Assembly: GCA_002269645.1 (NCBI GenBank)
Contig: NIVC01003192.1
Coordinates: 49,131-113,130, forward strand
Length of the DNA stretch: 64,000 nt
From: Macrostomum lignano
Lineage: Eukaryota
Direction: 5' to 3'
Part shown: positions 1 to 64,000 of the stretch, in pieces
How positions within the stretch are numbered: position 1 is the stretch's first letter
Layout of the letters: every line of letters begins with the position of its first letter
Translations under genes and position numbers: made by a program
The notes under the pieces: model-generated
The model's input: the letters and a program-made list of their open reading frames with translations, nothing else
What the model was told of the DNA's origin: nothing
The model's database searches: none

Positions 1-662
1 TTTTCAGGCAAAAAACGTTTTTTCTACTTCAGGGACCGGCTTAAAGTAGTATGTTGTGCGCTCGTAATAATTTGGAATTTTTCTATTGCCAAAAAGCACA
101 CAATCCAATTGCATACCTAAATGTTACTACTAACACCATGAATTTATGATGCTTCATAAATATAGCGAAATATTGTCTCATTGCGCTTCCATTACTTATT
201 TTTGCATAGAAACAAATTAATAATCTACGATTACAGACAGCGATATTGTCATCATTTTTCTTAATTTTACTAGATTTAGATGTAAATTCTTAAAGCTTAT
301 ATTAACCAGTTTTTTATGCTAAGATAGATTGCTTTGTCGAATTAGGCTATTTACTTATAGTAGGTGGAGTTAGTTTATTATAATTATTATTTATACCAAT
401 CGTTTTGGTTTGCAAAGTTGACCTTTTGGCTGCTATGTAGAGTATAGGTAAAGTTGCTTGTTTAATAAACATTGTCGCCAAGGCTTGCATTACACAACTC
501 TTGTGTTATTTACTCGTAATTATTTTTTCTCCTGGAAATTATATTTGTTTAACTGATTTCTGCTTTAAGTTTGTCTTATTTATTAGGGATCGAAGCTTTC
601 TTGTAAAACAGTCTTATTAATATGGGTTATTCTATAATTATTTATTTAATTCTCTGAGGAAG

Positions 663-1065
663 TTTCTGTTGAAGCGGATCATCCCCTGGCAGTCATTCTG
701 CTGAAGCGGATTGTCATCAGAGAATCATTCTGCTGAAGCGGATTGTCATCAGAGAATCATTCTGCTGAAGCGGATTATCATCAGAGAATCATTCTACTGA
801 AAGCGGATTATCATCTGAGAATCATTCTACTGAAGCGGATTATGATCAGAGAATCATTTTGCTGAAGCAGATTATCATCTGAGAATCATTCTGCTGAAGC
901 GGATCATCATCTGAGAATCACTCTACTGAAAGCGGATTATCATCTGAGAATCATTCTACTGAAGCGGATTATCATCTGATCGAGAATCATTCTACTGAAA
1001 GCGGATTATCATCTGAGAATCATTCTACTGAAAGCGGATTATCATCTGAGAACCATTCTACTGAA
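663..1065. repeat. Minisatellite, 32-33 bp unit (TCTACTGAAAGCGGATTATCATCTGAGAATCAT), about 12 copies
   Basis: Directly visible tandem copies with point variants; boundaries approximate. Confidence 0.9.
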
Positions 1066-1407
1066 GGCCCTCCGTGCCCATGTCGGTGCGCAGGGTGGCT
1101 AAAGCAAGCAAGCAAGCGGCAACTTTCTTATTGCGCTTCGTTTGAAAAAAAGCACCACAGGCGGGCCTGGTGAAGGTGTAGAAAGTGTTTTTTTAGGTCA
1201 GGCCTGGTGCAGCAGTATTATACACGAAAACAGAATGGTATTAAAGAGAAAACAAGAAAGATCTGTGTAGAGAGGATTTCTGCTTTTCTAGGCTTCAATT
1301 TTAAGCGGCGGCTGTCCTTTCCTTGTCTGCACTTTTATACTTGCTTTTTGACATTCTTACATTAACAAACTGCTGACGAGTGTCCCGAGCTGGAGAATCT
1401 AGCTTTC

Positions 1408-1850
1408 TCCTTTTCCAAGAATCCGATGTCTTTTCTAATAATCCATCTTTATCCTTTTCCAAGAATCCGACGGCTTTTCTAAGAACTCAGCTGTCTAATT
1501 TTCCAAGAATCCGACGGCTTTTCTGACAATCCATCTTTCTCGTTTTCCAAGAATCTGACGGCTTTTCTAAGAACTCAGCTGTCTAATTTTCCAAGAATCC
1601 GACGGCTTTTCTGACAATCCATCTTTCTCGTTTTCCAAGAATCTGACGGCTTTTCTAAGAACTCAGCTGTCTAATTTTCCAAGAATCCGACGGCTTTTCT
1701 GACAATCCATCTTTCTCGTTTTCCAAGAATCTGACGGCTTTTCTAAGAACTCAGCTGTCTAATTTTCCAAGAATCCGACGGCTTTTCTGACAATCCATCT
1801 TTCTCGTTTTCCAAGAATCTGACAGCTTTTCTAAGAATCCAGCTTTTTTC
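1408..1850. repeat. Minisatellite, 44-bp monomers alternating as an 88-bp dimer
   Basis: TTTTCCAAGAATC(C/T)GACGGCTTTTCT is followed alternately by AAGAACTCAGCTGTCTAA or GACAATCCATCTTTCTCG. Confidence 0.9.
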
Positions 1851-2654
1851 TAAAAAATAGGTTTATTTTATTTAAATCTAACTTTATATGAGAATCGTGC
1901 TCAATTTCTTAGAATGTTGCTCATTTTCTAAGAATCTGTCAATCTTCCCATCGAATCTGGCATATTAAAGATTGCCAGCAAGAGTTCAAGCTACAGTTCG
2001 TCAGAAAACACAAGCCGAAATGATAAATCATGCAGTGCTGTTGGAGCCACAGATTGGTGAATTTTTAGTGTTTACTCAGCCATGCCCCCAAGGACTGCTT
2101 GGAGTGCATCAATTTTGCATGCGATCTTTTTTGCCCCAAACAACCCTTCTCAAACAGCTTTCTCCTATTACACATGGCTGGCTGGCGGGTGCATCGAGCA
2201 CTCGGCTTTTTGGAAGGCAAACATTGGAAGGATCGTGGCCAGTTGTTTTTTTCCACACGGGACCACCCACTTTGTTAAATTGTCTCCTTGAGTGAGAGTG
2301 CTCAGAGTGCTCTCAGCAGTGAGTGACGCTGTCTTAGCCGCAAATATGAGATCCCAGAGCGCCGCGATTTCGCTGGGGAGTTGATCATTTAATAGCGTTC
2401 TAAATCATGAATTTAGCCATTCACAGATTGTCCAGATAAGGCGAAAATATTGAGGCCTGTAAGGAAAAGAGAAATAGCCTTCATATTGTTCGTTGTTTTT
2501 TTCAGCACCTCCCAGCTTCAATACGAGCTATTTCAGTAACTCTCAGTTCAATTTTGTATCGATTTTTTATTCACAAACTTTTTCAGAAGCTTGATGCTAA
2601 GTTAGGTAATCGCAAACTAGTTAATTAGATTGTTTTTTTTTTTTTTTGTAGTTC

Positions 2655-2702
2655 TTAGCTAGTTAGTTACCTGGTATTTAGTTAGTTAGTTAGCTAGTTA
2701 GC

Positions 2703-2785
<83 letters not shown>

Positions 2786-2805
2786 CTAGCTACTTAGTTA
2801 GTTAA

Positions 2806-2852
<47 letters not shown>

Positions 2853-2933
2853 ATTTATTAGTTAGTTAGTTAGTTAGCTAGCTAGCTACTTAGTTAATTA
2901 GTTAGTTAGTTAATCAGTTAGTTAGTTACTTAC

Positions 2934-3014
<81 letters not shown>

Positions 3015-3100
3015 CAGTTAGTTAGTTAGTTAGTTATTTAGTTAGTTAGTTAGTTAGTCAGTTAGTTAGTTAGTTAGTTTGTTAGTTAGTTTGTTTGTAG
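2655..3100. repeat. (TAGT)n microsatellite
   Basis: About 440 bp of TAGT/TTAG tetramers. Confidence 0.97.
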
Positions 3101-3902
3101 CAAGAGATATCAATATTTTAGTCATTTCTGAAGCCTGCTTGCTTGCATAGTTTACTGGGGACAATGTTTTTGCTATAAGTTCATGCTTCAATTTTCACAT
3201 AGCTCGATCAACTTCAGCAGGAAATGCTTTAAAAAAATAAATAAGACTGATACCAAAAAGCGCAAGTTCAGCGCAAGACTTGCTAAGATATTTTAATTTA
3301 TTATCCCGACAGAATTGTGGTCAGTATTTATCAAAAGAAAAGAATATGATTTTTCCATCTTTTCAGACACACAGAGAGAGAAGTTGTACGGTCTTGCACT
3401 CTCCCACTTGTTCCGCTTTGGGGGATAATGTAGTTACAGACGCAGAGGAGAACAGACTCAGTCGGGTTCGCTGCGCCGCTGATCCTCTTCTCCGGCCTCG
3501 TCAGCCGAGCGTGAACACCCGACTGCCGAATCCTGGCGGACGGGGATAAAAGCAAAGCGTGGATCATAGCAACCAATATTGTTTCGAGCGCTAATAACAC
3601 CTTGGAGGCGCCTATTGCTCAGTACATCCGGCTGCTGCTGCACATATTACAGAGCCTTGATGAAGCTGTTAATGCAATTTACACCCTCCCAGCTCCTGCT
3701 GGCAGCCATGTCGGTGGACAGGAGGTGGTGGCAGATGGATGCAAATAATGAAATTACAGTTACAAGGCTGGTCGCATAGCATCGACTGTCTCCGAAACCG
3801 GAGCCCCTGGGGATGTCCAACCGCAATCGATTTCACTCATGGGAGGTTTCGCTTATTCATTCAAACGAATGAATTGGAGCCAAATTTAACTGCTGTTTTA
3901 GG

Positions 3903-4263
<361 letters not shown>

Positions 4264-4475
4264 TATCTGTTCCGCTGATCCTGGGATTAAAATTCAAAGC
4301 AGCTCAGGCGATTAGCGCAAAGAATTTTGAGTGCCCACTGAGCCGTCCAGAATGCGATGAGTAGGGGCTGGGGGGGGGGGTGTCCGGGCTTCGATCACCG
4401 AGATTCGCCTCGGCTCCCCCGCGGCCGTTCCTGCCGCAGCAGATGGCAGTCGAAGAGATCCGAGACGTGAATTTT

Positions 4476-5907
4476 TCAGTCGAATTTCCACTCTCCCCAT
4501 CCAAGTGCAGCCAGTTCCTCCCGCGCTGGCATCTCAAGAACGATATCAATCACTGATGAATGCACGAGAGAGCGAGAAGAGTCGAGCAGGTCTGGCAGCT
4601 GGCAGCGGAATGTCCGGTTTGAGTTTTCCACTGACCAGATTGAGTCTCGCCAGACTCATTCTTCACTATAAATATTTTCCCAACTTGGGCCATGCTTTTT
4701 ATCTTAAAGTGAAGCTCAGGGATTCGAGTTTGGACCACCCAGTTTAGCATTTTGGTTGCTTTACAACAGGGCCAGGCGCGTCGCCACCGGGGGACAGGGG
4801 ACATGTGGGCTATGGGGGACATGCCAGTGCTTTGTCCCCCCACCCCACCTTATGACTTCTTATGACAATAATGTTTCTTCAGGGCGCCAAAATATAGCGC
4901 TTTCGGCGCAAAATGAGTGCCTGCGGCTCTAAAATGAGTGCCTGCGGCTCTAAAATGAGTGCCTGCGGCTCTAAAATGAGTGCCTGCGGCTCTAAAATGA
5001 GTGCCTGCGGCTCTAAAATGAGTGCCTGCGGCTCAAAAATGAGTGCCTGCGGCTCAAAAATGAGTGCCTGCGGCTCTAAAATGAGTGCCTGCGGCTCTAA
5101 AATGAGTGCCTTCGGCGCCAAACTGAGTGCCTGCAGCGCCAAAATGAGTGCCTGCTGCGCCAAAAAAAAATGCCTGCAGCGCCAAAATGAGTGCCTGTGG
5201 TTCTAAAATGAGTGCCTGCGGCGCCAAAAAGGAATGCCTGCGGCGCCAAAATGAGCTAGTGCCTGCGGTTCTAAAATGAGTGCCTGCGGCGCTAAAATGA
5301 GTGCCTGCGGCGCCAAAAAGGAATGCCTGCGGCGCCAAATTGAGTGCCTGCGGCTCTAAAATGAGTGCCTGCGGCGCCAAAATGAGTGCCTGCGGCGCTA
5401 AAATGAGTGCCTGCGGCTCTAAGATGAGTGCCTGCGGCGCCAAAATGTGCGGTGCCAAAATGAGCGCTGACAACACGGTTCTCAAAATAATGAAAATTTA
5501 GGAATTTGGTCATGTACGTGTTGCATTCTTAGCTTTGTCCCCCCCACCATAAAATCGATGGCGACGCCCCTTAACAGGGCGCTAAAAAGGCCGCTGAAAC
5601 TCGCCGGAAAGGCCGCTGAAAGGTGGCTGGAAATGCCGCTATAGAAATGCCTGTATCTTCATCTGTTACCCTCAGCATGAACAATCGCTAGACCAAACTC
5701 ACTGGCCTTCCTCTTGCGCAGCCGCTCAGCGTTGGAGAACTGCTCAAACAGGGCCTGAATCTCCTGATCGTCGTAAGATCGGCGGTCCAGGCCGCCCAGT
5801 TGGAAGTCGCCGGTGTCGCCTGCAGCGGCGGCGTCGACGGCAGCCGGGGCCACGACGGCAATGCAAAGGGCAGCAAAGGCCAGGCAGAAGATTGCTTTGC
5901 AAACCAT
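4476..5907 (-). CDS. Secreted neuropeptide precursor, PDF/cerebrin-like; exons 5907-5703 and 4552-4476 (93 aa)
   Basis: Signal peptide MVCKAIFCLAFAALCIAVVA, acidic pro-region, RR and RKRK sites. Donor CA|GTGAGT at 5703/5702 (phase 1) and a pyrimidine-rich CAG acceptor at 4553 join in frame to give KRKAMIDIVLEMPAREELAALGWGEWKFD*. IDIVLEMP..L..LG resembles lophotrochozoan PDF (recalled Platynereis NPGTLDAVLDMPDLMSLamide). Exon 1 is solid; exon 2 and the family call are less certain. Confidence 0.65.
4773..5572. mobile_element. Non-autonomous hAT-like element (800 bp) with an internal 21-bp tandem array
   Basis: TIRs CAGGCGCGTCGCCA / TGGCGACGCCCCTT (12/14 match); 8-bp TSD AACAGGGC at 4765-4772 and 5573-5580; internal AAAATGAGTGCCTGCGGCTCT repeats at about 4910-5460. 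Confidence 0.85.
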
Positions 5908-6246
5908 TTTTATTGCAAATTTCGAGATAGATATAAATGTTTCTGGAGCAGTTCTCTGGAGTATGGTCGAGTCTGAGGAGGATCTGGGGTTCAGCTACTC
6001 AATAAAGCTGCCGAGTTCGAATCCTCCTCCCCCAATCCCCATCGAGATTCGACGATAGGCTCAGGCCAATCAACGGAAAACACGAACTCAGATTGCCTGA
6101 CTTCACTCTGGCTTATCATTTTCTGGTGAAGCATGTCATTTGGAGGGCTACTTTTATGAGCACAGTTATTAAAGCAGAAAGCTCATCTAGGCTCCATCGC
6201 TGAATCCAGATGCTTCTTTCTCGCACAAACGGCACTTTTCCTCTTT

Positions 6247-7955
6247 CTGATTCTATCCGACACCTGCTGATTCTATCTGACACCTGCTGATTCTATCTGA
6301 CACCTGCTGATTCTATCCGACACCTGCTGATTCTATCTGACACCTGCTGATTCTATCTGACACCTGCTGATTCTATCTGACACCTGCAGATTCTATCTGA
6401 CACCTGCTGATTCTATCTGACACCTGCTGATTCTATCCGACACCTGCTGATTCTATCTGACACCTGCTGATTCTATCTGACACCTGCTGATTCTATCTGA
6501 CACCTGCTGATTCAATCCGACACCTGCTAATTCTATCCGACACCTGCTGATTCTATCTGACACCTGCTGATTCTATCCGACACCTGCTGATTCTATCCGA
6601 CACCTGCTGATTCTATCCGACACCTGCTGATTCTATCTGACATCTGCTGATTCTATCCGACACCTGCTGATTCTATCTGACACCTGCTGATTCTATCCAA
6701 CACCTGCTGATTCTATCTGACATCTGCTGATTCTATCCGACACCTGCTGATTCTATCTGACATCTGCTGATTCTATCTGACATCTGCTGATTCTATCTGA
6801 CACCTGCTGATTCTATCTGACATCTGCTGATTCTATCTGACACCTGCTGATTCTATCTGACACCTGCTGATTCTATCTGACACCTGCTGATTCAATCCGA
6901 CACCTGCTAATTCTATCCGACACCTGCTGATTCTATCTGACACCTGCTGATTCTATCCGACACCTGCTGATTCTATCCGACACCTGCTGATTCTATCCGA
7001 CACCTGCTGATTCTATCTGACATCTGCTGATTCTATCTGACATCTGCTGATTCTATCTGACACCTGCTAATTCTATCTGACACCTGCTGATTCTATCCGA
7101 CACCTGCTGATTCTATCCGACACCTGCTGATTCTATCTGACACCTGCTGATTCTATCCGACACCTGCTGATTCTATCCGACACCTGCTGATTCTATCTGA
7201 CATCTGCTGATTCTATCTGACATCTGCTGATTCTATCTGACACCTGCTGATTCTATCTGACACCTGCTGATTCTATCCGACACCTGCTGATTCTATCTGA
7301 CACCTGCTGATTCTATCTGACACCTGCTGATTCTATCTGACACCTGCTGATTCAATCCGACACCTGCTAATTCTATCCGACACCTGCTGATTCTATCTGA
7401 CACCTGCTGATTCTATCCGACACCTGCTGATTCTATCCGACACCTGCTGATTCTATCCGACACCTGCTGATTCTATCTGACATCTGCTGATTCTATCCGA
7501 CACCTGCTGATTCTATCTGACACCTGCTGATTCTATCCAACACCTGCTGATTCTATCTGACATCTGCTGATTCTATCCGACACCTGCTGATTCTATCTGA
7601 CATCTGCTGATTCTATCTGACATCTGCTGATTCTATCTGACACCTGCTGATTCTATCTGACATCTGCTGATTCTATCCGACACCTGCTGATTCTATCCGA
7701 CACCTGCTGATTCTATCTGACATCTGCTGATTCTATCCGACACCTGCTGATTCTATCTGACATCTGCTGATTCTATCTGACATCTGCTGATTCTATCTGA
7801 CACCTGCTGATTCTATCTGACATCTGCTGATTCTATCTGACACCTGCTGATTCTATCTGACACCTGCTGATTCTATCTGACACCTGCTGATTCTATCTGA
7901 CACCTGCTGATTCTATCTGACATCTGCTGATTCTATCTGACACCTGCTGATTCTA
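6247..7955. repeat. Minisatellite, 20-bp unit CACCTGCTGATTCTAT(C/T)TGA-type, about 85 copies
   Basis: Perfectly phased 20-bp repeats; rare variants recur 840 bp apart (6511/7351, 6691/7531). Confidence 0.97.
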
Positions 7956-9059
7956 GTGGCAGTGGCTCCTGCATAGTGCACAGAATGCAGCATCACTGAA
8001 CTGAGATAAATGCTCAGGATAATGCTCACTTGCTTTCGGAATTGAATGCTTAAAGAGCTGATAAATTGTGCGGCACCCCCTCATCCATCAAATAGGCTTA
8101 ATTTATAGCCTTGACGGTAAGAGTCATACTCGTACAGCAGTTTCTCCATAATATTTAATAAAATATACTGCATCGCAGGCCTGCAGGATTGAAGACTGCA
8201 GGCTTCAAGTATTCGAAATCAATAAAGGAACTGGTGGAAGCTCTTGAGAATACGGATATGCAAGTCTTCTAATATGGCATAAAAAATCTCATCCCTTTGA
8301 CCAGACCAGCGTGAAGAAACGATAGCCCTACAAAAGTCTGGCAAGGATTCTTATAGGCCATATGATCGATTTTCAATCCTTACTAACTGAAATAAATTTG
8401 TACTTTCTGTCTTTCAGTGCTGTGACCGGCATGCTGTCGTTCCGATCTCTCGAACAATTTGATCTCCCCGAAGGAATAAGAATATCCAAGGACTGTATAG
8501 CCAGTCTTGGTTTGACAAATTTGCAATGGATTAATTTATAATCTTGGTTACTTTAAATTCGCAAAACAATTTTCATTCTGACAGTTTTATTGACTTACAG
8601 AAGAATTCTTAGTGTCTAATTAATAATTGAATTAATTTTAATTACAATTAAGCATTGTGAGCTAGGCAATATACTTCGTAGGAAGCTGCATCTGTGTGTA
8701 GGACACGTGGTAACGGAAGCAGCACAATGGCCTAGCCTCACATACCATGCGCTGCACAATGAAGATCTTTCCATGATCATTGAAAATCATGATTGAAAGG
8801 CCTACTAGACCAATTTGTTTGGCTGAATTAACGCACTGGATCAAGGCTGATCAATGATTGACAGTAGTTTAAGACTGCTTGAGACGGAGCAGTATGATTA
8901 GCTGGAATGACTATTAACTTCTTGACAATACACTAAATTTGTTCTAATGGATTTCTCATTCATCAGCCTGTAATCTACAGGCAGATGGCACCTTTGGCAT
9001 TATAAAATGTTTACAGGTAATGTGTTGAAACAGCTGCTCAGAAAGACAGTAGTAGCAGC

Positions 9060-9625
9060 TGAGAGCTGCTTCTCCATCGCAGCAGGAGAACCGGAGCTCA
9101 GAACTGCTTCTCCATCGCAGCAGGAGAACCGGAGCTCAGAACTGCTGCCCCATCACAGCAGGGAGAACTGCAGAGCTCAGAACTGCTGCCCCATCACAGC
9201 AGGGAGAACCGCAGAGCTCAGAACTGCTGCCCCATCACAGCAGGGAGAACTGCAGAGCTCAGAACTGCTGCCCCATCACAGCAGGGAGAACCGCAGAGCT
9301 CAGAACTGCTGCCCCATCACAGCAGGGAGAACTGCAGAGCTCAGAACTGCTGCCCCATCACAGCAGGGAGAACCGCAGAGCTCAGAACTGCTGCCCCATC
9401 ACAGCAGGGAGAACTGCAGAGCTCAGAACTGCTGCCCCATCACAGCAGGGAGAACTGCAGAGCTCAGAACTGCTGCCCCATCACAGCAGGGAGAACTGCA
9501 GAGCTCAGAACTGCTGCCCCATCACAGCAGGGAGAACTGCAGAGCTCAGAACTGCTGCCCCATCACAGCAGGGAGAAATGGAGAGCTCAGAACTGCTGCC
9601 CCATCACAGCAGGGAGAAATGGAGC
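9060..9625. repeat. Minisatellite, 41-bp unit GAGCTCAGAACTGCTGCCCCATCACAGCAGGGAGAACTGCA
   Basis: About 14 near-identical copies; accounts for ORF 9007-9837. Confidence 0.93.
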
Positions 9626-12340
9626 TACCCGCGGCCAACTCTGCTTCACTTGAGGATGCTGGCAGCAACTGCTACCGCACACTATCTGTAGAAGCTGGAT
9701 GGAATGAAAGGAGAGTTAAAATAATAGGAAAAGGGGTAGTCTTAGCATTTCTGCAGAGTTTAACTACTATAGCATCAAAACCTTGTCGTGCTGAATCCTT
9801 TCAAAATCCCAATAATCTGCGCATCCCTCTAAAATAAAAAATGCACACAGAACGCATGATTTACGCCAGATTTTTTCCTGGGAATTAAAAAATAGGGGTT
9901 GTAAATTTTAAACTTTTCAAAACTTTTGCACCTTTAATTCCATACAATTTTTGCCTCAAATGAGCCTCCATGAAAGTTTACATTCCAGCATCATTTCAGC
10001 ATGAAAAATGTTCTTTCTGACAGCTCATTTATATGTAGACTCGTGTACTCGAAAATTTCCTACATTAGCTATATTTAGCTTTAGAAAAACTGCGTTAAAT
10101 AAAGCCTTGAGTTAGTAAAATTTTCCATATTTGAGCATAGATGTCAATTTTTTATTAGAGGTACTTTGGACCAACACGCGAAGAGCTGTGAGCTTTTGTG
10201 TTGAAGTCTTGCAAAATCCGCGTATAAAAGAAGCTGTGGCCTCCATTACATGCTATATAACGGTTTATAGTGAGCGGTGAAAAACAGGTAATGATCTAAA
10301 CAAAAAATAACTATATGCAGTTGCGCAACTTGATTTAAATTTCCTAAAATAGAAGCTAGGCAAACATACCAGGTAAGTGGGCCAGTCATATTTACAAAGA
10401 TCAAACAAAGTAAAAAGAAGACTGCCGCGACCCCAGGCTTTTACGGGCCTATAATTGTAGTAGTGTACACACAAAAATATTATCTAAGTATATTAGATAA
10501 TTATTCGTAATATAACATGTTAAGCTAGCAGTTACATCACGTTATCTATGCAGCATTTTACAAGCTTGGACTATTAATAAAGTATACGACCGTATAGACC
10601 GAAACGGCTAGCAAACGTAGCAATCAGTCCCGCGTGTGCTACATGCTTAGCCAACACCTCTTCAAAATGATACGTCCTATAGCCTCCCCGAGTCTTGCAC
10701 AGGCGTGACGAAAACACTGATTTTGAGGATGTTTCACACGTCGTCAGGTCAAATTAAACTGATCGAATGAGACAAGGTGCGTGACCAGAATGTATTTGCA
10801 GATATCGCCTCATATAGCTGCATGCTAGTCGCGTTCTTGAGAGGCAAAACTCAAAATGCTCGGTTATTCTCTTTGCCATGTGGGCAAGGTCTCTGCATGT
10901 TGGCCTAATTATCAAGCAAAAAGACAGCTCGGGGTGTAGTGACTTGAAATTCCAGGCCGAAGACTTCGGCAGCCACCCAGTCCATTAATAGCTCATAATT
11001 GTTAGTCCGCAGCAGGGATAAAGAGAGAGGGAGTTAAAGAGAACCCCGTTCCAGAAAGTAGCGATCTTGCATCATTAATTCAATTCTTCGTGCTAAGCTA
11101 ACGCAGCAGAGAATACGAACTGACTGATGAGGAAGATGAAAAGAAAAAAGAAAAAAGGCTGCAAAAGGTTGGGGTGGAGAACTTGTGGGATTAGTTACTC
11201 GTATAAAGGCCGATTCACACTGCCATCAAATTAAAGGAATGAAATTTGGTGTAAAAGTCGTGTGATCACACGATGGCGATGTGAACGAATCTTAAAGCTT
11301 CATCATTAGCTGCAGTGTGGAACTACAGGCGCGCATTAGTTTTATATAAGCTACTACGAGCGTATTAATCACTATCTATGCAGGCTCGCACTTTGATCAA
11401 TCATGCGAGGGTTTCTTCGTGCTTCAGTTTCAGCATGCAGGTAACAATTAACTAGGATTAGAGTCAGCTGAGCACAGCTACTCAGTGCAGTAATGACGAG
11501 TCTGCAAAAGAATGAGAAGTGTCGTGCGTCACAGCAGAACCAGTTTAGTCAGATGAAATTGCAATAAAAGTATGAAGGTTTCTCTGACGGGTTTCGTTCA
11601 GCATCCCTCTACTGAACTGAAATACTGAATCGTCTAGCTCAATGTACATGTATCAATTATTTCAGAAAAACAATAGCAACACCGTTTTGATTTGCAATGA
11701 CGCCGCAAATATTCGCAAATGTCGGGACCAGACCGCCGAGGTGAATGAACTGCCACCAAAGGCCAAGTGTCAGACAACAGACTAAAATTCTAGAGCTACC
11801 AGAAAATGATCTAACAGGAAGTACGCGACCTCCGGAAACAGATCAAACTGAATCACGAAAGAGTCGATTATAGTGGAAGCTTGTGAAAATATACACCTTT
11901 TTGCGGCCAAATTTGGTTATTTCTTTATTTAAATTGGTGCGTGGTCATCAACAGTGACGTGGAAGCGTGGTAGAGATTTTACAAAGACAAAACAAATATA
12001 ACAACTAATAGCTCATGTTATAGAAAGCCATAAACAGCAGAAATCGATTTCTTAGAAAATCATTCTGGCGGACAGAGGACAGTGAATGCATGTGTGACTG
12101 GTGGCTTAGAGTTTGATGTTCGTGAAATAAATCAAATTGATAGCGAAAAAACCAAATTGCCTGGTGATTTCCGTTTTAGTCTTTAGTGATTATTACTTCT
12201 GCTGGACTCATTGTAACGCAACAAATTGGGACGCAGTAAGAACCAAATAGGAAGTAAAAAGGTATGGTTAAAGTTAAATTCAGCTATTTGCAACAGATAA
12301 AATCAGTATGGGAACTTTCAGAGCTTTGGCGTCAATCGCC

Positions 12341-13599
12341 CTATTTGATACTGTGAGATAAAACTTCAAGCTGCATGTGCGGGTCCAAGTAGACTTCCCG
12401 CAACTGCCTGGACAGTGTGTTGTGCTCACACATCCACTCGCCAGAGCTGCGCCTGTACAGAAGCCGATTGTTGGCCAGGTCGCGGAAACGATAAAATGCA
12501 AAGGCCTGAAAGCAGCTGTCAACTTTCACTGGTGGCAGGTCAGCCGGTCCACGCATTATCGACGCGTAATAGTCAACAGCTGGATAGCGGCTATCCTCGC
12601 CGAAATGCTTGTTGAGAAAGAAAGTCAAAGTGCAAGGGTCGAATAGGCGATGTTCGGGAACTTCGATGGTGTTGGCGCACAACTGTTGCAGCAGCGGCCG
12701 AGTCTTGAAATAGTAAAGACCCTGGCTAGCCGGTCGAGACTCCAGCGAGTCCAGGTGACATCCGGGTCAATCACAAGCAGCAAGTCAGCCCAGCCAGCAA
12801 AGTGCCTGTACGCGTACTCCAGGTAGATATTCCTGAGCGCGGACATGACCAGGCCGCGGTCGATCTCCTCAGCTACGCTTCGATTCATGCTGGCCGAACC
12901 AGGCAGGTGAGCCCGGCCGCTGGAGTAGCGAATATCGAGCCGGCAGGGCTGACTGGCCTCGCTAGAGCAGCCCAGAAGCCGAAGGCCAAGGTCGCGCTGC
13001 GCCTCTCCGACAAGAAAGGCGCGGGTTCCGTCGACCGAGTCATTCTCGACAACCAAAAGCCTAGAGTCGTTGAATAGTCGTCGAAGACGGCGCAGATTGC
13101 CCAGACTTGACGGTAGGCCTTGAACGCCGTCTCGAATAGTGGCTGCCACCAGCAGACGTTGGCTGGCTAGCCAATCACGAGCGATACGCGAGCGCCATTT
13201 GGGCTGCCTCTCAGACTCAGTTTTAAGCTTCATCAGCGGTAGCAGCTGACCAGGTCTGTCAAATTTGTACAGCGATTGTTCTACAGACAGCTTGACCTCA
13301 GCCAGCATATCTGAGAAGGTTGGCTCTGACAGCGCAGCGCTGGATAAAGAATTCGACACCTGCGATGCTTTTATCTTTAATGAGCTGTCGCCAGAGCCAA
13401 TTTGCAGCCAGGTCTGCGCTTGCCGGAGCATCATCAGGGTGAGCAAGCAGCTGACTGTAAAGGACGCCAGAAGCTGCCGAGCAGCTAGCCTGTGCCACCA
13501 TAGTCGACGACAGTGTGCGTACACACGGAGCGGGTGAACTCGGAGCATTTTTAGCCAATTATATTGGCGAAATTGGGGTGTATTGATGAAATCAAGCAA
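12341..13599 (-). CDS. Intronless type II membrane GT-A-fold glycosyltransferase (CAP59/GT69-like or microbial GT2-like), with a 1-nt frameshift near 12724
   Basis: N-terminal hydrophobic anchor (LLASFTVSCLLTLMML), then VVENDSVDGT, SALRN and a DxD motif (IDPDV). The second frame continues GLYYF..LCAN..LFDPC..VDSCFQAFAFYR..CEHN..VYLDP. Adding one C (GCC CAG GGT) fuses ORFs 12625-13599 and 12341-12682 into about 420 aa. Confidence 0.7.
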
Positions 13600-15028
13600 A
13601 TAAGAAAAACTATGAGTCTCTGGGCAGAAAAATTGCTATTGCTTCTACGGTTACTGAATTCCAAATCGCATCACCTCTAGTATTTATTCGTCAGGATTTC
13701 CATCTTTACTCTCAACCCCATCCTTCCCCATCATCACCGCACTTGGCTTAATGCATGAATGCGTACAATTACAGCAGGTAGAACCGTCCTATGCGTTCAC
13801 CAAAATCATTCTGCGAATCCACGGCAATGAATAGGGAAGAGATTCTCACGCGCGACACACTCCCCACACCCTATATATATATATATAATTTAGCCAGCTA
13901 CTAGTGAGAGTTACAGAGAAACTTGAGGTCGATTAACGCTGCTCCAAAATCGACAACAGCAAAAAGTTTTTTGACCATTCATTTGTTCAATAAATTAAGC
14001 TAGTGTACATAAGAACGCACTCATTTTATGGAAGTATAAAAAGGACATTTTGGTACTGTACCCAAAACCCGTTGGTTTTAAATCGACAAAAAGGACCCGT
14101 TGACCGTAGGGCAAGAAAAATAAAGAGAAAGATAAGTATTGTTTACTTATTTAATGTACTGACCAGCGGGCTGCTCAAGGATGCGTTATAATTGTTCAAA
14201 TCCATAGGTAGAACGCTGCCATACGTACAGAAGCACGCACAAGCCTCTCTGCAAAAATTTAGCACATATAACTCGAATAAGAGCAATCATTAGGATTAGG
14301 AATATATATATACGATTTTTGCGTCCTTGACTCCTTAACAACATGTTACATGTTCAAATCATATTTTGCGAAAGTAGAAAAAGTACATAAAGATGGTTTT
14401 TATTATCATAACAAGCTAGTCGATAAATCAGCAGGTCTACATAAAATAGCAAGGAACAGCAACAAAAATAGTGCAGAATGAATGTCTGAAAAAGAAAACT
14501 CAGCTGCAGTCGGCATGCAAATTGTTGAACAAAAGGCAGAGTATCGAACGAAAAATCAGAATCGAATGAAAACTTGTTTTTTTCGCAATATTGAATGAAA
14601 CCAATTTTTTTAATAGATAGATAAAAGCCTTGTGTACTAACCCAGAGCGAACAGGAGTACTCAGAAGTTCGTGCACAGTGCCCTTAAGCTAGCTATTGAG
14701 ATGTGATAAGAAGGCAAAGTAAAAATTTCCGTTTGCAACATAAACTGAATAATTTTGAGCGAAGTTACTCCAGAGAATAAAAAAACTGCTTATGAAGCTT
14801 TCTGTATCGAAAAATAAATACAAACAGTGCAAGATACGGGCATGAGCTCAGCAGAGAGAAGCATACCATGCAAATCGAATTGGCAACACAGAGTATTTTT
14901 GTATTGAACAAATCAGTTTGACTTAATGTTTAAAGCTGATGTCGCAACACAGCACAATAGCCATATCGTTACCCCACTTTCTAGCTATTATTTATTAGTT
15001 TCTTATTCAACGTCACGTTAGTCTTTAT

Positions 15029-17525
15029 TCAATAGATAAAATTCTGCACAGATTCCGGTTTCTTAGTATCTGGTAGCAGAACTTGCTCGTCAGTTGGCAC
15101 CTGCTTGTAACCGCTCCCTGTGCTGCTGGCGGATGTACGACGACTGCCCGAGCGACTGCGAGGGCCGCCGACCTGACGACCCTCAACGATGTAGGCAATG
15201 ATCTAAGGGCGGTTTGGTTTTAAAATTTAAGTTTTGACTGCAAATACTCAAACTGTCAGGCTACTCTACTAACAGTAGCATTGTATAATCCAAATATACT
15301 AAAATTGCAGATTATTATAAAGATGTGAATTACCTTCTGCTTTTTGTGGTAGATAACATATAATCCGCCAAAAACAAAAACAGTAACAATGAAGATAAAG
15401 ATTATTTTATTTGATCCAGCAGCATCTGTGGGCTTGTCACCTTTGTAGGATTTGCCTATCTTACGCGAATCAGGAATGGGCCCAACACTTTGATGAAAAT
15501 CATAACTACCATATTTGGCGTTATCAGATACTACAGTGTCAAAAGCCTTCTTGCCAGATTTTGTTCCATCAGACTTTTTAGTTCCAGTGCCAGTCGCCTT
15601 GTTGGCAAGTTCTGTTCCATCAGATTTCCCAGTGTAAGCCGTCTTCTTGCCAGACTCTGTTCCATCAGATTTTCGAGTGTCAGCCGTCTTCTTGCCAGAC
15701 TCTGTTCCATCAGACTTTCCAGTGTAGGCCGTCTTCTTGCCAGACTCTGTTCCATCAGATTTTCGAGTATCAGCCGTCTTCTTGCCAGACTCTGTTCCAT
15801 CAGATTTCCCAGTGTCAGCCGTCTTCTTGCCAGACTCTGTTCCATCAGATTTTCGAGTGTCAGCCGTCTTCTTGCCAGACTCTGTTCCATCAGACTTTCC
15901 AGTTTCAGCCATCTTCTTGACAGACTCTGTTCCATCAGATTTTCGAGTGTCAGCCGTCTTCTTGCCAGACTCTGTTCCATCAGATTTCCCAGTGTCAGCC
16001 GTCTTCTTGTCAGACTCTGTTCCATCAGATTTTCGAGTGTCAGCCGTCTTCTTGACAGACTCTGTTCCATCAGACTTTCCAGTGTCAGCCATCTTCTTGC
16101 CAGACTCTGTTCCATCAGATTTCCCGGTGTCAGCCGTCTTCTTGTCAGACTCTGTTCCATCAGATTTTCGAGTGTCAGCCGTCTTCTTGCCAGACTCTGT
16201 TCCATCAGATTTCCCAGTGTCAGCCGTCTTCTTGTCAGACTCTGTTCCATCAGATTTTCGAGTGTCAGCCGTCTTCTTGACAGACTCTGTTCCATCAGAC
16301 TTTCCAGTGTCAGCCATCTTCTTGCCAGACTCTGTTCCATCAGATTTCCCGGTGTCAGCCGACTTCCTGCCAGACTCTGTTCCATCAGATTTCCCGGTGT
16401 CAGCCGTCTTCTTGTCAGACTCTGTTCCATCAGATTTTCGAGTGTCAGCCGTCTTCTTGCCAGACTCTGTTCCATCAGATTTCCCAGTGTCAGCCGTCTT
16501 CTTGTCAGACTCTATTCCATCAGATTTTCGAGTGTCAGCCGTCTTCTTGACAGACTCTGTTCCATCAGACTTTCCAGTGTCAGCCATCTTCTTGCCAGAC
16601 TCTGTTCCATCAGATTTCCCGGTGTCAGCCGACTTCCTGCCAGACTCTGTTCCATCAGATTTCCCGGTGTCAGCCGTCTTCTTGCCAGACTCTGTTCCAT
16701 CAGATTTTCGAGTGTCAGCCATCTTCTTGACAGACTCTGTTCCATCAGACTTTCCAGTGTCAGCCGTCTTCTCGCCAGACTCTGTTCCAGCAGATTTCCC
16801 GGTGTCAGCCGACTTCCTGCCAGACTCTGTTCCATCAGATTTCCCAGTGTAAACCGTCTTCTTGTCAGACTCTGTTCCATCAGATTTTCGAGTGTCAGCC
16901 GTCTTCTTGCCAGACTCTGTTCCATCAGACTTTCCAGTGTCAGTCATCTTTTCAAGCTCTGTTCGATCAGTCTTTAATGTGTCCGAAGCCTTCTTGCCAA
17001 GCTGCGTTTCATCAGACTTGGGAGCCTTCCTGCCAGATTCTGTCCCATCAGATTTTCTACTTTCAGTGTCTGTTGTCTTTTTGCCAGGCTCTGTTCCATC
17101 AGACTTTCCTGTCTCAGCCGTCTTCTTGCCAGATTCTGTTTCATCAGATTTTCCAGTGTCAGTCGCCTTCCTGCTAGATTTTGTTCTATCAGACTTAGAT
17201 GAGTCCATAGACTTTGTGCCAGTCTCCACTCCATTAAACTTTCCAGTGTCTATAGTCTTCTTGCTAGTGTCTATTCCATCAGAGTTGGCAGCCTTCCTGC
17301 CAGATTCTGTTCCATCATGCACATACATTCCAACATTTTCAACCTTCTTATTAGACTCTGTTCCATCAACCTTTGAAAGTTTGCCTTTTTTGATTGGACT
17401 GAGCTTTTTCTGTGCATCAAAACTGATAGCTGAGTCATCAAGTGTCCTTTGCAAAGCACCACTTGTCTTCATCATTTCTGATGTCCTTTCAAAACTATCA
17501 TGACTTGGAACTGGCCGTGATAACA
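15029..17525 (-). CDS. TGOLN2: TGN38/TGN46 (TGOLN2)-like trans-Golgi membrane protein, last two exons (17525-15334, 15202-15029); signal-peptide exon not located
   Basis: Large exon bounded by TTTTTAG acceptor and AAG|GTAATT donor; low-complexity ectodomain, TM IIFIFIVTVFVFGGLYVIY, then HKKQK spliced to IIAYIVEGR...GYKQV...*. This matches the TGOLN2 pattern HNKRKIIAFVLEG...YQRL. AATAAA overlaps the stop codon. Confidence 0.8.
15590..16935 (-). repeat. Coding 45-bp tandem repeat (15-aa KKTADTGKSDGTESG), about 30 copies
   Basis: Frame-preserving repeat inside the TGN38-like exon. Confidence 0.93.
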
Positions 17526-19027
17526 CTAAAAAAGAAAAAAGAAACAGATTTTTCTTTAAGATTAAGCATTATTTCCTTTCCAGAATTGAAATTATTGTAA
17601 TCAATGTAACAACAATTGTGAAACTTTATTATCCAAAAGTAGATTCCCTGGCAAGGTTTTAAAACTGTAGCTGACATGCTTGTCTTTCCTTATCCTCGCC
17701 CCTTATGCATGTTTTGTTGGCATTCCTTTGGTTTACAATCACCCCAAACAGTGACGATCACCTTAAACAGTGACAATCACCACAAAAAACAGTTTTAAGA
17801 CAAAATCCATAGTTTCCAATGAAACAAAATCAAATGTTGGCGAACTGACTTTGTTTATTTCAAAAGATGGTAAGATTGTTGTAGCACCATATATTTCACC
17901 TTCAGTTTATGATCACTCAAACTTATGTTGCCCATTAAAATGATCACAAACCAAAGCTAGAAGTAGGAAAACCTGTCAAACTAATTTCAACTGTCAAGAC
18001 CAAGTCGCAAGTTTGAGCTACAGTAGCCTATATATTTCACCTTCAGTTTATGATCACCCAAACATATGTTGCCCATTAAAATGATCATGAACCAAAGCTG
18101 GCCATAAGAAAGTGTACTAAGGGTTAACATGCTTTCCTACAGCCAGCTTTGGTTCACAATAATTTCAATGGAGTGTATATGTAGAAGTGATCATAAACTG
18201 AAAGTGAGGGGGGTGCAGCACTGAAGATTAATTATACTAAGCTAGGGTTGACATGCTTTCTTACAGCCAGCTAAAGTAAAACAAAATATATATTCTAGAA
18301 ATTTTGCCACAATCCAACAACTTCTAAATTTTTATATTCTTTATTTTATATTTATTCATTTTAACTTCATATAGAAATAAAAGCCTTTAATTTTTTTAAT
18401 AAATAACTTCTACATCTAAATTTACATGATCATTGCTAAGTTTTTATGCTATATTCATAGATGACTACCATCTCTCCCTATTTATTATGCCAGGTATATA
18501 GTATAAACCTAGTATAAATCTGATACAAATGATTGAAAATTATAACTTTTTCTCTAGCATTAGCCTTAAAGCATGAAATGGTAAACATACTTAAGTTTGT
18601 CTTAACATAGACAATTAGACATGATAACCATCTCCTACTTTGTGGCATTAAATTATTTTTATATTTTTATTAAACTTTTCAAATATAGGCCTAGGCCTGA
18701 AAAGGTTGGTAAGTGTTAGATAAGTTATTTTTATAGTCAGTATTCAGTAGTAATTTTGCAGCCAATATAGAAAGTTGCAGACCTCCTTAGTCTTTCCCTG
18801 GAAAGTAGCACTTGGCATAGCCTTGAATTTGGCCTTGACTTGGCCCAAGACCCTTATATTCTACAAATGGTTTTGGTATAGATTTTGGCACCATTATCCT
18901 TCAGTTTCCCATTCTAATTTTTTAAACCCATTTTTTTAACTTTTCAGCTACTGCCAGTATGGCTAGCCAGCCTTCAGTGCCACAATTTATTGTCCCTGCA
19001 GCTGAAGTCCCCAACAACTCAGCGGCT

Positions 19028-19204
19028 TACACTAATACTGTAGAGGGAATATGGGGCAACTGCAAAGCCAAGTTTCAAGCTATGCATGGAACCAGTGACA
19101 ATTTGTTTGAAACATACCTGCAGGAGTTCATGTGGCGCTAAACTTTCCCCCATCAGCACTTTGGCAATATCCTCTACTGGATAACATACTACTACCCTAT
19201 GTAG
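19028..19204 (+). pseudogene. Merlin/IS1595-like transposase C-terminal fragment
   Basis: YTNTVEGIWGNCKAKFQAMHGTSDNLFETYLQEFMWR*TFPHQHFGNILYWITYYYP fits the Merlin C-terminus (TN.IEG.W...K...HGT....L..YL.EF.WR...F..IL..I...YP); in-frame stop at 19139-19141. Confidence 0.75.
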
Positions 19205-22200
19205 AACTCTGTGAACTCTTGTGAGAACTCTATGAGCTTGTTAGACTCTAAAAAGTTCAAAAAGGAGTTTAAATAATTTAAAGTGGAAACTGAAGGATCA
19301 TCTGATTGATGATGGTATGGTTTTTCAGGCCATTGTAGGCTTGCTATCCATCAGTAATGATCAGAATGCCTAGAAAAATGTAAAGATATTTTTATTCCAT
19401 AAACTATTATTAGGGCCTAAGAAATTGCTTTGGAATACTTATATGTAGTGTTCTACTGTAGCCATAGCTACGGCTTATGGGATCCTATGGCAAATATGGT
19501 AAAATAGGTGCCTACGACAGCTACAGATACAACTACGGAAATATGGTAGTTGCTGTCACATTCCGTAAATTTCTGTAGCCGTAGTTATTAATGTTAAAAA
19601 TTGAAAAAATATTAGAAACAGGTAGAGTAAAACAAAGATACTTTTAGTAAACTATATTATCAACCTAGAAACTTATAAAATATACCCTAAAAAATACAAT
19701 AAAACACTAGCAACTCTAATTTTTATTAATGTGAAAAAGTTTAGTGTTAGCTCTAAAAAAAGACGAAATATAATCTTACAAAGACAATTAAGTGTTTTCT
19801 TTATTTTCTAATTTAATTTGCAGTTGTTTAAGCACTAGGTTATCTTCTTGATTCAAAATATTTTGTTTTTGACTTTTTGTTAAAACTATGGCTACAGCTA
19901 TGGGAACTACGGGAATATGGTAATATTGGGGTCCCTATGGCGGGTGCAGCCGAAATCATCATATTCAAAATTGTCATATGATGATGACGACTTGAACAAA
20001 TCTCAAAGACTTAAACATTTAAATATGACGACTTTGACCAAAGGCAAGGGTGTATTAATTTAGGATTTTCCTACCTTCGGGCAAAAATCCCTTGTATATG
20101 CACCCGTAATTTTTATATTAACTGTGTCAATTAATGCTGATTCACCCCTGATTGCTGCATTAGCAATCAGGGTCGGCGTTGCGTTTGCGCGAATTAATCT
20201 GGAGAAATCGCGCAGACGAATCACAACGAAATTTTCTTTCTCCTGCTTGCTCCGACAGCCGGGTTCTCAAGTCTAATAAATCTAATAAAACTATAAAATA
20301 AAACTAAGTCTAAAGTGCGCAAAACTAATAAATAAATTTGAACTATTCGAACGCAAAAGGAAAAAGACAAGAAAAAGAAAAAGGAAAAGGGGGTTGAAAA
20401 TTAGGCGGCACATCAAGGCAGTATAAATATTAAAAAAATTAAGGAGGTTACAATCAACGGGTGGGGGTGCTGCTGGACACACTACTGGACCAAAAATCCT
20501 ATGCGTGGAGACTACCGATGGAACGGCTCACAAACATGCAAGCAACAAAATTAAAACAAAAGTTTTGACCAAGATTCCAGCGGGGGAAAACTACTTTTCT
20601 AACCAAAAGAAGAACAGAACAATTTCTGGAACCTCCAGTCAATGGAAATGTGACAAAAATTGAACAATGAGCGGACAAAAATTAAATGTTTATAGCAATT
20701 TTCCTTTTAAATGAGTTATTAAAGTAATGAATGGTACGTTCAAATATCAATGAAGTGGCACCCGACTGCCACACATGACTACTGAGAATACACTGTAAAT
20801 TGTTTTAATTTGTTGGCCCTATAGGAAAAAGTTGTAAAACCGCGGACGGTGTCCGCCGCACTTTTGAAATTTTTCTAAAGCGCAGCGCGTGCACAGGCGC
20901 AGCGCCTGCGCGCGCGCTGCCCTTTCTTACTGGCTGCTGCTCTAGCAAATACATATACATGGAAATGGGTATAATACCTCTGTTGAAGGGGCTTATATAC
21001 TCGTAATTTATTAAGCTTAGAGATGTTCCAAAAATTCAATTTCCAAAATTTGAAATTTTTTAGAGCGAATTTCAATTTTGAAAAAAAATTTAGAAGTGAA
21101 AATTTTGGTAGTGTCTAAAAAGTCGCTAAAAATAAACTACTTTCTACTAAATATACATGTATTACTTTTTACTTAAGCAGTAAATTGAAAGTAAAAAAGT
21201 GAGTGTTGATCATACTAAACTTTGTTTTTCTGAATTATGATTTCGGGAAATTTCAATTTTGATTTTGGAAAGTTAGCGAATTTTTATTTCGACGAAACTG
21301 CAGATCTTTCGGAACATCTTTAATAATCCTAAAGCGCGGTAAAATAGTTTGACTCTTTTCTAAAGCGCGCGTCCGCGGGTTTTTAACATTTATTCCAATA
21401 GGGTTTGTTGGCAAACAAGAACACGCTGCTGCCATGAGCTAAGATCCTTGCGCAGCCAATGCAACACAATATGACGATTTAGTGAATGCAGCATTGTCCA
21501 ATACTAAGATGATGAAGATTTAGGTAATTTAGTTGTTTTTCTCGTAAGCCGCAGATGACGATCTCGAATATGACGACTTCGGCCGGAAACCCTATGGCTA
21601 TGTAATATGGAGAATTGGAATAAGCTGTAGTTTTGCTTACAGCTACGCTACAGGCTACGGCTACAGTATATAGACCCTCCTTACAGTGGAACACTGTCAC
21701 TACTCTACTATGTAAAAAACATTATATTAGAGAGGAGCAGAAATGGTAACAGGTACAACATATGTGCTTTTTAAAATATTTTTTATATTAAATACAATAT
21801 TTTTTCAATCAAAGTATATCTACTAGGCCTATATGTATACCTATCACTCATAGTACAAATACAAAGCAAACAGTTAAAAAGATCTATGGTAATTAATAAA
21901 TAAGACACAAACTTACCATGTCCATGATCAGTAGAAAGAAGCATTAGACTGATGCTAAGAAAACTAAATCTAAACCAAATACTTAAATATGCCATTTTAG
22001 TCAGCTTCAACAGTTTTAAATCAGAATTGCAATTTAGCTAGTTGTTAGCTTAGCTACTACAGCGGTTTCACTTGAAGCCAGAAACCAGTTTTTCTCGGGA
22101 AGAATTAATGGACTTTAATCAGAAGCAGGAACTAGGCCTAGTTAGTTTTCTTCGATAAATATTAGCTTGAGTTTTCCTGCAGTCTGATTCACAACTTCAC

Positions 22201-23825
22201 AAAATTTTATTAAGAAAGCATAAATTAGAGTTAAAAGCGATCGCGAGGAAGGAAAGAATGTCAAACTTAAAAAAAAACATACACGGTCAACAAAATATGC
22301 AGTAATAAATAGTTATTTTCTATTTTGAAAACTTTTATTTTAGAAAACTGAAGTAAGCAGTATCTCTGAAACAAGCGAAGTAACCCTTCTAAGCTATTAT
22401 TTTGTTAATCTTACTTTGTTCAATGCCCGTAATATCCTGTTCTCGAGCCTCTGATGGCTAGTGGCATGGCAGTGGCTAAACTGGTCCCTGAGCACTCTTA
22501 AAAAGCTTTAGCAGCTGGTATCAGTTAAATCTACTAGGATATAAGGATATTATGTAATCGAAGGCAGTGCACTTTGCGAAACTTTTTATTTTTACAGTTT
22601 TTAATTTTTACAAACAGACGACTTCCCACATGTATTGTCCTTACCCAGCTGCACGCAGATTGTACTACTCGTATTAGCTAGTTAATCAAGCTGATCAATA
22701 AGCAGCTATATATTGGTTATGATCCAATAGACTCCTACAGGAGGGTTGAAGACCAATACATATACTCGCAAAAATTATCGATCAAACCTAGCTCCTCAAT
22801 CGCAGATTATATTACTGTATATGTAAATTGTGTGTACACAGCAGCAAGCTGTTTAGTTTTGCTCACAAAAACAGCAATAATTGAAATTCTTAAACTTCAT
22901 ATATAGAAAACTTTGCATTACCTAGTAACGGTAAACATGTGCAATGTATTAATTATTGCCCTATATACGACATGATGTAACATGTGGGGATCTAGGGAGA
23001 CTAAGAGTTTTAAAGTTCCAGCTACAGCCATGCATCGCGGTCCGTTTGCCGATAACCGTTTAGCTAGCAATAAATTTAAAAAACTTGATGCTCATCGTTT
23101 GGGTTGGAGCAAAGGAAAATATAAATGGCCTTTTCTCGACAGGGCCTGTTATAATATAATTATAATAAATTATATTTTTAAGGTTTCGAATCATTCACGA
23201 ATTCGACAACAAAAATATATGTGATAGGCAACTCTCTGTGTAGAATTGTAGTTCGATTTTTAAGTAATTTGCTTTTTCAAACAAGACTAATTTTGCAGAT
23301 TCTAAAGATTAAGCTATACCAAAGATCATAAATATATAGCTGGAATATAAGATCTATGAGATATACCAATTAATTATTGTAAGCAAAGAAATTTGGGCTT
23401 CTTAATTAAAGATCGAACTTCTGTCATGCTTAAATACTCGTATATTGTGCATCCAAAGTTGAAATTTTATATAGCCTGGGGCCATAGACAACACTCGAAT
23501 TTCTGATTTAGAAACTTTACACATAAATTAGACAAGCAAACCTGAAATATTGAACATCCAAACCATGTCCAATATATCAAAACTTGCAATTAATGTTTGT
23601 ATTTTAGCTAGCTGGCCTGTAAATAAAACCCTAGACAACATAATCGGGCAATCGTGACGGACGAAGGCGGACAGAATTGCCTATTAAACAGTAGTGTTGT
23701 AGTTAGCCAAGGTCATTCTTTTCTCCATGGCCAAGGTATGATGCTCTTTATAGAACTTCACGGGTTGGCACAACACCCTGTGAGGATTTACTACAGACAG
23801 TCCTTGGCAGGTGTGAAACGCATTT

Positions 23826-24154
23826 CCCGCATAGCAAAATTACGTATCCAATAGAAAGTGGGACGTCTCCGATACGTAACTTTTTTGGTTGCAGGAACGT
23901 TCTTGATACGTATCCAATTTTTATGATCCTCTAATGATCCTCTAAAGAAGCTCGTTTCTACAAAAATGGTGAACAGATAATGTTTGTAATTTTATTGATT
24001 ATTTATTCCGCCATTTTTGTAGAAACGAGCTTCTTTAGAGGATCATTAGAGGATCATAAAAATTGGATACGTATCAAGGACGTTCCTGCAACCAAAAAAG
24101 TTACGTATTGGAGACGTCCCACTTTCTATTGGATACGTAATTTTGCTATGCGGG
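23826..24154. mobile_element. Foldback MITE, 329 bp, with 144-bp inverted arms
   Basis: 23826-23969 is the reverse complement of 24011-24154 with 2 visible mismatches; termini CCC...GGG flanked by TT on both sides (possible 2-bp TSD, CMC/CACTA-like). Confidence 0.85.
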
Positions 24155-24541
24155 TTTCGTGCCCACTGGCCTCGTACTAATAAATATGTGATCTTTTAGC
24201 CATAGACATTATCAGAGAGGGTCGTTTCAGTACCGCATAGACTAGCAGGCTAACTAAAAATGTAAATTTGTGTAACAGCGAGCTACAGTACGTCAGTAGT
24301 GCATGTAAATAGCAGAGCGGTAATTAACTGACCTATTGAAGATGAGCTAATTGATTTTTTTCGGATATCTACCGTATTTACAGCAAAACTTTTTGAAAAT
24401 GAAGAAGAACAAAAAGTTTTGATAATGTGGAAATCGTGCATGCAGTCATGGAAATGTCCAGCTGGGATCGGGTGAAGACAGTATGAATTTTCTCAGAAGA
24501 GCTCTATCAGCAGGTGGTGACTGTGCGCTTGAATATTTACT

Positions 24542-25723
24542 TTAGTCGAATGCAGCCGACAATTCCTTTGCTTGTTGTCGTCCGTGTCGATAGGAATCGA
24601 ACTCACGACCATCATTGCCCTTTCCAGTTGGCGCCGCCGACCTCAACTGCTGAAGCTCTTCCGCGTCTGCGACGTCCCTGGCACCGCCAGTGACACCAGC
24701 ACCGCCTCCGCCTCCGCCGCTGCGGCCACTGGGTCCCGAGTTCCTGCATCCCAGAAACACCTGTCGGAAAGTGTTGCGAAACCTCGTTGAGAAGCACGAG
24801 TACAGAACAAAGTTACAAGCGGCATTGGCCAGCAGAAGGATGTTGACGAGCGCGTTGGCGACTCTCTCCGCGGTACCGCGGCTTTTCTTACGGTCGTCGG
24901 ATCGTTGCATTGCCTTCTTGAGCGTCATGATGGCGGACGGCAGCTGGCACAGACAGAAGACCAGAACCACGGCAATAAGCATAGTTGTCACCTTCTGCTG
25001 CTCGGCAGCCGACCGCTTGTTAGACAGGCTGTTCGAGCAGGTGGCCCCCTCGCTGCTGCCTAGAGCGGCTCGCTTGCGTCGGGCTACAACAACGCTGCGT
25101 ATTAGCAGTCCATTGAACACCACCAGAAATAGGAGCGGGCCGAACACGAAGATGCTCACAAAGACGTGGTAATAGCCGAGACGCTTGATCACACTGTACG
25201 CGTCCGTCGGGCCCAGGCCATAGACAGTCTGCGTGGCGTTGCCGCAGCGCAGCTCCTTAGGCACTGCGCGATACTCGAAAAAGTTCGGCGACGTGAACAG
25301 GCTGGTAGCCAGAAACAGGCCAAGCATCAGGTGCTTGGCTCGGCGCCGAGTGCAATACTTTCTGCCCAGCATTGGCTTGTAGATCACCAGCCAGCGTTCG
25401 AATGTGAACAGGCAGGTAAGCCAGGTGGCGTAGTTGCTAAGCAGGTTGGCCAGTGGAAACAAGTAGCTCAAGATGTGAGCGAACCACTGATTGTAGAGCA
25501 CGCCTGGATAGAACTTCACGGTGATGATGTAGAACACTGACAGGTAAGTCAGATCCGTCACGGCCAGAGCTGTCAGATAGTTGTTAGTTGATGAAGCCAT
25601 CCACTTCCTGGTGAGCACGACTATATTGATGGAGTTAGCGGCCACGCCCAGTACCACCAGCACCGGAGTGACAACCAGCAGAGCCACTTCCAGAGGGTCG
25701 GTCTCCTTAACTGTACAGTTCAT
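24542..25723 (-). CDS. Rhodopsin-class peptide GPCR, FMRFamide-receptor-like (393 aa, single coding exon)
   Basis: Seven hydrophobic segments; TM1 G..AN, M.SSTNNYLTALAVTD, TM3 FTFERW, TM6 FCLCQLP, TM7 NAACNFVLY; N-terminal NCT sequon. Confidence 0.9.
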   Translation of the reverse strand: MNCTVKETDPLEVALLVVTPVLVVLGVAANSINIVVLTRKWMASSTNNYLTALAVTDLTYLSVFYIITVKFYPGVLYNQWFAHILSYLFPLANLLSNYATWLTCLFTFERWLVIYKPMLGRKYCTRRRAKHLMLGLFLATSLFTSPNFFEYRAVPKELRCGNATQTVYGLGPTDAYSVIKRLGYYHVFVSIFVFGPLLFLVVFNGLLIRSVVVARRKRAALGSSEGATCSNSLSNKRSAAEQQKVTTMLIAVVLVFCLCQLPSAIMTLKKAMQRSDDRKKSRGTAERVANALVNILLLANAACNFVLYSCFSTRFRNTFRQVFLGCRNSGPSGRSGGGGGGAGVTGGARDVADAEELQQLRSAAPTGKGNDGREFDSYRHGRQQAKELSAAFD

Positions 25724-25822
25724 GTCGTGTTGGGCACTTCTTTAAGTCTAATTTAGCAGATGCTGATGTGCGGCCTGCAAAGTTGTTTAACGGCGTCCGG
25801 TTTTATTATTTTTGTTTTTACT

Positions 25823-26601
25823 GGCTACCGGACATTTGCCCTCCGGCATTTGCCCTCCGGACATTTGCCCTCCGGCATTTCCCCTCCGGACATTTGCCCT
25901 CGAGGACATTTGCCCTCGGGGACATTTGCCCTCCGGACATTTGCCCTCCGGACATTTGCCCTCGGGGACATTTGCCCTCGGGGACATTTCCCCTCCGGAC
26001 ATTTGCCCTCCGGACATTTGCCCTCCGGCATTTCCCCTCCGGACATTTGCCCTCGAGGACATTTGCCCTCGGGGACATTTGCCCTCCGGACATTTGCCCT
26101 CCGGACATTTGCCCTCGGGGACATTTGCCCTCGGGGACATTTCCCCTCCGGACATTTGCCCTCCGGACATTTCCCCTCTGGAAAAGTACAGGTAAGGCTG
26201 GGGATAGGGTAGGGCGCGGGTATATATTGCTTACTAGAAAAGGATGAGTTGTTGGCTGGAGAAGAACCTGATGGATGCAAGAGGCGGGAGGATGAGGTTG
26301 GTGCTGGAGGAACGACGGGTGGGTACAGGAGGAGGTGAGGTGAGTAATGTGCGAGGGGGTAAATTTGCAGAGGGCAAATGTGCGGAGGGGAAATGTCCGG
26401 AGGGCAAATGTCCGGAGGGCAAATGTCCGGAGGGCAAATGTCCCCGAGGGCAAATGTCCCCGAGGGGAAATGTCCGGAGGGCAAATGTCCGGAGGGGAAA
26501 TGTCCCGGAGGGCAAATGTCCGGAGGGCAAACGCCGCCGAGGGGAAGTGCCGGAGGGCAAGTGCCGGAGGGGAAGTGCCGGAGGGCAAATGTCCGGAAGC
26601 G
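25823..26601. mobile_element. Non-autonomous Mutator-like element (779 bp) with inverted arrays of 15-bp repeats
   Basis: 9-bp TSD GTTTTTACT at 25814-25822 and 26602-26610; TIR GCT(A/T)CCGGACATTTGCCCTCC; left arm (GGACATTTGCCCTCC)n, right arm its reverse complement. Confidence 0.85.
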
Positions 26602-28135
26602 GTTTTTACTACTAACAGTATTAAATATACTAAGCAAAATGAAATGTAGCGGCAATTTTATTCTTTGAAACTGCTTTACGTGTCTCAATAGCTACCGGCT
26701 GGCCCCACATTTCACCCATAGCTACTGTTGTTACTGGATCTTCAAGGATGTTCTTGTTGAAAACCACTCGCCCTACATTTGACGCCCCATACAGGACAGG
26801 AGTACAAGGACGCTACACTCAGGTTTCTTAGAAACGAGATGGAGGCCGGTAATTCTGTAGTATCGCTGGTGCATTTAGTCTGCTCTAGAGAGAACGCATA
26901 TAAGCGCTGAATGCGGTTTCGCCATCAAGAAATTCTGCGCTAGAAAAATCAGGTCGTTCTAGAGAACTTCTATGAAAATCAAGCGTAGCGTGCGTCTACT
27001 TCAGTTGTCCAGGGTCAGATTTTTTTGAAGAACTTTTCTCGATTACCAAAGCTTTCAGTTTGCGTCACCACAAAACTATACAAGACCTGAATAAAGTTCA
27101 CGGTGCGGCATAGTTACCGAAAGTAACAGCGGGATATATTTGCATCTCCCCGACAAAATGCATCCACATGTAACTCGCAGGGTTGGGGTCCGCTGTGCCA
27201 AGCGCATCCTGCAATCTTAGATACCAGTGATGCTCCCGGCTGGCATTCATGCCTAATTAATGGTTAGAATCCGATACGCAGGCTATCATTCGGTCGCTTT
27301 GCAGACCCGATGAAGCTTGCTTGGAATATTGCTGCTCCTATGGGCTGGAAACCTTTGCAGATGCACAAACGGCTTGAAAACAGCAGTCTTTGCCAACGGT
27401 TCAACCCCCCTTTTGTAGCTCCTACGAGCCAAATGCATCGCTGCAGGTAACTTTTAGTCTCCTACTTGACTAAACTTAATGCTCGACTTAAACCGTCTGT
27501 CTGCAAATTATCTCAATCGATAACATTCGCTCGTACTATGACAAACATAACGATTAGTTATCAGTCAATCGCCCCCATCTGCCCAGCCGTAATTGTCAGC
27601 CAGATAAGTCAGTTGCTATTCCCAATGCAAAAAGAACACTTTAAAGTATTCTTATTCATATCTAAAGGCCTTCTTGTTCAGCAAATAAGCTACTTTGGCT
27701 GCTCTCTTGTGTTTGCCTAAGCAGGCCCATGCGGCTGCTCCAAACCTCTCAAGAAGCGTTGCTGTCACGTCTCGATTCTCTGCTCATTTACTTCGCCACT
27801 TCACTCCGACTGAATATTGCATTTATATTTCCTCTCCGTTAGTGGGACTCGTGCTATCTGTCTTAGGAAGGCTGTGTTTTCTGCTGACGGGATTCCCTTG
27901 GGGTGGCAATTATTGGCTAATAGGGCTTTGAGTCTGCTGAGTAAGATGAAATATCCTCATTGTCAGGTCCGCCTGTCAACTTATGGAGATTCATGGAGAT
28001 ATATTGGCGCTGATGCCACACTGACACCTGCTTTTCTGTACTTTGCTAATTAACTGCTGTCCGTGAGAAATTATGGCCTGTTTCCTGATCCAATGCAGTG
28101 CTGCGAACTAGAAACTTGCCAAGCTCTTAGTCTAT

Positions 28136-28958
28136 GGTGTAGAGGTGTGCTGAGATAGATATGGGGTAGAGCTGTGCTGAGATAGATATGGGGTAGAGGT
28201 GTGCTGAGCTAGATATGGGGTAGAGGTGTGCTGAGGTAGATATGGGGTAGAGCTGTGCTGCTGAGATAGATATGGGGTAGAGGTGTGCTGAGATAAATAT
28301 GTGGTAGAGGTGTGCTGAGATAGATATGGGGTAGAGTTGTACTGAGATAGATATGGGGTAGAGGTGTGCTGAGATAGATATGGGGTAGAGGTGTGCTGAG
28401 ATAGATATGGGGTAGAGGTGTGCTGAGATAGATATGGGGTAGAGGTGTGTTGAGATAGATATGGGGTAGAGCTGTGCTGAGATAGAGATGGGGTAGAGGT
28501 GTGTTGAGATAGATATGGGGTAGAGCTGTGCTGAGATAGATATGGGGTAGAGCTGTGCTGAGATAGATATGGGGTAGAGGTGTGCTGAGATAGAGATGGG
28601 GTAGATGTCTGCTAAGACAGATATGGGGTAGAGGTGTGCTGGGATAGATATGGGGTAGAGGTGTGCTGAGATAGAGATGGGGTAGATGTGTGCTAAGACA
28701 GATATGGGGTAGAGGTGTGCTGGGATAGATATGGGGTAGAGGTGTGCTGAGATAAATATGTGGTAGAGGTGTGCTGAGATAGATATGGGGTAGAGGTGTG
28801 CTGAGATAGATATGGGGTAGAGCTGTGCTGAGATAGATATGGGGTAGAGGTGTGCTGAGATAGATATGGGGTAGAGGTGTGCTGAGACAGATATGGGGTA
28901 GAGGTGTGCTGAGACAGATATGGGGTAGAGGTGTGCTGAGATAGATATGGGGTAGAGG
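28136..28958 (+). repeat. 27-bp minisatellite GTGTGCTGAGATAGATATGGGGTAGAG, about 30 copies
   Basis: Direct observation; explains the SAHLYPISI ORF. Confidence 0.95.
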
Positions 28959-29822
28959 ATTTTCAACAGCGCAGTATTTTTACCTAATCCCTCTGCACAA
29001 AAAATGAAGATGGTGGCAAAGGCAAGGTAAAAAAACTGCTTGACGGGAATCCCAAAGATTCCTGCACCCCTCTGCCTTTCCCGAACTACAGCGGCTGTCA
29101 GTCACTGCCGAATGAAGCGCGGATTCTGGGCTCACTCCCACCTCTGCATCCATCAGGGCAGCACGTGTAAAAACATTGAACAGTAGCTGACTGCGCATTG
29201 CAAAGACGTTCTGGCTGAAAGTGGAAACCGAAAACTATCGCCGGAATATGGAAGAATTTTTTACCATGATATCTGGTCAAGAACGTAGGCTAGGCTATCT
29301 TGATTTGTTTTTTATTTAAACAACTTTATAACCTAATGTTTTGAAGACCGATTTAAGATCTTATAAAATCTACTTTTGTTTTTACGAGTAAAATTGCAGA
29401 AGGACTTTCCAGTTCAGAATTCATCGATAGACAGACAGATTTTTGAACTTTTTGACACGCCAACTCCCCATTCTTCCACTCTCTTCCCCTTTGCACTCTG
29501 GCTAGCGCATCCCTCCGCCTCTCTCTCTTTAAGCTGCAAGCAGTCCGAGGCAATTTCGACCAAAGCCATAAAGTGTTTGCCAGCCAAATCCCCCTCACCA
29601 CATTTTCCACTCCAGCTTGCAAACTGATATCAGGAAAGTTAGGCTATTCGTTCGTCACGTATTGATGATATCTTGTGCACACACATAGGGAAACTCAAGC
29701 CGGACTCTGCGATGAGGCCGCATGGGGCATCTGAGACGGCTGTCTGGAATCTGGAGCAGTTGACTCACTCATCTCTCGGAATTTCGTGTCACACCTCTGC
29801 CCGTCTATACATCTGTCTCGAT

Positions 29823-30163
29823 CAGCACAGCTCTACCCCATATCTATCTCAGCACACCTCTACCCCATATCTAGCTAGCACATCTCTACCCCATATCTAT
29901 CTCAGCACACCTCTACCCCATATCTATCTCAGCACACCTCTACCCCATATCTATCTCAGCACACCTCTACCCCATATCTATCCCAGCACAACTCTACCCC
30001 ATATCTATCTCAGCACACCTCTACCCCATATCTATCTCAGCACACCTCTACCCCATATCTATCTCAGCACACCTCTACCCCATATCTAGCTCAGTACACC
30101 TCTACCCCATATCTATCTCAGCACACCTCTACCCCATATCTATCTCAGCACACCTCTACCATA
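29823..30163 (-). repeat. Inverted copy of the same 27-bp minisatellite, about 12 copies
   Basis: CTCTACCCCATATCTATCTCAGCACAC is the reverse complement of the 28136-28958 unit. Confidence 0.95.
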
Positions 30164-30805
30164 TCTTAACCTCAACCTTCGCGCTTCTTTTAGTTGTTTG
30201 AAATTGATTCAAGTTCAGAATGAGTCTTCAGTGCTAGAACTTTGATACCCTGTTGTTTAATATTCGTTTATCTGTCTCTGCAGAACTCTCCACAGTTCAT
30301 AGATCTCATTGCAGAGTCCGCCAGCCTCAGCCTCCACCCCTCTGACCATTCAGTTTTGGTTAATTAATTTGGATCGCTCTGTCCCCTCTCAACGCAGGAT
30401 GCGACCTGTCTGTGCCCCGGTCGTGGTCTCTAGCTATGCGAGTTTGAGTTGAGTTCTGATTTGGGGATCGCTGACGGCTGCTAATCTCATTCCCCCTGCC
30501 CTATCATCAGGTTGAACCCAATCTTTATCTCATTTGATTAAAAAAGTTTTCAACTGGATTTGCGTGAACGCCAGCAGAGATACTTGGTGTGCTCGTGTGT
30601 CCTCTCTGCGACATTCCAGTTCCACTATCCAGGGACTTGAGCTTGGCGACCTACGTGAACAGAATCTCTATGATCAGAAACAGAAACCCACAAATGAACT
30701 TCGGGTTAACTGAAAGAGAAAAGACATTTTCTATGAGCAGGAATTCCATGATCAGGAATCTATGACCACAGGGAACCACCCAACGACTAAGGAACCGGGG
30801 AACCC

Positions 30806-30990
30806 AACGACCGGGGAACCCAATGACTGGGGAATCCGATGACTGGGGAATCCGATGACTGGGGAATCCGATGACTGGGAATCCAATGACTGGGGAATCC
30901 AATGACTGGGAATCTAATGACTGGTGAATCCAATGACTGGGGAATCCAATGACTGGGGAATTCAATGACGGGGAATCTAGTGACCGGGAA
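30806..30990. repeat. About 16-bp tandem repeat (ATGACTGGGGAATCCG)
   Basis: About 11 degenerate copies. Confidence 0.85.
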
Positions 30991-31419
30991 ACCCAATAAG
31001 AAGATGTAAGCAGGTGTGTAATACTTATACTTTTGGACTAGCCAAACTATAATAAATACTGTGGCACTGCCGTAAAACTTAGCCAAAACTCCTTATGATC
31101 TGACCAATAAAATGTCTTTCGAAAGTTTTTAAACGGTTCTCCACCGAAACTGTCCGACCACAAAGGACTAGATCACGTGATCAACTCATTTTAAGAGTCT
31201 AAGCGCATCAAAGATCGATATGAAGGCAGGGGAGAATCGCTACTTCAAATTCTAGTATTTTTGAAGTGGTTTCTTTCATTTAATTGTAAGCAAAAGGGTA
31301 GGTAGACTGCTTTTGAAGCATTCTCACATATGGTTTTAATAGATTATATGATGAGTACTACGAGCGTATATTTATGGACAGTCTAAAGCTGTATATTTGT
31401 CTTATTAATAACCTTTATG

Positions 31420-31670
31420 ACCAGTGTAGGACTCGCTTCTATGATCATTGTAGGACTACTCTCTATGATCAGTGAAGGACTAACTTCTATGATCATTGCA
31501 GGGACTATACTCTCTATGACCATTGAAGGACTACTCTCCATGACCAGTGTAGGACGACTACTCTCCATGACCAGTGCAGGACTACTCTCCATGACCAGTG
31601 TAGGACTACTCTCCATGACCAGTGCAGGACTACTCTTTATGACCAGTGTAGGACTAGCCTCTATGACGAA
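31420..31670. repeat. 24-bp tandem repeat (ATGACCAGTGTAGGACTACTCTCC)
   Basis: About 10 degenerate copies. Confidence 0.85.
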
Positions 31671-32454
31671 GGTAGCGTTTAAGTTAATAACAATTGCCTT
31701 CAAAACTTTTTTGCGAATCGGTGCTTGGGTGAAGACAGGAACCCAGGCCATAATCCAGAGGTGTGAGCTACCAGCAGGAGCAAAGTCTGTCGCCCCATGC
31801 AGCTAGTCCAATCGTGTTGCCAGGTGTGCAAAGATATTTGGCCCACAATTTTCCTGGCTAACTTTTCCAACAGTATTGGGGGGGGGAGGGACTTGTCACT
31901 TCTAAAACTCTGGGATCTCCTCTCGCACTATCTGGGGATCTCAGCTTTGCACAGCAGGCATCCAGCTAGCTAGCCAGCTAAAGAGATTTTTTACCATCAG
32001 GCGCTTCTACGCATTCGTTGTTTTGCTGCTGCTTTTAGCACAGGCTAAAGAATGCTTCTTCTAAAAGCGGAGTTGCTTGAAGTGAGGCACTGCTCATTGA
32101 TCACTGCTTTTTTTACATTTTGCTATTGTGCTCCTCCACCACAGCCCTGAGAGGGTACTGTCTTTCCTACTGAGGCGATTTCCTGGCTTCATGGATCTTC
32201 AGCGGACAAATATTTGACTAGAGCTAGCGTACCTTGCGCGTCTCACCCCCCAACTTTTGACTGAAGGAATATTTATCTATAGATTTATTTAGTAAACAGA
32301 TTTACAATACTGGATTTTATCTTTCTTTTGTTTGAGGTTAATCAATATTTTCTCTATTGTACACTTTGCTAACCAATTGATCGTTTGGTATTTGAAATTG
32401 AGCTTTCTAGAAGTTTGCTTGGCTTCTGGTTTAACATTCAATATTCCACGATCC

Positions 32455-33070
32455 CTTATGACTGGGGACTCTATGACTGAGAAGCTCTATTTCAATGACC
32501 GGGGAACTCAGTGGCTGCGAAGCTGTATGACCGGGGAACTCAGTGGCTGCGAAGCTGTATGACCGAGGAACTACTCAGTGGCTGAGAAGCTGTATGACCG
32601 GGGAACTCAGTGGCTGAGAAGCTCTGACTGAGAGTCTCTATGACCGATAATCTTCTGAAAATCTCTATGACTGAAAATCTCTATAACTGAGAATCTATAT
32701 CCGATTAGCTCTGACCGAGAAGCTCTATGACCGAGAATCTTTAGGATCGAGAATCTCTATGACCGAGAATCTCTATAACGAAATCTATGACCGAGAATCT
32801 CTATGACCTAAATCTATGACTGGGAATCTCTATGACCTAAATCTATGACCGAGAATCTCTATGACCTAAATCTATGACCGAGAATCTCTATGACCTAAAT
32901 CTATGACCGAGAATCTCTATGACCTAAATCTATGACCGAGAATCTCTATGACCTAAATCTATGACTGGGAATCTCTATGACCTAAATCTATGACCGAGAA
33001 TCTCTATGACCTAAATCTATGACTGGGAATCTCTATGACCTAAATCTATGACCGAGAATCTCTATAAACG
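32455..33070. repeat. ATGAC-core array ending in 29-bp dimers (ATGACCGAGAATCTCT + ATGACCTAAATCT)
   Basis: Graded array, degenerate at the left and homogeneous at 32780-33070. Confidence 0.85.
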
Positions 33071-34234
33071 AGACGCTCGATGGTCATAAAACTCAAAATT
33101 AAATGACCAAGACACACAATGACCGAAAAAATCTACCTAAAGACCAAGAAATGCAATAGCCCAGAGACTCAAAATGACTCTGCATCACTGAACAGCTTGA
33201 CCCTCACTAATCAAGCATTGAACGCCTGCCCACGCATGGCCCCTGGGTGCGGCACAAGTTAGCAGTATAGATTTCAATAGCCAGTAGTACAGCATTACAT
33301 GTGCAAGACGCTATATGCAATTCTTTAGAGAGCGGACTTACGGTTACAGCGACGAGATCCCGGATTAATAGAATAAGGACAAAGTCGTTTAGCTAAGCCA
33401 GCTACCGTAAACTCTGTTACAAGCTGAGGAAGGGCCGTTCCGCGCTGTGTGAGCCCAGCTATATAGCAAGTCGCCAATAAAACATCACGCTTCTTTGGCG
33501 TGGCCCCAGTCAACCCTCATTGGTCCGAAAAATTCAAAGCCAACTGCAGGAGTCCAGTCCAAGTCACTTGAATTTTTGGCGGTCCTTGGGCCTGTATTAG
33601 CTATATGGCAACTTTTGTATTCTGATCCTGCTATTAAGTAATTTTTTTTGGCCTTTCAATTTCTTTTTTTTAAGCTTCTTTTCGTATATTGCAATCTGCT
33701 ATTTTTCTCAGGGAAATAATTAAACTTTTCCCTATGGGAAGCGCCGTCTTCTTATTCCCGAAACCCCCAGGCCGCGGAGGCTCGCCTTCAGCGCTCAAAG
33801 TAATTAGCAAATCTTGCCGAGATTCGCCTTCTCAGCCTTGCATCGAATGGCATCAAAAGGCAAAAATGTGGAAAACTCAAAAGTGAATTCCCCGCGGTCC
33901 TTCCAGCTTCTTCTGTTCGGGGCTTGGGGGGAGAGATGAAGCATCGCAAGACTCTTCTCTTCTGCTTTTCTTCTCCTCGCTGAAATGCCTCTCAAACTTC
34001 GAAATGGGGAACATTTTTTCCAGAGAGCCAATTTCGAATGCTAATTCCTTGAAAATCCCCTTTCGTTCCTCGCGGACGCCTCGCCCCAAACTCCCTCTTT
34101 GACCCTCCCTGCCCTCCTCGACCCGGCTCAATCTGGATGCAAGGCCAATAGGTCTCACAGTATTTTTAAAGTAAATTACTGTGGAAAGTCTGCTCAATGG
34201 CAGCTGACTTCGTGGCATTACCGTAGAGACAATG

Positions 34235-34410
34235 TGGGTGCTTACGGGTGCCAACGTGGGGTTCTTTGGGGCACCAATGTGGGTGCTTAGGGGCGCCAAC
34301 GTGGGGCGTTTTGGGGCGCCAATGTAGGGTGCTTTGGGGCGCCAATGTGGGATGCTTAGGGGCGCTCATTGAAGTGCTTGGGAGCGCCACTTTGGATGCT
34401 CAGGGGCGCT
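34235..34410. repeat. Degenerate ~22-bp repeat with GGGGCGCCAATGTGGG core
   Basis: About 7 copies. Confidence 0.7.
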
Positions 34411-34860
34411 AAAAAGCAATGGTGAAAAAAGTCCCTTAATAACGCTTCCCTCATGCAGCACGCGTGACTTTCATCATAATTTATATTTGGCTCTTGCCAA
34501 GGCACTGAAACACAAGAAAAAATTGACTGACGCGTCAAGAGCGGCTTAAACTCTAATCTTTTCCAGGCCAGGCACTTTGCCAGGTTAAGCTTCCACATCT
34601 TTTGCGAGGTGTGCTAGAGAATTAATGAGTAATTTCGCTTTTAACTAATGAGCTTTCTAAATAATTAACTTATAGTCCAGCATAGTAGAAGTAAGGTGCT
34701 GTGATCATTTAAAAATGGTGAATAAGGTAATTTAAGATTGTGGCCTGAAGGATCTCTTTCAGAATTTCAAGATTTAAATGGTTGTGCCAGTGTCCAGCTG
34801 TCAAATGAATACTAGTCCGTTAACACGCATTTTGCAGAGTTGTTGAAATAATCTTTTCGC

Positions 34861-35414
34861 CGCTACAGCTCGTCCAAGCAAGCTGCTGGATCAAGCCAAG
34901 CTTCTGCAGGCAACTACGGTTCACAGAGACCAGCTCCGATCTCTTCACCAGGAGGTAACTATGGCGACGGTCTGCACTACAAGAAGAACGGGACGCCTGA
35001 CATGCGGACGAGTGCAGCCAAGGACTGGGTCGCTGAGCAAGCTCGAGTCCATGGCGAAAGCGTGCCGAGGTGGGTGCCCCGGCTCAAGGACGGTACCATC
35101 AACGAGTTCAGCCCCATCGACAGGGTCTACAAACAGTCGTTACCGCAGGGAAGCTGCGTCGAGTACCAAAAGAGCGACGACCAGCAGCGACGCATGGAGT
35201 ATTGGGCTCGCCAAATGAGGGAGAACCCCGACTTTCAGACCCGATTCGAGACCCAGATGGAGGTCGACGTACCGGATCCTGTGCAGTCTGAGATTTCATA
35301 CCAAAGTGTCGACGAGTCTTCAGAACTCGTCGAGATTACGGCCAGTGAGCTGGAGACGATCGAGGAGATCGGCAGAGGCGGCTTCGGAGTCGTTGAAAAA
35401 GCCGTACGGCGCGG
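34861..35414 (+). pseudogene. Truncated inverted paralog of the TKL kinase at 38914-41040
   Basis: Near-identical DNA to the reverse complement of about 40077-40848 (RYSSSKQAAG...GFGVVEKAV); breaks off after kinase subdomain I at a GAATCGG-repeat insertion. Confidence 0.85.
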
Positions 35415-35709
35415 TGAATCGGAAATCGGTGAATCGGGAATCGGTGATTCTGGGAATCGATTATTGGCAAATCGGGAATAGGGACTTACTTGACATAGCT
35501 GTAGGACGGTCCGAAGACGCAGCGGGGAGGCGGGCGTCGCCTATTTCGCTAATCTCTGAAAAGCCTGCGTAGGCTAGGGTGCGGGGCCGGTCAGGGAGGT
35601 CTGCCTGTCCTGTGCAGCGTTGTCTTTGGTGGGGAAGACGGAAGCTCGTTTGGTAGCCCGGAGGAACCGGATGAGCCGTGGGATGTTTTCGTCCAGGGAT
35701 TGTCCAGGG

Positions 35710-35990
35710 ACAGGTTGAAGGCCGGGCAGTAGCAGACGAAGTGCTTGGCGTCTTCGTTCTCGAGGTTGCAGAAGTGGCAGAGTTCACTCCGGCGGACGCC
35801 TCGGAGGAAGCAGTGCCTGGCAAAGCAACCGTGACCTGTGAAGGTCATAGTGAGAGCGCGGATATCTTTTCGATTCTGGTTCAAAAGGATTCTCAACAAC
35901 TTGAGGGACAGATTGGGCGCTGCCGATCGGGATTGGCAGCAGTCGGGAATGTCGTCCCATCTGCATAGGTGCAGGATATCCGCCCAGTCA
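35710..35990 (-). mobile_element. Non-LTR retrotransposon 3' fragment (I/LOA/R1-type C-terminal CCHC region)
   Basis: RWDDIPDCCQSR...LL...RKDIRAL..TFTGHGCFARH..LRG.....CHFC...EDAKHFVCYCPAF matches the LTGH...C..C...ET..H....CPA motif. Confidence 0.75.
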
Positions 35991-36662
35991 CTAATCTGAC
36001 AGTTAATGACCGTGGCGTGGATATGGGGCAAGAGGCACGGGGCCAAGGAGCGAGCCGGATATGAATTGTAAATAAGTACATGTACGGGTAGGTGAATCGA
36101 GAACCGGTTAATCGGTAATCAGGGAATTCGGTACACCACTTGCATTTTCTACCAAGTCCACTCGAGCTAGTTGGTTGAGAAATTAAAAAAATGGTTCCCC
36201 CATGCGAGTAATTGCCGCGCTGACCGTAGCCAGGCCAGCTGCCAAGTGGTCGATGGTCGCTTTCAAGGGCAGGTGTTTTCTCGCAGCCCCATTACAACCA
36301 CCCCCTCCTTGTTGGCAGGAAAGAATCGATGGCCACGCTATGGACTGTATTAAAATAAGCATACTCTGTAGCAAGTCGATATTGACCTGAAGGGCTTTGA
36401 ATGAGCTAAAGCTTACGCAGCTATTGCACACGAGGTATAAGCATGTTTAGCTAGAACACTATTCGTGATTTAAGGAGGCAATATTTTCAGAGAACTAACT
36501 GCCTTTTTATGCATGTAATTATAAGTGCAATATTAATCTTGAATGGTGCCGCGGTCAGTGTGCTCTCGTTTACGTGTATAATCTGCTCAGAATCAAGCTA
36601 GCAGCTCATGTCAGTAGTATGATGCGACACTTGTGAGGATTTTTTAAGTTAATGAGAGTCAT

Positions 36663-37955
36663 GGAGTAAAAGCGCACTTCAACCCCACGCACCAGGCCCA
36701 ACAGTGTCTATGGTAAATTTTTAGAGAAAGTGACTTCGAATTCGTCTAAGTAAGTGAAATTCGTCAGTGCAAATACAGCCTGATCAAAAAAGTGTTTGCT
36801 TTGTCCATGGTAAGAAAAGAAAGTGTCTATGGTAAATTTAAGTAAGAAAGTGAGTGAATTTCGTCTGTGGAAAATTAGCCAAATTGCCTGAAATCTTCAT
36901 TTCATGCTTTGATTGTTGTCAGAGATTTCCCAGACTACTGATGAAATTTAGTTCAGTAGCTGATTTTCGCGCTGTGGCGAGTTGCAGAATTCTTCACTTT
37001 GGCTTCTATGGCCACAAAAGTTAATAAGCCCAAGTTAATAGGCCATGAGGTTAATAAGCCGCCTATATCTTGTTTATTTGTGATCTTTGGTCAAACCTGG
37101 GTACTGCAGTATGACGCAAGAGTCAGATGCGTTTACAGCTGAGCTGCTCTGTCCCGTGTATTTTTTGTGTTCTTAACTCTGTGCGTGTACTCATGGTCCC
37201 TGGCTCACGCTCTTTGCACGTCCCTGCTCTATCGGGATTTTAATGTACATTGTTGGTGTTGGTGTTGGTGCAGCAGGTGGGCGATCCAATCTGGCTGAGG
37301 ATGCGTCCGGGATCTTCGCCGGTTCCGGCCAAGTTCGTGGTGCAGCACGGCCAGAACACGGCTCTGGTAGCCCCTGCGGACCAATCGGACGGCGGCCTGC
37401 GGCTGGCGCACTCGAATCAGTGGACCGGCCGGCCGAGTGCGCCTGGGTCGCCTGAGGGGGCCGAACCTGAGGCGGAGTTGCCGGAGCAGCTTCCTGGCGC
37501 CATGGTTGAGCACCTTCCTGATCCGGAACCAACGGCGGCGCCAATGAACAGTGGCCAGCGAGAGCCGTACGAGCTTCGGCCTCGCCAGCCTGTCTGCTAT
37601 AAAGTCTAGTGACTCTTTGTGACTGTACTTGACTCTTTGATTTTGTTCTTGTGGTTTCAGTCTTTGCTTTGGCGGGGGGCAGTGTTGGGCCTGGTGCGTG
37701 GAGTTGGGGTGCGCTTTTACTCCGTGTATTGTTTGTGTTCTTAACTCTGTGTGTGTACTCATGGTCCGTGGCTCACGCTCTTTGCACGTCTCTGCTCTAT
37801 CGTGATTTTAATGTACATTGTTGGTGTTTTAGCCCTGGGATGGGGGTGGCTACTATTGAACCTCGCTTGTAATAATCGTATCGTTGGTTGTCGGTGCTCT
37901 TGGCACTTTCGTCTTGTCTCGCATACTCTAAGCTCATGACTTGTTCATTTCAACA
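36663..37955 (+). mobile_element. Rearranged Ty3/Gypsy remnant: split 5' LTR, integrase tail, PPT and complete 273-bp 3' LTR
   Basis: 3' LTR 37683-37955 (TGTTG...CAACA) preceded by PPT GGCGGGGGGCAG. Integrase tail VGDPIWLR...AHSNQW...YELRPRQPVCY* at 37268-37609. 5' LTR pieces at about 37154-37260 (+) and 36663-36703 (inverted). TSD GACAC on both sides. Confidence 0.85.
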
Positions 37956-38056
37956 GACACTCATTCTCTTCCCCTTGAGCGCTATATAGTTTTGTATACG
38001 CTGACGAATTTGAACTTACTTTTGACAAATCCGAAGTTGAAAAGGTATATCTAAGG

Positions 38057-38125
38057 GAGGGTGTTACATTCAGAGGGTGTTACTTTCAGAGGGTGTTACT
38101 TTCAGAGGGTGTTACATTCAGAGGG
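38057..38125. repeat. 16-bp tandem repeat GAGGGTGTTAC(A/T)TTCA x4
   Basis: Direct observation. Confidence 0.9.
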
Positions 38126-38913
38126 GGACAAAAACAAAAAACGAGACGAAAACGAGTTTGTCTATGGCAGTCGCGAGCCAATAGGAAGGAACGGGGGGGG
38201 GAGGGATGCTAAAAGTGAAGATCGAGCGAAACAAAAATACTGGCTCAGATTAGCACTTCATTCTATTCTTTCCTCCATGGTTTGACCTACCTGACCTACA
38301 TGCAATCGGAGCACCACTTTGGCTGTCACCGATGCCTCTGTTGGTGTCAGAAGTGTCCGGACAGGCAATTTATGAGTGCAAGGCCGCCAAGTTGGGTAGG
38401 TCGTACAAAGGAGGCAAAAATATTCTTAATTGAAAACAAAACATGCAACGTTTTATCTTATGACCGAACAACTTGCAAAACAATAAAACGTATTGTTTAA
38501 GGATGTATGTATGTATTATAGTCGTACCTGCTAATTTGTGCTAAAAATTGCATGCAGATATTAAACCCAAAACTAAAACTTTAGGCAAAGGTACATAAAA
38601 GTATGTTTGATTACAGTAATCTGTAATGATAAAAATATAACTGAAAATGGCCCGTAAGACGACGTACAATAAGCATGCAAACTAAACACACTATGCTTAT
38701 AGAGTGCGAGCTAAAAACTAGAATTGAATAAAACAACCGTCCCCTTTGATCAAACAGACAAGTCGAAGATTGAATTCTGAATGTGGAATGTAATTGACTT
38801 CTGGAATAAATAAGCGTTAAAACTCCCTTTTCCATGCTTTTGATAAAAGTGATGAATACAAAAACCATTCAGGTTATTACAATTGCAAGCGTCCCAGACT
38901 TTGAATAATAGCT

Positions 38914-41040
38914 TCAATTTCGTACAAGAAGTCCGCCGCCGTTGGGAATGACGAACCGCTTGTCCTTGATGCTGAGCATGACCTCCTCGAACTTCGGCCT
39001 GCTGCTCGGATCGGCGTGCCAGCACCTGTTGATGAGGTCGCTCACGGGCTTGGCGATGCCGCGAGCGATGATCGGTCGGTTGCCCATCTTGGCGAAGTTG
39101 GCGGCTGCGAACGGGCCTCGGCCTCCGAATTGCCGCATCTGGCTGCTGTACGGCTGCTCCTCGGAGATGAGCTCGTTGAGCAGGATGCCGTACGAGTAGA
39201 CGTCGCAGTTGAACTCGAACGGCTTGGTTGATTCGAGCAGCTCTGGAGCCATGTAGGCGGCTGTACCTGCGGGGTTGTACACGTGGCAGCCCTCCTCCTG
39301 CAGGCGATCGGAGGCCACCGAGGCCGAGGTGAGGTCCCGCAGCAGAGCCAGTCCGAAGTCACCGATCTTGGCCGTCCAGTCGTCAGTGATCAACACGTTC
39401 TGCGGCTTGAGATCTCTGAAGTGAGAAAGTTTTAGCGCGCTGTTGCTTTTAAAAGCAATCCAAGGCCTAAAAGCGATAGTTAAGTACACGCGATGCCCAT
39501 CGTTACCCCTATTTACGAGCTTCTACATCCTGATTGTGCTTTCTACTGCACATGTAGTATTACTGTAGCAAGTGTTTTTCACGGCTTTGGAGTGCACTGC
39601 TTTAAAGCTAAAATCCGACTTGCAGAAAAGCTGCATATTCTTGAAAATTTTCCAAAAATGAGCAAACAGTCACAAGCTTCAGACACCTAAGACGAAACAA
39701 AATGCAATTTTACTGAGTGCTTCTAAAAAGGTCCAATAAGTCCTCCTTGATGTTTACCTGTGGCAAATTTCGGCCGAATGCAGCTGCCTCATGCCGTCCG
39801 CGATGTTGTACGCTAATTTGCGCTTAACGCGACCGTCGCAGATTTTTGCCTCCACGTCAGCGTCCTCGCTGTAGTGCAGCACGTAGGAGAGGCTGCCGAC
39901 CTTTACCAGCTCCATTACCAAGATTGGCGGTTGGATGCAGTACGCCAGAGTGGCCACGAGGTTGGGATGCTGAAACAGGTGCAGCGTGCGGGCGATTTCG
40001 AGCTCCTGTAGAAAGTTCTTCTTGTCCGTTCGCGTCATCCGATCAATATGAAGCCGCTTGGCGGCGACCAGCATGCCGCGCCAGACGGCTTTTTCAACGA
40101 CTCCGAAGCCGCCTCTGCCGATCTCCTCGATCCTATCCAGCTCACTGGCCGCGATCTCGACGAGTTCTGAAGACTCGTCGACACTTTGGTATGAAATCTC
40201 AGACTGCACAGGATCCGGTACGTCGACCTCCATCTGGGTCTCGAATCGGGTCTGAAAGTCGGAGTTCTCCCTCATTCGGCGAGCCCAATACTCCATGCGT
40301 CGCTGCTGGTCGTCGCTCTTTTGGTACTCGACGCAGCTTCCCTGCGGCAACGACTGTTTGTAGACCCTGCCAATGGGGCTGAACTCGTTGATGGTACCGT
40401 CCTTGAGCCGGGGCACCCACCTCGGCACGCTTTCGCCATGGACTCGAGCTTGCTCAGCGACCCAGTCCTTGGCTGCACTCGTCCGCATGTCAGGCGTTCC
40501 ATCCTTCTTGGTTGGTACGTTCGACGGAATGCCGTAGTTGCCTTGCTGAGATACATTCAGCGAAGCGAATCGCGATGCAATGGAACTGGATCCGGAAGTT
40601 CCTCCTTGCGCAGCCTCTCTCGATACTATCTTCTTTGACGAGCTGAAGCGCATGTCCAGCGTTCCATCTTTCTTGTAGTGCAGACCGTCGCCATAGTTAC
40701 CTGCAGAAGCTTGGCTTGATCCAGCAGCTTGCTTGGATGAGCTGTAGCGCATGTCCAGCGTTCCATCTTTCTTGTAGTGCAGACCGTCGCCATAGTTACC
40801 TGCAGAAGCTTGGCTTGATCCAGCAGCTTGCTTGGACGAGCTGTAGCGCATGTCCAGCGTTCCATCTTTCTTGTAGTGCAGACCGTCGCCACCAAGACCT
40901 CGAGACGGGGAAGCAAAAGACGAGCTCGAAGAGCTGAAGCTTGCAGCAGCAGCAGGCACCTGGTACGAAGCGGCAGCCTGTCTTGATGAGCTAAAGCGCA
41001 TGTCCAGCGTCCCGTCCTTCTTGTAGTGCAGGCCGCTCAT
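38914..41040 (-). CDS. TKL-group protein kinase with N-terminal LHYKKDGTLDMR repeats; exons 41040-39758 and 39415-38914
   Basis: GRGGFG, VAAK, HR|DLKPQN rebuilt across a 342-bp phase-2 GT-AG intron (39757-39416), DFG, GTAAYMAPE, DVYSYG, CWHADPSSRP. Confidence 0.9.
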
Positions 41041-41837
41041 TTTGTTGCTGCAATTTATGTTTTAGAAATATGTCAGTCTTGTGAACACTGTTGAAGAAGT
41101 TGAAACCAAAAAAATCTACTTATTCTAGCTCGTACCGTTTGCAGTATTAATAGCTACCCCGCAAAAGAGTTTCTTCCTTTCTTGCTTCTAGCTATATTAG
41201 TACAGCACCTTTGTACAGTTTGTGGGGTCGGGTGTAGAAATGTAGCATAGTGGATAGAGAGACGAAAATACGAGTACACTGCTGTTGTACATTAAATTGG
41301 CGTGCATTTCTACATGCAAGAGCGTACATGTAGTTCCCTTTTTCGTACATGCGTGACTCAATGCTTGAAATTTCCAAGAAAGAGAAGCTCCTGGCGTTGC
41401 AGAGCATATTCCCAGGCTAGCCAGACAATCCACTACACAAAAAATACGTGGCTAGCCAGGTGGCTCCACCGTGGGTCCACCTTGGCTAGCCCTTGCACCC
41501 GTGGACTCGGGGAATCAAATGAGTGAGTCAGACAGTTTCCCACGCTAAAAATAGCTTGTTGACGGGACCCAGCCAGGCGGCTGTGGAAAAGCAGACGCCA
41601 GAACTTGACTCGTATTGGTTGGCAAGATACATGGCACTAATTCAAAAAAAGAAAAAAAAATTTTTTGGCGCCATCGCGTGAGAACTAAATGCATTGACCT
41701 TGCCAGGGCGCTAAAATGGGCGCCCAAAGGCTGAAATTGGCGCCGGTATATTAAAATCGGCGCCAAAAAGTAGCAAGCTGATATATGCTGCCACTTCTAC
41801 GCCCGTTGGCAAATTCCAGCGCTGATTCGGCGATCCT

Positions 41838-43525
41838 GGCGCCAATTTGGGGATCCTGGCGCCAAATTTAGCTTCCGGCGCCAATTCGAGCTTTCCCGCG
41901 CCAATTTGAGCTTTCCAGCGCTAGTTTGAGCTTTCCAGGGCTAGTTTGAGCTTCCTAGGGCTGGTTTGGGCCTTCTTGAGTTGATTTGGGGTTCCTGGCG
42001 CCAATTTGGGGATCCTGGCGCCAAATTTAGCTTCCGGCGCCAATTCGAGCTTTCCCGCGCCAATTTGAGCTTTCCAGCGCTAGTTTGAGCTTTCCAGGGC
42101 TAGTTTGAGCTTCCTAGGGCTGGTTTGGGCCTTCTTGAGTTGATTTGGGGTTCCTGGCGCCAAATTTAGCTTCCGGCGCCAATTCGAGCTTTCCCGCGCC
42201 AATTTGAGCTTTCCAGCGCTAGTTTGAGCTTTCCAGGGCTAGTTTGAGCTTCCTAGGGCTGGTTTGGGCCTTCTTGAGTTGATTTGGGGTTCCTGGCGCC
42301 AATTTGGGGATCCTGGCGCCAAATTTAGCTTCCGGCGCCAATTCGAGCTTTCCCGCGCCAATTTGAGCTTTCCAGCGCTAGTTTGAGCTTTCCAGGGCTA
42401 GTTTGAGCTTCCTAGGGCTGGTTTGGGCCTTCTTGAGTTGATTTGGGGTTCCTGGCGCCAAATTTAGCTTCCGGCGCCAATTCGAGCTTTCCCGCGCCAA
42501 TTTGAGCTTTCCAGCGCTAGTTTGAGCTTTCCAGGGCTAGTTTGAGCTTCCTAGGGCTGGTTTGGGCCTTCTTGAGTTGATTTGGGGTTCCTGGCGCCAA
42601 TTTGGGGATCCTGGCGCCAAATTTAGCTTCCGGCGCCAATTCGAGCTTTCCCGCGCCAATTTGAGCTTTCCAGCGCTAGTTTGAGCTTTCCAGGGCTAGT
42701 TTGAGCTTCCTAGGGCTGGTTTGGGCCTTCTTGAGTTGATTTGGGGTTCCTGGCGCCAATTTGGGGATCCTGGCGCCAAATTTAGCTTCCGGCGCCAATT
42801 CGAGCTTTCCCGCGCCAATTTGAGCTTTCCAGCGCTAGTTTGAGCTTCCCAGGGCTAGTTTGAGCTTCCTAGGGCTGGTTTGGGCCTTCTTGAGTTGATT
42901 TGGGGTTCCTGGCGCCAAATTTAGCTTCCGGCGCCAATTCGAGCTTTCCCGCGCCAATTTGAGCTTTCCAGCGCTAGTTTGAGCTTTCCAGGGCTAGTTT
43001 GAGCTTCCTAGGGCTGGTTTGGGCCTTCTTGAGTTGATTTGGGGTTCCTGGCGCCAATTTGGGGATCCTGGCGCCAAATTTAGCTTCCGGCGCCAATTCG
43101 AGCTTTCTCGCGCCAATTTGAGCTTTCCAGCGCTAGTTTGAGCTTTCCAGGGCTAGTTTGAGCTTCCTAGGGCTGGTTTGGGCCTTCTTGAGTTGATTTG
43201 GGGTTCCTGGCGCCAATTTGGGGATCCTGACGCCAAATTTAGCTTCCGGCGCCAATTCGAGCTTTCCCGCGCCAATTTGAGCTTTCCAGCGCTAGTTTGA
43301 GCTTTCCAGGGCTAGTTTGAGCTTCCTAGGGCTGGTTTGGGCCTTCTTGAGTTGATTTGGGGTTCCTGGCGCCAATTTGGGGATCCTGGCGCCAAATTTA
43401 GCTTCCGGCGCCAATTCGAGCTTTCCCGCGCCAATTTGAGCTTTCCAGCGCTAGTTTGAGCTTTCCAGGGCTAGTTTGAGCTTCCTAGGGCTGGTTTGGG
43501 CCTTCTTGAGTTGATTTGGGGTTCC
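41838..43525. repeat. Satellite array, 159-bp unit (139-bp variant) built from ~20-bp monomers
   Basis: About 11 near-identical units; some lack the GGCGCCAATTTGGGGATCCT monomer. Confidence 0.95.
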
Positions 43526-45424
43526 AAGCGTCACAAGCGATGATTTAGGGATCGTTGCGCTAGTTATTACACTTGGCTTAGACCACCGGAAATTTATCTG
43601 TAGTATAACAAATGTAATAATTTATTGATAAAAAAAACTGATGCGATCGGTGGGTTCTGTTTTAGGAGAAAAAAATACGTTTATTTATTGTATTTGCATT
43701 TTATTTTACTAAAACACTTAATATGCCTATCTTTTGTGAACAAACTAACAGCCGCAAATCTAAAACAGATTTTTCTCGCGCTGCGTCATTAGTTCTCCTT
43801 GTTTCTTTGTTGGCAATAATTTTTTCTTCTAGCTATCATAAAAGCTATGGCTGATGTGTGTGTAGCCACGTATTCGCTAATCGCATAGCTTTTTTGTAAT
43901 ATATTAATTATTGTGTAAATATTTGTGTAAATTGTGACGTGTAGTTTGTAATATATGTAATTTTTTGTCATACATCATTGTGTAAATTGTGACGTGTAGT
44001 TTGTGTAAATATTGATACAATAGTAGTATGTGATGAAACTGACTTGCGAATGACCTGTCGACCTGATTCCTGGCACTTTTTGTGCTGAAATTGAGACGAG
44101 AAGGCCTTTCAAATCTAGATATATATTTGCATGAATTTAGTTATACAACTAGAGCATTATGGACATTCATTCAAGCATACAAACAAACCTTAGAGATTTA
44201 GTATATTTAGATTGTGTAATAATATAATATAGACCTTCAAGTTTGTAGGCAGTGCATAGAGCAAGGGCCAATAACAAAAAATAATATGGTGATCCTGGCT
44301 ACTTCAAATGAATACCTTCTAGAGATTTGAGGGCTTATTTGTGATGAATTAACTGATGAATCTGTGACAGTGACACAGCAACTGTGACGGTGTAGGACCA
44401 AGACCGCCACACACCAAGACCGCCACACTTGGGGGAGCTAGGGGGGAGGAATTTGGCTCGTCATGTTATTGGATGGTGCTGGGGAGGGGTGAGATGGGGA
44501 CGACAAGGCCGCGAGAGAGGAACCGGTGAGTGAGCGGGCCGGGTGGGTGCGAGACCGTGAGTGAGCCCTCGTTTTTTTCATTCAATTTGAATTGTAAAGG
44601 AACTATCAATCCTAAATAAACAGCTACTTTTAGTAGAAAGCTGTGAAAAAAGGCTCTTGACTTAACTACATTCTTAATTCGCAGTTTTGAGTGTGGTCCT
44701 TGAGTTGGTTGTCATTGTTATAATTTGTTATAATGTTAGTTTTCATGTGTGATTCGAGCATGTTCGATTGCCAATGTGCCATTGGTGAGTCGTGCAGCCA
44801 TACCGTTTTTATTACGTGTACATGTACAGGCTTCCTATAAAACGACACTCAAGTAGTCCGTGATATGTACTAGCTGGGCCTCGATCGAGTTGTACCGAGG
44901 CCTGGTAAGCAGCTTTCATATACTCACTTTTGAATCACTCAATCACTATATAACTCACTCACTCTCTCACCCTCTCATTTAGCTCACTCGCACACATGAT
45001 CACTCACTCAAAAGTTACTGTGATCGCTCTTAATACAATCAAAATGTATGGCACGAAAATGCATGTACATCACATGTACATGTAATCGTTTACTTTGATT
45101 TCGGATGTTCTCCCTGTTCATTAAAAAATACGTTCTAAAACTATTTGAACGTATAATAGCTATAAATGTACATTTGTACATCACATTGGGTACCAGTAGT
45201 ATACTCGTGCTTGTACGCCGTTCTGACCATACAACAGCCGGACAGTATGTCGCTACACTACTTGCTTTTAATTTACCATGCAATCAATTGGCAATGATCG
45301 ACCTGGTATACAGTATGCGCATTGTGTGATAGATACAGGTACATGTATATCCATGCTCTGTACAGCTAAATTGGATTAGGAAATAATCTCTCGAGGTCTC
45401 TCTTTAATTATCTCACACTGTCTC

Positions 45425-46108
45425 CTCTCTCACCCTCCCTCCACTCTCACCCTCTCTCCACTCTCAGCCTCTCTCCACTTTCAGTCTCTCTTTACTTTCA
45501 GCCTCTCTCCACTTTCAGCCTCTCTTTACTCTCACCCTCTACTCTCAGTCTCTTTCAACTCTCACCCTCTCTCCACTCTCATCCTCTCTTCACTCAGTCT
45601 CTTTCAACTCTCAGCATCTGTCCACTCTTACCCTCTACGGCTACTCTCAACCTCTCTCCATTTTCGGCCTCTCTTCACTCTCAGTCTCTTTCAACTCTCA
45701 CCCTCTCTCCACTCTCACCCTCTACTCTCAGTCTCTTTCAACTCTCAGCCTCTCTTTACTCTCACCCTCTACTCTCAGTCTCTTTCAACTCTCACCCTCT
45801 CTCCACTCTCATCCTCTCTTCACTCAGTCTCTTTCAACTCTCAGCATCTGTCCACTCTTACCCTCTACGGCTACTCTCAACCTCTCTCCACTTTCGGCCT
45901 CTCTTCACTCTCAGTCTCTTTCAACTCTCACCCTCTCTCCACTCTCACCCTCTACTCTCAGTCTCTTTCAACTCTCAGCCTCTCTTTACTCTCACCCTCT
46001 ACTCTCAGTCTCTTTCAACTCTCACCCTCTCTCCACTCTCACCCTCTCTCCACTCTCACCCTCTCTCCACTCTCACCCTCTCTCCACTCTCACCCTCTCT
46101 CCACTCTC
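45425..46108. repeat. CT-rich compound repeat inside the MULE
   Basis: CTCTCACCCTCTCTCCACT variants with a larger block duplication. Confidence 0.85.
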
Positions 46109-46112
46109 CGAG

Positions 46113-46315
46113 AAACAATGGGTGAGAAACAGTGGGTGAAACATTGGGTGAAACAGTGGGTGAAACAGTGGGTGAAACATTGGGTGAAACAGTGGGTGAA
46201 ACAGTGGGTGAAACAGTGGGTGAAACAGTGGGTGAAACATTGGGTGAAACAGTGGGTGAAACAGTGGGTGAAACAGTGGGTGAAACAGTGGGTGAAACAG
46301 TGGGTAAGAAACAGT
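46113..46315. repeat. 12-bp tandem repeat GGGTGAAACAGT, about 16 copies
   Basis: Direct observation. Confidence 0.93.
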
Positions 46316-46554
46316 GATTTTTTACCATAAAATTTATTTTTGGCAGTGGATTGATCGCTCTTCCAAAAATTCCAGAACTCTCATTGGCTGGGCGCTCATC
46401 AAATAGCAGTTATCCCCCCCCACTGATACGGGCCCCGAATTTTGAATTTTCTGTTTATGTATAACTGTATTAGATTAGCATATCTATATAATAAAAAACT
46501 GGTTTTCTGATATCGGAGCTTAAATAGTTTTTGATCAAGAAATATAGCATTAAA

Positions 46555-48420
46555 ATGGCAGGTGCATACCCATGTGTAGTGTGTGTGCAGCCTGTTGTCA
46601 ATGGAGAGGAAGCTATTGAATGCTCGCAGTGTAGCGAATGGCAGCATCGTGCGTGTAACAGTCGCGTAACGCCAGAGCAGTACGCTGCGATGAAACGTGT
46701 ACGCGAGTTTTTCTGGCTGTGCAACCGATGCCTTAGGCCAACTACAGGTGCGCCTTCATCTGCACCCTCAGCTGCCCCAGCAGCTACTGTGCCGCCAACC
46801 TTTTCAGGATCAGGACCAGGTGGTGAGCCTATTGACCAAGAGGAGCCATTGCTTCCAGTCCCTCATCTAGAAGTGGAAGAGAGGTTTTTATTTCAGTATC
46901 CCGATTTCGCTGACGCTGAACCTGTGCTCGAAGAATCAATTCACCAGCCTCCAGCAGAGTTGGCGCCGCCTCGTAGCCCACCTCCGCAGGCTTTTGAGCA
47001 TTTTCCAGGTGCTGGATTCAGCCACGGCAAAGACTTGCTGGTGCAGTACGTCAGGCGTGATCTTGGCCGCTTGATGCATGTCAAGAGCCGGCGAAACGGC
47101 AACACTTACTACCGTTGCAACAAAACTGCACCGAAATGCCTGGGCTCAGCCGTCAAGCGACAAGACGGAACCATTGAAGCCTTGAAAGAGCACACCTGCG
47201 ATCCAGTCGATCAGCCAGTTAAAAAACGACGTATTGCAGCTCAGGTAAAAGCGGAAGCAAAGCGAGCGCCATTCAAATCTGCTCGCATCATCGCTGAGGA
47301 GAAAGTAAGAGACCTCCCCCAAGAAGTGCAGGCAGTGATTAATATAGATTCCTTAAGTCGCAATGCTAATTATTCTCGTAAAAAAGCCGCCCCGCGGAGC
47401 CAGCTAACATCCATTTTCAGGTTGATCCCGAGCACGTGCCCCCAGAGTTCCATTTGCAGGACGTTACTGTGCCAGAGACAAACGGACGGCACTTTGTCTT
47501 CATGTCTGCGACACAACGGGAGATCCTGTCCACACGACGCATTCTGCACTGCGATGGCACATTCGGAATTGTCAAGGCGCCTTTCATGCAGCTGTACAGC
47601 CTTCATGGAGCCATTCGCTGCGACAATCAAGAGCGTCTGGTACCACTGGCATTCTTTCTGATGTCAGGTAAGGCTCAGGCTGACTACCAGGCCTGCTTCC
47701 GGCAGGTATGGGAGTTGACTGGTAATGCACCTGTCCAATTTATCTGCGACTTTGAGTCGGCCGCCTGGCAAGCCATTCGGCTAGTTTATCCAGCAGCCCA
47801 AGTTCGTGGCTGCTTTTTTCATTACTGCCAGGCTGTTTTCAGGCGAGTCCAGTCTCTTGGATTGCAGGTGCAGTATGCGACTTCCCCTGCGGTAAAGTTA
47901 TTAGTACGCATGCTGCTTTCAATTCCTTGTCTGCCGGCTCCTTGCATGCTAGATGGCCTTGCAGCCTGCACTGCAATGGCAGGAGAGAATCAGCGCCTTC
48001 TAGAGCTAACGGAATACGTGCGTGCAACCTGGCTACAGCACCCTGTGTGGGACCGGGATGCCATTTGCGTCTTTGAGCGGTTTACAAGGACGAACAATGC
48101 CGTGGAGGCTTGGCACGCGCAGCTCAACAAGCGTGGAGAGAAAGCGCTCAATTTCTATCTTCTGCTGACCCTGCTTCAGCGTGATGCAGAGCGGGTGCAA
48201 CGTCTGCTGCAGCAAGTTCATCAAGGCCAAGCTGTCACGCACCACCAGCAAGTGCATGCTACGTCGTAGGTACGCGCGAGTGAATGTCAGCTTTGAGACA
48301 TTCTGCCGACACCTGAGAGAGGGCACTATGTCGATTGCCGCATTTCTCCGGGCCTGCAGCCATATTCATGCGCAACCTGGATGGCAACAAGAGGGCGAGG
48401 ATGATGCGCAGCAGAATTGA
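46555..48420 (+). pseudogene. MULE transposase (PHD finger + FLYWCH-like finger + DDE domain) with two frameshifts
   Basis: PHD C-x2-C...C-x2-C-SEWQH-x2-C...WLCNRC; YYRC..C...EHTC; HCDGTF, ICDFE, GCFFHYCQAV, RTNNAVEAWH. Frame change at the A6 run 47380-47385 and again near 48240-48260 (C-terminus RRYARVN...FLRACSH is in another frame). Confidence 0.88.
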
Positions 48421-50835
48421 TCGCGATCTCTCCGTTTTGCCTGATTCAAGTGGCAACTTCTAATAATTAACCATTTTTTACTTAAATCGAGTTATAAATC
48501 TCATTTCATTGCTTGCTTAGCAAATAGTGCACAGGTAAAGCCATTAATTATTACCGTCTAACTAATGCCATCTTTTTTCGCACGCCATTATATTCTGCAC
48601 TTTTATTTCAGTCCATATGCGGCGCACAGGTAAAAAAGAAAAAATTTGCGCATTCGCTAAATTTGCATGCATCTTATTTACTGCACCTTCAGTTTTATTT
48701 CTCTGCACCCCCTGCTGGATTGTGGAGGCGGGGGCACATTTGGCTTGTGAGCGCTAATAACAAGATCTTCAACTTTTACACCGTGCTTAAAGCGAAATGT
48801 GCTGCCAGCTCCATAGGTCATCTCGAGCCCTAACTCAATGTGGCACTTATTTATATTTAATCTCTAATCCAAATATACTAAATCTCTAAGGTTTGTATGT
48901 TTGCTTGTCCATAACGCTCTAGTAGTATGCTAAAATTACTATATCTGCATGTACTAATGAGGTAGAACTAGATTGCACAATCACTGTTCAAACTGCACAC
49001 AGAATAGCCTGCGCAAAAAGTTCAAATTAATTTCAATACACGACCCCATCTCTGTCTGTGACCCCTCTCTACTACATCTTTGTCTCTCCTGCATCGAAGT
49101 TCTGATAGTTTAAATCAAAGCGACTTCTTTTCCAGCTTTGCATAACACTATCTGCATAAATTAGCTACTCCAGCAATAGCATATTGTCGGGCAAGGTAAC
49201 AAAAATTTATCACTTTTTTAGAATGAATGCATTGACAGCTGGCTTGGTCAGCCAACTGTCTCAGGGTTGTTATTAAATCAAGATAAAAAGCAAATACTCC
49301 ACCCAGTTACCACGAATAGATCGAATAGTAACAAAAAACAGCTGTACTTGACTTTTATCTCTTATAGGTTCTGACTTCATCGCTATAGCTATAGCTACAT
49401 GCAACGGCCGTGCATTTTTAATACCAAGCCATAAATCTTGAACGGAACGAGGGGCGTACTCAAAAAATTTAGGGGGGGGGGTTTGTTACGGAGAGAGGTG
49501 GCACTGGCAGACCCCGGAATTTTCCTCCCTCGACCCCTCCCCCTCTGGGTGCAACCCCTGAACTGCATGGACTCGAGTCGAGCTTAAAAAACTGTTTGTA
49601 TATATAACTGTGAGTTCCAATTAACGTACTGAATTCAAGAGGAGGGCACAAAAAAGATTTGGATAGTAACGCATTTTTACGAGGGGCCGGCGTTAGTGAT
49701 ATAGCTATCAAATATTCCAAAATAGCTGCAGGTAATAAATATTAGTGTGATGCAATTGAATTTCCGAGCAACGTATGTGGGCGCGGCATCTATATTGTAG
49801 TTGGTGTTCCCATGTGTAGAAGTGCAACCAAGCAAGGCCCCCGGATCTGCCAAGTGCAGCATGAGCATGAGGTCATGACCTCAGAATAACATACAAACTT
49901 TGATGGGACTAAAAGTTGCATCCCAGATGGGACTATGTAAAATAAAAAAATGATTATGCCTTTGGTCCGATCTTATGGTATTTTGCATATTTCGAACGCA
50001 TGTCCGCATAGTAGCTACATGTACTACTGTACTAACAGATAAATGCAAGCATTTTGCAAAAGTATGCAACCATTGTTTTCTCACAATTTGTTCGCAAATC
50101 TCCCTTCCATCTGCCCTATCCACTGATATCTTCAAGGTTGCAGGTTTTTTCACCAAATTCCAGCATCTCCACCGCATGGACTCCCGAAATATAAACGGAG
50201 CGAGCAGCTTATACGAGTTTATGCCGGTGCCCTTCCCAAAGTTGATTGGCAAGATTTAGAAAAGTATGTTCTTCGCTAATATCACATCTTTCTAATATAT
50301 CACATCACACCACATTACTTACGAGCGTATTTGCGAGCGGCAAGGCTACATGCAGTTTGTGCTTTACTCGTAAAAACGGCTTTGATTTCGCAAATATTTC
50401 CTTTTGCATAACGCTGAATGTGATTTCAGCTGCGGAAATTTCAAAAAATTTGACTGCTATTGATAATTCCTGATCGGCTAGAAAAAACGTCACAGATAGA
50501 ATGGATAACGTGTACATGTACATGTATCTTGCACTTATATGCACATACGTGCATCTCACATGTATTACATGTATTACATTACATGTATCAAGAAGTTTGG
50601 TACATGTATATTTTGGAGAGATGTCAGAATGTCAGAATCAGTATTTATCGATCAGTACCCTTTGAAAAAATGCATGTACATGTAGCTCACACTGTACCTG
50701 TGCAAAGTTGCCGCAGTGCGCGAGAGTAAACTATATTTGCATTTAAAAATCAGAGGCAAGAGATCAAATGTGTGAAAAATGCTGTAATTTGTGTATTATA
50801 GTGCCTGAAATTCAGAAATGAATTAAAAGCGCGAG

Positions 50836-51860
50836 AATGAGTGAGTGAGAGAGTAAGCGAGAATATAGGAGTGAGGGTGAGAGAGTGAGTGAGTGAGTGA
50901 GTGAGTGAGTGAGTGAGAGAGAGTGAGTGAGAGAGAAAGCGAGAATATAGGAGTGAGGGTGAGAGAGTGAGTGAGTGAGTGAGAGAGTGAGTGAGTGAGT
51001 GAGTGAGAGAGAGTGAGAGAGAGAGAAAGCGAGAATATAGGAGTGAGGGTGAGAGAGTGAGTGAGTGAGTGAGTGAGTGAGAGAGTGAGTGAGTGAGTGA
51101 GTGAGTGAGAGAGTGAGTGAGTGAGTGAGTGAGTGAGTAAGTGAGTGAGTGAGAGAGAGTGAGTGAGAGAGAAAGCGAGAATATAGGAGTGAGGGTGAGA
51201 GAGTGAGTGAGTGAGTGAGAGAGTGAGTGAGTGAGTGAGTGAGTGAGAGAGAGTGAGAGAGAGAGAAAGCGAGAATATAGGAGTGAGGGTGAGAGAGTGA
51301 GTGAGTGAGTGAGTGAGTGAGAGAGTGAGTGAGTGAGTGAGTGAGTGAGAGAGTGAGTGAGTGAGTGAGTGAGTGAGTAAGTGAGTGAGTGAGAGAGAAA
51401 GCGAGAATATAGGAGTGAGGGTGAGAGAGTGAGTGAGTGAGTGAGTGAGTGAGAGAGTGAGTGAGTGAGTGAGTGAGTGAGAGAGTGAGTGAGTGAGTGA
51501 GTGAGTGAGTAAGTGAGTGAGTGAGAGAGAGTGAGTGAGAGAGAAATCGAGAATATAGGAGTGAGGGTGAGAGAGTGAGTGAGTGAGAGAGAGAGAAAGA
51601 GAGAGAGTGAGTGAGTGAGTGAGTGAGAGAGTGAGTGAGTGAGTGAGTGAGAGAGTGAGTGAGTGAGTGAGTGAGTGAGTAAGTGAGTGAGTGAGAGAGA
51701 GTGAGTGAGAGAGAAAGCGAGAATATAGGAGTGAGGGTGAGAGAGTGAGTGAGTGAGAGAGAGAGAAAGAGAGAGAGTGAGTGAGTGAGTGAGTGAGAGA
51801 GTGAGTTAAAGAGAGAGTGAGAGAGAGAGAGAGAGAGAGTGAGTGAGAGAGTGAGAGATC
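50836..51860. repeat. (GAGT)n compound array punctuated by AAAGCGAGAATATAGGAGTGAGGGTGAGA
   Basis: About 1 kb inside the right arm of the MULE. Confidence 0.93.
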
Positions 51861-54560
51861 TCCTAACCCCCGGATCCATATATTCTCTCAAATTACATGT
51901 GCATGTACATTTACTCTCATCCCCTCCCTTTGCTTTCACCAAAATTCTCGGCTTTGAGTACACAATAAAATACACACAATAATGCTCGTACATTTACACA
52001 GACATTCTCATAGGCATTGGGCCTAAGATGCGCTTTTTCTGTTATGTGAGTGAACGATAGTGGTTAACTTGCTTTCGTCAAAGTACATGTAAACCTTCGT
52101 CAAAATGAATGGCACCTCTAAATCCACGTACCATAGCACAATATCAAGCCGCTAGATTTGTTTGTCCGTAATAATGCACTAGACGCACCCAGACGCCGAA
52201 TATACACTCAAATAATCGTGCGAGCTCGTAAAAAAACTTTTCAAATTACAGCAACTTGCAATTGAACTTTTGAGAGGCTTTTTGAAAGTGAAGTTAAAAT
52301 TAATTACTCAAGCTTTTGCTCTCAAAAGCATTATTCATGCTCATCCACTGCTAAAAGTAACAAATTGTGCTTTTGTTAAAGATATTTTTAAAATTGCCCT
52401 TGTTGGCTTGCAATCGTTTTGGGCCACTTAATTATTCATCTTATTCCTGACCAATCTTGGGACGCTTCTTCCTCATCTAACTCCACAACCCATCACAACC
52501 AATAGCAATGCTGGAAGATTGGTAGCTCCCCCTCAATTCCAGTAGCCAGTAAGAGCTGTGGCGGTCTTGGTGTGTGGCGGTCTTGGTCATGCGCCACTGT
52601 GACCAGAGTATTAAGAATTTTTTTAAACTTTAAGCATCTTAGATATGCTTGTCATATGTCAGTGACAGTAGATCTCATTTGTTGCTAGACAGCAGGTTGG
52701 TTGAAGTACTACTTCTTAAATAGCTAGGTAACAGCATTGCTCTTAGGCTACAGTCCCACTTTGTATTTTTCATTGCACACCTTACACTTAAATAATCTTT
52801 TTCCTATATGCACCTTGGAGTCAAGAGTGGAATATATAGTGAGTAGGGCCTATGTTAGGTGGCTCATTCCAGCCAGATAAGATAGACATATTTGGAAAAT
52901 AGTAAAAAGTCAATATTTTGCTCACCATTGCCTTGCTAGCTAATTTTTCTGCCAAATGTTCTTTATGTATAATATAAGCCTATACTAGCATACAATCTAA
53001 AAATAAAGGCAATTGTCATTTGTCCAGTTACTGGATTATGACCATGCTTTCTTATTCATCTAGTTAATACTGGACAAATAGACATTTTGTTATTTGTCCA
53101 ATTAAATTAATAATGCTAAAAAATCTATTTCATAGAAACTACAAGGATAAATATTCCTAGACTTTAAAGACTTCTTATTTGTATCTTGATTATTAGTTTA
53201 TTATGTTGTTATACTAGTGTGTCTTATATACAAAATTATGCCAAATTGAATACATTGCTTTGCTAACAGTATATAAGAAAATATTAATTAATATACAAGA
53301 AAAGGTCTTAAAAATTTAGAATATTCATCATAAAACAAACAGATACTTGTGTTAGCAATTTAAGCAGACAAATAGCAAAAAGGCTATTTGTCCAGTCATT
53401 GGACAAATAACAAATGCCAAAAATGAATGGTAAAATGTTGGATTAGTATAATATCAGTTGGCAAAAAGCTATTTTTATAAAAAATTGGACATTTTTTTAA
53501 GCAAAAGACATCATTAACTTTGTGTACCTTTTGAAAACAAATAAAAAGCTTTGGAAGATTGAAACAAACTATAGATAAAATTATAGTATTTGCATAATTA
53601 GATATAAACATTAATGGCCATATAATCTATTAAATTTTTAATCTATTGGTAATTCAAAGTTAGTGAATTGACAGAAAAAAGTTAAAACCATAATGTTATG
53701 ACCATAAGGCTGCCTATTCTTTTGTACCTTTGTTGCCTTTAAATAAGTTTAAATATTCTAATAAAAAAGTATGATTTCTTTAGATGTTCTTAGTCAAATT
53801 AAAAAACAGAATATCAAAAATGATAAATGTTAGGGCCTATTTAAGACTTTTATCTATTAGTTTCTATATGTTTCTATATTGTTATCAAGCCTAAGAAGAA
53901 CTTTTTCAGTGCATGATTCTGTGACTATAAATATGTAAATATAATATTCATATAGAATTCTTTTTGTTAGGATAAATAATATATATTTATATATTATAAT
54001 TTATTGGAATATTCCAAATAAAATAAAACTGATAAAAACTTTGTGGGCATTTGTGTTGTGGCTCATTAAACTGCAACTATTAAAACAAAAAATGTATACA
54101 TCTAAAATTTATAAATTAAAATCAAAGAGCCACTATATGCAGGTAGGCCTACCCTTTTTCATAGACATAAGGACCCAGAAAAGACTTGTAAGAAAATACA
54201 ACAATCAAGAATACAAGATAAAGTGGAAAATTTAGAAAACATATTCCAAAGCATCCCAATTACACCAAATAATAATTTAAGCTGCTTATTATATACTTAT
54301 AAACACAACTCAATGCAATATGGCTATGGATAACAAATTATAGACTATAAATCTGCTAGATTTTAATCAACTTTAATCAAATCAGCTGATGCTCCAAGCC
54401 AGCCACTGCCTGAGCTGCAATGCCTGAGCAGGTTGCCTTGCAGGTGGCTGAGCAGATGGCTAAGCACCTGCTCTAAAAAGACACTGATATAGATAAACAC
54501 CTTTTGAGCTTAGCATATGATGTAATATACAATTCAGAATGATCCTCACGAATTTCAGCA

Positions 54561-57408
54561 ATGATTTCGTCAAGAAAACTAAATGCGAAATCGAGAAAAA
54601 GACAATCTGAAGTAGTACTGATGACTGGCCAACGCGGAAGGCCAAGGATATTGCGAACGTCTAATGCGCCTAATGCATTGGAAAGTACTACATCGATTGC
54701 CACGGCTTCCTCGTGTTCCACAGTCACTGGCGGCAGTCTTTCACAAGATCTGGGTGCAGGAAACCATGACTCTATGCCTGAACAGATTAGTAATAAGTTT
54801 GAACAGCCGCCTAAATTCACGGAATGGGAAGACTACACGGCCATTGTGGAAAGTTACACTGCCGGTTATAAACAGTCATTCGAGTTAAAATGCTGTGTTC
54901 GTTGCGACATGCAGCCTGGAGTTTTCCGATGCGTTCATTGTCAGTACGATGTCTGCAGTGATTGTAAAAAGATAACGCATGGAAATTTTGCTGCTCACAA
55001 GTTCCTCCAGTGGAATGTAAGTTGTTTTAAAATCTAAATTGCAATTTCTAAGGATATTAGTTTACTGTGAAGAAAACAATGACGCCTATTTGGCAGTATA
55101 ACGCTGTATTAAATTTGACGTGAAACAAAAGTATTTAGAATGCTAATAGCCTTAGTACGGAATAATATTTTTATAACACCGCATACAAAATTTAACCCTT
55201 TTTCCTAGGCTCAATCGCTAATGTTTGAAGACATTCAAGAAGAAGAGCCTGTCTCTCTATTCTGCTGTAGCGAATCAAGCTTGTCTTCTGAGTTTACAAC
55301 ATCATCCGAAATTCAGATTATTGACATCAACGGAATTGTTTGCGCCAGAATTTATACGTGCCAATCCTGTGATAAAGTTGATGCCATGCTAGCAAAAGGA
55401 TACTTTCCTGGAAGCGAGTCACGCGTTGGCGAATTGTTAACATTTTTTTCAATTAGCTTTCTATCAACTCTTGACTCCTTGTGCTTTGACGGTCAACTGC
55501 CACTGTCTCGTGCAATTACCTGTCTTTTCAAAGGCTCCGTCGTAGGACAAGGTCGCTGGAACCCTGGTTTAGCCGATCGAGTGTATCAGAGATTGCAGCG
55601 TAATGGAGTCCTACTGCGGTTTCGAGAGTTGCAGAGGTGTTCAGCAAGCTGGCCTGCTAGTTGTCTTTTGTGTCCTGACCAAAATTCAAGTCGGAAGTCT
55701 GTAGTTTGTGCTGATGCTCTATTTGGATGGCGAAGACTACAAAGTATGGGTTCGAAGCAACGTCTAGTGCCAGATTCTGAACGCTCATTGCCGTCACCGC
55801 TTATTCATGTAGAACCAGCAACTGTACCGCCTCCTACGACACAAGTGTCTGCAGAAGGCTGCACTAACTGGAAGGCTGGAACAGAAAAACCCGTGATCAG
55901 GGCCAGCAAGCACGATGTCAACGGTTTCTTTGGCTTATTTTGCCGGCATAACAGGCTTCTGACAGGTTGCAACATTATTACAGCTGGTGAGGGCCTGTGC
56001 TATCCAGAACAGACTCTTCGTCATTACCTAATGACACAGCCCGTCTCAAAGGATCTCATTTTTATCTATGATGTTGGTGAGTTGATTTTTATCGTGTTTC
56101 TATCATGCTGCACTTATTTACACTATACACTTATAGTGTGTGCTTACTTATGCTTGTGCTTACTTATGTACGTGCATGCGTACTGCGACACGAAGCTCAA
56201 TTATTTATTCATTTAAAAACTTTTTCCTAAAATCAGGTTGTCGCATTTCCAATCGTGTCAAGTCCATGGTGTCAGCATCTGGTGTACAGCTTAACAGTGT
56301 CACGTGCGCTGTGAACGCCTTTCATGTGCTGGGCCACGAGAGACAATGCCAACTAAAGTACTCCGTGCGGGTAACTCCTGGAGCGGGTCTTTGCGACGGG
56401 GAGAATACGGAGCGCGCTTGGTCTGCACTACGACCGTTTGGTAAAAGCTTAAAGTACATGCGGTCCGATCGCAGAAGTGCTTGTATGTCTTACATTTTGC
56501 ATTGCTTCAATGCTAATCAGTTGTTGTACGCCTCCAATTGGTTTTCTGCTCGATTAAAACTAATAACTCGCACAGCCGCGTCTTGTTCAGCTGAAATGGA
56601 GCAATTGCTTCTACAAGCTGGCGATTTGATGCGGAACAACAAATTAACTATTCCTGCCGGAATCTCTGAGGTAGCCATTTTAAATCTTGCTCAACAATGG
56701 CATGCAGAAGCCATAAATCCCAATAGCGACTCTCCATTGAGCAGGGAACCTTACGCAAAGCTTAAGGCACTTGCTTTGGAACGATTCTATTGGATCCGTC
56801 AGAGTGGCTGCTCAGATGGACAAAAAGAAAATCGAGCATGTCTACGCAAGGTTGCGGCTTTAAATGCAGACATTCGAATGGCCGCCCGCTCGCTTCCGCC
56901 AGGCCTTCGCGTGCCCACTATGATTCAGCTTCGCGACTTCCAGTCAGACTTCTACTTCGGTCTTTCGATCGATGTGTCTGAGAGGTTCAAGCGACGGGTG
57001 GTTGACTTGTATCACAAGCTGAATCGTCTAGCGGAGGAAAAGATCATTATTGTGCAAGAGTGGCGTGACGTTCAAATTAAACTTGAACAGCACTGTGAAA
57101 CACTCCATCATCAACCTGGATTGCCAGCCCAGTTTCGATGCCTCTTTCAGACTATTTTAAAGCAACTTCAAGCTCTTCGCTTTGATCACATTGACGCAAG
57201 CATTGAAGCTGCTGCTGCTGATGCGCAGCATCCAAACGACGCTGGTACCAACGTAAATCAGCCAGATGACGTTGAAGCCCGAGTCATTCAGACGTTGAAT
57301 CAAGTCGTGAGCAGTCTGAGTCAGATGAAGAATGGATTGATAGTATTTAATTCCGAAACTCGATTACTTGAAACTGTTATCCATAGGATAATCATATTTC
57401 GGATGTAA
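54561..57408 (+). CDS. KDZ (Kyakuja-Dileera-Zisupton) transposase with CxC cysteine cluster; exons 54561-55016, 55209-56076, 56237-57408 (about 830 aa; true start uncertain)
   Basis: C..C...FRC.HC...C..C...H...H finger; CxC-like region with GYFP; core motifs VCADALF, GLFCRH...GEG..YP, IYDVG|GC (across a phase-1 intron), AFHVLGHERQCQ, GLCDGENTERAWS. All splice sites are canonical and the joined frame is open. Confidence 0.85.
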
Positions 57409-57513
57409 ACTAGCTTGTTTACATGAAATTCTAAACCAGTTTATAAACGTATACCGATTTCTCTTAGAAATTTACTGTAAAGTTTACAGCCTACCAAAGT
57501 AAGCAGTATTTCA

Positions 57514-57805
57514 GCTTTCAAAAAGCTGGCCGCTTTGCATTTCTTGCTGTGGCTTCCCGCTCTTAGTGGCGGGATTGATCCTTAGTTCAATGCTGCAAAA
57601 GACCGCTGTGCACTGTTTACTGTGCTGTGGAATTTGTTTTGCTCTGCAAAGTGAACTATGGATTAACCCCCTGAACGGTGTTCGGCCTCTTCGTGGCTCA
57701 GGGGATCCACGATTCACTTTTAGAATCGGCTAACTGAGCACCATTTTTTCTTGTTCATTTTTCTTTTATACTTCTGTTAACAATTTTAGATATTTGCTTC
57801 ACTGA
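57514..57805 (+). repeat. 292-bp direct repeat, copy 1
   Basis: Appears identical base by base to 61494-61785. Confidence 0.95.
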
Positions 57806-58510
57806 TTGAAATTTATAACTACGAGCAACTTTCTTGAATGTGTTTTATTCTCTCGTTTGTATTACTTAATATTTCATGCATTTATATGCAGTCGCCTGTC
57901 GTTGCAGCGAGAGGCGCATATGCGTCTTACTTTTGTCCCTTTTCGTTGTACTACACTTTGACACTCACTGCAATTTGTCAGTTCTCTTATGTTAGCCTGC
58001 GTTTAGACGCCCGCTATGCCAATAGTATATTTGCATACTGCTTCAAAGATAGCGCGAAAGTATAATAAAAGTGGAACTAGTAATCGTGATATACACATTT
58101 TTGTCTTTTACTTTTGTTACGTGTTAACCATAAGCAATAGCAGTGACCCATCCCGCCATGCACTCATTATCCCATTTATAGCAGCACTTTAGGCTTGGCT
58201 GGGGAGATTGAAAATGTAACTGCCCACACTAACTAATGGCACCCTGCTTGGCCTGTAGCCTTATTGACTCGGACTCGAGGGTTTCAGTTGAGAGGAAAGG
58301 ATGTTCATGTTGGAAGATAGACCTGGTTCCGATCAGAGGATAGGAGATTCAGATGTGAGATTCAGAATTTTTTATACTCTAAAGCATTTCCTCTCCGTCA
58401 TTGTCTTAGAATACAAAAATTAAGACTTAATTTGCCTAACCTCCCTGGAAGCAGTATAATAATAAGCCCACAACGTTTTCCCGATGCTCTTGAATGTCAC
58501 CCGCGGGACA

Positions 58511-59101
58511 ATGTCTCACATGGTGCAGGTTCATACGCAGATTTCCTGTTTGATCTGCAATGCTTGGACAGGACGCGCATCTGGTTTCAAGGTACATTGC
58601 AATCGAAAGCACCCTGATGCCACTGAAGAGCAAATTGATGCCACAATCCGCCTTTTTGGACTTTTAAAGGCAAAGAAGCGAACCGAATCGGGTTACCTCT
58701 ATCAGTGTCCTGTTTGCAGTGTTATCACTTCGAATTTACCAAGCCATGTTAGGGTAAAACATGGAAAGCAATCTAAGACAAATGGAAATTCGCAATCTAC
58801 CTATAACTTAGACGAGGCTAAAGAAAACGCTGAAGTTTTAATTTCTAAGCTGCAATCACTAGCCGCCAGGAACCCCTCCGAAAAGTGTGCCGATTCACAG
58901 CTCTCCGGTCCAAGTGTTTTACGTTCAAACATTTTCAATTGCCCTGATAGCCATTGTACATGCCCCTGCCACAGTTGTAGTGTAACTACGTTAGACAATG
59001 ATTTCAATGGCTTTTTTAATCCAGCTTCTCCCAGCGTTTCGTTGCAACAAAATGCAAATCCTACAATTTCGAATTCCGTTTCACTACTCGATTTGCTTTA
59101 A
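58511..59101 (+). CDS. Double C2H2 zinc-finger ORF (separate gene or upstream exon of the SET gene)
   Basis: CLIC...HCNRKH and CPVC...HVRVKH fingers plus a Cys/His cluster CPDSHCTCPCHSC. Confidence 0.65.
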   Translation: MSHMVQVHTQISCLICNAWTGRASGFKVHCNRKHPDATEEQIDATIRLFGLLKAKKRTESGYLYQCPVCSVITSNLPSHVRVKHGKQSKTNGNSQSTYNLDEAKENAEVLISKLQSLAARNPSEKCADSQLSGPSVLRSNIFNCPDSHCTCPCHSCSVTTLDNDFNGFFNPASPSVSLQQNANPTISNSVSLLDLL

Positions 59102-59386
59102 AACTTCAGTGTGACTGGCAACCTAATGCTACTATGCAGAAATTCGGGACTGTAATGCGTTATCAAGTCCGTTGTATCGCCCAACCTTTCAAATAAACAT
59201 TTGATTTGATCTGTTCAGCTGCCTTTTATTATTGTCCTGAGACTACGAGCGAGCGGAACATGCCTTCTTTGCTTTCAGTCTGACAGTCTTTAAGAGTGCA
59301 TTGTAAAGTACCTATTACCAAGATGCCTAGTTCATTCATCTTTCACCGTAGTTAAAGGTTTCATTTTGATTTTTCCTCATTTTCAG

Positions 59387-61425
59387 AAAGTTTGCGCGAC
59401 ACGTTTTATCGAGAACTAAATTTTACTCTAAACGTTTACGTTGAAAACTTGAATCAATTCAATATGGACCCTGACCAGTTTATTTGCCCGATGTGTGACT
59501 ATTCCACCAATCGGTCCGCCACCCTCCTTCGACACGCTCGAAGCAAGCATACAGCAAACTACGATCGAGTCGAAGCCTACATTCTCTACAAACGTTGGCA
59601 TGGCAAAAGAGATTTAAAGCTTTGCCAGCTGTGCAGCTCATTTGCCGCCTCTAATATGAGACAACACATGCGGCTGTGCCATTTCGGCGAAGCATTTGTT
59701 GTCGGCCGTGCAGCCGTAGCTGATGCGAGGGCAAGGGCATATGACAGAATTGAGGGCCTGCGGTTGTTGGCCTTTTACGGCATCCGGCCTCAACTAAATC
59801 TTAATCCAGCCTTGCCGCTTGAAAGCCTGCCGGAATCTGCCGCCGCTATAACAATGGACGCGGACTTAGCTACCGACGCTGAAATGGCGACCTCCAATGA
59901 GGTGTGTTAAACTAAAATTTGTGTCCATGGTTTTTTGTTGTTAAAACGCTGCGGCCTGTAACCTTGAAAGCATCAGGTCGCGGGTCAGGTCAGGTCGCAA
60001 CTTTTCTTAAAAAGTTGAATGTTTGGTAAATTTGAGAAGATGAAAGTGAAAAATGAATAAATAAAAGCTTTTAGATACTTTGCTCAAAAGGAAATATTAG
60101 GGATTAACAACAAGGGGTGGGGTCTTTTATGCTGGCCCATGGTTTATGGTGTAGAGCAATTATCTTACCATCAGCTGGGTTGCATGTATGTTTAATGAAA
60201 ATAACAAAGGGTTACGTTCATCTTTAATTGCATGTTGTAACCATTATGATGTACTTTTTTCTTCACTGTCAGGTTCCCCTTAGCGTTCGGCTCCAAAGAG
60301 GAGAAGCCAATAAAGATGGCCTGTCCAATGATCCGCCTTTCGAGCCGACTGTGACTTCGCCTGAGGACTCAAATAGCCACGCTGCTGCGGTTGCCCCTCC
60401 TGCAATGGCAGCTAATCGCGAGCTTCTGGTCCCGGAGTCTGCCGCTGCTGCAACTATAGACGTCGCCTTATCTACCGACGCTGTACCGGCGACCTCCAAT
60501 GAAGTAAGTTGGTCAAACTAAATGAAGTCCACAGTTTATTGTGTGAAACAGTGTTCTTAGGAACAATTTTGTTGCATGTTTATTCAATGCAAAGATTAAA
60601 GCGTTGGGGTTAATCTGCATTTGTATGCCGTTACCACTATGAATCATTTGTCCTCTTCATTTTCTTCACTGTCAGGTTCCCCTTAGCGTTCGGCTCCAAA
60701 GAGGAGAAGCCAATAAAGATGGCCTGTCCAATGATCCGCCTTTCGAGCCGACTGTGACTTCGCCTGAGGACTCAAATAGCCACGCTGCTGCGGTTGCCCC
60801 TCCTGCAATGGCAGCTAATCGCGAGCGTCTAGTCCCGGACACTATCACAACTCCGGACGGAGCATGCACGCCGCTCCTTCACGTGACGCCTCACGGCCGA
60901 GCTAGCCGTGGGAGTCCAGAGCGATCCCTGCCGACCGAAATGGCGTCTATGAGGCAACTCACTATGGCCGATGTGGTTCGACAGACAATGATTTCTACCG
61001 GCAACGTCGTGGTTCAGGCCGGTAGCGTCGACGCAGAGGGTCTGGGGGCATTTGCCCGTACGGACCTCCCAAAAGGCACTGTCGTCTGTACTTACGGTGG
61101 AGAATTAATCCAAGGACAAAAAGCACGCCTCGCCCGGGAGGAAGATATTGTAAAGCAAGGGAAGCCATGCTGCTTCTTGTTTTTCTTTTCCTGGCGAGAT
61201 CAAGCTTATTGCATCGACGCAACCAACACTTTCCAGTACGTCGGTCGGTACATTAACCATAGCCGGCGAAGAAATAACTTGAAGCCGATTGTTGCTGATG
61301 TAAACAATAAACCGCATCTGGTCTTCCAAGCCATTCGAGACATTGCTCGAGGCGAGGAGCTACTCTACGATTATGGAGAAAGGCGCTCGGATGTGCTTCG
61401 ACTGCATCCGTGGCTTAAAGACTGA
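59387..61425 (+). CDS. C2H2-ZnF-SET protein, SET8/PR-Set7 (KMT5A)-like methyltransferase; exons 59387(ATG 59464)-59901, 60273-60503, 60676-61425
   Basis: Fingers CPMC..HARSKH and CQLC..HMRLCH; phase-0 GT-AG introns; SET motifs GLGAFA, TYGGELI, YCIDAT, GRYINHS, IRDIARGEELLYDYGER and terminal HPWLK characteristic of SET8. Confidence 0.85.
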
Positions 61426-61493
61426 AAGGCTAAGTTTATTCTCTGAAACCATCAGCCCCCGTTGCATGGGGAGTTCGCTATAAGATTTTATCG

Positions 61494-61785
61494 GCTTTCA
61501 AAAAGCTGGCCGCTTTGCATTTCTTGCTGTGGCTTCCCGCTCTTAGTGGCGGGATTGATCCTTAGTTCAATGCTGCAAAAGACCGCTGTGCACTGTTTAC
61601 TGTGCTGTGGAATTTGTTTTGCTCTGCAAAGTGAACTATGGATTAACCCCCTGAACGGTGTTCGGCCTCTTCGTGGCTCAGGGGATCCACGATTCACTTT
61701 TAGAATCGGCTAACTGAGCACCATTTTTTCTTGTTCATTTTTCTTTTATACTTCTGTTAACAATTTTAGATATTTGCTTCACTGA
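61494..61785 (+). repeat. 292-bp direct repeat, copy 2
   Basis: Appears identical to 57514-57805. Confidence 0.95.
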
Positions 61786-61909
61786 CCTACATGTATATTA
61801 TCTTATAAATGGCTTTTGCTTCTATTTCAGATACTGCTGGTCTAGATATGGTGCATTAGTGCAAATGTGCCATGGTCTGTTTGCTACATGATGCAAAAAC
61901 TTATCACAA

Positions 61910-63450
61910 CAACAGTCCCCGCGTGTCCTAGTTTGACCCATAACAGCTCCGTGTCCTCAATTGACCCTCAACAGTCCCGTGTCCTCATTTGACCCCTAAC
62001 AGTCCTGTGTCCTCATTTTACCCTTATAGTTCTGTGTTCTCATTCGACCTCTAAGAGACCTTTTGTGTCCTTTAACCTCTAGAAGTCCTGTGTCCTTGTT
62101 TGCCGCCTAACAGTCTCTTGTCATTTCTTTCGCCCCCAGAGATTCGGCAGCACTACGAGAAACGCCTGCATCGTGTGGACGACCTCCAGATGGACCTGAC
62201 CAATCTTCGCATGCAGCTGCAATTGCAGGTCCTTGCGGAGCGCGATCGTTCGGCTAAACTGCGCTTCATCATTCGGCGCCGCTGTTGCCGCGCCTGCCAG
62301 CAGAGCCTTCGAGTCGAGCCGTCTGCTCTCGCCAGCAGCTGTCGGCAGCCGTTGTCTTGGACCAGCCTCTACTCGACGCCACGGCCGCAGCCGCCGTCGC
62401 CGCTGCCGCGTCGATGGCCACCGACTCTTTAACAACAACTCTGCCGCAGCAGTCTTCGACGGAGCAGGCGTCGTCCATGTCGCCCAGTCTTGGCGATCTC
62501 GGCGGCCGACCCAGGCGGGCCAATCGGCGACTGTCAAAGGCGCTGACGCTGCCGCCTTGTTCCGACGGGGTGGTGCGCCGCCTCCGCCGCCGCCGTCACA
62601 ACTGTTGGCCAGGTAAGGACAGTTGACCCCTGCGCACTTTTTTTGCCCCAAATAACCTCTGTCTTCAATGACCCCACGGTAGATGTTTGCCCTCAAATGA
62701 TCTTTACGTATATTAGTTTGTCCTCAAATGACCTCCAGATAGATTCTGTCCTCAAATGACCCCTGGGTAGACTTTTGTCCTCAACTGACCCCAGGGTTGA
62801 TTTTTGTCCTGAAATGACCTCTGCTTAGAATTATTGTCCTCATTTGACCCCTTTCCTATTCTTATCTCTCGCGCAGAGACGCCTGAGTGCAGGGGAGCCG
62901 CAGCTGCGCGCCCGTTCCGGCCGTCGGCGATACCCGGCATCGGGAGCGACCGGCTCTGACAGCCAGCAGCAGCAGCAGAAGCAGACGGTGGTGGCTAGAA
63001 AAATTTATTTGCCACTGGCGAATACTACCGGCGCTGCTGTGTTAGGCAGCAATACTATGGGTAGTAGGACTGCTGCTAACGCTGCTGCCGCTACAACCGC
63101 CTTCGATGTGGCCGCTTGTTTAGCCGCATCGCTGGCTGGGGGCAACGACGATAGTCGAGACGGCGAGACCGACTCCCGGCTAGGCTATAATCGATCGGTG
63201 AGCTGGGAAATTTTATCAACCCATGTTAATGTATGACTCACCACTTTATATGCGTGCAACTAAACATGTGATACCGTCATGATGTTTGTGACCTTAAATG
63301 ACCAATACTCATGTCCCTAAATAACCCCTTGTCTTGTCCTACATGACCCCTGTCCGTGTCCCTAAATATCGACCTTTCATGGCATATATTTCCTCATCCT
63401 TGAATGACCTCATTTATCATCATCTCCCTGTCCTCAAATGGCCTTTCAAA
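61910..63450. repeat. Degenerate ~20-bp GTCCTCATTTGACCCC repeats in three consecutive intronic patches (about 61910-62100, 62625-62850, 63290-63450)
   Basis: The same core motif recurs only between the GC-rich exon-like blocks. Confidence 0.7.
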
Positions 63451-63591
63451 AACTCGGTCGCCACCCCTAACCTGCAGGCCTCCGCCGATCCGAAATCCGA
63501 GGACGACCTCGATCTTGATGTCAAAGTGGATAACGATGACGAAGATTACGAGGCGAATTCGACGCCACACTGTCTGGTCACCAGCAGCTGA
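62140..63591 (+). CDS. 3' exons of an unidentified host gene (coiled-coil then low-complexity); approximate exons 62140-62612, 62877-63198, 63479-63591
   Basis: GC-rich blocks with pyrimidine-rich CAG acceptors and GTAAGG/GTGAGC donors; EIRQHYEKRL...LQVLAERDR coiled-coil and acidic tail. Frames do not join cleanly, so indels or pseudogenisation are likely. Confidence 0.4.
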
Positions 63592-64000
63592 ACTCGGAGC
63601 CGAATTTCCGGCTGAATTCGTCGATTATTTAAAAACTGCACTAGCATGCGCTTGCACTACTGTCCTTAAGTAGCTAGTTGTAGCTGTTTAACTATTATCT
63701 GCGGTGTCGGTCTGTTTATGGACTTTTTCAATTTATCTGTTATTTTTCCATCCCTCACTTTTCTCTCGCTTTGGTAGTACGCTCGTAAAATATTTTTTAT
63801 CGTTTTCTTATCAGTGCCTCGTTTAATTTTACCTATAGCAGTAGATAGTGCCTACTATTGTATTTTTTCTCTTCAACTTTATTACTTTAATTGTTGGTCT
63901 TTTAACAGTTTTTTAAATTTGGTTGGGCAGACAATTTTCAGCTTAATCTTTTTTGCGGCTGTTTTTTGTAATTAGCTTGGCGTCTTATCTGTGACAAACA

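Follow-up and report, generated by a model that had tools for sequence, protein, structure and literature searches.

Background

Kyakuja-Dileera-Zisupton (KDZ) elements are DNA transposons, in which accessory genes are known from the fungal TET/JBP families and from fish Zisupton (an Ulp1 protease). KMT5A (SET8, Pr-Set7) is the canonical H4K20 monomethyltransferase. The KDZ elements of Cryptococcus are experimentally mobile: they measure 6.4-10.9 kb, occur in 1-7 copies and contain extra ORFs, and one of them is without TIRs, as are the Kyakuja elements.

The stretch of DNA analysed here (the window; 64,000 nucleotides of the flatworm Macrostomum lignano) carries on its + strand a spliced KDZ transposase gene, a double-C2H2 ORF, and a gene in which a double-C2H2 module precedes a SET8-like domain. 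The unit is like described KDZ transposons (Cryptococcus KDZ1-3, KDZx1 and others) in its PF18758 transposase, possibly also in an N-terminal Cys cluster, and in being large (at least ~9 kb) and having extra ORFs; like the fungal TET/JBP elements in that an accessory gene encodes a chromatin or DNA-modification enzyme; and like some moving KDZ elements in its low copy number and missing TIRs. It differs from them in its flatworm host, in that termini and TSDs were not found, and in its enzyme, a C2H2-fused SET8-like lysine methyltransferase accompanied by a stand-alone C2H2 paralog. An earlier note on this DNA had spoken of an animal KDZ element, and "animal" is correct because the host is a flatworm.

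The same note knew of no description of the pairing, while allowing that there might be one. For KDZ with SET this agrees with the literature searched, in which no description was found, but the general concept of a SET-bearing transposon already exists: a gene for a histone methyltransferase with a SET domain is present in HarbingerS and MuDR of Phytophthora, both DNA transposons (Kojima & Jurka 2014, Repbase Reports, via PMC12730594). As described in that citing account, these elements are set apart by superfamily (PIF/Harbinger and Mutator versus KDZ) and by a host of another kingdom, and no C2H2 targeting module is reported for them there. The flatworm SET gene is always found with the transposase gene and may lie inside a transposon, of which no termini were located.

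Other described systems are more distant. SETMAR joins a SET methyltransferase to a transposase-derived DNA-binding part, and PRDM9 a SET domain to a C2H2 array, both setting marks at specific sequences. SETMAR, however, originated when a primate host gene took in a mariner transposase, whereas the flatworm SET and transposase genes are separate; in PRDM9 the PR/SET domain belongs to another subfamily and the fingers form a long tandem array. VANC of VANDAL21 (the anti-silencing factor of an Arabidopsis MULE) and the Myb-like partner of Harbinger (transposase recruitment) are alike by function only, as DNA-binding accessory proteins on their own elements: they have no sequence relationship with the flatworm proteins, which consist of C2H2 fingers with or without SET and for which action on own DNA is conjecture.

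On balance we incline to see in the window a single member of a family of KDZ (Zisupton-like) elements that carry several genes in M. lignano. In this reading the gene set comprises the KDZ transposase, a small double-C2H2 protein, a double-C2H2-SET8/KMT5A-like lysine methyltransferase and an acidic protein of small size.

Results

Gene content of the window

The three genes that the earlier note had placed together on the + strand were all recovered there, with the following structure:

54561-55016, +, KDZ transposase exon 1: N-terminal part, containing a Cys/His cluster of B-box-like type; donor GTAAGT at 55017
55209-56076, +, KDZ transposase exon 2: CxC-like region plus the KDZ domain's first half, with CADALFG and IYDVG
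56237-57408, +, KDZ transposase exon 3: remaining half of the KDZ domain, with DGENTER, and helical C-terminal region
58511-59101, +, stand-alone double-C2H2 zinc-finger (ZnF) gene: two C2H2-type fingers; the ORF opens at 58484
59464-59901, +, ZnF-SET exon 1: same double-C2H2 module as in the stand-alone gene
60273-60503, +, ZnF-SET exon 2: in-frame linker exon from a 403-bp tandem duplication
60676-61425, +, ZnF-SET exon 3: linker and SET8/KMT5A-like SET domain, with GxG, NHS, ELLYDYG and HPWLK retained

The introns of the KDZ gene are GT-AG, and its spliced product of 831 aa is 98% identical to GenBank entry BOX15_Mlig022522g1 over 100% of the length. The Pfam KDZ profile (PF18758) matches the two exon-encoded halves with 68.2 and 32.9 bits (cut-off 26.6), CxC1 reaches 16.6 bits at the N-terminus, below its cut-off of 26.9, and the B-box-like C/H cluster is kept in all M. 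lignano KDZ paralogs. A KDZ profile search recovered 2737 relatives; when 108 KDZ relatives were aligned, every column with at least 90% conservation was found present in the KDZ protein of the window type, and the retained residues include D321, D440, E497, E500, C304, C307, C397, H399, H471, H475 and C479. The window copy itself has CCC at 57278-57280, one C fewer than the CCCC of its sister copies, and the resulting frame shift replaces the conserved acidic tail of the paralogs (ending in PSHSDVESSREQSESDEEWIDSI before the stop) with 47 unrelated aa; the stop codon of the sister copies corresponds to 57348-57350. Either a genuine frameshift or an error in the homopolymer could account for the difference. 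The earlier description of an intact spliced transposase is thus right about the spliced gene and, given the tail, too generous about "intact" for this copy.

The stand-alone ZnF gene probably starts at 58511 rather than 58484, because the ATG at 58484 reads CAG in the other assembly. The ZnF-SET gene is 100% identical to BOX15_Mlig022522g3, and its SET domain is recognised by Pfam (3e-20). Upstream of its first exon lies a splice acceptor at 59387, precisely where the sister-copy protein P0217 starts and likely a trans-splice site. The tandem duplication repeats 60257-60436 as 60660-60839 (98.9%, offset 403 bp), and the resulting exon 2 is absent from model P0001 and present in sister-copy models. 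The N-terminal double-C2H2 module of the SET protein is paralogous to the adjoining stand-alone ZnF gene; in an alignment of all four ZnF modules the C2H2 ligands are invariant, and the modules resemble CTCF-type fingers.

A second lineage and the copies in the assembly

The window type is called lineage A in the following, the type of a paralogous locus (L002) lineage B, and four distant KDZ lineages C-F. L002 carries the same three genes on one strand, in an order that is permuted relative to the window: KDZ (10001-12512), ZnF-SET (13235-14233) and ZnF (15185-16057). A and B share 48% identity in KDZ and ~31% in ZnF; for SET the value is ~35% by tblastn with the whole of exon 3 and 39% when the SET domains are aligned. 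KDZ intron 2 is conserved between them. A-type KDZ genes are present on 9 contigs and A-type ZnF-SET genes likewise on 9, the GenBank accessions of the two being consecutive in 9/9; B-type KDZ has 8 gene records, two of them on one contig, and B-type SET is found on 4 contigs. The linkage is not a matter of chance, since a lineage with a KDZ protein of only 48% identity carries the same three genes and the window lineage pairs KDZ with SET on 9/9 contigs. As judged from these sequences, the three genes have been passed on together in two families whose divergence is ancient. The earlier note had proposed looking for the SET gene beside other KDZ copies, and had named a single-copy SET gene and KDZ copies devoid of it as signs against the pairing. 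The SET gene was found beside KDZ on all nine A contigs and also in the B lineage; it is multi-copy, and the nearest KDZ copies carry it.

With nine (A) and about eight (B) near-identical copies, these two stand alone among the KDZ lineages of the assembly in being amplified. The SET-less lineages C-F are found on 1-2 contigs each, and no SET or ZnF gene lies within 10 kb on either side of their KDZ genes. The 40 long KDZ relatives scanned in other animals include none with a SET domain and four with Ulp1, and on two further eukaryotic contigs that carry SET8-like genes no KDZ gene was found beside these. The KDZ-SET pairing thus far comes from one species only.

Relationship of the SET domain to KMT5A

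In a sequence search of the PDB (phmmer) the best match of the window SET was human KMT5A (E 2.5e-27), ahead of a SET-domain protein of Cryptosporidium (4ldg, 2e-17) and of EZH2 (2e-13), which comes next among the recognised SET families. An AlphaFold2 model of the paralogous B protein has a SET part with pLDDT ~90 and a ZnF part of low confidence, and the top 15 Foldseek matches of this model were all human SET8 (TM 0.81). Motif alignment places the cofactor and catalytic motifs (GxG, NHS, ELxYDY, PWL) in both the A and the B protein. The label "SET8-like" of the earlier note is therefore well chosen, with KMT5A on top in the sequence search, agreement of the fold predicted for the B copy, and catalytic motifs that are whole.

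The flatworm protein resembles canonical KMT5A in being nearest to it in sequence and in predicted fold (B), and in the HPWLK segment, NHS and ELLYDYG. It differs in that a double-C2H2 module stands where KMT5A has a long regulatory N-terminal region, and in that its gene is multi-copy and always adjoins KDZ, with just 29-38% identity to human SET8; M. lignano's own KMT5A stands outside this comparison. By another reading the SET gene would be simply the KMT5A that the worm normally has, or some host gene of no relation, placed next to a KDZ transposon by chance, and both the SET8-like domain and the absence of the canonical M. lignano KMT5A from the sequences compared would fit. This has hardly any probability: the trio recurs in all nine A-type copies and again at a locus whose proteins are just 31-48% identical, the N-terminus of the SET protein is paralogous to the ZnF gene next to it, and the A and B SET domains are about as distant from each other (39% identity) as from human SET8 (38% and 29%, respectively). 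A canonical KMT5A beside a transposon is effectively refuted by the recurrence of the KDZ/ZnF-SET/ZnF trio.

Leader, satellite and fourth gene

Three further features lie outside the trio:

41579-41822, +, leader sequence: 3 copies of AAATTGGCGCC; common to the paralogous locus
41823-43533, +, satellite array: ~159-bp units of 20-bp subrepeats with GGCGCCAATTT, 40 motifs
63057-63203, 63469-63555 and 63552-63629, +, fourth gene: 98-aa acidic protein in three pieces (63057-63629)

The leader may belong to the unit. Window positions 41579-41896 match L002 616-935 at 91.6% over 321 bp in identical orientation, and the satellite array (GGCGCC-motif) ends up 2.8 kb 5' of the KDZ ATG when a MULE insertion is discounted, the same satellite family (166 motifs) lying 2.7 kb upstream of the paralogous KDZ. 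The family with GGCGCCAATTT was not found in L003, L010-L012, L014 or the rest of the window; in the ~170 kb of M. lignano sequence compared, leader and satellite occur upstream of A and B only. The fourth gene has GG at 63551 in the window and GGG in the other assembly, a frameshift; its protein (P0215) is BOX15_Mlig004599g5/g28, found on 6 contigs with accessions adjacent to those of the SET and KDZ genes.

The MULE inserted 2 kb upstream of the KDZ unit bears every sign of having moved recently: TIR, TSD and empty site were all seen for it.

Direct repeats behind the genes

The transposase gene and the SET gene are each followed by a copy of one direct repeat:

57511-57805, direct repeat copy 1: begins 103 bp past the KDZ stop codon
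61491-61785, direct repeat copy 2: begins 65 bp past the SET stop codon

The two copies match over 295 bp with a single mismatch, at 57513; the 292-bp sequence reported earlier behind both genes is the exact match within. Their sharp ends and hairpin-rich sequence (RNA fold z = -3.9) would be compatible with two independent SINE or MITE insertions, or the duplication might be an assembly artefact, and in either case the repeats would be uninformative on the genes. We consider this very unlikely, as the repeat has no Rfam, tRNA or SINE-type match, further copies are absent from the window and from ~240 kb of other M. lignano loci, both copies lie in the same orientation 65-103 bp beyond a stop codon, and both are present in two assemblies. 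The paralogous locus moreover shows the same layout with an unrelated sequence, one copy behind each gene of its trio (two of 553 bp that are 100% identical and one of 254 bp at 97%).

Proposed transcription and function

The KDZ gene (g1) and the SET gene (g3) share the prefix BOX15_Mlig022522, which, because of the naming convention of the annotation (PMC5730564), suggests that they belong to the same transcriptional unit. A single unit would be resolved into separate genes by trans-splicing and polyadenylation. The C2H2 module might then bring the methyltransferase to specific DNA, with the element's own GGCGCCAATTT array or the repeated 3' segments as candidate targets, and the small ZnF protein would go there alone. 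At such sites the SET domain may monomethylate H4K20 or another lysine, and the local chromatin state could favour expression, replication-coupled repair or transposition, or counter host silencing. We infer that the element may carry out such ZnF-targeted H4K20 methylation; a parallel is the role of TET/JBP in fungal KDZ elements.

Possible mobility of the unit

The term "KDZ transposon", used in the earlier note, is borne out as far as linkage in a heritable unit is concerned; strict transposon status is not, as TIR, TSD and empty site were not found. When the flanking sequences of the unit, or those of the leader, were compared with each other, no inverted repeat above chance was detected, no TSD was identified (a TSD search requires ends, and none were located) and no empty site for the unit was found. 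Missing TIRs do not rule out KDZ membership, because some KDZ families are without them. The three B copies with DNA read are identical across the trio and colinear for at least 9.5-18 kb into satellites on both sides, so that amplification within satellite arrays is a live alternative; the right flank of one B copy (L006) has no match in the other B copies or in any other locus compared.

The trio might accordingly be a domesticated or immobile KDZ-derived cluster, an old host-adopted module that is passively copied in a satellite-rich, duplication-prone compartment, where it would have been amplified and rearranged by unequal exchange involving satellite arrays and local repeats. Several observations are in keeping with this: i) the same satellite family lies upstream of both lineages, with other satellites downstream; ii) B is colinear to the satellite edge, and two B-type KDZ genes share one contig; iii) the locus-specific direct repeats, the tandem exon duplication and the permuted order point to frequent local recombination; iv) TIR and TSD are absent from the findings; and v) the genes have introns, are seemingly processed as host genes are, fall, to judge by their names, in a common transcriptional unit and are unmasked in the authors' repeat annotation, the latter because repeat-overlapping transcripts were left out of the GenBank set. 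We nevertheless regard an immobile cluster as possible but doubtful. TIR absence and low copy number are documented in KDZ elements that move, the conserved residues of the KDZ catalytic region are all retained, and L006 passes from shared sequence into a flank unmatched elsewhere. A and B are both amplified (~8-9 near-identical copies on separate contigs) and the four SET-less lineages are not, which matches the prediction of self-driven amplification. This restriction of multi-copy status to the companion-bearing KDZ lineages fits a mobile element with its own chromatin-modifying enzyme.

Gene content and state of the locus

The window contains every feature that the earlier note had picked out: a KDZ transposase gene, a stand-alone double-C2H2 gene and a ZnF-SET gene (together called the trio) and a repeated sequence behind the first and the last of these. 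The transposase belongs to the KDZ family.

The trio and its surroundings in the window
54561-55016, 55209-56076, 56237-57408 (+): exons of the KDZ gene; GT-AG introns, Pfam KDZ well over threshold
57511-57805 and 61491-61785: direct repeat of 295 bp, one copy behind each of the KDZ and SET genes; one mismatch
58484-59101 (+): double-C2H2 ORF; two fingers
59464-59901 (E1), 60273-60503 (E2), 60676-61425 (E3) (+): exons of the ZnF-SET gene; Pfam SET 3e-20
63057-63629: small gene (BOX15_Mlig004599g5/g28 of sister copies) encoding an acidic protein of 98 aa

GenBank contig NIVC01000910.1 aligns to window positions 52593-64000 at 99.8% identity (27 differences, mostly indels of 1-3 nt), which makes the window a second assembly of this locus. 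The contig's gene BOX15_Mlig022522g3 encodes a protein 100% identical to the ZnF-SET protein, and the product of BOX15_Mlig022522g1 is 98% identical to the window's spliced KDZ protein over 100% of its length. The double-C2H2 ORF probably starts at 58511, since the first ATG (58484) reads CAG in the other assembly. In the ZnF-SET gene a 403-bp tandem duplication (60257-60436 = 60660-60839, 98.9%) covers an intron end and exon start and has produced the extra in-frame exon E2, which is kept in some annotated models (486/497 aa) and left out in another (409 aa). The gene for the 98-aa acidic protein belongs to the same transcriptional-unit cluster as the SET gene and lies beside it on six contigs; no Pfam domain matches the protein, nor was a counterpart seen in family B, the second lineage with the trio (the window's lineage being family A). 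Two homopolymer differences shift reading frames: 57278-57280 reads CCC versus CCCC in sister copies (acidic tail of KDZ; CCC also in the other assembly), and 63551 reads GG versus GGG in sister copies (98-aa gene; window assembly only). As the two assemblies differ by indels, both may be sequencing or assembly errors rather than real decay.

In the Mlig_3_7 annotation, the name prefix denotes a transcriptional unit and.gN the genes cut out of it at trans-splice and poly(A) sites (PMC5730564). The prefix Mlig022522 is common to KDZ (g1) and ZnF-SET (g3), the family B genes are all Mlig001681, and the SET protein model of a sister copy begins precisely at the 59387 acceptor; on these grounds we infer that the genes of the trio are probably co-transcribed and then trans-spliced.

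The encoded proteins

By its sequence matches and a paralogue's predicted fold, the SET domain of the ZnF-SET gene is of the SET8/KMT5A type, which bears out the SET8-like label of the earlier note. Its best PDB sequence matches were human KMT5A chains (2.5e-27), in an alignment that extends through the C-terminal HPWLK segment; the next match to a recognised SET family was EZH2 (2e-13), and a SET-domain protein of Cryptosporidium (4ldg, 2e-17) ranked between the two. The GxG, NHS and ELLYDYG motifs are kept. In an AlphaFold2 model of the family B ZnF-SET protein the SET part reached a pLDDT of about 90, and the best 15 Foldseek matches of this model were all human SET8 (target-normalised TM up to 0.81); the ZnF module had a pLDDT below 50 and its structure was therefore not interpreted. 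Neither a canonical M. lignano KMT5A nor a broad sample of SET8-like proteins was among the matches listed in three word-indexed protein searches.

A module of about 110 aa is common to the stand-alone ZnF ORF and the N-terminal part of the SET protein; it consists of two C2H2 fingers (invariant C8, C11, H24, H29 and C54, C57, H68, H73) followed by a conserved helix, and resembles generic CTCF-type fingers.

The KDZ protein retains all columns that are at least 90% conserved across 108 KDZ relatives. Outside Macrostomum it is closest to uncharacterised proteins from Priapulus, Astyanax, Branchiostoma, Apostichopus and Lytechinus, which make up a metazoan, Zisupton-like group; in a word-indexed search, the nearest non-Macrostomum matches were fungal KDZ proteins (26% identity). 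The KDZ clade of A and B has a third member on a 2360-bp Logan contig (L013, SRR19430222), with an acidic tail and about 41% identity to each of the two.

Linkage of the trio and copy number

The family B KDZ protein (BOX15_Mlig001681g7, at the paralogous locus L002) is 48% identical to that of the window, and intron 2 of the gene is conserved between the families. At L002 a 300-aa ZnF-SET gene lies 723 bp downstream of KDZ and is accompanied by a double-C2H2 gene, all on the same strand; compared with the window, SET is 35-39% and ZnF about 31% identical. The gene order is KDZ, ZnF, ZnF-SET in family A and KDZ, ZnF-SET, ZnF in family B. Together these comparisons show that the trio is inherited as a unit and that its linkage is not due to chance. 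The earlier note had asked whether other KDZ copies share the SET gene and its order: co-occurrence was found in both families, the order differs between them, and in four further M. lignano lineages (Mlig007768, Mlig032550, Mlig024767 and Mlig019149) tblastn detected neither SET nor ZnF within 10 kb of KDZ.

A-type KDZ genes (proteins >90% identical) occur on nine contigs, as Mlig022522g1 and six Mlig004599 genes; the proteins are PAA74961, PAA45899, PAA53469, PAA62375, PAA62894, PAA88394, PAA48173, PAA57295 and PAA52736. The A-type ZnF-SET protein is likewise found on nine contigs, its GenBank accession being consecutive with that of KDZ in every case, which we take as a sign that KDZ and SET are adjacent. 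The A copies encode near-identical proteins. Family B comprises eight KDZ gene records, with the SET gene on four contigs; its genes are named Mlig001681 and Mlig018136 (for example PAA68011, PAA68009, PAA50163, PAA77513, PAA85732, PAA47524 and PAA88778). The SET-less lineages, which have about 24-33% identity and are each on 1-2 contigs, act in these counts as an internal check on redundancy of the assembly. The recently multiplied lineages are the two that carry the ZnF-SET and ZnF genes.

Repeats behind the genes and a shared upstream satellite

The sequence of 292 bp that the earlier note had seen behind both the transposase and the SET gene is exact over that length within the 295-bp repeat. 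Family B has a repeat of 553 bp (100% identity) after KDZ, beginning inside the last 47 coding nt, and after SET, and a third copy (254 bp at 97%) after the ZnF gene. Local alignment gave no homology between the A and B repeats (z = 1.1), and no dispersed copies of either were found in the other loci compared; being unrelated and found nowhere else, they arose or were homogenised recently and independently in each family, whereas the coding genes diverged long ago. The repeats, the 403-bp duplication that gave E2 and the permuted gene order together suggest frequent recombination between gene cassettes, or else concerted evolution of a common 3' or intercistronic element. Relative to shuffled controls the predicted RNA folding was more stable for window 57511-57805 (z = -3.9) and L002 12601-12854 (z = -2.2), and the repeated 3' segments possibly represent a structured 3'UTR element. 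A SINE, tRNA-derived sequence or known RNA was rejected for the 295-bp repeat, as Rfam had no matches at E ≤ 1 in 52000-64000 and dispersed copies were lacking in the loci compared.

The only noncoding sequences common to A and B were a leader with a satellite, a MULE-TIR remnant and microsatellites. The leader and satellite lie 2.7-2.8 kb upstream of the KDZ ATG in both families, in the same orientation.

Leader and satellite
Window 41579-43533: family A
L002 616-7319: family B

The leader (245 bp) has three AAATTGGCGCC motifs, inverted relative to the array; its A and B versions agree at 91.6%, far above the identity of the genes. The satellite consists of units of about 159 bp built from 20-mers with GGCGCCAATTT (40 motifs in A, 166 in B) and was not found in about 170 kb of other M. 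lignano sequence. The array is a candidate for a set of binding sites, but all that it marks could be a satellite compartment that both families share. A short way upstream of the leader, an ORF at 39754-41040 (-) has repeated GLHYKKDGTLDMR(F/Y)SSS motifs and, after them, the beginning of a protein kinase domain (Pfam 4e-16); it probably represents an ordinary host gene.

Mobile element or passively amplified cluster

We could not show that the KDZ unit is a transposon, and it is treated here as a candidate mobile element. The earlier note had not found the element ends, and they were still not found: comparison of 44000-54600 with 57400-71423, and of the leader with everything downstream, at both loci, yielded only AT-rich inverted matches of 14-19 nt at chance level. 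With no inverted repeats beyond chance in the flanks, there were no defined ends at which TSDs could be sought.

This result fits a serious alternative, namely that the unit was amplified passively in a satellite-rich region. The three family B copies that were read point the same way, being 100% identical over the trio (so that dN/dS between them was not possible) and colinear over 9.5-18 kb, into satellite arrays on both sides, as does the presence of two B-type KDZ genes on one contig. One B copy departs from the shared sequence within a 387-bp satellite and runs on into a flank that matched neither the remaining copies nor any further locus compared. However, lack of TIRs is also known from KDZ elements, namely the Kyakuja families and the experimentally mobile Cryptococcus KDZx1, and the mobile Cryptococcus elements (6.4-10.9 kb) are likewise low in copy number (1-7) and have extra ORFs.

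In L002 (17149-22512), 3' of the B trio, a segment of about 950 bp occurs twice, 4.4 kb apart, around an array of the 387-bp satellite. This array varies in copy number and orientation among B copies, and one locus has a scaffold gap of 296 N.

Relation to other transposon-borne chromatin genes

Transposons with enzymes that act on epigenetic marks of the host are, to our knowledge, rare; TET/JBP genes are carried by fungal KDZ and other elements, and VANC by elements in plants. Such transposons show how mobile DNA fights or exploits silencing. The flatworm unit resembles the fungal (TET/JBP) and fish (Ulp1) KDZ elements in carrying accessory genes. Transposon-borne SET genes as such are known from HarbingerS and MuDR elements of the oomycete Phytophthora (PMC12730594), whereas in the flatworm the partner is KDZ. 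The 40 long KDZ relatives that were scanned all lack a SET domain, and no KDZ gene was found near SET8-like genes on two eukaryotic contigs. In line with the earlier note, which knew of no description of the pairing, our literature search turned up neither a KDZ-SET pairing nor Macrostomum KDZ elements, and no mention of Mlig004599, Mlig022522 or Mlig001681.

On L007 (1202-1591, 10001-10531) and L008 (10001-10465), eukaryote contigs from metagenome assemblies, SET8-like fragments lie among piggyBac-like and pogo-like transposase fragments, but no KDZ is present. In other organisms, too, SET8-like genes may repeatedly travel with mobile DNA or lie next to it.

If upheld, an animal KDZ element with a ZnF-targeted SET8-like enzyme would extend the theme to H4K20 methylation in Metazoa, the ZnF-SET gene having been kept across deep divergence (two families) by the only KDZ lineage to have multiplied. 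If the unit is immobile, it is a cluster in which a transposase, a DNA-binding protein and a histone methyltransferase are kept together, a possible route to new chromatin regulators.

A possible function of the trio

In the mechanism that we propose, the C2H2 module would guide both the SET enzyme and, acting alone, the small ZnF protein to particular DNA sequences, for which the repeats of the unit itself are plausible candidates; H4K20me1, or methylation of another lysine, would then be deposited there. H4K20me1 is reported to open chromatin (PMC8379281), so that it could plausibly counter silencing or promote expression here; it could equally well act in replication, or in repair after excision.

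In its furthest form the proposal is a mobile element that marks itself: its C2H2 fingers would bind its own arrays (the upstream GGCGCCAATTT leader and satellite, the repeated 3' segments, or both) and its SET8-like domain would write H4K20me1, which would explain why only the KDZ lineages with SET have proliferated. We consider this reading unlikely. The resulting private chromatin state would keep the element open and expressed, or couple it to replication and repair; the role of the stand-alone ZnF protein would be either competition with ZnF-SET or recruitment of the transposase. Such an element would be the animal counterpart of the fungal KDZ elements with TET/JBP, acting on histones instead of DNA. 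Transgenesis is available in M. lignano, which is described as an experimental model (PMC5730564), and the idea is therefore directly testable.

A recent MULE insertion and other repeats of the window

Further repeats in the window
44389 to about 52587-52595: MULE-type DNA transposon, 8.2 kb; ORFs for a PHD finger and a MULE transposase at 46531-48269
663-1066, 1393-1846, 2618-3101, 3899-4265, 4883-5456, 6247-7955, 9057-9624: mini-/microsatellite arrays
15523-17317, 25824-26600, 28133-30174, 32495-33073, 45396-46316, 50831-51858: mini-/microsatellite arrays, continued

The MULE has imperfect TIRs of about 40 bp (44389-44430, 52556-52595) and an 8-bp TSD, ACTGTGAC. At its position NIVC01000910.1 has an empty site (about 3186-3193 of that locus, L001), so that the insertion is polymorphic, a sign of recent MULE activity, and it exemplifies what a recent DNA-transposon insertion looks like in the window. 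A remnant of the same family (a TIR and an inverted subterminal piece) lies at L002 8181-8303, about 1.7-1.8 kb upstream of the B KDZ gene, a relative position similar to that of the window's full-length MULE; the family may prefer the region upstream of KDZ genes.

The density of mini- and microsatellites in the window is unusually high, with inverted array pairs at 25824-26182 versus 26346-26600 and at 28133-28958 versus 29822-30174; it is consistent with the published richness of the M. lignano genome in simple repeats.
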